DNA from: Proteromonas lacertae
Taxonomy: Eukaryota
Assembly (NCBI GenBank): GCA_002245135.1
Contig: NGBS01000299.1
Location: forward strand, 124,001 to 188,000
Reading direction: 5' to 3'
DNA: 64,000 nt
The notes beneath the pieces were generated by a model. The model ran no database searches, was not told where the DNA came from, and saw nothing but the letters and a program-made list of their open reading frames with translations. The position numbers and the translations under genes are program-made. Positions 1 through 64,000 of the stretch are shown piece by piece. Numbering within the stretch: position 1 is the first letter of the stretch; each line of letters opens with the position of its first letter.

Positions 1-1424
1 ATAAAACCAATTATACCATACCACGAATTGCAATTTCGTAAAAGAAACATATAAATATTATCAATGAATATATAAAAAAAAGATATACAAAAACAAATGT
101 AACAAAAGTAATAATTATTGGCAACAGAACTAAAACCTTATTAAAGAATTCTAATTCATTTTGTTTAGCAGTTGCCATAAAATAACATTCAGTTATTCCA
201 TTTAAAGCTAAGAAAAAGACATATAAAAAATAATTTTCAATCAAAACTGGACCTTTACTTCCATTACTTACCATATTATCTCCTCCATAGAAATATAATA
301 AAATCGGTGAATATGTATGTCCGAAAAATGCAATTATCAATCCAATTAAAGTAACAAATTTTATCACTGTTTTAAGTGTTGCAAAACTTAGTTTTGTAGG
401 TTTATTATTATGTTGATATCTTACTTCTTTAGAGAAAAAGATAAAGTAAGATTCCTCTAATGAATGAAACAAAAATCTTGGAATCAATGAACCAATATTA
501 CTAACAACATCATATATACCTTGATCGTTGAAATTAATCATATTAAACATTGTCATTAAATACCTTTCAGCTTCAGTTAATATTTGTTTAATAAACGATT
601 GCTTTTCAAATGTCCATAAATACTTTATTATTGTTGGTGAATACCAATTATCATCAGAATAAGATGGAATAAAATCTGATAAATAATGAATACTATTGTA
701 TTTATCATCTTCATCCTTCTTTTTGTTCTTATTTATTACTATTGACACTCCAATTATGTAAGAAAGTAATATAGAAAATCCATGCACTAAATGAGAATAT
801 CCATAAATATTAAGCTTCAATTGTGGCTTGTAACATAACAACATGATTATCATAGATGTTTGAATAAACAATGAGATTCCTTCAATTATTGTTTTTAACC
901 CAAAATACATATACACTTGACAATAGATGTAAAATGGTTCTGACAATATTTCAAATATAGTTCCAATTCCATAGTATATTACATTAATTCTATAATTATC
1001 TGTTGTTAAAGGTGATGGTAATATATACGACCATATATAGCACATGATAACTGTAATTATCAAACCAATTGGTATGCACAACCATACTAAATTATTAATT
1101 TGTTTATATGGTGTATTTTTCGAATCTAAGCATACTTTTCTAAATGCTTCACGTGTAATAAATACAATTGTTGTATATAACAACTGTAATCTATAATATC
1201 AACATAATAAGAGAAATACCTTACATTTGCGATTCCAAGTATTTCTGAATCAGTATTTCTAGATATGTAACCATGCAATAAAAATGTAGTCAACCTAAAA
1301 ACTATCTAAATGAAGAAAATAAATGAATTACTAATACTTGCAAACCAACACCATAAAATATTGACTTTGTTGCATTGTGAAGAATATTTTTTGAATCTTT
1401 ACTCTCGTTCTTATCTTCAGTCAT
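1..1424 (-). CDS. RFT1: RFT1 (Man5GlcNAc2-PP-dolichol translocation protein), multi-exon, 3' end runs off the window
   Basis: ATG at 1424 and two GT-AG introns lead into LLYTTIVFITREAFR. Also ILSEPFYI, KQILTEAER, DQGIYDVVSNIGSLIPRFLFHSLEES and LALNGITECY, all RFT1 motifs. An AT-AA intron (86-28) restores VSWYGIIGF. Confidence 0.92.
28..86 (-). other. U12-type-like AT-AA intron in RFT1 (59 nt, phase 2)
   Basis: Donor ATATCTTTT, branch-like TTCTTTTAC 11 nt from the 3' end, terminal TGCAA. No AG is available in the interval. Removal removes the premature stop and gives FVFVSWYGIIGF, matching the RFT1 WxGxxGFI segment. Confidence 0.7.
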
Positions 1425-1653
1425 AAAGAACAAAAAAGAAAATTAAAATGGGTGTTTGTAAATTTTTGAAAGCTTTTCATGTAACTTTCTATCTATAACA
1501 TTTTCATGAATATTAAGTGAATCAACCATTTGAAACAATAGACATGTATCCATTTGTAATGTTTTAGTTTGTAAGTAGCGTTGATAATATTGAAAAAATG
1601 AAGAAAACGATTCTGTAACGCATATATTTTCAATTTATTTATTTTTTATATTT

Positions 1654-2928
1654 ATGGCTACAGAGAGTGAGGACGATATAATGTGTAAATTTTTAGTATA
1701 TAAAATACATTATACATTAGACAAAAGCGTTTAGCAAGTATACAGCTTCAGTCAATTGCTCATTTCGTAAGGAACTAATAGTACCTATCGATAATGTGAC
1801 TAAAGAAATTGCACAGATTTTATGCTGTATAATAATTCTTGTTTATATTAATGTATTACTAGTAAATAACGCCGAAATATCCTGGTGGCAATATAAATAT
1901 CTCTCTATGTGGATTAGTAGTTCTACACAATCATATATAAATGTAACTAAATTTTTTAGCCTTCTTAATGTTGATCTACAACCAATTTTTAAAGGTTACT
2001 TTTCTGTATATATGGATAGAGTTACAGTAGATAATATAATCCCATTTATTGGCATATTTGCATTTTTATCACCAAGTAAATTAACTAGAAGTATAAAAAC
2101 ATCTAATAATATATTATATTATATTGAATAGTATTATTGTCAATAACAGGAATTCAAACAAATCTATCAATCAACTCCAAACAAGCAGGTGAATTTTTTA
2201 ATGCAATAAATGAAAACGCCCAAGGAGATAAAGAAGTTATGATATTTTTAAAGAAACATAAAGCCGAAAAACATATATCATTACACACAATTGCATTTCA
2301 AATCGAACACTTAGATATACTTCATTTACCTCTTCAACAATTAAGATCTGCCTTAGTAAATTTTTTTATTGGTTCTAATAGTTATCTACAGATAATGAAT
2401 AGAAGACAATTCTATGATCATATAGCTGATGTTGTGTCATTGAATAACAATAACAAGAATGAGAAAAAGGATAAAAACACTATAGAACCACCTCCAGAAT
2501 CTTGTATATCAAAGACATTTAGAGTAATTTGTACATCTTCTCCTCCTCCTTATTATACGGAATATCGAAATAAAGATGTTGATGGAGTTCAAGTAACAGC
2601 TGATTTTATTCACTCAACTAGAGCTAGATACGGTTATAGTAAAAGACCAAATACTAATTTAAGAGCATCAAATGTATCAGCAGCATCTGAATATTCCGAA
2701 GTTAATAATAATGAAGAAGAAGAAGAAAAACTGTCAAAGATGTTGAGAGAATCAAGTAGTAGAGCTTCTATAGCAAAATCACCTGTTTTGAGAAGTTTAA
2801 GATATAGAGCATCTAGTGTTTCCACAGTAAAATCAAAAAATAAAAAATTAGGTGCATCTAGTTTAAAAATGATCCCTAATGATCCAGCCCATTCTATACT
2901 TGAGGATATAACTAAAACTGATATTTAA
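1654..2928 (+). CDS. Tandem family member 1 (uncharacterised; degenerate EF-hand/calcineurin-B-like core, PPPYY and RYGYS motifs)
   Basis: ATG 1654, three GT-AG introns. Shares LNNxEIS, ILLSxxGIQTN, PESC, PPPYYTEY and RYGYSKR with the downstream copies. Confidence 0.85.
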
Positions 2929-3052
2929 TGTAAATTTAATTGGTAATTTAACAAGTTAAATGTTTTTTTATTTTCTTTGGGGTAATTTTAAATGAAAAAT
3001 TTACATCCACCAAATATTGAAAAGTGAATAATAAGAGCAATGACTTCCTGTA

Positions 3053-4161
3053 ATGACGCCCCAGTTATTAGTATATGTTGAATTTTTTTATTCAATAGAT
3101 AAAATCATATAAAAACTTTTCCCTAAGCGACTCTTGCTCGTAAAGGAAAACATCACTGTTACCTTTGAATGCAGTATCCCGTAACATTGCAGTATATTTT
3201 TGTTGTATATATATATACATTCAATAATATGAAAATAGTGAACAATTACTAAATTTCTATCTGTTTATATAAGTTTCTATATTATTGGTATAAGAACCCA
3301 GAATCATTATATATAAAAGCACCAGATTTATTTAAAATACTTAAAATTCAATACACTCCATTATTTAAACTATATTTCGATATTTATAGTATAAATGTGT
3401 ATTACTTATATACATAGATGAAAATATTGATTATGAGATATTTTTTCAGTTCTTTTGTTTGTTTGCATTTAGTAGGACAAGTAAGATTGTAAAAATCTTA
3501 CTGTCGGTATGTAAAATTCATAGTAATATAGCTTTAACATACGATCAAACATTATATTTTTTCTCTGCTATATGTCCAAAATATACAGAAGATTCTGAGT
3601 TGAGATATTTTTTAGATTCTGTGTATCTTTTTATAATATAATATAATATATAGTAAAAATCAGGATGGAATACCATTATATGAAATAGAAACAATACTAG
3701 AAATAAATAACTCCTTATCAATACCTTTCTGGCAGTTATCAAGATCATTAATAAACTATTTCTTCAAAGATAAATTATATCTTCAAATCATGATTAGAAA
3801 ACAATACTATGACGCAGCAAAAGAAATAAAGAATGGTGTAATTGAAAGTCCTAAAGAATCTTGCTTATCAAGATTCACTAGAACATTTATAACAAAACAA
3901 CCTCCACCATACTATTCTGATTATAGATACAATCAAATAGATATTTATACTTTAAGGAGTATTATTATCTATAATATGCGATGTAAATATGGATATAGCC
4001 ATAGACTTCTCTCAAACACTTCTTTTGTATCATTTGAAGAAATTTCTTCTTCCGTGAGGATTAAAAAATCTAAAAAGAGTTCCATTTTAAGTGATCAATT
4101 TGTTAAAAGAACAAGGCATTCTACAATCTCATCTAATCAAATTATGCCAAATATTGAATAA
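3053..4161 (+). pseudogene. Tandem family member 2, with two in-frame TAA codons
   Basis: The spliced model (4 introns) aligns end to end with its paralogs, but has TAA at 3141-3143 (often W/Y/F in paralogs) and at 3250-3252 (E of NNYEI in paralogs). Confidence 0.7.
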
Positions 4162-4313
4162 TTTGTATGATATTGTATGTTTAAAACTGTTAAATAATAG
4201 TAAATTAATATGTTTAGTTTATATTGTATTGGTATGATCTATTTATTTGGTAGAAAATAAATTCAAAATAGAATAAAAATTTCTGATCGTTTTATATTCA
4301 TCATTTTTTTTTG

Positions 4314-5451
4314 ATGGATGAATTTGTTACTCAAAAAGATCTTGTATATTATTATGTTTATTATTGATAGTTGAAAGCTTATAACAACTTTTCATTACCT
4401 TCATGCTGTAATGATAGGTCACAACCGTTGCTTCCTTTAAGTGAACAGTCTATTATGTTAGCTACGATTTGCTGTTGTATAATCTAATTACTTATCACTG
4501 ATAATAGTAAACAACTGTGAAGTATCAACATTACAGTATCAATATCTTAAGATATGGAGAAAAAACCCTTCTAAAGAGTATATATTTGCTAGTGAATTGT
4601 TTAAAGTAATGGATATTGAGTATAGAAAACTATTTCAACTTTTGTTTGCAGCTAACAGTATTTATAATTTTTAAATATGCTTTATAGATGATATGCTTGA
4701 CTATAATACATTTTTTTGTTATTTTTGTGCAATGTGCTTTTGTAAATTTGAAAGATTAGTCAAAATATTTCTATCTGTCTGTGGAATTCATAGCAATGTT
4801 GGCTCAAGCAAAGATAAAGTAATCCAATTTTTTGAAGCAATATCACCTACTGCTTTAGAAAATGTGGATGTAAATTCTTTCTTAGAAAAATAGTATTTTA
4901 ATATGAAAATAATGTAATTGTATAGTAATGATGATGACATAATATCTATAAAGTCTGTTGCCTATTTTCTGCAAACTAATGTGGAATTATACAACACATT
5001 TTGGACATTAAAACAATCTCTGATTAATAAGTTTTTTTCTGATAAAAAGTATACAAAAATCATAAAGCGAATGAGTTACTATGACATAGTGGTAACAAGA
5101 GGTAATAAACCAATTAATATTCCTAAAGAAAATAATTTCTCAAAGCTATATAGAATCCTGATTGAAAAAGAGCCACCTCCTTATTACAGTGATTATAGAG
5201 TATTAGGAAGCAACGCAACTGAATTACATGATTATTTAATTTTCTCTACAAGAGTGAGATATGGTTATAGTCAAAGAATAACTGCTTCTAATATTTCTAT
5301 TACAACATCAGATGAACTTTCTCATGAGTCTCATAACGACAGTGGTCATTCAAGGCAAATTCTAAAATCCTCACTGCAGAGTCCAAATATATTAAAGTTA
5401 GCAATTCAGAAAAGATCTACTGCTTCGAATCAAATCGTTCCTTTAAAATAA
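4314..5451 (+). CDS. Tandem family member 3
   Basis: ATG 4314, four GT-AG introns at family-conserved positions; LSVCGIHSN, PPPYYSDY, RYGYSQR. Confidence 0.85.
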
Positions 5452-5617
5452 TGTATATACTATAATGTGAATAGGATTTCAACGTTTATGCTAAATTAAT
5501 ATAGTATAAATTATTTTAACTCATCCTAAATGTATTTTATTATGTTATTATAGTGGAATTTTTTATTTATTTGGTTTAATAGAAGTAAAGACAATTTTTG
5601 ATTTTTACTAATGCTCG

Positions 5618-5729
5618 TTAAATACTTATAACAGCTTATCTTCGTGTGTCTTCTACATTAATTTACAACAACCTTTACTTCCTAGTAAATAACAGTCGAT
5701 TAAGTTAGCTACAATTATTAGGTGTTGTG
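5618..5729 (+). pseudogene. Relic 5' fragment of the tandem family, resembling exon 2 of member 3
   Basis: Translates LNTYNSLSS...QQPLLPSK*QSIKLATII versus member 3 LKAYNNFSL...SQPLLPLSEQSIMLATIC. In-frame TAA and no downstream exons. Confidence 0.65.
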
Positions 5730-5829
5730 TTATTGAATATTCACAATATATCATTCTAAATCTAAATTTGAAATATTGAAAAAATTTAGTCGTTTTAGAT
5801 TAATGGTTTAATTTTAAATCGTTATAGAG

Positions 5830-7100
5830 ATGAGCAAAATGCATCATAACGAAGAATTGGATATTATTTGTGAAATGGTATAATTTATTATATAATATGT
5901 ATAGAAAAATGGTTATAAAACTTATAGTCCTACAATCAATTTCTCTTGGAGAAAGACTATACTTATGCCATTAGATCCTGTATCTTTAGAATTCGCACAG
6001 ATTTTGTGTTGTATTTGATCTACCTATATAGTCTTAGTAAATAATTACGAAATAGCAGAATGGCAGTACAGATATTTATCAATATGGATACGTAATTGTG
6101 AACACCCGTATATTAGTTCAGAACAATTTTTTCAGTTTATTGGTGTGAATTACACAAATTTATTTAAATTCTACTTCTTAATCTATAGTATAAATACATC
6201 AATATACATAATTTAGAAGAAAATATGACTGTAGATATATTTTTTGCATTTTTATGTTTATTCACGTTTGGTAAGAACGAGTATATAATTAGAGTTTTAT
6301 TATCAGTGTGTGGAATACACAGTAATCGCAATTTAACATATGATCAAGCAATAACATTCTGTAAATGTATAAATGAAAATGCTTTCTTAGATGCAAAGTT
6401 ATTCAAATGGTTAGCTGACAGACAACAATCAGGAATTACAGTGGAGGATATATCTCGAATTGTATTTGAACATGAAATATTAATAACTCCGTTTAATAAT
6501 CTACAAGATGCATTAATAGTGAATTTTATAGGTAAAAAAAAATTTCAAAGAATAGTTCAAAGGATCAATTATTATGATACTATTGTGAATGTTAGTCCAG
6601 ATAATCCATTGATAATGATTTCACAACCTAAAGAAGCTTGTTGTAGTAAATTAATTCGTGAAATAATAATGAGAGAACCTCCTCCTTTTTATACTGATTA
6701 TAGGATAAATCATACGGATAGTAAGAAATCATTGAAAGTAGTAATGTCTCAATTAAGAACGAGATATGGATATAGTCGAAGATTACAAAGTTTTGCGAGG
6801 ATGAGTAAAGCATCCTCCAGGTCTACCAGACCTAGTTTTCAACTATCTGAGAATATCACTCATACTGATGAGTATGATGATGGTATACAAAAAATTAATA
6901 AGACATTGGAACAACAGTATCATGGAGGTAGTACTCATAGTATAATAAATAAACAAGAATATATGAATGTAAGTGTTTCTCGAATGACTTCGTCTCATAT
7001 GTTAAATGCATGTTCATCTAGAAGGAGAGTAAAACCTCATCCATCAATATGTTCTGCTGTTGTTCTACCAGATTCAACATCAACTAAAGGATCCACTTAA
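5830..7100 (+). CDS. Tandem family member 4
   Basis: ATG 5830, three introns; NNYEIAEWQY, RVLLSVCGIHSN, PPPFYTDY, RYGYSRR. Confidence 0.87.
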
Positions 7101-7233
7101 AATAACTTTTATAGGCTAATGTATGTTTAAAATCATTTAATATTTAAGTAGTATTAATCAGTTTATATTTGTATCTTAAACTAAAAAAATAAGAGAGTTT
7201 GATTTGTGTCAAACAAGTTTGATTTGAAAAATA

Positions 7234-8448
7234 ATGGAAGAGGAAGAAGAGACAGTAGAGAAGCTGGTATGATTATATTCATTATAATAATCTCATTATA
7301 TAGAATGAAGCTTTAGAATATTACAATAAAATGCGGTGTTCTTACCAGATTAACTTGTTTATCTGTTTAGATATATTGGAGAGCAATCTTGCCAAAATTT
7401 TGTGTTGTATATTTATTGATCAATATGTTTAATAGTAAATAACTACGAAATAGCCACAATACATAAATGGTATTTAAATCTGTGGAAGAAAGACAAATTA
7501 TCTCCTTATATAGATGCTAATGTTTTATTTAAACATTTAAAAATTAATTTTACAGATATTTTCCAAAAGTTCTTTCAAATCTTCGAGAATAGAGTGTCAA
7601 TCCACAATTTCGTAGTGTTCGTATGTATATTTACGTTTGGAAATGCTGATGATATACTCAGAATCCTTTTATCAGTCTGTGGGGTTCATAGTAATGTAGC
7701 AATAAGTTATCATCATTGTGTGAATATAATAAAATCAATGTATCCGAATGCATTAACAGATGAGAAATTATCGAAATGGATATCAAACCAACAGACATCA
7801 GAAATTATATCAGTTCATGAGTTTTTATCTGCTTTAAAAGCATCAATAATTACTGACTTATTAGAAAAAATAAAAAATAGTATAATAGATATAGTTATAG
7901 GAAGTAGTAATTATGATGCTATCTGTAAGAGATCCTATTATTATAATACTATCGTTTATGGTAATGAGAATTATGCATGTGATAATAAAAGAGATAAAGA
8001 CAAATTTACATTATATACTTATGAAAATTGCTTTCATAAATTAGTTAGGATTTTATTTACACATAAACCACCTCCTTTATATACAGAATATCATTATAAT
8101 TATGGTAATAATAATAATCAGATTATACCAATCTCTAGTTTTGATGGTATCAGTCCTCGGAGTGAATTTGGCAATATTAGTGGTAGTTCAAATCAATATG
8201 AATCAGTAGTTGCATTAATCAGAGCAAGGTATGGTTATAGTAGACGACATACATCAACACCTTCTAAAGCTTCTTTAAGAAGAAAAACATTATGTTCAAG
8301 TAGACACAGTAGCAGACAAAGTAAATATGCTGTTAAAGTAAATGGAAAGATTAATTCTAACGCTGATTCCACAAAAGTTATTCATTATTTTAGTGATTCA
8401 ATTAATCCATCTTCAAATCAAATTGTAACTGAAAATGCTGACCTATAA
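7234..8448 (+). CDS. Tandem family member 5
   Basis: ATG 7234, two introns; NNYEI, RILLSVCGVHSN, PPPLYTEY, RYGYSRR. Confidence 0.87.
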
Positions 8449-8552
8449 CACTGTATATATTTAGATAATTAATTATTTAATCTGTTTTTTGGGGTGGATT
8501 TTTTTAATTTCTAAATGTTGTAACGTATATTTTTTTTTAATTAAAAACGACA

Positions 8553-9879
8553 ATGGAAGCAGGTGAGTTAAATCAAATAGATGTGATGGTATTTTTGAAA
8601 TATTTATTGTAATTTATATAGCTGAAAGCATATAAATCTTATTCCTCTTCAACATTGTGTTCATATAGGACTACACTGATTTTCCCTTTAGATAGTATGT
8701 CTCAGCTACTAGCGCAGTTATATTGTTGTATATATTATTTTTTACATGTTATTTAGTTAATAATTATGAAATATCGTCTTGGCAGTACATATACTTATCA
8801 ATATGGAAGAGTGTGCTAGACACTGAAAAACATTCATACATAAAAGCATCCACATTTTTTGCTAAACTAGGAATTCCATACTATGATTTATTGAAATATT
8901 ATTTTTTAATTTATGGTATGTTAGTGATATGAACTATCATTCAATAGATGAAAGAGTCACAATAGACACATTTTTTCCTTTTATGTGTTTAGTTTGTTTT
9001 ACTCAACTTGATTCGTTTATTCATATTCTTTTATCAGTATGTAGTATACATAGTAATGTTGCTTATACATATGATCAAATATCTACGTTTGTAAAAGCAA
9101 TAAACCCACTAGCATTCTCTGATAAAAAAATATCTTCATGGTTAAATGAACAGTATATATATATATATATATATATAATAGTGATTATTATTTTATTTTA
9201 TAGTCAACATAAAGATTTAATTCCTTTTTCAAGTCTATTTCAAATGATCAAAACCTCCATTCTTTATACAACAATTGAAGAAGTGAGAAATAAAGTAATA
9301 TTCAAATTCATAGGCAAAGATGAATTTGAATTAATAACAGCAAGAAAAGTGTTTTACGATGAGATATTATCACATCCACATTTACAATTACCACCAGAAT
9401 CCTGTCTACATAAATTCATAAGAGTAGCAATACAAAGTGCGCCACCACCTTTTTATACTGAATATAGAAATCTAGATGAACATCATAATATAAATCAAAC
9501 ATTTGATACTGTATTATTGCAAATTAGAACTAGATATGGTTATAGTAGAAGACATACTAGTTGTGTGAGAAGTAAATCGAAATTTTTGTCATCTAGTTTT
9601 AAAAAGAGTACGAATGCACCTAATGAACTTCGGAGGAATAGTAATGCTAGTTGTGGTAATTTGAATGCTAATCTTAGTAATAATGCTAACAATCCAAGTG
9701 GTGATTTTGACAAAGGAATTGATAGGATTAATAAAGATATCCAAATGCAGAGAAGAATGAGTTCTCAATCGCAATTAGATTTTAAAATTCCTTTAGCTAG
9801 ACAGAGTATTAGATCAATGAAAAGAATATCAGTTAATCATGCTTTGTCTGCTAGATCATGCGTTGTTATTAAACAGTAG
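8553..9879 (+). CDS. Tandem family member 6
   Basis: ATG 8553, four introns, one with a (TA)n run; PPESC, PPPFYTEY, RYGYSRR. Confidence 0.87.
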
Positions 9880-10043
9880 TGTATAGTATTTTGTAATTTA
9901 GATGTTTATACTTATGTCTTTTTTTTGTGTGTCTGTATGTATGCATTCGTAAAACATAAATATATAGATATAGTGATATGCATTTTTAATTGATAAATAA
10001 GAATTTGTAGTTATTAAAAAAAATGTCGTTTTATTAAAATTTT

Positions 10044-11235
10044 ATGTCGAACAAACACACTATAGAGAAGCTTGTATATTTATGGGAATCATTTTTTCTG
10101 TAGGAACAAGCATATAGGAGTTATGGTGTAGGATTTAAATATAGACATAGAAATAATCTACTGTATCCTATTGATGGCATGAGCCAGCAATTTGCACATA
10201 TTTTATATTGTATTTATCAGCTATTTATTGTAGTAAATAATTATGAAATCTCTAAATGGGAGTATGATTACCTATCTATATGGATTAACACACATGATCA
10301 TCCTCATATAACTTCTGAAAGATTATTTGCACATTTAAATATAAATTACAGCGATATTTTTCAATTATATTTTATGATTTATGGTATATTCTCATCTCCT
10401 TTATTATTATTAATAGATGGAACTGTTACTTTAGACACATTTATTCAATTTTTATGTTTATTTGCTTTATGTAAGGTTGATGATCAAGTTAGAGTACTAC
10501 TTTCTGTTTGTGGATTTCAAAGTAATGTTAATATAAGTTATCAACAAACATGTATATTTATAAAGTGCTTAGATCGGTCTGCTTATATTGACGATGATGT
10601 TACATTGTTTCTTAAAAGAAAGTATATAATATTATATATATTAAAATAGTGAAAATCGACAAGTATCAATAGCTGAATTGATTGAATTAATTTGTAATTC
10701 TAGATTATTGTCTAAACTATTTATGGATTTACAGGTTGCTTTAATTGATAGTTTTATTGGTTTAAAAAGTTTTACAGATATTATTAGAAGAGTTCATTTT
10801 TATAACCGCGATTATAAGAAAAGTGGTATTGCTGTTCCTACAACTTATCCTGAATCTTGTTGCGAAATAATTTCTCGTAAATTTTCATTCAGGCCTCCTC
10901 CTTATTATACAGATTATCCTGCTGTAGCAGCTGATAAAAACTGTAATTTTGAAAATGTAATTGCTGTTGTTAGAGCTAGGTATGGTTATAGTAGAAGATT
11001 GACATATTCTAATTTACCTTCTATTAGAAGCCCAAGTGGTCGGTCTCAAAGCGTGTCGAGAAGACAAGAATATGAAGATGGAAGAAAGAGAATATCGAAT
11101 CACCTTAATAACAGTTCTTCTAACAGACATGCTTCTACAACAAAGAGTATGTATTACAGTCATAGCTCGCTAATGAAATGTCTGTCACCAGTAAGTTCTG
11201 GTACAGCTACTGCTTTGAAATCACATAGACAATGA
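10044..11235 (+). CDS. Tandem family member 7
   Basis: ATG 10044, four introns; NNYEISKW, RVLLSVCGFQSN, PESC, PPPYYTDY, RYGYSRR. Confidence 0.87.
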
Positions 11236-11415
11236 TATTTGTGGTTGTTTATTTATTGTAAATACGTGAAATAGTATTTTCATTTTATTTATTGATTTTT
11301 TAATTTACTGATATATATTACATTATGAAAGAGTTAATTATATAGTTCTTAGGTTCTATTACTGTTTTATGTGTGTTTGAACATTGCATCACTCAAAATT
11401 CAAATAAATAAAAAA

Positions 11416-11426
11416 AGCCAATAGAA
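11416..11426 (+). promoter_or_regulatory. AGCCAATAGAA CCAAT-box-like element
   Basis: Identical 11-mer upstream of family member 8 (11416-11426) and member 11 (15487-15497). Confidence 0.4.
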
Positions 11427-11440
11427 TTTGTCCATTTGAT

Positions 11441-12568
11441 ATGAATGAAACAGATACAATTTCTTTGTTTGTATGGTTATAATAATATTTTATTTTTGTA
11501 TATAGAAAAAGGCTTATCAAGAATATTCATCGATTTTTTCTAAACGAAGAGATCATCGTCCTTTAATCACAATAGATGGTATGATGACATCTGTGGCTCA
11601 AGTTTTATCATGTATATACTCGAGTGATAATTATATCTAGTAAATAACTATGAAATATCAAAATGGCAACATGAGTATTTAGGTATATGGGCAAATAACC
11701 CTGAATATCCTTACATAATGGCAGATAAATTATTTAAAGCCATAGATGTAGAATATACAGAGATTTATCAAAAACTCTTTTCTTTGTACAATGGTTGTGT
11801 TAATATGAATTTTTTCTTAGTTTTTTTGTGTTTATTTTCATTTGGAAGATTAGGTAATCAAATACGAGTGTTATTGTCTGTTTGTGGAATTCATAGTAAC
11901 GTAGGTTTATGTCAATCTCAAGCTACACATTTTCTTTCTCAACTAAGTAGGAATTCGTTAAATGATCAATATATTGTAAAGTCATTGTCTAGATGTGATA
12001 ATTCTGACCAAATCCCATTAAGTTATTTCATTGATGTAGTAAGTACATGTCCAATTTTAGTAAAACAATTTTCAGACTTACAAGCTGGTTTAATCAAGCG
12101 ATTTATCGGTTATAACAATTATCAATCGATACTTCAAAGAATGATTTATTATGCTTCAATAAGAAGAAATGGATTTATAATAAAAGCACCAGAGTCCTGT
12201 TTTGCATTGATATCGCGTATATTTAGTGGTAAACCACCTCCTTATCATACAGATTATCCATTTTTAGATGTTGAACAACCAACCACAATAGATAATATTT
12301 ACTGATGCTACGAAATTTGTATGGTTATAGTAAAAGACCAAATTGTTCATACCATCCTTCTCTTGTGTCTTCTAGAATAGTGACTAGCTCTAGAGTTGAA
12401 GATAATACTCCTTTGTCACCTAATGCTACTCCAATGCATAAATATAGATATAAAGTCACTTTAACGTCCTCTAGTCAAGTACAACATCAAGAATCTGGTC
12501 ATACTATCTGTACCACTGCTATGACAAATACTTATTCTAATTTATCTTCTTATCATCCAATATTGTAG
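11441..12568 (+). CDS. Tandem family member 8, with a 1-nt frameshift near 12300
   Basis: ATG 11441, two introns. The frame breaks at DNIY-TGA and the conserved LYGYSKR continues in the -1 frame; one extra T in the TTT run would restore it. Confidence 0.75.
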
Positions 12569-12707
12569 ACATATATAATATAGTAAATTCTTATATTTTT
12601 ATTTATCTATTTATCGTTTTTTATAATTGTGTTTTTGTGGAATTTGAAAAATGAAACGAAATTTTGGTTAAATTAAAAAATGCCCCACATTCTTAAAATT
12701 TAATAAA

Positions 12708-13923
12708 ATGAAAGATGATAAAGAAATTATAGAGGATATGGTATTTTAGCATTAATGCTTATTATCCATAGAAGCTATTATATAAGTCATATAAGAGGAC
12801 AGAAAGGTTTAGTTATAGAAAGACATTACTCTTCCCAATTGATCATTATAGTATTGAAGTCGCAAAAATACTGTGTCGTATTGTTATTTATATACTTTAT
12901 TTAGTCAATAACTATGAAATTGCACAATTACAATATAAATACCTAGAATTTTGGATTAAAAACCCAGAATTCACTTATATACCAGCAGATCAGTTATTTG
13001 ATGCTATGGATGTAAAATATTTAAATATATGTAAATATTATTTTTCTATCTATCATGAACATGTGACATTTGATTTATTTCTACAGTTCGTGTGTTTATT
13101 TACATTTGGAACTAATGAAAAAATGGCAAAAAGTATTTCAATCTAATTAATTTTATTTTTAATTATAGTATACTTGTCAATATGCGGTATTCAAACTAAT
13201 ATGGCTGTAAATCAAGATCAAGCTTTAATGTTTATGAGTAGTTTCAATGAAACAGCAGCTGATTGTCCAAATGTTCAACAGTTTATAAAAGCCCAGTATA
13301 TATATATAATATTAATTATTTGCAATTATAGTCAAAATGGTGTTTCATTGTCAGAAATAATAGTAGCATTAGAAAGTTTACCAGAAATTGCTGTTCCTTT
13401 GTCAAAACTAAAGAAAGGGTTTATTAAAAATGTTTTTGGTGTGTCAGACTATTGGGATATAGTACAAAGGAGGAATATTCTAGATAATAGCAGCAGTGAT
13501 ATAACAAATGAAAGTACAAAATATACTGAGACTTGTACTAGTAAATTTTATAGAGTTTTCATTCAGAAAAGACCTCCGATGTATTATACAGAATATAGAG
13601 CAAAGAATGAGACCTATGATCCAAATAAAACAATTGAATCACTTTTGTTGAGAATTAGAGAAAGATATGGGTATAGTAGAAGGAAAGTGAATTCTACACC
13701 TACGTTAAACAGATCACCTGCTGTAGGTAAGGCTTATTACACGTTTAATAGTCAAATTGACTCTCCTAATAGAGAAACTAGATCTAGAGTAAATACATTA
13801 AGTTTATCAATAAAGCCAGTAAGGCACAGTAGAGAAGATCCTTTAATTGTGTTTAATGAAGTTGTTTCTAGAAAGTCAAATTCAAGCAAGCGTTCTTCTA
13901 CAGTTTACCCATCTTCAGAATAG
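12708..13923 (+). CDS. Tandem family member 9
   Basis: ATG 12708, four introns; NNYEIAQ, LSICGIQTN, PPMYYTEY, RYGYSRR. Confidence 0.87.
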
Positions 13924-14020
13924 TTATTAATTATTAATCATTTAGTTTATTGTGTTTTTGTAATTTGTTTGTCAATTACATGATTATTACATTAAACTAA
14001 AACATTGTTATTTTAATGAA

Positions 14021-15331
14021 ATGAATGACGACGAGAAACTTATGATAAATAAAATGGTATATAAACATTACTAATAAATAGATTGAACAGTATAACAACT
14101 TTTCAAGGACTGTTGAAGGTACATGGAGAAAAAACACCTTGTTTCCTCTTGATCAAGTCGGAGAAGATTTAGCCTCTGTATTATGTCGTATATTGATGAT
14201 TATCTCTTTTTTTAATAGTTAATCGATATGAAATTTCCCAAATTCAATATAACTATTTGCAGATATGGTCATCAGATACAGAACATCCATATATGCTCGC
14301 TGTAAATTTTTTTGAAAAAATAAACGTAAATTATTATGACATATTTAAATACTACTTCATGATCTATCGTATAACATAATTTATATTTTTAATATTTAAT
14401 AGAAGAGCAAATAAACATGGATTCTTTCTTTCTCTTCACAATGTTATTCAGTTTTGGAGTTCCTGATAGTTTAGTTCGTGTTTTATTGTCTGTTTGTGGA
14501 ATTCAAACTAATTATGCCGTTACATTTAACCAATCAGTTAGTTTTATTAGAACTCTAAATGGTGAGTCACATCATGATGAAATGATCAAAGAATGGTTTG
14601 CAGAACAGTATATATTATATTATATTCTTATTTTAAATAATTCAAAAAATAGTGAAAAAGATGATAGAATTCCAATTCATCAAATAGTTCAATTATTCTC
14701 AACAAGTTCTGTGTTGTTAAAACCATTCAGAGAAATCAAAGATGCTCTAATAAAACACTTTATTACTGAAAAGATATATTACAATATAGGAAAGAGAAGG
14801 TTATATTATAACACTTACACTCCCAACAGTGATTTACTCTTTCCACCGGAACAATGTTTTGAGAAGTTTATGAGAGAAAATATATTGAAAAGACCACCAC
14901 CGTATTTCACTGAGTATAGAAAGCTGGGAGAAAAAGAAACAAAATCATTAGATTCTCTCATTATTCAAGTCAAAATTAGATATGGTTATTCAAGAAGATT
15001 CGTTAGTGCAAGGAATGGTTATAATAATACTAAATCAACTCTATCTAGTTACAGTATTAACAATGAATATGATGAAGGGATAAGACATATCTCAGAAATG
15101 ATGAAAAGTGGAAGAAATAATAGCAATTCGAGTGAGGTAAATAGACATCATCAACAGGATGTTATTGCTGGAAGAAAGCTTAGTAAAGAGTATGTTTCTA
15201 AAATGAGTAACGATGATCATTTGAAATTGCTATGTAGTGAAGCATCTAATCATTCATTATTAATTGCAAGTCGTTCAAAAATTAACACTAAAATTCATCC
15301 AGAATTTTCTGTACATTTTGCTACTGATTGA
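14021..15331 (+). CDS. Tandem family member 10
   Basis: ATG 14021, four introns; RVLLSVCGIQTN, PPEQC, PPPYFTEY, RYGYSRR. Confidence 0.87.
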
Positions 15332-15520
15332 AATTGATTAAAGGAAATGTATATATGTTTAATGGATTTTAATCTGTATCAGGTATTTTATATGTATATA
15401 TTTAAATAAATTTTTATGTTCTATTGTTTATTTTGCTTAAATTGTGGTTATTTTGAATAAATTGTTTGATCAAAAGTTTGAGCTACAGCCAATAGAAATC
15501 GTTATTAAGAATAATATCAA

Positions 15521-17309
15521 ATGGTCTTTATTTCACGTAAGGAAGAAGATCAGGTACATGATATGGTATTTTAGAGCGACTCTCTATATATTTTAAACAG
15601 ATAACAGCATATAATAACTTCACAACTACCGATAAAGGAAAGTGGCGCAAAACAGTTATTTTTGACTTAGACACAGTCTGCGTAGCATTAGCTCAAATAT
15701 GTTATTGTAAGTTTTAATTTTTTTAATTTTTATGTTGTAGTAACGAACTTTGAATTAGCTCAATGGCAGTTCGACTATTTATGTTTCTGGATTCGTGATA
15801 CAGATCATCCCTATATTATAGCTCCGATTTTTTTTGATCGTATACACTTGCCTTACACAGAATTACTCAAATCTTTCTTTAAACCTTTTAGTATTAATCA
15901 TCATGTGTTTATTATTATATAGATGAGCGTTTAACCATCGATAATTATCTGTTGTTCATCATTTTATTCGCATATAACAGAAATCATATCATTCTAAGAA
16001 TTTTACTTTCTGTTTGTAAGATACAAGGTAATGTTTCTGTAAATTATTCACAGTCGTTGTCATTCTTTTCGATGTTAAACACAGATGCTTTATTAGATCA
16101 AAAAATATTTGAATGGTTGCAAAACAAGTATATATATTCTATATATATTTTCTATTATTTCTTTATAGTAAAAATAAAGAAAGAATCTTAATTTCAGATT
16201 TAATAGAATTTGCAGTAACCAATGAAACATTACTAATACAAGTTAATGCAATCAAAAAGGCCTTAATCTCAAATGTTTTAGGCAAATACACTTACAATCG
16301 TGTAATGAGAAGAAAAATGTTTTATGACGATTATATAGCTTCAGTATCAAAGCAGAATCTTCCACCAGGATTAATAGCCACTACTATCAATGATAGAATG
16401 CCGCATGAATCATGTACGGAAAGAACAATTCGTAATTTAATAAAGAAATCACCTCCTCCATATTATACAGATTATCCTCCAGCAGTCGGTACTAGTATAG
16501 ATGCACAAAAGACTTTATTAGAACAATCAATAGTAAGTATCAGAGGGATGTTTGGAATGAATACTAAATTGTTATCTAGCAGATCTAGTAGATTATCAAA
16601 GAGTTCATTTCCTAAGATCCGACCGAGTTTGTTTTTGAATTCGCAGAAGAGTGAGAATCATAATGAAGCATCCTTTGGTGCTAAGGTTGCTAATACTCCA
16701 GCACATTATAGTATGAATTCTAAACTAGGTAATATCAACCATAACAATAATAATAATAATGAGCTGGGATTATTCTTTGGTGAAAAATCAAAATCAGCAA
16801 AAGGTATTGTTACACCTTCATTGAATGGTGATGTGGATAATAATAGATCACAATTAAAACACTCCAAAACTGAAAAGATGTCTGATATTGAAAATCCTGG
16901 ATCTATTAATAATATATTTTCATCAGATATTTCTAAAGTATCACCTGATTTAAATAAGAATGGTTGTGGTGTTAATGATTCTCCAAATATATTGAAGTCT
17001 TCTACTACAAGTAAGATACATCTATCAACTTATCAACCATCACCATCTCCTAAATCACCAAGTATTATCAAGCCACAGTTATCACAACAAAAGTTTCAAC
17101 AACAACATAGTAAAACAATGCCTCAATCCATTGTTATGCCAAATGACACTAGTTTTACAAATAAGCAAATGTCACCTCATAATTTTGGAGGTGGTATTAC
17201 TTTTAATGTATCTCCTAACAAAACTAGTCAGAATGGAACTTCCTTTTTGAAAGGTAGTAAATTAACAACTATTTCGTCTGTTCCTGGTCAAACCACTGAT
17301 CAGCTATAA
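15521..17309 (+). CDS. Tandem family member 11, with a long S/N/P-rich tail
   Basis: ATG 15521, four introns; RILLSVCKIQGN, PHESC, PPPYYTDY. The RYGYS motif has diverged to RGMFGM. Confidence 0.85.
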
Positions 17310-17478
17310 TTATCGGTATTTAAATATAGTTAATTTGATAGAATTTACCTGTTTAGTTAATTTTAGATATTTTTTTAATTCTATTTGTTCATTTTAAGAA
17401 CAATATATTTGTATATGTGTTCTGGATTATTTAACATCAAAACAAAACAAAACAATAATTAAAAAACACAAATTTAGT

Positions 17479-18062
17479 CTATTTTTTCTTCTCTTCTGTT
17501 GTTTTATTTTCCTTTACATCTTCATTAACTGCTGCTTCTTTCTGTTCTTCTTTTAATTTAAATACATAATCATATTTTTCTTTCAATTCTTTCCATACTT
17601 TTTCTCTTTCTTCTCCCTCTTTTGCTCCCTATTTAATCATATATATATAATTATTTAACTAATACATCTAGTAATCCTGACTTTTCTTCTTTCGTTGCAT
17701 AATAATATATACTCTTAATTCCATCTGGGACATCTGTGAATATTTTTTCATCCTAATACAATTAATAAACCAAAATAAATATTAAAATACCTTTATATAT
17801 GTTGGAGGACCATCAGTAACCATTCTTCTAATCTCAGCTGCACAGTCTGACTTTTCTAATTCGTTCATCCATTTTTCATAAGTGTTGTGTAAATAATATT
17901 CTAAGCACATTTGGCATACTGGCGAAGGAAACCATTTTGAACCTTTAAAGAATATATTTGTCTCAATATACCATCCGGTGATATTTCCATGTAATTTTCT
18001 TTCGATATGTCATCATAACATATCATACAATTCTCTCCCTCTGGTGGTTCTGAATGTGACAT
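17479..18062 (-). CDS. Small Cys-rich protein of unknown function (CxxC...CxxC); absent from the ORF track
   Basis: Four spliced exons with three canonical GT-AG introns: MSHSEPPEGENCMICYDDISKENYMEISPDG SKWFPSPVCQMCLEY...DCAAEIRRMVTDGPP...SGLLDGAKEGEEREKVW...TAG. Confidence 0.75.
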
Positions 18063-18153
18063 TTTATTTCAAAAATAGATTCGTTTTAGTTTTATTATAT
18101 TTACATAAAATACTCATAACTAACCATTACTTCGATGTTTAATCACACTCCGA

Positions 18154-18183
<30 letters not shown>
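18154..18183 (+). repeat. (AAT)n microsatellite
   Basis: About ten AAT units in an intergenic region; a similar run lies at about 35725-35748. Confidence 0.85.
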
Positions 18184-18185
<2 letters not shown>

Positions 18186-18245
18186 ATTCAAATTCATAAA
18201 TTATAAATAACTAGTTTACGCTATTCTATAACGGTTTAAAATAAT

Positions 18246-19052
18246 CTATTCCTCTTTCATTTTCCACGGTATTATCCCACCACATCCCAACAACATCATT
18301 GATTTTTCCATTCCTAACCTAGAAGCTTCCACCTGACACTGTAAATCTCTAACTTGAGTTGTTAATTCAACAGCTATTTCTCTTTTCCTTTTATTTTGAG
18401 ATAATGAACTATTTTTTCTACTTTTATGATTTTGTTTACATTCAAATTTCTTTGTAATTGGTGGTGGTAGATAATCCAACACTCTACTCATATAAGCATA
18501 ATATGGACCATATTCAAAATGTAAAACTTGTGCATCTTTTAAACATTGATATGGATCTAACTCAGGTAACGGCTTTTCTTTCTTCATTCTACCTTTTCTA
18601 TCTAAAACATCGATTGATTTCTGTATTTTTTCATTCAATTTCATTGATTCTACTTCTCTGGATCTTTCTTTGAGAATATGCATTACTTCATCTGGACTTT
18701 CATTTAAAGCAGAAAATTTTGTGTGTGGAATTGGTTCAAAATCATGCATTAATGATGTTAAAAAGGTATTGTCTTCTTCTAAATCTTCATAATCATCTCT
18801 AGATGTTATAGGACGTTGTAATTCCTTTCTAATCTGAGATGCTCTTGGATGTCTAGGATTAATTATTGGTGAAGATGTTCTTGGCGATTTACTATATTCA
18901 CGAGGATGTGGAGGTGTGAAATGTTTTGGAGTTAGAACTTTTGTTGGAGGAATTACATTTCCATCTTCATCAGTCATTTTATAGTATATTTTTCTTCCAC
19001 CTCTCTTGAAACCACCTTGAGAACCAATATTTTCTTCTATTTTCACTTCCAT
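18246..19052 (-). CDS. Hypothetical protein, 268 aa, intronless
   Basis: Uninterrupted ORF with normal protein composition, divergent from CTNNBL1 across 72 bp. Confidence 0.75.
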   Translation of the reverse strand: MEVKIEENIGSQGGFKRGGRKIYYKMTDEDGNVIPPTKVLTPKHFTPPHPREYSKSPRTSSPIINPRHPRASQIRKELQRPITSRDDYEDLEEDNTFLTSLMHDFEPIPHTKFSALNESPDEVMHILKERSREVESMKLNEKIQKSIDVLDRKGRMKKEKPLPELDPYQCLKDAQVLHFEYGPYYAYMSRVLDYLPPPITKKFECKQNHKSRKNSSLSQNKRKREIAVELTTQVRDLQCQVEASRLGMEKSMMLLGCGGIIPWKMKEE

Positions 19053-19124
19053 AAAAAACAGTTGGCTTGATTGAAAAACAAATCAAATAAGTTTGTGTCA
19101 TTATAGAATTGAATTTAATCAAAA

Positions 19125-21034
19125 ATGCAATCACATATAAAGAATATGCTGGAAAGAGAAGATTTAAGTAAACTTTCAACGACAATGGAAAGGTGCAAAA
19201 AATGTAAAGGTTGGGGTAAAGACTTAATTCAAGAAAATGGTTATTGTAATCACTGCAATAGAACAATGGGAATACCTTCCTCCACAAAAAGAAAATTTGA
19301 TGATGATAGCAACACAGAATCAAGAAAACATGCTAAAATAGAGTATTTCTATAAGATATATACACTAAATAGTGATGACTATGACGATGATGATGGAAAT
19401 AAAGTTCCAGAAGATGAACAACTTACTAAAGAAGATATAGAAAGGCTTTTAGCAGAAGCTGATGAAAAAGAAGTAGAAGAATTGGATTCAGTTGGAATAA
19501 ATAAATTAATCAAAGGTTTACAAACTAGAATTACAAAAAATCAAGAAGACCATGCAAAGTATGATGATCCAACAAAATTTGAAAATTCTGAAATAGAGCT
19601 ACTTAGTCATTTATATAAATTACAACTACTGTCTACAGTTCCAAATATGTATCCAGAGATAGTGAAGTTAGGTGGAGATAAATTGTTAATTGAATTGATT
19701 AATCATGAAAATATTGATATGTCAATTGAAACACTAAAACTATTGTATTTATATTTGTCATATTATTATTATTATTATTAAATAGAAGTGCGTTATTAGA
19801 CAGTGAAAATGTCTTAGAAAGTGAGGATGAAAGTAGAATATTAGTTGAATCACTAATAGATAATGGATTACTCAAAATTATGATAGAAAATATGAACAGA
19901 ATCAATGATAATGATGAAAAGGAATCAAATGGAATATATTACACATTATCTATTGTTGAATCGTTATTGGAAATTATGCCTATTGTGGCAATTAGATTAT
20001 GTAAAGAGACAAATATTTTATCATTTTTAATACAAAATTTAGGTAAAAAAGAGAATGACCAGAATAAATTATATTCAAGTGAAATATTGTCATTATTATT
20101 AGAAAGTGATTTAGAATGTAGAATTGTTTTTTTAAATCTCAAAATTGCAGTTGGAAATGGTAAAGAAGAACAGTCAATGGATTTACTATTGAGGGATATA
20201 AATATATGGAAAAAGAAAGAACCAACAACAAGTGAAGAAGAAGAATTAATAGAAAATATGTTTGACTCTCTCTGCTCATTATTATATGAAATAGAAGGTA
20301 AAAAACAGTTTTTAAACTTAGAAGGATTTGCATTTTTGAAAATTATTATAAAACAGCAAAAATATTGTAGAGTTCCTGCTTTTAAAGCTTTGGATTATGC
20401 ATTATTGAATAGTAAAGAGAATTGTGATAGTTTTATTGAAAATGATGGAATAAAATATCTATTTCCTGCTTTTATGGGTAAAGGAAATAAACACTCTTTA
20501 AGAAAGAAGAGTGAATATGAAAATGATGTTGAAGAACATATAATTTCTGTTATTGATACACTATTTAGTTATTATGATAATGAAACTAACAAAACAACAT
20601 TTGAAAGATTAGTTAAAAAATTCAATGAAAATGAGTTTGAAAAATGTGATAGACTGATTGAATTATTTGATAAATATTGGAAACTGGTTAGTAAAATAAA
20701 TAAGCAAACTATAAATCAAACATTAAAAGATGAAATGAATGAAGATGAAGTTGCTGAACAAGTATATTTGGCAAAACTTAATGCTGGGTTATTTACTATG
20801 CAGAAATGCGTTGTAATTATTGGTACTTTGTTATTTTATAAGCCACTTAGTGATCATATTGCTAGGAAATGTAAAGAACAAAATATTGATATTAATACAA
20901 TTAAAGTTACATTGGAGGATTATTATGATAGTTTGAATGAAGGAATTGAAGATATGAATGAAGATGATTTAAATGATTTGAAGAAGACCAAAAATAGGAT
21001 ATTAGATATACTATTAATTATAAAATCATTGTAA
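19125..21034 (+). CDS. CTNNBL1: Beta-catenin-like protein 1 (Prp19/NTC spliceosome factor)
   Basis: KNQEDHAKYDDPTKFENSEIEL, LINHENIDMSI, NKLYSSEILSLLL, EEELIENMFDSLCSLL, KFNENEFEKCDRLIEL, YLAKLNAGLFTMQ; two GT-AG introns. Confidence 0.93.
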
Positions 21035-21518
21035 TTATTTTTTATTATTCTTCTTTGTTTTTCATTTAATTTAAAAATAAATAACAAAATCAATATAATT
21101 AACATATATTATAAACTTTCACATTTTTTACTTTTCAGTTGGTTTATGACTTGCATGATCACTACTTTTAGAACAATTACACTTTCATCACTATTGCCAC
21201 TTATATATTTGTTAAGTTGTTATAAAGTTAAATTTTCGTTTTGGTCTAATTAAAGAAATATCTGGATTTAGAGTACTGTTGTATTATGATGAGATATTGT
21301 TGTATATTGACTTTTTTGGTAATTTAGATTCAATCCTGCTTAAGCCAGATTTAGGTATATATAAATAGTTGAAGTGTTAGAAAAAAATATAACTATGTAA
21401 TAAAAACCGTTTTTTATATTTTGTTAAGTGTATTTGTGTAAATTATGTAAAAATTTTGTTAATTGTAATACACTTTATACACTGTATTTTGAGTATTTGT
21501 GTTATTTTTAAAGAATTT

Positions 21519-24500
21519 ATGGAATCTTTCAAAATCTCTCTTGATGTTCTTGAAAAATACGCTTTTGCAGAAGTATTTTTTGTATGTTTATATTTCTAGG
21601 ACAGAAGCGAGTATTTAAGAAGTATTGATGCTGAAACTAGTCAGCCTTTGTTATTAGTATAAATACTTCTATTATCATTATTATTTGTTATAGCTGTTGG
21701 ATTTACTTCACTCTCCTAAAGAAAATGAGAAAAAAATTAGAAATCTTGTAGGAGGGAAAGTAGGTGTATTTAATCACAATGAAGCTATTGAAAAATTAGT
21801 CAATTATCGTATTAAGATGAATGGAACTGAAGATGAAGTAGTAAAGTTCTTAATAGAAGAGTGGCATCTGCAATTTAACTTTAATAAGCCAGTATTAAAT
21901 ATTTGTAATAATAATATATAATAGACAAAAGGTAATTCAACAAACATTTCAGAATTACAAGATGAAAATGTACCAAACGCTGTTGATGATGAGAAAATCA
22001 AGTATCCTGCTCAGTTAAAAACAATTTTAGATGATAAAAACTCATTATTTAAGTTAGAAATGTTGATTAATTATGTAGATATTCATAACAAAGACTTTTG
22101 TGAAGATTTATTAAAAGGACAATTTCAGTGTAAAATTGAAAAAGATGAGAGAATGAAAATAATCAAGTATCTCTATGAACAAGAAGTTTTAATCGAATTA
22201 GAAGGATATATGAAGTATATAAAAGAATTATTAAAAGAGATAGAATATTGCAATTGTATATGTTATGATAAACTGACAATAAGTGATTTAGAAGATTTAA
22301 TAAAGAATAATTCAATTGTATTATCACAAGATGTCTTCATAATTCATTACATTATTGAATTAGGAAGTGATATAAACAAGAAGAGTGATGATTATAAGGA
22401 GAAAGTAAAGATTTACTTTGAAAAGTTGTTAAAGTTTAACAAATTATTACCATCTGAAGAAAAGAGTATTACTTATAGTGTTTTATATTCTATATTATAT
22501 ACAAATATAATATTAAACAATGATTTTGATGATAAATTATTCAAAGAGTGGATGAAAGCAGGTAAAACATACACTACCCATTTTCCATTTGATGATAATA
22601 AGATTAAAGCATATAATGATGATTCTGAAAGACAAATTTTCAACTGTATTATGAGAAATGTTGGATTAGACGGTGAAGTAGATAAATGTGGAATTACTAA
22701 GTTAATATATAAATACTTCTACCATTATTATGAAATGAATAAATCAATTGATGATTTTAGCAGTTATGTTAAGAATGATTGGTTTAATAGACAGAAATAT
22801 ACTTTAAATGTATATTTTGATAGAGAAGTTACTGCCAGTTTGAAATATTTAAATGATAAAGGTTTTGCAGATACAGTAGAATCAATTGAATTAGAAATCG
22901 ATGATTTTAACAGGACATACTTCCATGAAAATGAAACAATCGAAGTAACATGTTTCTTGAAGAACATTCCAGAATTAGAAATAAAAATGTTTGAAATTAA
23001 TACACTAGAATTTAAAAAAGTATATATATTATTCTAATTATTGTTATTTTGAATAGAGTAAAAAGTCATTAAATGAGTGGATTAAAGGAAATGAATTAGA
23101 TGGATTAATACCATCTTATGTAGATAAAAAAGACTATAACAACATCAAACATCATGTTTTACATAAAGAGTTATTCAGATTTGATAATATTATATTCAAT
23201 GGTGTTTATGTTATTGAATTAACAGGAAATGGTCATCAAAGTAGAATATTGGTCAATAGAGGTGAAATTAATTACATTAAGAAAGTAACACCAGATGGTT
23301 ATTTGTTTAACTTATTAAATGAATATAATTTACCATGTGATAATGAAAAATGCTCAATAATAATGAATGACAAAGAGTATAAATACAAGTAAAGAATGTA
23401 ATGGAATATTAATACCATTCATACATAAAGATAATGATAGTTCAAATAATGATTTATATTTATGTGTAAAAGAGAAGAATGAATCAGCTAATAATACCAA
23501 TCATATATATTCAATACCATCTAATTGTTATTTACATCCTGAATCTTATGAATTAAGAATTGGTATGTTATTGAATAATGAACATGTATTACAAGGAAAA
23601 CATAATAATCAGTTTATTATCCATCCTTTGTTATTGTTACAAAGTCAATATGAATGTTCATTATCATTATTACATAATATATCAATAGATATAGAATTAC
23701 ACTATTTAGATGATAGTAGAAGTAATCAACATATCAACATCAAAGAATTATTAGATAAAATTGACATAACTCCATATATAACCATAGATGATAATTTGGT
23801 TGATATAAATGTGAAAATGGAAGGCGAAATGGTTATTAATTATGAAAAAGTAAAGATCAGTGGTTGTTGCAGTTATAATTATGATAGAAACAGTCAAAAG
23901 AACATAATAACTCCATATTTAAGAATTAACAACAGTGGTAATTATGAGTTGAAAATCTTAGGTCAAAATGGAGAAATAATCAAAGATTTTATAACCAATA
24001 TAATATTCTTCAATACTGGCTTTTATATACCAATAAAATATACTCTTAAAAGTAATGAGAATGGTATTATTGAATTAGGCAAATTGAAAAATATCAAAAA
24101 GTTAGTAGTAGAAAATGTAAGTATAGAAATACCAAAACATAGAGTAGAATATCCAGATGATGTATCTTGTTTAGAAAGTGATGAAAATCAAATTGAATTG
24201 CCATTTAATAAAGAATTATATAGGTATTCGTTATTCTCATGTTGTAAAAGAACTAATTACAATAATAACATTGAAGTGAATGATACAAGTATGATTATTA
24301 AAGGTTTAAAAGAAGGAGAATATCTATTAAACATCTTCAATAAGGAATTAGTCAAAACAATTCATTTACACATATTGAGCAAAGAGAGTGTAGAATTGAA
24401 TAATTATTACTTATCTAAATGTATGGTAATAGAAAAAAGTAAAATAACAAAATATAGTTTAATACTACCACCTGTAATTAATGATGATAAAATCAAAATA

Positions 24501-27500
24501 AAAGTGAATAATTTCAACAATACATGTCAGATACATGTTTTGTGGAATTACTTTGTTAATAATTACGATATAAATGTATTACCAAAAGTTAGAAACTATT
24601 TGTTGAAAAATCAATCATATAAATATGAAACTGCCATATTGAACAATCGTAGACTTAGTGATGAATATGTATATGTAAAGAAGCGTAAGTCATATCAGTT
24701 AGGTAATTTACAGAATAGACCATCATTAATATTAGTAGAAGATAAAGTAAAACCAATTACTGTTAAATCTGCAAAAGTTTCTAATGGAAGTGGATTTGAA
24801 TCATCATGTGATTCATCATGTAAGCCATGTATGTGTTCTGCTGGAGGAATGGGAATGGGAATGGGAATGGGTTGTGGTTATCGTGGTGTTAATGTCAGTA
24901 ATGGTACTGGTGGTATTATAAACAAACAAATATATCCAAATTTCTTAAAACCATGTTTAATTGATTTTTATAATTGTGATGTTAATGATGATGGTTATAT
25001 AGAAATACCAAAGAATGAATTACCTTTCTTTGATAATGGTGGTTGTTTAACTATAATAGATCTTGATAATGATATTGGTAGTTGTTACAGTTATTCTGTT
25101 GATGATATAAAGAAAGAGAATCAACCATTTAGAAATCTTACAATCAAGAATAGAGTTGATGTGAATTGTCATTTGACATTATGTAGAGTAATAGAACCAA
25201 AATACAAAAATGAAGAAATGATAGTTAATACAGGAGATGAATATAAGATTATCGATAGTTTACAGGATGTATATTCAATATTCAGTAGTTGTCATAAAGT
25301 TAATGAAAATGAATTGAACAAATTCAGATTCTTAGTACATTGGAGTGATTTGAGTGAAAAAGAGAAGTTAGATAAATATAATGAGAATATTTGCCATGAA
25401 TTGAACTATTTTATTTACAAGAAAGACAAAGAATTCTTCAACAAATACATATTACCATTCATTAGTAATAAACTTGAAAAGAGTTTTGTTGATCTTTATT
25501 TGTTAAATTCAAATCTTGATGATTATTTACAATTAAAGAATTTCAAAGAATTGAATGTATTTGAAAAATGTTTGCTTTGTGAAAGACTTAATGAAAAAGG
25601 AAAATATATATTCAATCAAATAAGAGATGAGTTATTTGATAAGATAGAAGATGCTAATGAATTTAATAGAATATTTGAAATAGTTTTCAAAATCAATAAT
25701 GAGATAAATGAAGAAGATTCAAGTGAAGAAGAAGAAGAACCATGTGAAGAAGAAAATGAAGAAGATCATGAAGAAAATTCTTATAGATCAATAAATTCAT
25801 TTGCAAAATATGCTCCTACTTCACAATCATACAGATCATCTGAAATGGTGTTAAAAAAAGCAGTAAAGAAATGTAAAGCACCAATCCAAGCAAGAAGTAG
25901 AATGTTAAGAGGAGTTCCAACTCCTGGATTGATGATGGCTAGAATGGCAGTAACAAATGATGAGATGATACCTTATCAAAAGCAACCAAAAACTCAACAA
26001 ATAGTAGAAATGTCATATTATAACCATCATAGTTCAATTCAACCAAATTTACTGAAAGTTACAAAATATTGGGAAGATTATTGTGGATATATATTGAATC
26101 ATAATAAAGATGAATTATTCTTAAGTAAACATTTCTGTTATGAAGATAATTCCATAAATGATATAATATTACTGTTAGCAACATTAGATTTACCATTCAA
26201 AGTAGATAAAAGTGTAGAATATGTAAGTGAAAGTGAAGTGAATAAAATGGTAATGAAAAGTGATGTTATAGTATTCAAAAAGAGTTATAAAGAAGTTGAT
26301 GGAAAAACAGATGAAAGAAATGTCTCATTATTATGTAAATTCTATGATCCAAAAGATAAAAAGGAAATAATCAATGGAGTGTCATATCCAAAATATAAAA
26401 AAGATAATAACTATTTAAGTGGTGTAGAGTATGGCTATTGTATTTATATATCAAACTATTTACCAATAAACAAAACATATAATATATTAATATCATTCCC
26501 TGAAGGAAGTATACCAATAGGTGGTTCATTATCAACATATTCAAAAATTGTTACTATCAGATCATTTGAAACTCAAAAGATAGAATTAGGTAATTTTTAT
26601 TTCCCAAATGAAGGTAAATATAAATTATATCCTTGCCATGTTAGTGGATTAAATGGTGATTTAGAAGGTTGGTGTGAAGCATATGAGTTTAATGTAACAA
26701 AAGAGAAAATCAGTATTGATGAAAATTCTTGGTTAGATGTGTCAAGTAATGGTAATAATGATCAAATTATGAAATATTTAAAGAATCATTCATTAGAATC
26801 TGTTGATTTGAGTAATATCTATTATAAATTGATAGATAAAGAGTTTTATGAAATAATGATGAAATATTTAGAAGATAATTTACATTATGATGAAACAATA
26901 TATAGCTTTAGTTTATATCACAATGATAAAAGAAGAATATCTGATTATTTATCCAACAACAAACAGTTAATTGATATTCTATTACCATATAGTGAAAATA
27001 CAATCCTGAAAGTAGATGGATATGAGAAATTGTTGCATTATCAACACACTGAATATAATCCATTCATCAATCCAAGAATTCATACTTTAAAACAAATACC
27101 CAGAATAACAAGTGATGAAATGAAGAAAACATTAAATGATTTCTATTTATATGTTAGTAGTAAGAAAGTGTTAAATGATCATGATTATTATATCCATATT
27201 TATTATTTATTATTACAAGATCGAATTAAAGAGAGTGAAGAAATATTCAATAAATATATAGTGAAAGAAAGAAAGGATGGTATTCCAATTCCAAAGAATG
27301 AAGATTATAGATTACAATTTGATTATTTGTGTTGTTATTTTGATTGTTTCAAACTTACTCCAGAGTGTAGTAATGAAATAAGTAAAAAGTATTTAGATTA
27401 TGGAATTGAAAGTTGGCGTACTTTATTTAAAAGAATATACAATACAGTTAATAATAATACAAATGATATAAGCAGTTATAAAGATCGTGAAGATAGACAA

Positions 27501-28094
27501 TTACATGTTTCATCAATTACACCATCTTTAGCAATGAAGATAGATGCAAATGAAAATCAGTTGATAATCTCAAGTAATAACCTAGAAGAATGTCAAATCA
27601 ATTATTATATTATTGATACAGAATTGTTATTTAGTGATACACCATTTTTAAAGAAGATTGATTCATCAGTATATAATTATGTCTATCCCAATTACAGTGT
27701 AATTCAAAAGATAAGTGAAGAACATATGAAAATACCAATATTGGATGAATTTAAAAAGAAAACAGGAATAATTGAAATAGTTTATAATGGAAATCAAGTT
27801 CATGAATTATATAATTATTGCTTATTCAGTGTGATGATAAAAGAGAATATGGGAATATTGCAGATAATAGAGAATGAAAATCACAAACCATTACCTTGTG
27901 CTTATATAAAAGTATACAGCAAAGATGAGAATGATAAAGCTGAGTTTTATAAAGATGGATATAGTGATTTGAGTGGTAGATTTGATTATGCTTCGATTAG
28001 TACAGATCAAATGGATAATGCTGTTGAATTTGGCATTTTAATTATGAGTGAAAATCATGGAAGTTATATTACACAAGCAAAAGTGCCTAAGTAA
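21519..28094 (+). CDS. Large (~2,100 aa) uncharacterised protein with a C-terminal FYKDGYSDLSGRFDYAS motif; +1 frameshift near 23381
   Basis: ATG 21519 and four 5' introns join the ORF fragments. The reading continues across a 1-nt slip into the 1575-aa ORF, which ends YIKVYSK...FYKDGYSDLSGRFDYASISTD...ILIMSENHGS. Confidence 0.8.
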
Positions 28095-28214
28095 GATTTT
28101 TTGTTATTCTCTTATTTCACATTATTTTTATATTAAAAGTTCTTTATTTATTTATCATACAAAAAATACATCAAACAGAATATGAAAAAATAATGTTAAA
28201 AAGAAAATATACTT

Positions 28215-29192
28215 TTACATTTTTTTATTCTTCTTTGATTTTCTCTCCACTACATCATTGTTTTTCTATATACAAAGATTAATAAATATATGATATACTC
28301 TTTTCATTGGTTTATTTTCATTATCTATATTCTCTGGTTTAACTTCTTTTGATTTCTTTGTTTTTTTCTTATTTACTTTCTTTGATGTTTTTGATTCTTT
28401 CATTTCTAATTCTTTACTATCATTCTTTACTTTTTCATTACTCTTTTCCTGTTGTTTCTTTGATTTCTTTGATTTTTTCTTTGTTTTTTCTTCTTCTTTT
28501 TCTTCTTCAATTTTATCGGTTTCATTTTCTACTTTCTTTGATTTTTTTGCTTGTTTATTCAATTTCTTTTGGTTCTTTTCAGACTTCTTACTCTTTGGTT
28601 TTTCTTCTTCATCATCATAATCATTTTCATCTTCCAATATAGTTTTATGAGGTTTTTTATCTTTTTCGTTCTTTTCTTCATCACTCTCTATTATTGATTC
28701 TATAAACTCATAATCACCTTCATCATCATCATTCAATTCAGCTTTTGCTTTTTTTTCTGCTTTTAATTTTTCTTTTTCCTCTTGGTCTTTGAGCATTTGA
28801 TCATATATAACTTTCATCTTTAAATATCTCTTACCATGTATGTGTTTTTCAACAATTTCTGGAATCTATTAGTAAAAAAATAGCTATAATGAAATATACT
28901 TTCACTAATGTTTGATGTGTTACATTACAGAACATTTTCTTAGGGTCTGTTTTATGAGGAACTATATAGGGTAATAATGCATCAAAATCATATTCGGCAC
29001 TAAAATAAAATATGGTGATCATTTATACGCTTGTTTAGCAGCTTGAAATTTCTTTGTTTTCATATATTCTTCAACAGCTTCAATAGTTGCTGGAATATCG
29101 TGGTTAGTATATTTGCATCTCACTTTACCATGATCTGTCACTTCAAAAAATGTAAATTTTGTTAAAAAAATGTCAAAATCAGCGTCACTCAT
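28215..29192 (-). CDS. SURF2: Surfeit locus protein 2-like, with an acidic/Lys-rich tail
   Basis: Spliced N-terminus GKVRCKYTNHDIP...YMKTKKF...PYIVP...MFCNVTHQTLVKIPEIVEKHIHGKRY matches the SURF2 zinc-finger-like pattern. Confidence 0.8.
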
Positions 29193-29345
29193 GAGAAATT
29201 ATGAATGAATAAATGTCTCAAAAAATATAGTCGTTTAATAGAAATAGTCATTTTCTTTGATTGTGAATTATTTAAAGTGATTGAATAAAAATCAACAATC
29301 CAAATAATATTACACAAAGTATATTTATAAAATGAAAAGACTATA

Positions 29346-30543
29346 TTACCTTTTTATTTGCGGTCTTGGTATAACTATTCTTGGAGGTTTATGACTATCA
29401 GATAGTTTTAATCTGGCTTGTGCTAACAAAACTCCTTCATACAATAGCTTCCATTTAGGTTTATTCTGTTCATATCTTATCAACCAATCTTGATATTCAG
29501 CATTTCCAAGCATTAGCTCCACTCTATGTTTATAAGCTTCCTCTTCTTGATGTTTTCTTTCAGCTAAAGATAACCAAAAATTCAGTATGTCATTAACATA
29601 GTTCTTACATCCATATTCAGGTAAATTCACATCAATTGCAGTATGATACATCAAAGGAGATACAGCAATTGAATTAACTAGGGATTCTGTCATTTCTTGG
29701 AATTGTTCTTCTGTTATTGACATTTTCTTTTGAATTGTATTTGGATATTCATTTCCCCTTGGAGAATCTGATATACTATCCATTTTAAAATGCATTCTTA
29801 ATTCAGCTAGTGGATTTGTAGTTTTAGGCCTTTGATAAGGAGATAAAGCTGGTAAATGGCTAATTGTGGTTTTAGGTGCTGTATAAGGTCTATCTAACGG
29901 TTCAAACTTCTGTGTGGATAATCTACCAAAATCTACTATCAAACCAAGTTTATTTGTATCGATTGGGGTTGTAGTGACTTGATTGTCTTTTTCTTCTTCT
30001 TCGTTATGTGGCAATAGTTCTGGATGTTTCTTTGGTAAAAACAGTGGTGAATCTATATCTCTAATACCTATACGCCATGCAAACCATCCTTTAACAAAAT
30101 TCCTCAGCAACCTCCATCTAGTAACCCCTGTTCTTTTTTGTACAAAGTTGGAAAAGTGAAATCTTTTATTACTTTCATCTCTATATTCTTGAGTCGATGA
30201 TCTAATAATAAAATAAAAAAAGACATACGATTTCAACAGTTTTTGTAGTCTTTGGTTATAATTTGGCATGCAATGCGGCAAAGAGTGTTTCATATATCTT
30301 GGAGCATCTAATAGAATGAAATATAATAAAAATACCTAAACGAGTCTTTCCGTGTGGTATATTTGAATTTCTATTAGTAAAAGATATTTCATTGACTTGT
30401 TTAGTTGCTAATATAATCCTATTATGCCTTTCTATATCAATGTTTGAGTTAGGTGAATTAAGAGAAGATGCATTCTTTCGATTAGGCGTTCGTGATGTTC
30501 TTGATCTTCTTGCTATTGAAGGTAGTTGTTGGGAAGATCTCAT
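29346..30543 (-). CDS. Hypothetical protein
   Basis: ATG 30543 (MRSSQQLPS); two GT-AG introns join it to the 315-aa ORF. Confidence 0.7.
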
Positions 30544-30675
30544 TTTTAACCCAACAAATAAAAAACGAATAATTTGTATTTCTATGTATTTGTATTTATG
30601 CATAATAGATTTTAAGAAATATGATTATTTCATGATATAAACATAATAACAAATAATCAAATCTAAAAATTAATA

Positions 30676-32802
30676 TTATATTGCTTTAGCTATTTCAAAA
30701 CAAATATAAATTTCATTCCACAACAATGGCGATACTAATGACCAAGGAAATGCAACCATTCCCATTCTAAAGCAAAACATGAAAAATCCAAATGCGATCA
30801 ACATTAACATCACATATTTTGCTAATTTAAACATATATTTCACAACAGAAGTTGATATTGAATTTATATCATTTTTATTATTACAGAATAACAAATAAAA
30901 CAAGGATGGAATATATATTGCAATAGCCAAAGCAGTATTCCAACAACTTCCATCAATAGTACCACTTAATATTCCTTTATAAATGAAATAACTACCAAAT
31001 TTTCCCCATACAAAACCATATTCATCATTCAAATCATCAAATAATATTGGACCAAATGGAATATACATTAATAAATAATAGAAATAATATAACAAGTGTT
31101 TGGTATTGTAAAATTTTAAACTTCGATATATTACATAATTGAGTAATTCTTTTAATATATTGTTATTAACAACCCACTTTGGATAATCCAATATCTCAAT
31201 TAAATCATTTCTATATCTTATTAAACTCTATTATAATAATATAAATATATATATTAATACTTTTTCAAATGTTTCTTTATGATCAAATTTTACTGATAGT
31301 TTTTTATTCCAACTAATCATTATTAAGAAAAATATCCAAAATAATATTTCCATAATATCAAAGCCAATTCGAGGAATTAAATGAAAATAAGTTGTCATAA
31401 ATAAAGTTGCAAAACCTTCCTTATATAATTCACTATCTTCACCATTTAAACTGTAATATTGTGATGATTTCACACATTCAGAATCAACACATACTTCAAT
31501 TTCTAATAAATGTTTTCCTTTTAAATACTTCTCATTTGGATATTTCATTGAATAAATGTTCTTCTCATTCCTTAATTCACCTTTTATCTCTTCATTATCA
31601 ATTCTTACTGTTATTTTCTTATCCTTCATTTCACCAAATACCAAAAATCGAATAATTCCTGAATTCTTCATTCTACATAATGGTTCTGTTTCACTTACGA
31701 ATTCCATATTTTTAGGACTTAATATCAATATTGTAGGTTTAGCTAAATAAGTATTAATATCAGTATCTACAAATGATATTAAATCATTATCAATTCCATA
31801 AATTCGAAAACTATTCATTTATAATAATAATAATAACTGTAATATATATACTGTCCATGTAGTTTAAAATCTCTCATTTCCATTTCCCAATATGGAGAAA
31901 CATTTCTATGTTTCTAAATAATAATAATATTAATAAATATACAGCAATATAAGGAGCTAAACCACCATGCATATGTCCTAATATATAAATTGACACTTTA
32001 TGAGATGATAATATTGTCATTAAATCATTTCCTTTACTACTTTTCATTGATATATCAGTCATTCTAATAGGATGATGAACAAATATGAATGTATGATTAG
32101 CAGGCTTATCTAATAATAATTCCAATTTATCTAATCTTTCTTTTGTTATTAACCCAAATGAAGATAACATTATTGCACTACCTATTTTAATTAATAATAA
32201 TATATATAATATACATTGATTACTAGTAGTATCCATTCCAATAAAATGATAAGAACCGTGACTTGTATTTTTATAAAAATCATACACTTCTCCTCTTTTA
32301 AATTTACCTGTTACAGAATAATCATAAAAGTAATTTGTATTCTTGTTTTTTACACAATCATGATTGCCTTTCACATCATACCAATAACTTGAATTGTATA
32401 AATTATGTTCAGTCAAGAATTCTTCATATTCTTCCCATTCTTTCATAATGGGATAAGCTATTATTTAACAATCATCATTAATACTTCTGAAATATGGTGC
32501 TTTTCCATTAGTAATATCTCCAGTCACAATTACATGAAATGGATTTACTGAAGGTAATATCTTATCTCCAAATAACTTCAATCTTTTATATTGATCAGCT
32601 CGTTCAATTTCTTGAAGATGAATATCTGATATTTGAATGAACCACAGGATATCATCATTATTTTCATCTAAAAAATGAAAACAAAATAAAAAAATAAAAT
32701 ACTAAACTGACAGTCATCTTTTCTAAGATTATTTTGCCATGGATGAGGTAGAGAATAAGAAAATGTAATGAAATAGCATAAGATGAAAAAAGAACACTTC
32801 AT
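30676..32802 (-). CDS. TMEM62: TMEM62-like metallophosphoesterase with C-terminal transmembrane helices
   Basis: Signal-like N-terminus; calcineurin-like phosphoesterase motifs WFIQISDIH, VIVTGDIT, WYDVKGNHD, FVHHP and GHMH; hydrophobic C-terminal half. Confidence 0.8.
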
Positions 32803-32983
32803 ATTCAAAATATTCTAAAACTGAAACGATCAAAAATTCAAAAACTTTTTGTATTGGGATGACAAAAATGTTATTTGCATTAACCAGTTTTTCATTTTTT
32901 CATTTTTTCATTTTTCTAATTAATTATCATTTTTCTAGATTATTTAAAATATTAAATTGAATTAACCTCTAGTAATAAATATA

Positions 32984-34138
32984 ATGGAACAACTGCTAAT
33001 GTCATTTAAGAATAAAGAACATTCACAAAAGCCAATAATCATACTTCCTTGTGTATGTTGTTTAAAGAAATTGTTTTTTACTCAAAGTAACGAAGAAAAT
33101 GAGCATTCATGTGATGATGAAATAAAAAGTAAAAAGCATAATGAAAAGGCTAAGAAACATCATCATCATCATCACAAACATGTAAATAACAAAGATAATA
33201 TTTATGATAGAAAGAATGAAAAAGAAGAAGAAAAAATTGAAAAAAAGAAAAAAAGAAAACATACAATATCAAATGAAATTGTAGAACAACCCAAGAATAA
33301 AAAGAGTAAAACACGCAATAAAAAAAATAAAGATAAAGATAAAGAAGTAATAAAATCTAAATCATCACCTATTCAATTACCTTCTCCACCTTCACCTTCA
33401 AATACATCAAAAAATGATAATGATAATGAAAAAGTGGAAAAGAAGAAGAAGATGGATGAGAAAGAAAAAGAGAATAAAAACGAAAAGAAACAAAATGAAG
33501 AAAGTAATGATGGTAATGATAGTAATGATGATGGTTTCGAGATTAAGAAAGCAGAGTTTAGTTTAAGAATAGCAAAACCTGAATGGATTCCTCCAAGACA
33601 AAAATATGGTGAAAGAATAGATGATAATCCAAAACCAAAGAAAAAAAGAAAGTCAAGAAAGAAGCAACAGAAAAATGATAGTGAATATATTGAGAAAAAT
33701 AGAAATAGTATAAGTTTTACGTATTTTTATTAAAATATAATCATTCTTTATTGTTTAATAGACCAACTGTTGAAAAGAAAAAAGAACCCTATTTTAACTT
33801 ACAATCAGTGCAAAGTGAATATGAATCAATAGATAATCCATTAATTGGTGATAAAATACAGTTTAAATTATTCGATTGTGAAATGGAAGGTGATGAAATG
33901 AGTTTTCCTAGTTTTTGTGAATCTGATCCTATGATTGGGGATGTTTTAGGGTATAATATAATAGTATATATGTTTATAGCAAGAATGTAATTGATGATAT
34001 AGAACATATTGTAATAAAATTAGAAAATGGTGAAGAAAAAACTGTATGACATATTTATTCTATATTATTCAATAGTATCTGCTGACGTTAATGAGTGATG
34101 TGAGATTAATTAAAAGATGTTCAGAAAAAGCAAACTAA
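32984..34138 (+). CDS. Lys-rich, probably nuclear protein; C-terminus weakly resembles the coilin Tudor-like domain
   Basis: Three 3' introns give PLIGDKIQFKL...FPSF...GDVLG...LMSDVRLI*. The gene model is solid; the coilin resemblance is tentative. Confidence 0.6.
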
Positions 34139-34276
34139 TGTAGTTTGACTTATATATATTTCTTAATTATAAATAAATCTGTTTGATTTGATGTTTGTAT
34201 AATAAGAAAAACGAGAAAAAAGAAATTGAACTTGTCGAGTCAAGCCTTTTAACAGTTTTTTTGTCGTTTTTGTCAA

Positions 34277-35666
34277 ATGAACATAGATCCAGATGCTTTA
34301 AACGCTACAGAATCTTGGGATGCATATATTAAATTATATCATGATCAAAAAACGGTAGATCAGAAATTACCAGCCATTAAACGTGAAACTGCTTATGAAC
34401 ACAAGAGAAAGGAAAGAGAATTTGATCCAATAGCACAACAATACTTAGATAAACAGAAAGTATTTTTGTTTTTTGTTATACTTTATTACAGGAAGATGAT
34501 TTGCGAAAGAAAGAATCAGAAGCTAGTTTAAGAGCTACAAATCGTGGAAGAGTATATTATAAAAATTATTAATTCTATATAGGATAAACAATTAAAGTGG
34601 ATACAACCTTATGATATAATTAATCTATCTTCACAATTAGATGTTCCAGTTCCTGATGAAGGATACAAAAGAAATTATATAATGCCAGACACTAGAACTC
34701 CATATAATATAGTAACAGGAGAAGAATTCCCTCCTGAAAAAGTGAAAGAAATAAAAGTGTGGAGAAATGTAAATGAAGAAAACCAACACAAATTCAGAAA
34801 TCCAGATTACGCACGAGAATTCAATATAGTAACAAATAATTACAAACAAGATAATACAAAAAGACAAGAAGAAGATCTAAAAAAGAAAGAAGAGTATTTA
34901 GCAACACAATTTTGGAAAACACATCAATTCAACCCAGTAACACAAAAATATTATTATCCAGGAGATGAAGAGAAATTTAAACAAGCAGAAGAAGAAACAA
35001 AGACACACCAAGGAGAAAAACAATGGAAAAATGCGCCAGAAACTGTAAAAAGAGGAGAAGCAGCTGGTTATGATATTGTATCTGGAGTAATAAAGAATCC
35101 CGAGTTAACTCAACAATTAGATGAGAACAGACTTCGTGGTACATTTAAATATGAAGTGAGACCAATTGTAGAGAAGAGTCAACAATATAGAGAAGAAGAA
35201 ATGCATGATTTGACTGAAACAAGAGCTTTGAATCGATATAAAGATGATAGATTTAATATAGAGAGAAAAAGAGGTTATGATATTATCACGAATAATAGAT
35301 TTACTGGAATTAAAAAGACTGATTTACCTCAATTGAGATCTGAAACTGAAGAGTTTAAACAGAGTCTAACACAGCCATTATCAGTCACTTTGAATAGAAT
35401 GAAACCTATTGAAAATCCAAGACAGTATATAGAATTATTATAATAATTTATTAATATATAAATAGAACATTAAATATGTCAAGAAATCAACCTCCACCAT
35501 CAGTTTCTCGTTCTTCTTATTCATCGTATTTATTTTATATTATTAATATGTCTATAGATATTCTTCATCATACACAACAACTCCAGTAAGTCATAGAAGT
35601 AATGTTCCTTCTCAAGCAGTTGATATTCAGATGAAATTAGCAGCAGTTAAAACAGGTGGGTTTTAA
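34277..35666 (+). CDS. Probable flagellar/microtubule-associated protein with repeated [YF][DN]I[IV][TS] motifs
   Basis: Five exons. Repeats FDPIAQ, YDIIN, YNIVT, FNIVT, FNPVTQ, YDIVS, YDIIT; ends VKTGGF*. The function is inferred from the repeat style. Confidence 0.65.
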
Positions 35667-35765
35667 AATATTTATGAGAAAATTATAATTAATAATAAAT
35701 AAATAAATGAATAAATAAAATAGATAATAATAATAATAATAATAATAATTTTCATATGTATTAGC

Positions 35766-37613
35766 TTATGTGTCTATGTTATTATTGGCTAATTTGACTA
35801 TTGATTTATTTACTTTCATTGTAACATCCTTATTTTCTACTGGATTATTAATATCCCAGAATCTTGGAAGAAATTTTGGTTGCATTTTCTATAATATATA
35901 TCAGAAGCATTATACATCATAAAAATTCTTTCTCCATAGCCGTACAAACTGTAATATTCCATCCTCTCCATCTTTATCTAGAATTGACTTTACAATTACA
36001 TAACCAGAACTTTTCATCTCATTCACATTCAATTTTGGATTAAGATTTGATATGCAGTTCAAATCTTCATCAGTTATTTCCTCTTTATTCAAATATCGCT
36101 TTATTTTATTATACTTTTCTTCTATTTTATCTTCAGGAATTTGGCTTGAGTTTTTAATTAATGCTTTAGCTGACTTAATTATATCATTCAACTTTTCATC
36201 TTTCTTCACTTTTGAGTTATTATATTCAATATTATATTCATTATGAAGTTTAATGGAAAATTCATAATCATATTCACTACATTTCAGATGACAATTCATC
36301 TAAACAAAACAGAATGAAGTTAAAAAATATACACAAAGAAGTAAAACATCATGAGAACAATGTGACTTCATATGAAATGGAAAATATTGTCTATAAAAAT
36401 GAGGAACCTATTAATATTAACACATATAATAATATATATCTTATATATTATACAACTGAATGTTTTACATATTTTTCTGTTTTACCACAAACAACACAAT
36501 GATTATCGTCAGGTGTTAGCATAAATTCAACAGCTTTTCCAAAACCATTCGGTTTAAAATTGAGTTGTATTGATGGGGGATCATCTGCAATTTTAACAGC
36601 TAATTTTTTTCTCAAATACCAATTCAATTTCCTTCTTGAACAAATAAACATTAATCTACCATCAGGATGATATACATGACAATTCTCATATAATGGATTA
36701 CTTCTTGTTCGATATGGAGTTGGTTCTAAGTTTAAATAATAATAATAATAATAAATACCTTTATCTTTATTCTTTTGTTTATTATCTTCATTACCATTCT
36801 TATTCTCTTTTTCATTCATATAATTACCTGTTAAAATCTTTATCGATTAAATTGGAGTGGTTATGATGATTTCTATTATGTGTAACTGAAAAAGTTTTAG
36901 AAAAATCAATTGAGTTCACCCATTTAAATAGATTTTCTTTATTCAATTCATCAGGACAAAACATATAATACAAACTAGAGAGTATTTCTCTTGAAGCCCA
37001 AGCATCTCCTGAAGCATATAGTATTTGTTGATTTGTTAATACTCTGTTAGACCAATAATGATGGTTTACTGGTATTTTGAAATGATTTATTCCAAGAAAT
37101 TCATTACATAATTTCTCTAATCCATAACCATTAATTCCATACAAGCTTTTATGTAATTTCATTAAATCAACTATATTGTTTGTTTCAATTCCATAATTAT
37201 TCTTGATTAAATCAATATCATTCTTTATTCCAACTCCACTCTTTATTATTCTTTCATTCTCTAAACATGTCTTTAACTGGATTGGAAATGTATAGAGAAA
37301 TTTCATTTGAAAAATAAATACATAATTCTTTGAAGCTATTTGGATAATAGAAATATCCTTTTCTTCTGGAACCCATTCACAATCTAATCCAATAAAATAC
37401 TCTTCACAGAGTGTGTTTAATTCTTTCATTCTTTTCCGAATGGTTAAATTATTTATGATAAAAACCTATACATGATATACATATGAATACTTTCTTATTT
37501 TGATATGTCTTAATACCGTAACTCACAAATACTGATTTGAAGAAGCAATATACATATAAAATAATCCAATTTATCAAATCAATACACGATGTAATTAAAA
37601 GTGATATATTCAT
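35766..37613 (-). CDS. EXD2: Exonuclease 3'-5' domain-containing protein 2 (DEDDy + HNH-like); +1 frameshift near 36835
   Basis: N-terminal hydrophobic helix; IGLDCEW, QILYASGDAW, PLYENCHVYHPDGRLMFICSRRKLNWYL, NHCVVCG, KSHCSHDVLLLCMNCH, MQPKFLPRFW. Confidence 0.9.
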
Positions 37614-37796
37614 TTCTAATATACTTTATATAATGAATTTATTTAAATTATGTAAATTAGGCTCGAATATTGATTTGGGAAATTTGTTAAACAATTCCAT
37701 CATCTGACAGAGTGTAATATGATTTTAAATTCATATATCATTTCATTGAATAAGATCAGAACAAAAAAATGTGATAAAAATATATACTTAAAATTA

Positions 37797-38938
37797 CTAA
37801 TATCTTAAATCAACAACTAAACATGTAACATTATCCATAGAACCTCTAAATAATGATTGTTGAATTATTTTTTGAGCGATTTCATCACAACTTGGATTCT
37901 ATAAATATAATATTAATACAATATAGAGATATATACTGAACCTAACATAGTTTTTATTATTTTACCAACATCAGCATTAGATAAAACATCCCATACACCA
38001 TCACTAGCAAGCACCATAAACAAATCATTCTCCTGTCTTGTATAAGTCATAATTTCTGGATCACTAGTAACATATGGTTTTAATGACTTATCACCTATTG
38101 CTCTAGCTACAGCTAATTGACCCATAACTCTAGGTACTATTCCCATTATCACTGTACCACCTAATCTTTGAATTCTTCTTCTCTCATCTGGTTTATTGGC
38201 TTTATGGTCTGATGACAAAGGCATTGTGTTGTTATTACCATTATTATAGTCCATGTTTGTACCATTGTTCTTTACAATTATACATCGTGAATCACCAACA
38301 TTAGCAACATATATTGTATCATTAATTACGCAGGCTACTATGGCACATGAACCACAATCTAATCGTTGTGCTATTGGCGTACTACAAAACATTCTATCTA
38401 ATGTATTGAATGTTTCTTTTAATGCTCCATCTGGATTGGTAGGGAATTTACTATTGGAGAATAATAATCGGGCACAATTGTCTGTACAAAATTGAGCAGT
38501 GTGAGTACCTCCATGCCCATCAAATACTGCATATATTGTTGATTTGTATGAATCTGTAAAATTTGATGTTACTAAATACCTATCTTCCATATAAGGACGA
38601 TGACCTTGGTTTGCATTTACTCCATATGGATAAATTGTGTCAAATTGTTGTTTTCTGGGTTTCTTTGGTGATAGTTTTTTGGATATTGGGGCAAGTGTAG
38701 TTTTATAACCAATATCGTTTACTTTTTCTGGACTCATATCTTTTACTAAAGATGGAGGAGCGGTTCTATTTAAGTCTATATTTTTATCAAAATATGATTT
38801 GTATATATTTTCATTTCCAGTATGGATAGTTTTTAAATGAGTGTAAGCAGGAGTGATTCTGTTTTTCTTATTCGGACTTATTGCTCTGGTAGCAGTAGCT
38901 GTTGATCCATATTTGTTATTATAAGTTCTATTATACAT
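37797..38938 (-). CDS. Protein phosphatase 2C (PPM family)
   Basis: GHRPYMED, AVFDGHGG, ANVGDSR, DHK, LAVARAIGD, LASDGVWD; the last exon supplies GSMDNVT. Confidence 0.95.
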
Positions 38939-39316
38939 AGTTATTTTACTATTACAAACCTATAAACTGTAATATTTAATAAAATATAAAACAAAACTCC
39001 TGAAACGACTATAATTTCTTAAATAAAAATAACGTCTAAACACAAACCATATCAATAAACATGAAAATAGTTGAAAATAATTGAAAATGATTTTTATAGT
39101 CTATTACATAACAGAAATACTGTTTTCAATTCACTTATCCAAAACTATTCGTTATTTTCGAAAAGCTATTTATTGACAGTGAATTATCGAATAGAATAAT
39201 ACCAATATTCTGTATTTATTCTGATGATTAAGATAGAATTAGAAATTAGGTGTTTGAAAATTTTCACACTTTCTTTTCTTCGTATGAATCAACAGTGTTA
39301 TTAGATCACATAAGTT

Positions 39317-42300
39317 ATGTCTTTCTTTGGTTTGTTTGGCACTAAAGACTTGAAAACATCTTTGTATCACCATTACATTGCTGATCGAATCCTTAGTATC
39401 TTTAATTCGATTTAATTTTAGTTATTGGTAAGGTCTGGAATGCAGCTACTGTGAAAGAAATACAAAGAAATAATGCAAGTGACCTAGCTAAGTTTTTGGA
39501 TGAAAATCATAAAAACCAATACCTTATATGGAATTTATCGTATATATCAAAATAGTAAGCATAATATAATGTAGTCAATCTGACTCATCAATATTTCAAG
39601 AATATAATTATCAAGTTTTGGATATAAATCTCTCCATACCCTACCTAGATACAATATTTAGATGTTGTTATTCATTAGAATATTGGCTTTCCTCAAATCC
39701 ACAAAATGTAGCAGTTCTTCATGGTTCACCGATTCTCTCATCTCTTTTAACAACATGTTATTTAGTATTTAAAGGCAATTTTGATAATACAGATAATGCA
39801 TTAGATTATGTACTTTCCGCTGTAACTCCTCCAATACCAATTGAATCATATCCTTTATTCTATCGAAGAGCACTATCAGATTTCAATATTGTATATAATC
39901 TCCCATCTTTACCAAATATTTTACCGTTACGTTTGATCGTTTTAGTAGTAGAAGGGTTAAGAATACCATGTAACGAAACAATACAACTGGATATTCTAAA
40001 GAACAATAGAACAGTCTATTCTACGCAGTGGAATATGGAAAATAATACTGTCAACTTTAGCGAAGATACACTTGTTCTATCTTTGGATTGCTTATTATGT
40101 GGTAATTACTATATAATTGGTTATACAGGTCAAAGTCCAGAAACTGGTAGGAAAATATTTAGATATTTATTTCACTCTGGTTTAATTGTACCAGGTCAAA
40201 CAACAGTATTGAATTCAAATAAAGTTGATTTGTATAACCATGATTATATTGAATCAGAAGAAGAATTTAAATTGATGTTACATATAGAAGAAATTGAATC
40301 TGAAAACAATAGTGGTTGTAATAATAAAACATCACAATATTTATTAATATTAAATTCAACAAATTATTATTTAAGAGGAAATAAAGCTAAGAAAGAAGGA
40401 TTAAAAGAAATAACAATGAATCATTTGGTTACTCCTTCAAATACATATTATTATGTTTTAATAACAAAAGGATATGGTGATTCAGAAAGTATTTATTTAT
40501 TTAAATCTATTTATTTAGCTACATTTGCATTACAAAGAACCAATAACAATTTAGAACTAAGTGAAGAACTTCTAGAACATTCAAAACCAAATATTACATC
40601 ATTAACTATACCAATTAATAAATTAGATTTTAATATTGATAATTATGTTGAAAGAATTCAAAGAGAGTTTCCAACATGTTCACAGGATTCTATTGAAGAT
40701 GATAATGATGATGATAGTTGTTTAAATATACTCAATAATAGTAATGATTATAAACCAAGAAGGTCATTGATTGTTACACCAAATAAACCATCTTCATATA
40801 GTACTAACAGCGTATATAATATAATATAATGTAATAGAATGATAATACTCCCGATTATAGTCATTATAATGACAGTAATAATGAAATAGAATCACTAACT
40901 CCAACCACAGCCAATATAAATAATAGTGTAATAATAAAAGATAATAGTAAAATAAAGTGCAATATATGTGGTATTGGTAATATAGATCAGAATCAATTAA
41001 TACAATGTAATGATTGTAGAAAATATTATCATACATATTGTGAAGGATTAAGACAAATTCCTTATAATAATTATCCAAATGATGAAAATATAAAGAGATT
41101 ATTATATGTATAATATTATATATATTATCTTTTATATAGATTAAAGAGTATTATTCAGATTGGACTTGTAAGTCGTGTGATAATAAGATATATATCAATA
41201 CACCACCACCTACACAACAACAACCACCATTTGAAATAATTATACCTAAATCAAAATCAATAGAGAAAGTAGAAGAAGAATTTGAAGAAGAAATGATGAA
41301 GAAGAATATGATAATTTCATCAATATCATCGCCATCTACTACTTCTGCTTCTACTTCATTGTTAGTTCCATTTCCATCAAAATCACCAATATCATCACCA
41401 ACTCATCATACAAATACTCCTAAACTATCACCTATATCAAATACCAAGAAAACTATAATATCACCATCAAAACTGTATATTAATAGCAATAATGTGAAAT
41501 ATATTGATCATCCTGTATATAAGAAATATTTTAAAATGTTGAAAACAGGAATTCCAATTCCTGCTATTGAACATTGTATATTGAAAGATGGATATAAATT
41601 CAGTATAAGTATAATCACTGAACATAATCCAAATGATATTGTTGAAGAAGAAAATAACATAGAAGTAAATGAAGAATATGAGAATAAAGGTAAGAATATA
41701 TTTTCAACTCATCTTCGTAAAATAGATAGAAATAGAATTAATGATATAAGTAATAATAAAACAGTTCAAAGACCTTCAATTGAGTTGAATTTCGCTGTTT
41801 CCCCAACTGTAGATAACATCAGTGATGATAATGACAGGAATATTGATGAATATATCAAACTATATAAATATGGTAAATCAATAAATGAAATATTAATAGA
41901 ATTATATGATAAGAAATTTGAACAATCAGTTATCGATATGTTCTTACAGAAATTGAACATAAATACACAAGAAATACAGTTTCAGAGAAATACTCATCCA
42001 TTATTAAAACAGTATTATAAAATGAAAATGGTTGGAGTTCCAATAGAAGCAGTTAATCATAAAATGATCAAAGATAATATAAATCCGAAATTATTAGAAG
42101 GAAGTGAGAATGATTTAATAGATTATGATTTATCAAAGTATAGTGATGAAAATGATAAAAATGATAATGATAATAATGAAGTTATATTAAAGAATCATCC
42201 AATGTATATATATATATATATATATATTATTATTATTATAGTTATGGTAAATACTTTAAGATGTTATCAATTGGAATGCCTCGTCAAGTGGTAGAACATA

Positions 42301-43916
42301 AGATGAAAATGGATGGAAAAGAAAGTGATATATCAATACTAGAAAAGTCACCAGATGATTTATATCCAATTAATCCAGCAAAAGAAGATAATAAGAGTAA
42401 AGAAATATCATTAAAAGATCATCCAATGTATATATATATATATATATATATATTATTATAGTTATGGTAAATATTTCAAAATGATTTCAATCGGAATGCC
42501 AATCCAAGTGGTAGAACATAAGATGAAAATGGATGGAAAAGAGAATGAAATATTCATTTTATCAAAATCTCCTAATGATTTATATCCTATTGATATTACA
42601 CAAACACAAACAAATGGTAATAATGAATCATCTCCAGTGAAAAAGGCTCAAATGAGACCAAAAGTAAGATCGAGAAAGATATTTTGGAATGAAATAAATA
42701 ACACAAATCTTGAAGTATAATAATATTCATTTATTATTATAATATTGTTATATAGAATTCCTTATGGAATAGTAAAATGTCAGATATATCAGTGGATAAT
42801 AGTGAAATTGAAGAATTATTCACTTTAAAAGAAACATCATCTCCAGAGTTAAGTCATTCTAAAGCAAAATCACCAGATATTGTATATTTATTCGTTTTTT
42901 CATATGTTTCAAAAATAGATTCGTTTAATAACAGATTCTAGGCGTTCAACTAATGTTAGTATAAAAGCAAAAAAGTTAAAAATATCACCATCAATAATAA
43001 GAGATTCAATAATTAATTTAAATAATTTAAACAGTAATAATATAAACATAGAACAATGGGAAATAATAGGATCAATACTTCCAACAAAAGAAGAAATGGA
43101 AATAATGAACAAATTTGGTGGAGATAAAAGTAGATTAGGTGAAACGGAAAGTTTTTTTATACAATTCATCAATATAGAAAGATTATCTCAAAGATATAAA
43201 TGTCTATTTATCAGTCTGATTTCAGAGATAAAACTGAATGATATTAAGCAACATATTGATGAAATCACTAAAGGGTGTAGTTTATTGATGAATTGCAGTG
43301 AGTTTCACAATATATTGAATATTATATTAGAAGTGGGTAATAAGTTAAATACAATAAGTTCAATGAAAGAAATAAAAGGATTTTCGATTTTATCACTTGA
43401 AAATTTTGTCAATACAAAGTCATTTAAAGGAAATATCACTTTATTACATTATATTGCGAAATTAATAAATGATACAAAACCAGAACTGTTTAAATGTATT
43501 GAAAGTTTGGATATTTTAAGAAATATATCAAAAATATCAATTGATTTGATATACAGTGAAGAAAAAGAATTCAATGAGAATAAAAATGTTGTTAAAACGG
43601 AGTATAATTATTGGGAAGGAAGGAATGCTGATTTAGCACTTAAATTAGATGAGATTTATCAACACTTACAACAATATAGTGATGATATTCATAATTTAGT
43701 ATATAAGTTCCACTAATATTTCTATAGATTAAATGTATGAATGAAAAGTTTGAAAATATGCTGATTTTCTTTGGTGAAGATGTAAATGGAGGGATTAAAC
43801 CAGAAGCTTATTTCTTGCAAGTTTCCAATTTCATATCACTGCTTAGTAAAGCACGTAATGAATGTCATCATATTAAAACAAGAATAACTCCTTTAAATTC
43901 ACCAAATCCTACATAA
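39317..43916 (+). CDS. Formin: N-terminal PTEN-like/C2 region, PHD finger, four HPxYxKYFKM repeats, FH2 domain
   Basis: PTEN-like (YLIWNLS, CYSLEYWLSSNPQNVAVLH, IFRYLFHSG) and FH2 (RKIFWNEI, ILEVGNKLN, IKGFSILSL, TLLHYI) motifs, joined by canonical introns. Confidence 0.88.
42187..42590 (+). repeat. Internal tandem duplication (~225-nt period) of an exon-intron unit in the formin
   Basis: Two near-identical copies of CATCCAATG-(TA)n intron-GTTATGGTAAATA...GTGGTAGAACATAAGATGAAAATGGATGGAAAAGA. Confidence 0.85.
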
Positions 43917-44231
43917 TCATATTTAATTCGTTAGTTGAAATTGTATTAAATAGTTAATTGCAATTTAAATTATTTTAAACATTTCATTTTATTTGTACTT
44001 TTGCTGTAAAATAACTTAGATTCATTACAAACTTAGAAGTGTTGGTTCCATTCATTAGCAACATTGTTGATTCTGTTTCAACTTTTTAAGTACAAAAATC
44101 TAATATCATAACAATAAAAAGACAAAACTAATCATACGAAAAAAAACGCTCCAAAAAAATCATATTTGTTCGTTTCATAAAGTGTAACTTATTTTTTAAA
44201 GGTTATTTTGTAATAACTCTATGATAGGTTA

Positions 44232-46745
44232 ATGGGATCCTTTGTTTCTAAACATGTCCCTGTAAAGGAACCTCCTCCTGTGGAGAGTCCTAAGAAGCAT
44301 AGAAAGGCTTCAATGAATCCTTCTGAAGCAGAAGGAGTTGTAGGTCTGAGAAATAAATTGGTAAGACATAATATGTGCACAGATATATGGGAGGTATATG
44401 CCCCAGGAAAGGTACTGGGTGAAGGAATGACAGGATGTGTGATGGAAGTGACAAAAAGATCAACATATAAAGTGTATTTTTTTTTTTTTAATTTATTTAT
44501 GCAATAGATATGCTATGAAGCAGATGAAGAAGAATAGGTTTGAATCTGGAGATATAAATGGTTTATTAAATGAAATAGATTTGTTAAAACAACTAGATCA
44601 TCCTAATTGCATAAAACTTTACGAGACTTATGAAGACAACAGGAAAATCTATTTAATTATGGAAGTATGAATATTTATATAATATAATAGGAATGTACTG
44701 GTGGAGAATTGTTCGATCATTTATCCAAACAAACAGGAAAGAAATTTTCCGAAGATATAGCAGCACAATTAGTAACACAGATGTTGAAAGCCATAGCATA
44801 CTGTCACAGCAAAGGAATTTGTCATAGAGACTTAAAACTAGAAAATTTTGTCTTCGAGTCAAACGAACCAGATGCTCAATTAAAATTAATAGATTTCGGT
44901 CTAAGTTGTAAATATGCAGCAGCATTAAAACACCGTCACCATAACAAAGGAGAATTACAGCGAATGCAAAGTGTAGTAGGCACACCATATTATATTGCTC
45001 CAGAAGTGTTAAAAGGCGAAGGTTATGGTATAGAATGTGACATGTGGAGTATGGGTGTAATAACATACATATTACTAACGGGTAAACCGCCATTTAACGA
45101 TATAACTGATCATGGAATAATGACTAAAGTGATGAGAGGGAAATACGATTTATCCGCTGCTAAATTTTATGGTTGTACGAAATATTCTAGAGATTTTATA
45201 TATCACTTAATGCAAGTAAAACCTAAAGATAGAATGACAGCAATGGAAGCATTGCAACATAAATGGATAAGACATTCACAACATAAGAAGGAAAGGAAAG
45301 AAGGAAAGAAAGCAATAACATTGAGTAAAGATATAATGAATAGTTTATTATCATTTGATAAGTATAGTAAATTTAAACAGACTGCTTTAGAAACAATAGC
45401 ATTTTCAATGAGTTTTAATGAATTAAAAGAACTACGAAATGCATTCCAAGCGATGGATTTAGATGGTAATGGTATAATCACATTAGAAGAATTTCAATTA
45501 GCATTTGAAAAGAATGGAGTTCATGATACTAATTTAGTAAAATTATTCAACTCGATTGATACAAATCAAACAGGTTCGCTATCATATTCTGAGTTTCTAG
45601 CAGCTACAATGAGAAGAAAAATGTTTTTAGATGAAGAAAGATTAATAGAAGCATTTGATCGTTTAGATGTAGATGGAAATGGTTATTTAGAAATTGATGA
45701 TTTTAAAAGACTAATGGGTGAAGAGTTCCAGCAAGAGGAAGTGGAAGAAATGATAAGAAGTGCTGATAAGAATGTAGATGGAAGAATTGATTTTGATGAA
45801 TTCATGCAGATGATGAGAGATGCTTATCAACGTACGATTAAGAGAACTCTTAATCAAGAAGAGATTGAAGGATATAGTGCTGTATTAGGAATGGACGGTA
45901 AATCACCTCTACCTGATGATACTAAACCTGCTGCTACAAATGCAACAACTGGTAAAACTACTACTACAACTGGTGATACAGTAACTCCTGGTACAGTTGA
46001 TACTACAACTACAACTACAACTACAGTTGATCCATTAATATCACCTAAATCATTAGCTATAAAGAATAGCAATATAAATAGAAACGGTAAATTAGAACCA
46101 TTAAAAACTAAGAATAATGATGAATTGCCATTAATAAAGAAATTATCAAAGAATAAAATAGTTCCACAACCTCCTACTACTTCTCATAATATTAATACAG
46201 ATAAACAACAACAACAACAACAACAACAATTGAATAATAGTAATAATAATTCAATAACTCCTTTAGAACCACTCAATCCTAATCTATTATTAAACAAATC
46301 ATCTATTAACAAAAAGAAATCTGTTTCTCTTACTGGTGTATCTAGTAATACTTCTATACCTAAAGATAATACTGTAAAGAGTGATGAAGCTGTAGATATT
46401 ACAGTTAAACCATTAGTAGTACATCCTCCTCATTTACCTCCAATCAAAAGCAACATACCACAACAACAATCTTCACCTCATTTATTGAAAGCTGGTAATA
46501 CAACTAGCGCTACTAATTATAGCAGTACTAGTAAAGATGATATGCGTATTAGAGAAAGACCAGCTAGTGTTGGAATACCTGAAGAAATGATTACACCAAA
46601 TTCTACAGGTAGACAGTTTTTGTATAATGATACAGGTATAGGTATTGAGATGGATGGTTCTGTTGATATAAATATTGGTGGAAATATTGTTGCACTTGAG
46701 AAGACTCCGCCAATTGATGATAATGGTGTTGTTGAACAGAATTAA
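44232..46745 (+). CDS. Calcium-dependent protein kinase (CDPK) with a long low-complexity C-terminal extension
   Basis: MG start; LGEGMTG, HRDLKLEN, DFG, GTPYYIAPE; four EF-hand loops (DLDGNG, DTNQTG, DVDGNG, DKNVDG); two introns. Confidence 0.95.
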
Positions 46746-46912
46746 TCAAAGCATACACTGTTAGAATCTTATTTATTTAAATCTAGCCCTAACTTATATA
46801 AATACATAATTGAATATTATAGTTTATTATGTTGTTTCTTGATCTATTTCTACAGAAAATTCTTGTGTAAAGAAGGAGGTTTGTGCTAAGGCTTGAGTGA
46901 AATTAAAAAAAA

Positions 46913-48562
46913 ATGAATAAAACTCCCATAGGAATTGATCTCGGTACTACATTCTCATGCTGTGGAGTATATAAATCAGATAAAGTAGATATAATAGCAT
47001 ATAATAGCGGAAAAAGGACTATACCTTCAGCTGTGTATTATAACCCAGAAACAGATGAAATTGTTGTTGGTAGTGGTGCAAAAGATGATGCATCGAAAAG
47101 TTTAAAGGTTATTTATGACTCAAAGAGATTAATCGGCAGAAGTTTTGATGATCCTGTTGTTCAGAACGATATGAAACATTGGCCTTTTAAGGTAATCAAC
47201 TGTGATGGTGTTCCTAAAATTGAAACTACATATAATAATGCTACTGTAAAATTGTCAGCAAGTGATGTATCTTCAGAGATTTTGAAATGGATCAAGAAAC
47301 AAACTGATACATTCATAGATGAACACAAAGAAAATAGAAAAACAAAAGCAGTTATAACAGTTCCAGCATATTTTGATAATGAACAAAGAAAAGAAACAAA
47401 AGAAGCTGCAGAAAAAGCTAACTTGGAGGTAATTCAAATATTAAATGAACCAACAGCAGCAGCAATAGCATATGCCTATCAGAAAATGGGGAAGAATTTA
47501 AAAGAATTATCGAGGATGGGTGAAGATATATTTCTAATTTATGATTTTGGTGGTGGAACTTTTGATGTTTCAATTATCAAAGTATTCTATGATTTGAAAT
47601 TCATTCAAGTGCTAGCAACTGATGGAGATAGTCATTTGGGAGGAGAAGATATTGATCAAAGATTAATAGATTATTATTTAAAGAAATATAAAGAGATTAA
47701 TGGAACTGATTTTTTACCAAGTAGTAAATCTCATCCTGATTATGATAAATTAATGAAAAAGGTGATGAGGTTGAAAGTGTTAGTTGAAAGTGCAAAAATG
47801 ACTCTAAGTGATTCGCTTGAAACAACAGTAGATTGGTCAGTATTTGAAGATGAAGATGATAGTGTAAAGAAATTGACAAGAGCAAATTTTGATGCAATTT
47901 GTGAATTAGGTCAATTCTTTACTCCTGAAGAAATCAGTGAAAGGAAATATAAGAAGATATATAGCAGTACAATGGACTTAGTAGATAAAACCATTAAAGC
48001 TGCAAATTTAGAACATAAAGATATTGATAGAGTGATATTGGTTGGAGGATCTAGTAAAATAGTAAAAATTAGTGAATTATTAAGAAAGAAATTCCCAAAA
48101 GAGACTGTAATATCTAAAGATATAAATCCAGATGAAGTTGTAGCTCATGGTGCTACTCTCTTTGCTAATATTGAAGGTTTAAAATTTGCTGTTTCTGATG
48201 TTATTTCTCATAACATCTATACTAATATATTTGAAAATGGAAAAGATGATTTTGATTTAATTATTCCAAAGAACACATCACTTCCCCATCAATCTCTACA
48301 TCCTAAAACATATGGTACTTTTGAAGATAAACAAGGGTTTATGTACTTTGATATTTATGAAGGAGATGAGAATGGTAAGAAGAAATTAGAAAGTAAAAAG
48401 TTGGATTTGAAAGTTGATCATAAAGATAACAAAGCTGGAATGTACTATGTATCTTGTATATTTAATGTGGATAAAAGTGGGATTTTAACTGTTGAAGCTA
48501 CAGATTTACAAACAAATGAAACAACAACACTTTCTGTTCAACTCGCAGTAAGAAGTTTATAA
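46913..48562 (+). CDS. Divergent Hsp70 (549 aa), intronless, lacking the helical lid and EEVD
   Basis: GIDLGTTFS, TVPAYF, NEPTAAAIAY, YDFGGGTFDVS, HLGGEDID, LVGGSSKI, NPDEVVAHGA; ends just after the SBD-beta FNVDKSGILTVEA. Confidence 0.92.
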   Translation: MNKTPIGIDLGTTFSCCGVYKSDKVDIIAYNSGKRTIPSAVYYNPETDEIVVGSGAKDDASKSLKVIYDSKRLIGRSFDDPVVQNDMKHWPFKVINCDGVPKIETTYNNATVKLSASDVSSEILKWIKKQTDTFIDEHKENRKTKAVITVPAYFDNEQRKETKEAAEKANLEVIQILNEPTAAAIAYAYQKMGKNLKELSRMGEDIFLIYDFGGGTFDVSIIKVFYDLKFIQVLATDGDSHLGGEDIDQRLIDYYLKKYKEINGTDFLPSSKSHPDYDKLMKKVMRLKVLVESAKMTLSDSLETTVDWSVFEDEDDSVKKLTRANFDAICELGQFFTPEEISERKYKKIYSSTMDLVDKTIKAANLEHKDIDRVILVGGSSKIVKISELLRKKFPKETVISKDINPDEVVAHGATLFANIEGLKFAVSDVISHNIYTNIFENGKDDFDLIIPKNTSLPHQSLHPKTYGTFEDKQGFMYFDIYEGDENGKKKLESKKLDLKVDHKDNKAGMYYVSCIFNVDKSGILTVEATDLQTNETTTLSVQLAVRSL

Positions 48563-48623
48563 ATTATTTCTTTATATTTTTATTTCTTTATATTCTAGAA
48601 TTTAAAAACTCAACAATAAAAAA

Positions 48624-49933
48624 TCAAATTAATATATTCGGATTAATATTCATATCTAAACTACTTCTTCTACTCATACTTTTTCTTGATATTTCATTAA
48701 ACGAATTAAGTGTACTCAATATCAAATCTCTTTTTCTTAAAGATTTCTCTAATTCAGAACATTTTTTTATACTTGAGTTATAATCTTTCATCAAAGAATC
48801 ATATTTCTTTTCAGCTTCCAGTTTCTATTCATAATAATAATCAATATAATTCAATACTTGTCCATTTATATCTGTTAGTTTCTGTGAAAATTCAATATTC
48901 AAACTACAAACAGCATTATACTTCTCCAACAATGTAGCATATTCTTCATCCAGATTCTTTTTCTATTAATACAATATATATATATTTTAACCATAATGAT
49001 ACATCAACTAACAGTTTATTATATTTCTCTTGTAGTTCTTTGTTAGTATCATATTCATCTGCCATTACATCTTCTACTCTTTGAAATTTATGGTATAAAT
49101 CATCTATTACTCCTCCTGTTGATTTATTCTCTACAGATAGTTTATGTAGTTGCATATATAATGATATATTTTCATTTTGCAGAAGTTTTTGTGATTCTCT
49201 TGATTTTTGATATTTTACTATTCACAAAATATAAAGAATTATATAAAATACTTCTAATATTTTCTAATTCATTATTCAATTTACTAATCAACAATTGTTT
49301 CTTCTCATACATCTTGCAATATAAATTATTTTCTTCGATTGATAGTTTGTTACAAAGTTTTTCAAATAATGCATTATCCAATTCTCTAAATACTTCGATC
49401 AGTTTCTCTTTCTCTCTACCATTGTAACATTTAAGGAAGAATAGGATGGTTTCTCTACATTTCATTATTTTTGAGTAATTTATGTCTTGACATTTTTCAT
49501 TTGGAGTATGTAGTGTTTCGTTTAGTCTTATATCAAAATCTTTTGGTAATTTGTAGATTTTATTGTTTTGAGACTCTTTGTTTTTGTCTGGAGAGTTGCA
49601 CGTAAGTAGAGTGCATGTTGAACATCCATGACCATGTAAATTTAGCGAAGAGCTTAAGGGTTTAGCTAATATGTATATTTATAAAATATACGTGATAAAA
49701 ATGAATGAGATTTTGAACATTTACTACTATTAGTATATTCTACTCGCTTAGTCGCTGATTGGGACCTCTTTGGCAGAACTCCTGCAGATCTACAAGAACG
49801 ATATAAACGAGGATGCAGTTTCTTAATAAATAACTGATCATTAATCCTAAAAATATATTAATACACTATACTCTCCTTCATCCAATGTATTAGTGAGCTC
49901 AGTCAGTATAGAATCTGAATGTTGTGATTTCAT
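48624..49933 (-). CDS. Hypothetical coiled-coil protein
   Basis: ATG 49933; five GT-AG introns join the ORF fragments into one frame; E/K/L-rich C-terminal half. Confidence 0.65.
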
Positions 49934-50089
49934 TCACAAATATACTACAACTATACAATTGAATGTCTATATTAAATGAAATAATCTTTTGTAACAACGA
50001 CAAAAAAAAAAGTAGTCAAACAATAATCAAACCAACACATAATAAACAAAAAAGAAATCTAACGAACTATTTAATAATAAGATAATAAA

Positions 50090-51374
50090 TTATTCAACTG
50101 ACTCATTTACTTTCCCAGGAATATTGCTAGTATTATTAAACGATGATCCATCATGTTCATGGAAAGATTTCATAATTTGAGTTAACTTAGATGAATGTTG
50201 AACTTGCAAAGTTGATGTTGATGGCATGGGCTTAATAACAACAGTTTTAGGATTTATAGCTCTAGTTAATGTCCTAGAAACAGAAAAATTAATTGACCTA
50301 TCATCATCTTCATCATTTGTACTGATTTTGCTTGTATATGATGAATTAACTCTTGATCTAGACCTTGTAGGAGTACAAGCATTCTGTGGAGCACGGCCAC
50401 ACATTATTGTAGATGTAGTGGTTGTAATATCACCATTCTTTTTAACATAATCAATCAATGGATTTTCTTTTCGATTGATATTATAATGATATTGAAAAAT
50501 AATCTTATAATATTGTATTAAATTGGCTAATATCTCATTCTTGTGTATAATATCTAACTCATAATCATATTTATAAGGATATGGATCTCTATTGATTAAT
50601 CTCTTTATTTTATTACTACATGATTCACATGGCATTATTCCATTATTCTCAGCTTTGTATGATTCTCTATAGAATATATGTTGTAATCTTCCATGTATCT
50701 CTTTTCTTCTATGTTTTGACTTTATTATTAAGCATTGAATCTCATGGTGTATTTTCTGCCATTTGTATATTGCTATTGGATGTTTCTTTAAGAAGTTTTT
50801 AAATTGTTCAAATGGTAATGGATATTCTGATGCATGTTTCTTTCGAAAGATTTCTAAATATTTTTCGTTGGCTGTATCTGATAACACTGTCATTGCTATT
50901 TCCTATATTATTATATTTATATAATTAATTAATACAAGTGAAATTGAACCTTCATAATTAAATCCATATATTGTAATGATCACTAGTATTAATATCATAT
51001 ATGAAGTAAGTATACACATTATAGATACATCTAAAGGAAGAAAACCAACACAACATATAAATCTGAAAAAATGTTCCCATTCCAATTCCTCTATACATGG
51101 ATATACTGTATATTACTATACTATATGCAACAAAATATCTTTTTATGAAAGTTATATTATCACATTTCACTTTATGACAAAATGATTCATAAGTAATAGA
51201 AATTGCACATCTAAGAGTAATAAATCTATATACCCTTTACAAAACTCTTTATATATATTAAAAACATCACTCACCTCCCTTTCGTTAACTACGCAATTAA
51301 ATAACGACTATTATACAGAAACAGAAACAAGCTATCCTTTTGGATTCTTGAGACAGATATATAGTTGAGGACAT
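50090..51374 (-). CDS. Dispersed, divergent 12th member of the tandem family
   Basis: ATG 51374. Introns at three of the family positions (CF|xN, AY|xE, M|LII). MPCESCSNKIKRLINRDPYPYKYDY corresponds to PxESCxxKxxR...PPPYYxDY. Confidence 0.8.
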
Positions 51375-51488
51375 ATAAATAAATTAGATTAGATGAGTAA
51401 TTCTTACAGACTGAAAAAAAATAAACCATAATTATTGTGTGAAAAATATTTTCATACACCACATTTTCTCAAACATATTTGATTTCAT

Positions 51489-51494
51489 TCGTTT
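51489..51494 (+). promoter_or_regulatory. TCGTTT start-proximal motif (one instance of a recurrent element)
   Basis: Ends 13 nt before the GPCR ATG. The same hexamer or its reverse complement precedes at least 14 start codons in this window. Confidence 0.5.
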
Positions 51495-51507
51495 TTCTAT
51501 TTAAACT

Positions 51508-54500
51508 ATGAATGAGTTTTATATTACATTTATATTGTTTTCCATGCTATTTTATCAATGTGTATGTATAAAAATAGGGTTATTAGAAGATACATCCACA
51601 TCTGGTAGTAATTCAAGAATTACCAACGCATTTACTAAATACAGTGATGCTGCAAAACGGTATAGTGACAATGTAAAGTTTGAAACGTTTCAATATAATT
51701 ACCAAAGTGATGACTTTTCAACTTTATGGAAGAATATCGAAAATAATGTAACTGGTGTTGATGTTATAGTATCGTCATGTAGTTTCCTACTGCATGATAC
51801 TTCCATTGACAAATATTCAATTATTTCTGACTCATCTGTGACTATGTGGTGTGGTATTGAAGATTATTTTTCACTTTGTATTAAAAATATATATTTTTAC
51901 AGTTCAAGTAAAGCTTTCATTTATAGATGTATAATTTTTTTATTATTTTATACATCACTAGTTGCAGAATACCTATTATATTATAAACCAGACCGGAAAT
52001 TACTCATCTTATCAGATGAATCAAGACAATCATCAAGCTATTATAAATACTTTAGAGATGTTGTTAATGCATTAGAACTTGATTCGATAGTTGATAATAT
52101 TACAGTTTCTTTACCAATGACAAGTAGTGAACATAATACAATAATTTCAAAGTTAAGTACAACAGTTGAAGTGGTGGATTTATTATCAGAAGCAAATGCA
52201 AAAACACTGATTTCACTATCAACAACTGGAATTACATTTTATCATTCACCATTATTACCAGAACAAGATAGTCTTGTTGATGCTGCAAATACTCATTATC
52301 ATTTACTATCTGTAATAGACAGTTATGATCTTCCACCATCAAAATTAAAAGATTTGAGAAATATCTTATATCCAGCTGCTTCAAATACTCATTTACATTA
52401 CGATGAAGTTCAATTTACTTCTGTTTTCTATATTGTTTTTCAAATATTTTCTAGAATTAGAAACAGCAATTATCGTGCTATTATTGGATCTTCATTATTA
52501 TTAGAATTCACAACTTATATTGATAAAATAAAAATAATGAATGATTTTCATTTTGATACTGATTATTATATTGGTAAATATGATAGTATTACAGGAAAAT
52601 TAGAATATGAGTATACACAAACTAATAATTGGTATGATGTTTATTACATTTATGGAAAACCGAATATACAATATCAATGTAATTATTATAATGAAATATC
52701 CACTACAACTGGCAAATCAAAATCAACATCTGTAATATTTGTGTTTTTTATTGATTTGACTTACTCTGAAAAAGATATTAATGAAAACATGTATGTATTA
52801 ATGATGATGATGCAAGAAGTGTCGAATATTGTTAGAAATGTATAATATATTTACATTATTTTACAAACTTTATAGGGAAATATTTCATTTTCATCAGATA
52901 TAGTAGTTGAGCCAGCAATAATACCATATAGTCCTGATTCTAGTAAATTACCTGCAATAATTGGGCAATTAGCTGGTTATGTTGTGTCAGGGAGAGCAAG
53001 TGGAGTGTTTGTAATAGTTCCTGGTGAAGATAAGATAAGAATGATTAATGGTATATATACTTTAGTTTATTTATTGTTGTATAGATATTTCAAGCGTTCC
53101 TTTCCCAATATTGATATATCATATTGGTGTAGAAGAAGGAGAAAAATGTAATAGTAAAGTAATATTTGCAGGAACATCATGTGGACAAGAAGCCAAAATA
53201 ATATTAGAAATGCTTAGATCTGAAAAAATGAGTATGGTTTATATAGTCGCATCATTAACACCAGTTTCTCAAACTTGTATGAAAGTGATGGAATTTACAT
53301 TTGCAGAGAATGGAATAGAAGTTGTTGGAAGTATTGATATTCTTGGTGTTAAGAAAGAAGATGGAATTCCTGTAGCACAAGCAATAGAAGGAAGTTTAAA
53401 GGAAGATGATCCATTTTATATTATTAATCTAGCAGAAGGAAAATATTATCCTGCTATAATACATGGACTAGCTACTATAGGTGCAGATTATTATCATACT
53501 ATAAATGCTTTGATTAATGAATATGATATCAAGTCTGTAGATCAAAATGAACTAGATGATAGTGGTATACAATATTTTGTAACTGTCTTTCATAATGGGA
53601 TGAAAGGAAGTTTGATGGACGAAATTAAAGGAGTAGTGACTAGTAGAATTGGTAGAAGTAATGATGTTTTTATTACTTCCAATTTTTTCATTGTTCATAA
53701 TCTGTTTAAATTGTATGTGAAGGCTGTAACCTATTCACAATCAACAGATCCTATATATTATCAAAAGTATAGTTATTCACTTTATGTTATTTCTAGATTT
53801 TTTTACAATTATCCTATTATCAATGAGAATGAAATATATTTGATTTCATCAGCAAATTATGCAGATACACAATTATATATTTTATCTTTTGATGTATATA
53901 TATATATATATATATTATTTCTTATAGTCAAATGGTTATGAACAAGTTCGTGAAAGTAGAGGTGTTTTCCGTTCATCTGCATTTATTAATCGAACTATTC
54001 AATGTAATTTCGTTCAAATTTATTCTGGTATTTATTATATAAATATAGATGTATAGATTTAAATTATGATAACATAAATAAGAATGACGCATATACAGTG
54101 ATTGTGTTATTTAATCCATTTGATAATTCTCATGCTAGTTATATTATTGATTTTGAGTTTATTTTTCAGATTATTAATGAGTTGAAGATAAACGGAAGAT
54201 CTCTTTTAATCAGGTATTACACAGTGAATGAAACAGATGAGGAAACATATATAGATGCTATTGAAAACTCATATGAAGAGTATGGTGATGATTTGTTATG
54301 TTTTATTACATCTTTATCATATCTTTTTTATTATTTTATTTGATTGGTATTGTAGATTTCTTAATTACATTGTAAAGCAGAAATGGCTGCATCATTCGCA
54401 TTTGTATTAGAAGATATTGACAGATTGTTACTTATTCCACCACAAGTTGAAGAAGCAATTTGTTTAAAGAATATTATTGTGGTATAAGTACAATATTTTA

Positions 54501-57500
54501 ATGTTGTGTAGGTTGGACCAGTTTTATTTCAAAGAATATTATTTGGTATTATTGAAATGGTGAGATTAGTACAGAATCTTTTAATTGTTACTGATGAACC
54601 ATCATATTTTGCTACTGTAATTAAATTCATCAAAGTCTATTCTTCAAGATTAGGAGTTACTTGTTGTTTAAATGATGTTGTTGATTATCATAATGAAGTT
54701 ACTTCTAGTCAATTAATTAAAGCTATAGATGATGGTTTTTCTACTGTAAATCATGGAGCAATAATACTATTATCAAAAGATTATACTGAAGATGTTTTAG
54801 AAATGATTTATAATTCGAAATACAATAATCATGATGTTTGGCCTGTAATTGCTTATGATGTTGATGAAAAAACGGTCAAAGAATCTACAAACCCTGAAAT
54901 ATGGGAGAATATTTATATTCCAGGAATTTATATGCCAGATAGAGAAAATAATGAAAATGTCATTCTTAGAAGATATTTAAATAAGTTCTATGGTAGGAGT
55001 TATAAAATCCTTACTAATAATATAATGACTATGTATGAATCATTGTTGTTTGTGAAGAATGCAGTTGAAATGACCTATTCAGTTAGTGCTCATATTCTTA
55101 AGAAGGCAATGTATGGTAGAAAGTTTAATACTCCAGAAGGATTAATCGCTCTAAGAGAATCTAATCATTTTGATCATTATGTATCTGTTGGTAAAGTTGT
55201 TAATATTACAGGAGAAATGGAGTTAGTTTCATGGTTTCAATTCAGTGAATCAATTATTCCAACAGTTTATTTACCTTTATTTGAAGGTGGCTATTTCATT
55301 TGCGATGCTAGTAGTGATAATTCTACAGGAAAAACAGTTGAAAAATCAATAACATTTTTGTTTATAGGTAATTATAATAATGAACCTGATGAATCTTTCA
55401 GAATATTGTTAATATTGCAAGGTATGGTGAATAGTGTAAATTCAGAAGGTGGATTGTTTGGTTATACTGTTGTATATTGTTGTTTCTTTATTTTGGTTAA
55501 TAGGAATTAGCTACTCTTACATGTGTGAATAATGAAACTGCTGCTTCAGCTGTTGCTATACAATCTGTTGGTTTAGGATCAGCAATTGTAATGAGTAATT
55601 GTGATTCACATGATCAAAAATTGTTATATGAAGCATTTAAAACTGTTCATTTAACTATTTTATCTTTTGGAGAGAATATAGGAGGAGAATGCATTGAGAA
55701 TATGTATTTTTATTAATCTGTTTATATTTATAGGGTATATGCTCATTCTTCTCCATATCAAGATGTTATCACTACAATGATAGAATTCATTCAAAAAGAA
55801 TATAATTCATATTATCTTATCACTGTGAAAGATCTAAGTTTATATAAAAGATTTGAAGTAGCAGATAAATTTTTAGATGTTTTATCACAGAGATATAATT
55901 ATAGTATTATTGAAGATGCTAATACTGTTGATGATGCATATATTGAAGAAATAGTATATAAGGCAATAGATTTATTTGGTAATGAAGGAGGATTAATATT
56001 TACTTTTTTACCAGCCAATTTAGTCAAAAGACTCATGAGAGTATATAAAATATATACATCAAAGCTATTGTATGAAGGTAATATATTCTTTGCATATTAT
56101 GGTGATTTAAATTATGATGAATTAGCTTATTCTGACTGTATTGGTAATTATATGGTTGCGCATTACAACCCATATAACACAAGTAAAGAGAATATTGCCT
56201 TTAAAACATTGATGGGTGATTCATTTAGAGGATCTGAATATCGCTACTCTGATATATTAGCTTACAGCGTATTTTTGTTATGGAAAAATCTTGTTCTATC
56301 AGCACATCAATTGTCAGTTGAAGCAATAACAAATCAAATGAAAAGTGTGTCAGTTAATTCTCCATTAGGTGTTATTAGCGTTGATGAATCTCAACATTTG
56401 AAACAATCAATTTTCATTATAAATATTGCTGAAGAATATAATGATTCATTAGTTACACATATTTCTCAGAATATTAGTGGAAATCCTTTCTTTGAGGCTT
56501 TTAATTCAGAATCAGTAAGTTTATGTGATTTAGAAATTAGAAAAACTAATAATTACCAACCAAATTTATATTATGTAGGTATATCATTACCATTAGATAA
56601 ATTATCCACTTCAAATGCTATGTATATTTTAAGAGGTGTTTTAAGTGGAATTGAATATGTAAATAGTAAAATATCAAAATCCACTGATTTATATATTGTT
56701 CCATATATTTTGAAAGATGAAAATGATGAAGATTTATATTTAGAATCTGTAGAAGCATATGGTAAATTATTGGCAAAACACAATAATACAATTAGAGGAG
56801 GAATAATTATAGGAAGTGGAACATTATATCTTTTTATAAGTATTTATTTTTACACTTAGTAATTCTTAATTTTATTTACAAATTTTATAAATGCAACAGA
56901 TTTATATGAAGAATATAATATTATATACTTTTTTGTTGGAAGATATCTTGGTGCTACTTGTGAAAAGAATATTGTGTATATGACCGAATCAATCTATAAT
57001 AACGTATATATTATATTTATTATATATATAGTTTGTGTTTATCAATTCAATTGTAAGTTTTGGAAAAGAGACAATATGTATAACATATGATAAATCTGAA
57101 TTGTCAACATCAATTTATACATATTTAAAAACACAATTAGAGAGAATAGGAAAAACTGTAATTGATATTATGTTAAGTGAAGATAGATCTAATACAGATG
57201 GAGCGTTAGTAACATTACCAGTTTTAATGCCAGATGGTGGAGTTATCGTTAGTTTGTTGCAAGGAAAATTGTCGAAAGAATTACTTATATCATTGTACAA
57301 ATATAATCTTCAAGAACCTGATTATCATATAATGTGTTATTTCTATGATTCAATTGTTACTACTTATTATCTAACAGCTCCATTAAATACATATGTTTGG
57401 ACTTATTTTGCTGATACTGATTCTCAACAATATAAATTTATAAACAGTATATTTTCTAATATGTTATATTCTGATGAAAAAGCACTTTTATCATTTGCTG

Positions 57501-60500
57501 TGATGGAATTATGGTGTAATGAAGTTATAATGAATAATAATCGAGATATGAAATATTTACTTCAGAATATGTATGATAAAACATTAAATACAGTAATGGG
57601 TAATATCAAATTTGAAACATCTAATACTATTAGTAATACACTTAGTCTTTTCTATTTTAATGGAAAACTAAACGTGTATTATGATTCTAGCTATTATGTT
57701 AGAGTCACTGTTTATAACTTTTATAGTGAGAAAGTTTTAACGTGTGATTGGATAAAAAATAAAGATACAGGTGGTATAAATGAAAAAAGAATTATTAAAA
57801 TAGCATTATTACATAGTGTGTATGGAAGTGAAGCACCATTTGCTAGAACTTGGTTTTTAGGTTTTGAAATAGCAGCACAATACATTAATCAAATAATTAC
57901 TAATTCCATTTTAGTAATAAAAGTGTTTAATGATGATTCTGATATATCTAAAAGAAGGCAACAGTTAGAACTTATATATGAAGAATATAGTGATGTAGAA
58001 GTGATTTTTGGATGTAGAACTTATCAATGTTTATATCAAGTCGAAGATATTATTAAAAGACATCCAGATAAGTTATTTATTAGTACAGCAAGAAGTGTAG
58101 GAATGAAATGTAATAAGAACATAATTATAACTGGAGGAACACCAAATCAATTCTTAGAACCTGCTATTAATCATGCAATATCATTTGATAAATATTCAAA
58201 ACTGTATTTCATTGGTATGAATGATACATTCTGTCATACTTTATATGATATGATGCAATCTATATATGGAGGATTAATTAAAGTAGCTGGTGCATTTTTC
58301 GTTGAAGACACTCAATATGTTGTTGATGTATCAAAATTGTATGAAGCAAAAGATGCGTTAGGTGATTCTGGTTTATTTATAGTTGCATTATCATCGTCAA
58401 TCCTTATTAATTTTGTAAAATCCTTCAACAAATATCAATTTGATAAACAGAAATATGGTATTTTTACATTAATCAATGAACCAAATGAATTAATTCAAAA
58501 TGTTTCACCAGAAGAATATGAAAATATATATTTCATTGGTTCATATTTTAAAGGAATGGAAACAAATTATTCTGATGTGATATATTATTATATGTCTAAT
58601 AATAATTATAGTGTATCATTCACAAAATCATTTCAAACGTTTATGTTATGGAGTGATTCATATTTTGATTTGAATAAGACAAATCCAACAGTTGATGAAA
58701 TGAGAAAAAGAATGTATGTTACTCCAATTAAAGGAATCAGAAATAGAGTGCAATTACATACCAATAATTATTTAATTCAATCAGTTTTAACAATCCAAAT
58801 GCAAAAAGATGGAACATATGATATAATTGTACCAGAATCTGATCTTATTATCCCTAGAGATTTTGATATACTTTATGAGAAATCATACAATTGGAAATGT
58901 GACTTTAACACTGGAGAAATTGTACATGACGATGTTAGAATGATTCTATTTGCTTTGTCTTTATCTGGTGAAGATAATGATTATTATAAAGGAGTAGTAA
59001 GTGTTATTGAGATATTCATTAATACTGCATCTAATGAGAATATCTTACCATATCTATTATCTTACATAGTGAAAGATATTAAATCTGATGATGATACTTG
59101 TATTAACGTTATTAATCAATATAAATCAAAAGTAATAGCAGTTTTTGGTACACCAACAAAACTGTGTGCTGAATCAATTGATTTTGATGATAGTAATGTT
59201 TTATTCTTCAATTTTGGTATAAGATCTGGAGATGTATGCAAAAGAAATTATTTTTACACTTATTTGGATATATCTCAATACAGTGAACCAATAAGTTCAA
59301 TTGCATATACTAATACGAATGGAATAGCTGTAATTGGATGGGAAAGACATGCTAGTTATGTTGCTGATTTATTAAATACATTATTATCTGATATATTATG
59401 GGTAAAATATGTAACAATTAATACTGATCCGTATGAAATTTTAAATGATCCAAGTGTAACTATTCATGCAGATATGGCAATTATATATTGTGGGCCATAT
59501 GATTTTAATAGAGCATTCCAAAAAGTATTAATGGAAAAAGGATATGGAATAGGTGACATAGAATACATTTCATTTACTGATAGTATGAGTAATATTGATG
59601 GATTAGATCTAACTACATATTATTATTCACCTTACTTTTTAGAAATTGAAAGTGAGAGTAATAAGAGATTTAGTAATTTGATTACTAATTTAGTAGGTAG
59701 TTTAGATTTATCTTTTGAAATGGAAGTATTGTATACTAGTGTATATTTTATATCTTTCACCTATATATTTTTTTATAGTTGGTTATGTATTATAAAGTAC
59801 TTCAAATTGTCATTGATACAGATAATAGTAATGCAATTCTTAATGAACTATTAGCTCTTAGTTTTGATTCTCCAGAAGGTGTTGTTTCATTCACAAAAGA
59901 CCATCACTTGAAACATTCCATTAGAAATTTTGATGTTATGAAAGGTGGATTAGGTAGTTATGAAAGTAGTTTTGTATCAGGAGAAGCATTTTTATATAAC
60001 TATTCTTTACCAACACATAGATTCTGTATATTTGATAAGAATCTGCCAGTGATAAATAGCAAAGAAGTTAATTATTTTGCTTTAGTATTATCTAATTTTG
60101 ATAGTGAATATTACCTATTACATGCTGCTTTATATGCTGTAAATGTGATTAATAGGGATGGTGGATTAGGTGGTAATTATATAGGATTAAAAACCTATTA
60201 TTGTTCATATGAATATGAGGATTGTTATAATCATATATTACAGTATCAAATTGATGAAAATGTCCTATTTATTATTGTTGGAAATAGTGATGATGCACTT
60301 TATTATTATTACGATAAAATGAGAAAAAATAATGAAACTGAGTATTTTCTAATCGATTTTCCTCAATCAAGTCATAATCTTTGTAATGATTTAGGATTTC
60401 ATTTTTCTGCTACTGAAAATCAAATAGCAGAATCTGTTGGTGTATCTTTCAGTAGAAACTGGAATTAGAGTGTTCATAGTATATTCTGATAGATATAAAT

Positions 60501-63500
60501 CTTTAATGGAATATGCTAAATCTTATTATACTAGATATAATATGAATATCTGTGGTAGTTCTATACTAAATGATGTGAATAATATTGATTATGTACTTGA
60601 TTTAATAACAGTGAATGATGCGACTACCATATTAGATTTTACTGATTTAGAAGTATCTACTCTTTTCAGAAGAAGTTATTGTGAATTGATACTAGACTCA
60701 ATAAAATATCCAATCATTGGCATTTATCATGAAAGTGAATATTTTGCTGTTCCTTCAGAATGTTTAATTGGTCATTATTATGTGACTACATTCCATGAAA
60801 CACTTGGTAATTCTGGCCAACCACAAGGTGTACCAACCCCAATAACTGCAAATACTTTTGTTGTTGATATGAAAGGATATATAGGAAAGAATGAAGCTAT
60901 TCTACCAATAACAGAGCAATTATATTCAGCAATGAGTAGTTTTGGTCAAATATATAAAGAGATATATACAAATGATCCAACAGTAGTTCGTAAATCATTA
61001 ATCAATAGATTCTTTAATACACCAAGTGGTGGTATGTCTATATCTGATTCATATTTTGTTGAGAGAAGAATTTGGGCTGTTCATTATACAAATGATGGTC
61101 CAGAATTAGTATATTGTATAGATGTAGCAATTGCTCCAGATATATTTAATTTATATGATAGTAATAAATATGGATCAACGTGTGTATTAGATGATAATTA
61201 TAAAACAATAATTGTAAAACAGAGGACAAAATTATTATTATTCTATCATGAGTTTACTGGTTATGATCAATTAAATGAAATTACAAGAGCAATGTTAGAA
61301 GAAGTGGTTGTTAACCAGATGAATAGAGATAAAGTATTTCCACATATTACATTAATTCCAAAATTCGTCTTTGGTTATATAGATAATTTTTATTTAGAAA
61401 AACAATCAAAAGAGTATTTATTCAATGAAGATGTTATAGGTGTATTTGGATGTACAACTCCATTCTGTAGAAATGGTGTAGCTAAATCATATGATGAAGA
61501 AAGGAAATTGTTCTTTTATACTGGTTATAATGAAGGAGAAACTTGTTCAAAGTATATATTGAATTTTGGAAGCTTACCAAATCAAAAATTAGATGCAATT
61601 TTCACATATGCTAAGAGAAGTGATATTGTTACATTTTTGTTGCTTGCCAATGAGGATGAATATTCTTCACTCTATATTAATCAAACTTTACAATATATTG
61701 ATAATAATAATAACTCATTGTTAGGTGTTTGTAGATTCGATATGTATGATAAGAAGAAAAATGTGAGTGGTTTAAATGATTGTATTAATTATTATTTCTA
61801 TAACAACTTAATAAATGGGAGATTAGCTGTCTTGACATTCTATTATGGAGATTCTTTAACAAATTACATACAGTATTTAATAGATGGTAAATTTAATCCA
61901 AGACAAGCTGTTCATTTTCTTTTATTCTTTGATAGAAATTCATTGAAAAGAATGAATTTGGGAATCTTACAAAATAGTTATATAGTAACATTATATGAAC
62001 CAAGTATAGTATCTGATGAAAATAATTTATATACCATGACAATGAAGAATGAAATATATCACAATATATATGTTTCTGAGAATATGGAAATTACATACAC
62101 TGCAATGAAGTTTTGGAAAGAGATGAGTTTAACGGCAATGAGTAGAAATGGTGGAGTTATTCCAAATCAAGAATATATGCGTATGTTATCTAAAGAAATA
62201 TTGTCACAGTCACCATCATGTTCTGTTAGTTTAAAGAGATCAAATTTTATAACAAATTGTCCTTATATATTACAAGTAACTGAAGATGGTAAAGCAATTC
62301 AAGTATATCCTACATCTGGTGAACAAGTGATGATTGATCCAAAACCATATGTGAATGATGAAGATACAAAAGAAAAGTGTTCATTTGGTAAACTAGAATC
62401 TATATATGATTATCCTTATGGTGTTGTTTTAACAATAAGGATTATTTATTACATTTTAATGGCAGTGATATTGTTACTGATAATATTTATAAAGAAATAT
62501 GATACTACAAGAATTATTAGATTATCATCTCCTCCATTTTTATACAGTATATTAGCTGGATTGTTGTTTTTATCAACAACTTCGTTATTCTTTACATTTA
62601 GGCCAAAAGATCAACCATGGGTATGTGATGCGAGAGTATGGTGCTTATCTTTGTCAATTTGTATTGTGTTTGGTATTTTACTAACAAAAGCGTGGAGAAT
62701 TCACAAGTTATTCAACAATCAACAATTGAAGAAAGTTACTATATCAAATACACAATTGTTTAGAATGGTAGGAATAATTGTAGTTGTTCAATGTGTTTAT
62801 ATAATGATATGGTGGCTTGTTGATCCATCTCATGAAACTTACAACATTAATGATGGCTATTCATCATATTGGGAAGATGTGTATATATCAGAATGTACTG
62901 AATCATATCCCTTTATAGTGATAGAATTATTACTGATGATTGCATTCATGTGTTGGGGTGCTCATCTTGCATGGAAAGTAAGAAGAGCAAGTGAAGAATT
63001 TAATGAGTCAATTTCATTAGCATTTACTGTTATTGGTATTTTATTCATTGGTTTTATATGTATAATACTGAATTTTATGCTTGAATCTGAACCACCAACT
63101 TTAATGATTATTAGAGGTATAGGTATTGAATTAGGTGTTGTGATTATTATATTCTTCCAGTTTATAACTAAAATGATCAATGTTTATGCTGAAATATATG
63201 GTGACAGTACTACTTTTGTTAATGGATCAACTGAACTTTCATCAAGAGCATCTAAAAAGATAAAGAAATCAATAATTCAATCAACAAGATATAGTAAAAC
63301 TGTTTCAAGAGATGTAAAAATATTCTGTGTTAATCCATATAAATCAACTGATTATAAAGATCTAGCAACTTCCATGTTACCATATATTAAGTATCTAGAT
63401 CCTGATTTAATGAAAGTAGGAGATGCAGATATTGATGATAAAATGGAGATATTTGATCCAAGAAGTTCTTTAGGAGGTTATCATAAATCTTTAGTTAGAG

Positions 63501-63700
63501 TTTCCTGCTTGAATCCTACTCCTAGTAATACAGCTCCTATAAATCTTAATACTAGTCGTAAAGATAATAATGCTAGTAATATTACAATTCCTAATAGTAA
63601 TGCTACAAGTGTATCAAACCTTAATCGAACTTGTCCTTCAACCATATCTTTGAAATTAGTTCCTGTTCCTGAATTAGATTTTGAGGAGATGAAAAAGTAG
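51508..63700 (+). CDS. Giant class C (7tm_3)-like GPCR, ~3,900 aa, with about nine tandem UrtA/AmiC-like periplasmic-binding domains; +1 frameshift near 60440
   Basis: Signal peptide, 13 introns. The 7TM carries class C motifs IIRLSSPPFLYSILAG, CDARVW, ILLTKAWRIHKLF, LAWKVR...FNES. Repeats carry IFGC...[E/G]GxxCxxNIxxxGxxPNQ. Confidence 0.88.
54319..54375 (+). other. U12-type-like AT-AA intron (57 nt, phase 2) in GPCR repeat 3
   Basis: Donor ATATCTTTT, branch TTCTTAAT with its A 11 nt from the end, terminal TGTAA. Removal restores the frame CFITSLS-AEMAAS. Confidence 0.72.
56826..56879 (+). other. U12-type AT-AC intron (54 nt, phase 2) in GPCR repeat 5
   Basis: Donor ATATCTTTT, branch TTCTTAAT with its A 10 nt from the end, terminal TTTAC. 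Removal deletes in-frame TAG TAA and gives IIGSGTL-NFINATD. Confidence 0.85.
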
Positions 63701-64000
63701 GGAGATATAACCTAATATTATATATTATTTTGATTATTAATGTTTTTTTTAAATTTAGGGTGTTTCAAAATTTTTATTCTCCCTACTCCACACCCCACTT
63801 AAAAGGCGGGATATTTCTTTCTTTTTTATAATTGTAATGAGAATTGTCTTAAGCTTGTTTATTCGTATATTAATTACAGTAACACTCATTATATTTTTTA
63901 GTCTCTCTTTGTGTTTTTACACTTGTAAAAGCTCAAGAAAATGCAAATGGCAACAAAAAAGAAGGAAATGAAGCCAACAATAATTCAAATGGACAACAGC

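Follow-up and report, generated by a model that had tools for sequence, protein, structure and literature searches.

An AT-rich protist gene in the window, the 64-kb stretch of DNA that was analyzed, encodes a protein in which nine UrtA-type modules are joined to a class C-type seven-transmembrane (7TM) domain, and with moderate confidence we read it as a likely cell-surface chemoreceptor whose ancestor sensed urea in a multivalent manner and which probably binds other ligands today. The spliced model of the gene is 3,918 aa long and comprises a signal-peptide-like start, nine modules of ~385 aa each with the type I periplasmic-binding fold, a 7tm_3 domain and a tail, as listed below (urea residues are the eight UrtA binding-site positions; P0001 and P0013 are relatives).

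51508..51567, +, start codon and signal-peptide-like N-terminus, with a hydrophobic 19-mer at aa 8
51568..52722, +, module 1, most diverged, 14.7 bits against a shuffle maximum of 4.6, both conserved Cys
52723..54085, +, module 2, 66 bits, urea residues 1/8
54086..55342, +, module 3, 138 bits, Peripla_BP_5 35 bits, urea residues 2/8
55343..56565, +, module 4, 111 bits, best match P0013 module 1, urea residues 1/8
56566..57790, +, module 5, 130 bits, urea residues 0/8
57791..58930, +, module 6, 197 bits, PDB match UrtA 8HIC (E 6e-9), urea residues 0/8
58931..60063, +, module 7, 134 bits, urea residues 0/8
60064..61222, +, module 8, broken by a frameshift, 146 bits when read through
60433..60440, +, one-base frameshift; tblastn with P0001 changes frame at 60437/60438
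61223..62398, +, module 9, membrane-proximal, 218 bits, urea residues 2/8
62411..63175, +, 7TM domain (7tm_3), 140.9 bits (cut-off 33.5)
63176..63700, +, cytoplasmic tail, Ser/Thr-rich, TAG stop, 66% identical to P0001

Nine modules and a class C transmembrane domain

The module starts given in the original prediction lie within about 10 nt of those found here (51568 ... 61223), and the motifs that it quoted for modules 6 and 9 are present in the ORFs. Its nine UrtA/AmiC-type modules were recovered with a profile that drew on 104 modules from elsewhere, excluding the window and P0001, with about 300 shuffles per module for comparison: all nine modules outscored their shuffles, modules 2-9 at 66-218 bits with a shuffle maximum below 10 and module 1 weakly, at the score listed above. 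In a leave-one-out comparison of the window modules alone, which is a weaker test, module 2 was borderline and module 1 did not pass. Pairwise identity among the window modules is just 9-20%, and a cysteine pair is present in all nine. A structural model of module 1 (pLDDT 67) has a periplasmic-binding fold, a biased match that was discounted as evidence because the underlying alignment was mostly UrtA. In a TIGR03407 scan of modules 1, 6 and 9 (cut-off 492.75), modules 6 and 9 scored 56.5 and 67.9, both below the cut-off, and module 1 had no match.

The class C-like 7TM of the original prediction is clearly supported by the 7tm_3 score. In domain searches, Peripla_BP_5 exceeded its cut-off in 4/10 ORF pieces of the gene, and ANF and NCD3G domains had no match in the window ORFs. 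The arrangement that defines metazoan mGluR, CaSR and GABA-B, a single ANF-type Venus flytrap that NCD3G may accompany, is not the one found here, which is nine Peripla_BP_5-type modules. No further module or 7TM was found outside the gene within the 64-kb window. The gene product carries 31 N-glycosylation sequons.

The best PDB sequence match of the 7TM is GABA-B2 (E 1e-19). Class C motifs, as given in a section of PMC3727952, include a TM3 Lys/Arg, a TM6 acidic residue and an extracellular Cys pair; the lock residues are intact in the window protein (KAWR in TM3, FNES in TM6) and the cysteine pair reads WVC...CTE. TM7 has TK, not the class C PK, with the Lys retained. A model of P0001 modules 8-9 plus the 7TM (pLDDT 84, pTM 0.79) shows seven helices, and Foldseek places GABA-B on top for it. 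The P0001 counterpart of module 9, also modeled, matches UrtA 7S6F with Z 42.6 (rmsd 2.5 over 376 residues), against 32.9 for mGlu8.

Introns and the reading frame

Ten introns of the form GTA...TAG, 28-38 nt long and 77-93% AT, and two U12-like introns join the ORF pieces. Of 1,503 control windows, 19 (1.3%) contain a comparable GTA...TAG element in the required phase.

51929..51961, +, GT-AG intron, 33 nt, the likely in-frame intron of module 1, not required to keep the frame open
52840..52875, +, GT-AG intron, 36 nt
53051..53084, +, GT-AG intron, 34 nt
53894..53927, +, GT-AG intron, 34 nt
54028..54056, +, GT-AG intron, 29 nt
54319..54375, +, U12-like intron, 57 nt, ATATCTTT...TTCTTAAT, inferred AT-AA ends
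54482..54511, +, GT-AG intron, 30 nt
55472..55503, +, GT-AG intron, 32 nt
55704..55733, +, GT-AG intron, 30 nt, junction aligns gapless with P0013
56826..56879, +, U12-like AT-AC intron, 54 nt, 2-residue gap against P0013
57004..57031, +, GT-AG intron, 28 nt
59741..59778, +, GT-AG intron, 38 nt, gapless against P0013; P0001 starts just downstream

The U12 consensus consists of an RTATCCTT-like donor and a TTCCTTAAC-like branch site 10-20 nt from the 3' end. Read from genomic sequence alone, both U12-like introns have ATATCTTT and TTCTTAAT, the latter 10-11 nt from the 3' end. The first of them (54319..54375) was picked by eye, and its chosen 3' end puts the first Cys exactly 31 residues away from the Trp site, which is the UrtA spacing. 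AT-AC ends for this intron were rejected, as they produce a stop, and a GT-AG intron at 54348-54378 alone was rejected by hand on account of its wrong phase. Junctions within modules 1-2 rest on the window sequence, with no homolog match. As the introns sit inside modules and in mixed phases, module-wise exon shuffling was rejected. The intron sizes (~30 nt) and the U12-like introns fit Blastocystis, which has AT-AC U12 introns, and the GC content of the window (~27%) falls between the published Blastocystis values of 21-23% and 39-55%. The TGTTTGTT end motif is not enriched in the window (8 against 6.6 expected).

The original prediction had joined all fragments by hand splicing into an intact frame, which fails at ~60436, where module 8 contains a one-base frameshift instead of an intron and the frame as assembled ends at aa 2842, with a stop at 60466-60468. 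An intron at this site was rejected because every 13-40 nt GT-AG option deletes residues conserved in P0001 and P0013. P0001 (72% identical) and 11/11 cluster members spanning the site are open there with no intron, and this copy is therefore either misassembled or a null allele of recent origin. After the frameshift there are 1,086 codons without a stop, and identity to P0001 around and after it is 63-77% (within module 8, 77% before and 63% after). An assembly error is the more likely cause. A real frameshift, which we consider possible but unlikely, would leave this strain with an allele that died recently or with a secreted protein of 2,841 aa that breaks off within module 8, while the family would still work as described. 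Such a lesion would agree with an extra base that lies outside any homopolymer and with the expansion of the family in the clade, as a result of which one member may be dispensable; it is harder to reconcile with a coding sequence of 11.7 kb without any other lesion, with the conservation that persists downstream and with the open frame of every relative spanning the site.

Ancestry of the modules and the urea site

In the part of PMC10392092 that describes the UrtA urea site, the residues are W120, S122, Y141, Q144, E146, Y190, N246 and S274, and urea binding is strongly reduced or abolished in W120, S122, Q144, Y190 and N246 mutants. Among the best 80 of 421 bacterial UrtA proteins, retrieved by patterns derived from eukaryotic proteins, all eight residues are present in 80/80 and the Cys pair is shared by 35/80. 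In the module tree, eukaryotic modules join the cyanobacterial UrtA proteins with the Cys pair (100/99), and the data are compatible with one eukaryotic origin of the modules (p-AU 0.59). The receptor-module group includes modules 6 and 9 of the window (SH-aLRT 96), on long branches and with odd composition. A score of the core without the tail speaks less clearly for the cyanobacterial type, which just 33/51 clade modules favor, and modules 4, 8 and 9 of the window favor the other profile. Modules of relatives score up to 388 bits and carry the C-terminal CDWSDP-type extension. The bacterial origin predicted for the fold is supported and, from the module trees and the shared Cys pair, can be narrowed to the cyanobacterial UrtA type.

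The urea or amide binding proposed for modules 6 and 9 does not fare as well. All nine window modules keep only 0-2 of the eight urea residues (0/8 in module 6 and 2/8 in module 9), which makes urea or amide binding by the window protein unlikely. Continued sensing of urea or short amides through these two modules would have in its favor that the nearest folds are UrtA and AmiC and that module 9 retains the Tyr141 and Glu146 equivalents; with W120, S122, Q144, Y190 and N246 replaced in both modules, we regard it as highly improbable.

A family in several lineages

The architecture occurs outside this genome too, in a multi-lineage family in which other members keep intact urea sites, a point that the original prediction missed. 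Giant proteins of this family were found by a full HMMER search, and a word-index search of 1,909-5,000-aa proteins yielded none. No locus was found in two scans of metagenome contigs, and the class C Atlas clusters were all single-flytrap. Two complete proteins, P0197 and P0198, have nine modules each and P0015 has at least nine; these are three separate receptors of 3,700-4,100 aa, each a single ORF with 7tm_3. All eight urea residues are present in 8/9 modules of P0197, 7/9 of P0198 and 5/9 of P0015 (20/27 together), and the last, membrane-proximal module is degenerate in each, with 1/8 urea residues. The relatives with intact sites are predicted to sense urea.

In the AT-rich clade, no module among 91 keeps more than three of the eight urea residues, and both Cys are retained in 83/91. 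Module order is fixed in this clade and each position has its own sequence, in relatives that are 20-30% alike. The P0013 modules match window modules 4-9 best, in order (6/6), with module 9 the best conserved at 37% identity and modules 4-8 at 23-33%, and the last module matches window module 9 best in 12/12 relatives. In the 7TM tree, the AT-rich clade forms one group of 16 rows (99/97). Multi-module receptors do not form one clade here (5 changes, of which at least 2 are forced), which leaves room for repeated origins of the fusion or of the nine-fold array. Capsaspora owczarzaki CAOG_05347 (XP_004347032.2; 2,173 aa, auto-annotated only) resembles the window protein in having several Peripla_BP_5 stretches (4-5) and 7tm_3, in an array shorter than the window's; its two scored modules have 1/8 and 3/8 urea residues, and its 7TM lies outside the window's clade in the 7TM tree.

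Comparison with known systems

The window protein shares with GABA-B (GABBR2) the 7tm_3 domain, a type I flytrap on a short stalk to TM1 and the lack of a cysteine-rich domain. It differs in having nine modules rather than one, in modules that are UrtA-derived (Z 42.6) and not ANF-type (Z about 33), and in the TK of TM7. The modules have the same fold as UrtA (7S6E, 7S6F, 8HIC) and AmiC (1PEA), and those of the receptor family share the Cys pair and C-terminal extension with cyanobacterial UrtA. However, UrtA and AmiC are single soluble components of an ABC importer or regulator, whereas here the fold forms a nine-fold chain on a 7TM, and the urea residues are gone in the window's lineage.

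Recruitment of periplasmic-binding domains onto 7tm_3 is also a feature of non-metazoan class C receptors, which in portions of PMC3251606, PMC3971589 and PMC3727952 carry Bmp, OpuAC, SBP_bac_1 and Peripla_BP domains and have N-termini of up to 1,667 aa; those portions mention no tandem array, UrtA or urea. A Peripla_BP//7tm_3 domain pair appears in a 2014 supplementary figure with no copy number given (part of PMC3971589). No description of a tandem UrtA-GPCR was found in the literature searched, which lay mostly outside subscription journals; PMC12716839 had no match in one supplement file, and its Supplementary file 12, on receptor architectures, may bear on this. Sections of PMC12129017 report that Blastocystis has lost signal-transduction genes and nucleotide cyclases, and 12 files of its supplement gave no PF13433, 7tm_3 or G-alpha match. 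These losses would weigh against a working receptor.

A model for the receptor and its alternatives

We infer that a eukaryote acquired a UrtA of the cyanobacterial type, which became joined to 7tm_3 and then multiplied. Where the sites of relatives are intact, binding of urea would shut several of the distal clamshells, and this movement would travel down the chain, stiffened by its disulfides, to the degenerate module next to the membrane, which would sit on the 7TM via a short stalk like that of GABA-B and act as the transducer that opens the TM3-TM6 lock. With a distinct sequence at each position, the chain in the lineage of the window would detect a number of different small molecules or cues from the host gut at a distance of tens of nanometers from the membrane. 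An ancestral multivalent urea-sensing GPCR would thereby have been retuned to other ligands in a Blastocystis-like lineage. More tentatively, the family may represent unrecognized giant class C GPCRs of several protist lineages, in which urea-intact members would be dedicated urea receptors that signal by multivalent allostery via a ligand-blind ninth module, and the gut lineage would have expanded the family and retuned each of the nine positions to its own ligand for combinatorial reading.

The low identity among modules fits a ligand-free scaffold too. In the window's lineage the chain could be a stalk, or an adhesion or mechanosensing rod, in which the modules keep their fold and disulfides as spacers and the function lies with the tip or module 9 alone. 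This would account for urea sites that are all lost while the Cys are mostly kept, for the fixed module order and the abundant N-glycosylation sequons, and for a two-module model that is confidently rigid; against it stand the intact lock residues of the 7TM and the position-specific sequence identity kept among such distant relatives, which mere spacing does not call for, and we consider this reading rather unlikely. Far less probable still is that the stretch holds several genes, for secreted binding proteins and a short GPCR. Stops do break the ORFs, and Blastocystis can create stop codons through polyadenylation (from part of PMC5608401), but the breaks lie inside modules and carry intron signals, the eight TGTTTGTT motifs of the window are all outside the gene, no internal signal-like start was seen, and relatives have the 7TM in a single ORF together with modules 4-9 or 3-9, in agreement with the one polypeptide originally predicted.

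Class C models assume one flytrap per protomer. For a chemoreceptor with a nine-flytrap chain and a ligand-blind last module, the question becomes how far-off closure would reach the 7TM. Modules with all eight urea residues make the relatives that carry them candidate urea-sensing GPCRs, open to a direct and cheap test, and the family would show how a GPCR took up a bacterial binding protein, with the donor type still readable. If the lineage is Blastocystis-like, expanded giant receptors would contradict the reported loss of signaling genes, and the receptors would be large surface antigens.

Gene model and reading frame

The receptor gene model extends from an ATG at 51508 to a TAG at 63700 on the + strand and encodes 3,918 aa once 12 introns are removed and a single base is skipped. 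Ten of the 12 introns are AT-rich GTA...TAG elements, a type that occurred by chance in the required phase in 19 of 1,503 control windows, and two are U12-like:

54319-54375, + strand, U12-like intron, AT-AA end required
56826-56879, + strand, U12-like intron, AT-AC ends

The AT-AA end is of a rare type; with it, the spacing is exactly the 31 residues found in UrtA and in most homologs. Both U12-like introns are in phase 2, one in module 3 and one in module 5, at comparable distances (77 and 86 aa) into the module.

A further intron near 60436 was rejected because the frame is open there in the close relative P0001 and in each of the 11 members of its cluster that cover the site, and tblastn shows a one-base frame switch. 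The alignment to P0013, a relative covering modules 4-9 and the 7TM, is gapless across this junction. The original prediction that splicing joins all ORF fragments therefore held for the 12 placed introns, but the remaining junction is a one-base frameshift, with which the assembled protein ends at aa 2842. As 63-77% identity to P0001 is kept downstream and the gene model contains no other lesion, the frameshift is either an assembly error or very recent.

A nine-module class C-like receptor

The nine-module receptor architecture is real. In Pfam scans, four of ten ORF pieces had Peripla_BP_5 above cut-off, and 7tm_3 scored 140.9 bits. The modules share only 9-20% pairwise identity; a leave-one-out test supported modules 3-9, was marginal for module 2 and failed for module 1, and with a profile built from 104 modules of other proteins all nine beat their shuffles (~300 per module), module 1 weakly. 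In the predicted AlphaFold model of P0001 modules 8-9 and 7TM (pLDDT 84, pTM 0.79; 93 of 1,052 residues below 50 pLDDT, mainly in the N-lobe of module 8), module 9 matched UrtA (Z 42.6) and AmiC (40.5) ahead of mGlu8 (~33), in line with the predicted UrtA/AmiC type. The best structural matches of the whole model were GABA-B, although the flytrap-to-7TM orientation differs (rmsd ~25). The receptor's 7TM fits the class C-like assignment in its KAWR (TM3), FNES (TM6) and pair of extracellular cysteines, whereas TM7 reads TK where class C has PK.

HMMER searches of 1.84 billion representatives returned many long relatives, and 19 of the 21 chosen for Pfam carry both Peripla_BP_5 and 7tm_3. An AT-rich group with compositional bias equal to the window's (FYMINK/GARP 2.5-3.9) is a single clade by its 7TM, with 16 of the 55 rows of the tree and support 99/97 (32 of 57 module-free rows sampled). 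Its proteins begin mid-module, as expected if introns cut the ORF, and its module order is constant, P0013 pairing one-to-one with window modules 4-9. The relatives' last module best matched window module 9 in 12 of 12 cases; remaining positions were noisier. The proteins of a second group are balanced in composition:

P0197, 4,080 aa, signal-like start, nine modules and 7TM, single ORF
P0198, 3,909 aa, signal-like start, nine modules and 7TM, single ORF
P0015, 3,745 aa, at least nine modules, the first truncated

Relatives in which a single ORF holds modules 4-9 or 3-9 together with the 7TM support the prediction of one polypeptide. Multi-module receptors are not a single clade in the 7TM tree, and the array of Capsaspora CAOG_05347 is shorter than those of the nine-module receptors.

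Non-metazoan 7tm_3 receptors with bacterial binding domains are already described in PMC3251606 and PMC3727952, and a supplementary figure of PMC3971589 lists "Peripla_BP//7tm_3". Our literature search found no description of the tandem array, UrtA identity or urea ligand; copy numbers may be in supplements.

Urea sites and a possible mechanism

Eight conserved urea-site residues are named for UrtA in PMC10392092, and all eight occur in 80 of 80 bacterial UrtA. Complete sites are found in eight of nine modules of P0197, seven of nine of P0198 and five of nine of P0015, and the final module of each retains one residue of eight. Window modules retain 0-2, and 0 of 91 AT-rich group modules exceed three, as read from a multiple alignment in which single cells of diverged modules are possibly misplaced. 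With 0/8 residues in module 6 and 2/8 in module 9, the predicted urea/amide binding by these modules was not upheld. Two cysteines are present in 83 of the 91 AT-rich group modules and in all nine window modules. The relatives retaining complete urea sites are the most testable element, the window copy being diverged and frameshifted.

In class C receptors, flytrap closure activates the 7TM. Each module measures several nanometres, so the full chain may extend for tens of nanometres. UrtA itself clamps shut on urea in flytrap-like fashion (PMC10392092). The ancestor would have sensed urea multivalently and passed the signal to the 7TM through a ligand-blind last module. We slightly favor divergence of positions in the window's lineage to other ligands; that its chain turned into a spacer seems unlikely. 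As Blastocystis is reported to have lost cyclases and signalling genes (PMC12129017), receptor output may be non-canonical.

Origin of the modules

Thirty-five of the 80 bacterial UrtA share the cysteine pair; they are chiefly cyanobacterial and chiefly carry a CDWSDPxKG tail, in which P0015 modules also end. In a 58-row tree (32 of 80 bacterial rows included), canonical eukaryotic modules join this Cys-pair, mostly cyanobacterial type at 100/99. Two bacterial rows nest among eukaryotic modules, and a single eukaryotic module clade is compatible with the data (p-AU 0.59). A mixture model placed window modules 6 and 9 among the receptor modules, with SH-aLRT 96 from a quick search and on long branches. 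The suggested horizontal acquisition of the fold gains support from these groupings, but in core-only scoring the preference for the cyanobacterial profile was weak (33/51 modules), and the query biased the sampling of bacterial sequences. A cyanobacterial-type donor is likely on these comparisons.

The locus and its lineage

The window DNA is eukaryotic (GC ~27%) and holds genes that are unremarkable for a protist: Rft1, CTNNBL1, Hsp70, a CDPK-like kinase and a formin. The 28-38 nt and U12-like introns of the receptor gene resemble those of Blastocystis as described in PMC5608401 and PMC10639083. As the TGTTTGTT motif shows no enrichment in the window (8 observed vs 6.6 expected) and GC content lies outside both published Blastocystis ranges, we only infer a "Blastocystis-like" lineage.

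Eleven paralogous genes lie in tandem at ~1850-17300 (+), ~24-38% identical across longer aligned stretches. Pfam gave no match above cut-off in the five pieces scanned; members share PPPxYTxY and RYGYSRR motifs, and the sole Atlas lead, a weak one (0.88), was EF-hand. The receptor's divergent neighbor at 50090-50902 (-) has an ESC...DPYPYKYDY stretch resembling this family by eye, and tblastn at E 1e-3 did not recover the likeness. An ORF of 1,575 aa at 23367-28094 (+) has no Pfam match, and the Hsp70 at 46907-48562 (+) is divergent, covering profile positions 2-497 of 599, with the C-terminal part absent from the ORF.

Other architectures

The Pfiesteria protein P0199 (EukProt) and NCBI protein P0205 carry UrtA-type modules without a full 7tm_3. 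These modules have 8/8 urea residues and are fused to other architectures (Ephrin_rec_like; PF06011), so that more than one kind of eukaryotic receptor may have taken up the UrtA-type module. Long kinase/TPR/cyclase multi-domain and histidine-kinase proteins with one UrtA domain each (P0200-P0204, JGI; probably prokaryotic) have sequences that suggest urea-sensing signalling proteins. The 7tm_3 receptors P0127 and P0099 also have very long ectodomains, but of different make-up (21 TIG repeats; TIG plus beta-helix), and giant repeat ectodomains are therefore recurrent on class C-type 7TMs.

Follow-up and report, generated by a model that had tools for sequence, protein, structure and literature searches.

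Two probable U12-type introns one codon apart in bacterial-like sensor modules of a predicted class C receptor gene of Proteromonas lacertae

Minor introns are mostly seen as ancient relics, which are lost and rarely gained. In a 64-kb stretch of Proteromonas lacertae DNA (the window), two introns that an earlier note had assigned to the minor type lie in repeats of a domain resembling a bacterial protein, and the locus raises the question of whether both are genuine U12-type introns and how they came to sit at near-matching places of two repeats of one gene. The case bears on how minor introns arise.

The two introns, here called A and B, belong to a receptor gene on the forward strand (51508..63700), the model of which has 12 introns and a predicted product of 3919 aa. 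Pfam and a profile of the family gave a predicted layout of a hydrophobic N-terminus followed by nine Peripla_BP_5/UrtA-like sensor modules, a 7tm_3 domain and a tail. The 7tm_3 transmembrane domain (62411..63157, forward strand) matched Pfam PF00003 with 140.9 bits (curated cut-off 33.5), and together with the periplasmic-binding-protein-like ectodomain (Peripla_BP_5/6 matches) it assigns the predicted protein to the class C (Glutamate) GPCRs. Module 3 (54089..55342, about residues 806-1194) and module 5 (56563..57787, about residues 1581-1961), both on the forward strand and delimited with the family profile, are 14-20% identical; self-BLAST revealed no internal repeats in the gene model, and the modules were detectable only with profiles. 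Four receptor exons scored 33-74 bits against the UrtA model TIGR03407, below its curated cut-off of 492.75, and sequence comparison showed the modules to be akin to the solved urea-binding proteins 8hic, 7s6e and 7s6f, the ligand being putative. The UrtA matches support the resemblance of the host domain, at the sequence level, to a bacterial urea-binding protein, and with it the earlier proposal of an origin in a bacterial-like domain. Class C GPCRs of fungi, Dictyostelium and diatoms with periplasmic-binding ectodomains likewise combine 7tm_3 with a Venus-flytrap-type sensor (PMC3251606, PMC12716839); they carry one ANF-type domain, whereas nine tandem UrtA-like modules are present here, a layout not mentioned in the consulted portions of the same two papers.

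The other ten introns are GT-AG introns of 28-38 nt, predicted from the sequence by selection among frame-restoring candidates (51929-51961, 52840-52875, 53051-53084, 53894-53927, 54028-54056, 54482-54511, 55472-55503, 55704-55733, 57004-57031 and 59741-59778, forward strand). A one-base frame break in module 8 (60430..60445, near 60439, forward strand) is either an assembly error or a real lesion. The homologue P0007 aligns through it with no block missing, and a minor or GT-AG intron at 60440-60442 was rejected as the cause since it would delete residues that align with P0007.

Intron A (54319..54375, 57 nt, AT-AA) splits Ser882 in module 3 and intron B (56826..56879, 54 nt, AT-AC) splits Leu1668 in module 5, both on the forward strand and in phase 2. 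They share, on the same strand, the U12-type donor ATATCTTTT (54319..54327 in A and 56826..56834 in B) and the branch motif TTCTTAAT (54358..54365 and 56863..56870), with the branch A lying 11 nt from the end of intron A and 10 nt from the end of intron B. The coordinates, ends, phase, lengths and both common motifs had been given in the earlier note and were all confirmed in the sequence, as were the shorter GT-AG introns of the gene (28-38 nt, n=10, versus 57 and 54 nt) and the location of A and B just past the IFG-equivalent strand, where the remaining seven of the nine modules read through. Relative to the U12 consensus RTATCCTT, the donor differs by one C-to-T change in both introns. The U12-type branch-site consensus is TTCCTTAAC, close to the 3' end, and TTCTTAAT conforms to it in A and B; the exact motif occurs in none of the ten GT-AG introns of the gene. 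A GTATCTTTTT donor is assigned to the U12 class in Table 1 of PMC7367187, and the consulted text of PMC10639083 documents AT-AA as a minor-intron end, the commonest non-canonical one in plants and animals. Beyond the two motifs, A and B have only AT-rich sequence in common.

A relaxed U12 pattern matched three times in the window against 0.28 expected, with two matches reached in 8 and three in 1 of 200 shuffles; the third match lies within an Hsp70 gene in antisense orientation. The exact pattern, which was fitted after the fact, matched twice against 0.015 expected (0/200 shuffles). A loose pattern showed no excess in the window (15 matches, 11.2 expected), and its 13 other U12-like matches were set aside as being at chance level.

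In-frame stops are present at both sites, and an intron is therefore required at each of them. The alternative to minor-type splicing is that the major spliceosome removes GT-AG introns at one or both sites (e.g. 56840-56899, 54300-54377), or that the gene is a decaying pseudogene, the motifs being chance in AT-rich DNA. Such a reading can draw on the antisense chance match in Hsp70, on the frame break near 60439 (for a pseudogene) and on an Rfam scan of the 64-kb window, which returned no match and hence no minor snRNA within it. Scoring of the spliced forms against the profile gave 119.4 bits for AT-AA at site A versus 109.9 bits for the best of five GT-AG rivals scored out of seven listed (+9.5), and 157.5 bits for AT-AC at site B versus 153.6 bits for the best of all five listed GT-AG rivals (+3.9). 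AT-AA and AT-AC were the top-scoring of nine forms each, and the order at both sites was unchanged when the two closest homologues were left out of the profile. The margin at B is small (3.6-3.9 bits), the rival there having a typical major donor at 56840. The junction 54300-54377, which the earlier note had named as a possible GT-AG rival, was not favoured, scoring 9.7 bits lower and deleting the conserved strand; the GT-AG forms of A delete this strand, and rival introns of 60-126 nt would lie far beyond the 28-38 nt norm. The spliced intron-A form aligned without gaps to module 3 of P0014 with a score of 17, versus -2 for three GT-AG forms. Of other ends considered, AT-AG at 54377 was not one of the frame-restoring forms, and AT-AT at the branch motif of B had a lower profile score.

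Orthologue evidence covers intron B. The orthologous ORFs P0163 and P0164 (70-74% identical) stop just past site B, where a YLF read-through of the donor is followed by divergence, and nine cluster members show frame-shifting length differences directly after the site. In one orthologue, three frames taken together from frame-shifted variants fix TTCYTRAT, a U12-like branch motif; an AC could stand 9 or 12 nt past the branch A and no AG lies within 7-17 nt. As read from the protein read-through, position and signals of B appear to be kept in both close orthologues, in which, as in A, the split codon starts with TC. The YLF read-through would fit a GTATTTATTT major donor as well. At the rival GT donor 56840 the orthologous residue is Phe or Leu in both, which makes an xGT codon impossible there, and the branch motif is retained in the orthologous intron. 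Minor-type identity is thus supported by the best profile fit among the forms scored and, for B, by the orthologous break with its branch-like motif. A and B are probably U12-type introns; minor-type splicing is predicted with great confidence for B and with slightly less, though still high, confidence for A, and GT-AG splicing or pseudogene decay is improbable.

The placement of the two introns at a homologous position, as proposed earlier, did not hold. The family profile places A at column 111 and B at column 112, one codon apart, an offset obtained by profile-profile alignment (posterior 0.93) and in 7/7 MAFFT settings; with the nine modules of the window alone it was one column in three of five settings and ten columns in two. 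The phase being the same and the codon differing by one, A and B form a near pair and not a shared position. The chance of two introns in one gene falling within one codon in the same phase was 0.26% (0.26-0.6%); at the rate of minor introns in Blastocystis ST1, a 12-intron gene would have two or more of them with a probability of 0.6%. No column was common to any two of the ten GT-AG introns, as expected if introns entered the gene after the array formed.

In the module tree, modules from different family members group according to their place in the array (support 97-100 for modules 5-9). The array therefore predates the paralogues, and a single-origin intron must be older than all of them. 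The site is unbroken in 13/13 distant module-5 and 2/2 module-3 homologues spanning it (15/15 informative), and the corresponding site is unbroken in 86 copies of modules 6-9. AU tests rejected a recent module copy within this gene (p 0.010) but did not reject the module-3 and module-5 classes as sisters (p 0.53). Intron losses do occur in the family, since intron 59741, the point where P0006, P0015 and P0017 end, is missing from their relative P0007; this intron is restricted to 3 of 23 informative ORFs. Eleven ORFs begin just downstream of site B, still inside module 5, and an older break at the site or past it may therefore exist. Of 92 weaker matches, seven stop in the early part of a module, all of them away from column 112. 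P0029 stops at column 115 of module 9 with no YLF-type tail; its end was not scored as a break. Two metagenome scans for relatives confirmed 0/597 and 0/241 pattern matches.

Introns in a domain resembling a bacterial urea-binding protein are hard to see as ancestral, so both leading explanations entail a late gain of one U12 intron or more. A and B are probably of non-ancestral origin and were likely gained after the bacteria-like domain was acquired, a rarely documented event. The best explanation, which we hold tentatively and at a little under even chances, is that both are real U12 introns derived from a single gain. One intron would have been gained in a bacteria-derived sensor module after the domain arrived, module duplication would have copied it, and a one-codon shift in one copy and several losses in paralogues would have followed. 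U11 would pair with ATATCTTT and U12 with TTCTTAAT, and distance from the branch would determine the 3' end, so that AC and AA would both be usable; a minor spliceosome, presumed for this organism, would remove both introns to yield the full-length nine-module receptor. Of the earlier proposal of spread by domain duplication, the sister relation of the two module classes stands as permitted, while the one-codon offset, the array predating the paralogues, the 15/15 unbroken distant homologues and the lack of shared GT-AG columns count against it. Owing to the offset, the older array and the intron-free distant homologues, spread by duplication needs a 3-nt shift and several losses. If both introns are real, such a single origin with shift and paralogue losses has about an even chance; the specific course of a U12 intron born de novo in the urea-binding-like domain, spread by repeat duplication, slid by one codon and changed from AC to AA is possible, with odds somewhat below even. 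The consulted text of PMC10639083 describes intron sliding as very rare at most.

Nearly as likely, if itself doubtful, are two independent gains of U12-type introns in the clade of this gene after the nine-module array was fixed, with closeness due to chance or to a context that favours insertion (an exon ending in TC or TT in the loop that follows the strand). The offset, the absence from the 15/15 informative distant module-3/5 homologues and the 86 module 6-9 copies, the narrow distribution of intron 59741 and the absence of common GT-AG columns all fit two gains, and the minor introns of Blastocystis ST1 may themselves be recent gains (PMC10639083, in part). Two gains would nevertheless have to accommodate the positional coincidence (0.26-0.6%), the low chance of two minor introns among 12 (about 0.6%), the possible older break suggested by the eleven ORFs that start within module 5, and the rarity with which de novo minor gain is documented in the consulted parts of PMC2831892 and PMC10639083. 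The genomic DNA of the many paralogues that keep the nine-module frame can separate a single gain with duplication and slide from two gains at a favoured site. Re-insertion of one gained minor intron at another, similar junction of its own transcript, by reverse splicing or transposition and without module duplication, would account for two minor introns in one gene and none in paralogues, and for the alike exon ends; it is very unlikely, as no target homology remains between modules just 14-20% identical, the AU test (p 0.010) rejects a recent module copy, and outside the two motifs A and B are alike only in AT-richness.

The earlier note also suggested that slow minor splicing limits receptor output and that retention frees soluble ectodomains, here of two or four modules; this addition, compatible with any of the above origins, is speculative and improbable. 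If A or B were retained, the reading frame would end after residue 889 or 1678, ahead of the membrane domain, and minor introns have been modelled as regulatory switches (PMC6865273, in part). Both stops lie well ahead of later introns, a placement for which decay is expected by default, against the release of soluble ectodomains. Distant paralogues manage without the introns. No regulatory role is required for A and B.

If the single-origin explanation is true, the gene holds a dated record of the birth, spread and sliding of a U12 intron in a protist lineage with introns of about 30 nt, set within an undescribed family of class C receptors with nine sensors. Taken by themselves, A and B resemble ordinary short U12 introns. 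Those of Blastocystis ST1, in which minor snRNAs are present and recent gain has been suggested, are also short (77% AT-AC, median 39 nt versus about 30 nt for major introns), but the consulted parts of the reports do not mention placement in repeated domains (PMC5608401, PMC10639083). Plant and animal AT-AA introns are counted among conserved minor introns in the portions of PMC10639083 consulted, in contrast to the AT-AA intron here inside a bacteria-derived domain. De novo minor gains described in parts of PMC10639083, PMC6865273 and PMC2831892 include the Physarum expansion, dipteran Zrsr2 and 55 candidate gains in young human genes; like A and B these are not ancestral to eukaryotes, but here the urea-binding-like host domain would date the gain to after domain acquisition. 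The four-domain Na/Ca channel genes also have two minor introns per gene in a repeat-built membrane protein and spread by duplication; that spread was by whole-gene duplication, with a shared AT-AC site described for the first domain only in the consulted parts of PMC2831892, PMC10120453 and PMC6865273, whereas the pair here occupies closely corresponding sites in two internal repeats. A further likeness is to near intron pairs, in which homologous sites carry introns a few bases apart, a difference explained by sliding or new gain; in the consulted text of PMC2891723 they are defined between orthologous Drosophila genes, whereas A and B are minor introns in repeats of one gene.

The receptor gene (51508-63700, + strand), for which junctions were picked among frame-restoring candidates, was modelled with 12 introns and 3919 predicted residues, a single frame break near 60439 being represented by an X. 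The window has a G+C content of 26.8% and is eukaryote-like with short introns, resembling the values published for gut stramenopiles (27.0% G+C for Proteromonas, introns of about 30 nt for Blastocystis; PMC10690189). Pfam searches of the receptor exons identified Peripla_BP_5/6 in several and 7tm_3 at 140.9 bits. Nine tandem modules were found using a family profile that drew on 29 homologous proteins, with 128 modules in total, the window's own protein being left out, and NCBIfam and PDB related them to the urea-binding protein UrtA, with scores far under the UrtA cut-off. The nearest Atlas clusters to the receptor were diatom-dominated class C receptors. Fungi and amoebae are known to have class C receptors that carry periplasmic-binding domains of various kinds (PMC3251606, PMC12716839, PMC12965686), and a literature search covering few subscription papers found no description of receptors with nine UrtA modules. 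The receptor and its homologues P0006-P0030 belong to one family of class C GPCRs, built on nine UrtA-like modules in tandem; in one of them, P0008 (3745 aa), a 7tm_3 domain accompanies nine modules whose UrtA scores are very strong, 2996 bits altogether. The one-base frame break lies in module 8 (60430-60445) and is either an assembly error or a real lesion; P0007 aligned over it without any missing block.

Two of the introns are of predicted minor (U12) type: intron A in module 3 (54319-54375, + strand; AT-AA, 57 nt, phase 2) and intron B in module 5 (56826-56879, + strand; AT-AC, 54 nt, phase 2). Both have the donor ATATCTTTT and the branch TTCTTAAT, with the branch A 11 nt (intron A) and 10 nt (intron B) from the intron end; the coordinates, ends, lengths, phase, donor and branch described in the earlier note all hold on re-reading the sequence. 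The U12 branch consensus and snRNA pairing scheme are taken here as background. The ten GT-AG introns of the gene measure 28-38 nt; none contains the exact branch motif and two come within one mismatch of it. RTATC[CT]TT occurs 34 times in the window, counting both strands. A relaxed pattern of donor, branch and end gave three matches against 0.28 expected (200 shuffles), and the exact pattern, which was fitted after the fact, gave two against 0.015; a loose U12 pattern showed no excess over expectation in the window. The third relaxed match, at 48123 on the - strand, has a U12-like donor and branch antisense to an Hsp70 gene (46907-48562), and we take it as a chance match, indicating that such matches do occur.

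In-frame stops lie within both stretches, so an intron is required at each. For each junction, nine forms were compared by their family-profile scores. At A, AT-AA reached 119.4 against 109.9 for the best GT-AG form (five of seven scored, the two of 129 nt being left out), and at B, AT-AC reached 157.5 against 153.6 (all five scored). When P0006 and P0007 were removed from the profile, the scores were 119.3 against 109.6 and 148.2 against 144.6, respectively. Splicing out A gave a gapless pairwise alignment with P0014 module 3 (17 against -2 for three GT-AG forms), and with B spliced out the pairwise score with P0007 was 82 against 73. The exon before B, used as query, retrieved two orthologous ORFs, P0163 (74%) and P0164 (70%). 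Both match the window to the split codon and read on into YLF, again like the window, before diverging and reaching a stop. Read-through of YLF would by itself also be compatible with a major donor at B; neither orthologue can hold the GT donor of the best rival (56840). The nine sequences of the P0164 cluster vary in length directly after YLFF, by frame-shifting steps that would not be tolerable in coding sequence; these are either polymorphism or noise from assembling a run of T. Across three reading frames this tail has a single offset solution, which fixes TTCYTRAT. After the branch A, the orthologous tail permits AC at 9 or 12 nt and no AG before 18 nt, and from the putative 12-nt acceptor it continues N-x-I, like NFI in the window. 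B is the well supported intron, very probably spliced as the predicted minor intron, and A, less well supported, is likely to be so too; GT-AG splicing or an artefact is an improbable source of the pair. A and B are probably real, short U12-type introns, a near pair lying in two repeats of a bacteria-like domain. If either were retained, the predicted protein would end at residue 889 (A) or 1678 (B); that retention occurs or matters is hypothetical. Transcripts with early stops normally undergo decay.

The two sites had been described as homologous, and alignment separates them by one codon. The family profile assigns column 111 to A and column 112 to B. A profile-profile alignment of three module-3 and 14 module-5 sequences pairs, with a posterior of 0.93, the residue that A splits with the one just before the residue split by B, and all seven MAFFT settings with 31 modules gave the same offset, placing the introns 3 nt apart in the same phase. 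The window's own modules, aligned alone, gave a one-column offset in three of five settings and a ten-column offset in two. For this particular pair the chance of such closeness is 0.26% in the same phase and 0.6% if every phase is allowed within 3 nt; among all 66 intron pairs, some pair that close is expected about a third of the time. The close pair is that of the two minor introns, and no two GT-AG introns of the gene share a profile column. The helix that follows B is of variable length, a residue short in the window and a residue long in P0007, and indels in the flanks could therefore have shifted one intron.

A search of 1.84 billion representatives returned 117 matches, the best being long ORFs with 21-29% identity and a single orthologous exon with 71%. 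In a tree of 55 rows, drawn from seven family proteins together with two modules of P0008 and two single-domain matches, modules grouped by position, classes 5-9 with SH-aLRT of 97-100. A 149-row FastTree gave broadly the same picture, its support for the module-5 class being weak; the nine-module array therefore predates the paralogues. Site B is unbroken in 13 of 27 ORFs and broken in two, namely the orthologues; another 11 begin past the site, still within module 5, and are not scorable, and one starts later. Two ORFs span site A, both unbroken, P0026 being assigned via module order only, and 86 copies of modules 6-9 are unbroken. Intron turnover in the family is real: three of the 23 ORFs informative for the intron at 59741 have it in common, the nested P0007 lacks it, and seven of 27 ORFs (P0011, P0014, P0016, P0019, P0020, P0027, P0028) end near columns 176-185 of module 9, mostly with intron-like tails, where the window has no intron. 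Such tails on many family ORFs suggest that these are genomic; some may be spliced contigs.

A single origin of A and B is possible, at somewhat under an even chance; it presupposes that modules 3 and 5 are related and that a 3-nt shift and several losses took place. Constraining the module-3 and module-5 classes together was not rejected (AU p 0.53), and constraining only the window's two modules was (AU p 0.010), in tests using quick trees without a mixture model and with long branches flagged. Independent gain, which needs two rare events at almost one place, is somewhat less probable; both de novo gain and sliding of minor introns are described as rare (PMC10639083), and near intron pairs have been attributed to sliding or new gain (PMC2891723). 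Re-insertion of a minor intron within the transcript is the least probable, slightly below GT-AG splicing or artefact; all four weights are judgements and were not computed. Under any of the three origins a minor intron would have arisen after the bacteria-like domain entered the gene, given the relation to UrtA.

The pair is ordinary in mechanism and unusual in origin. In Blastocystis ST1, 346 U12 introns were reported along with the full set of four minor snRNAs (PMC5608401), and a later survey counted 253, 77% of them AT-AC, with a median of 39 nt and possibly recent, AT-AA being the commonest non-canonical minor end (PMC10639083). Minor introns cluster in genes (PMC7367187), and channel genes carry two, spread via gene duplication (PMC2831892, PMC10120453, PMC6865273). 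The same literature search turned up neither a case of minor introns occupying matching sites in internal repeats nor any report of a minor spliceosome in Proteromonas.

Elsewhere in the window, at least 11 paralogous genes lie in tandem at 1721-17309, with the common motif PPP-Y-Y/F/H-T/S-D/E-Y; the single exon scanned had no Pfam match, nor had a single-exon ORF of 1575 aa at 23367-28094. The neighbours of the receptor gene include CTNNBL1 (19119-21034), a PP2C phosphatase (37913-38959), a formin with CCDC53-like repeats (41140-43716) and an EF-hand kinase (44691-46745).
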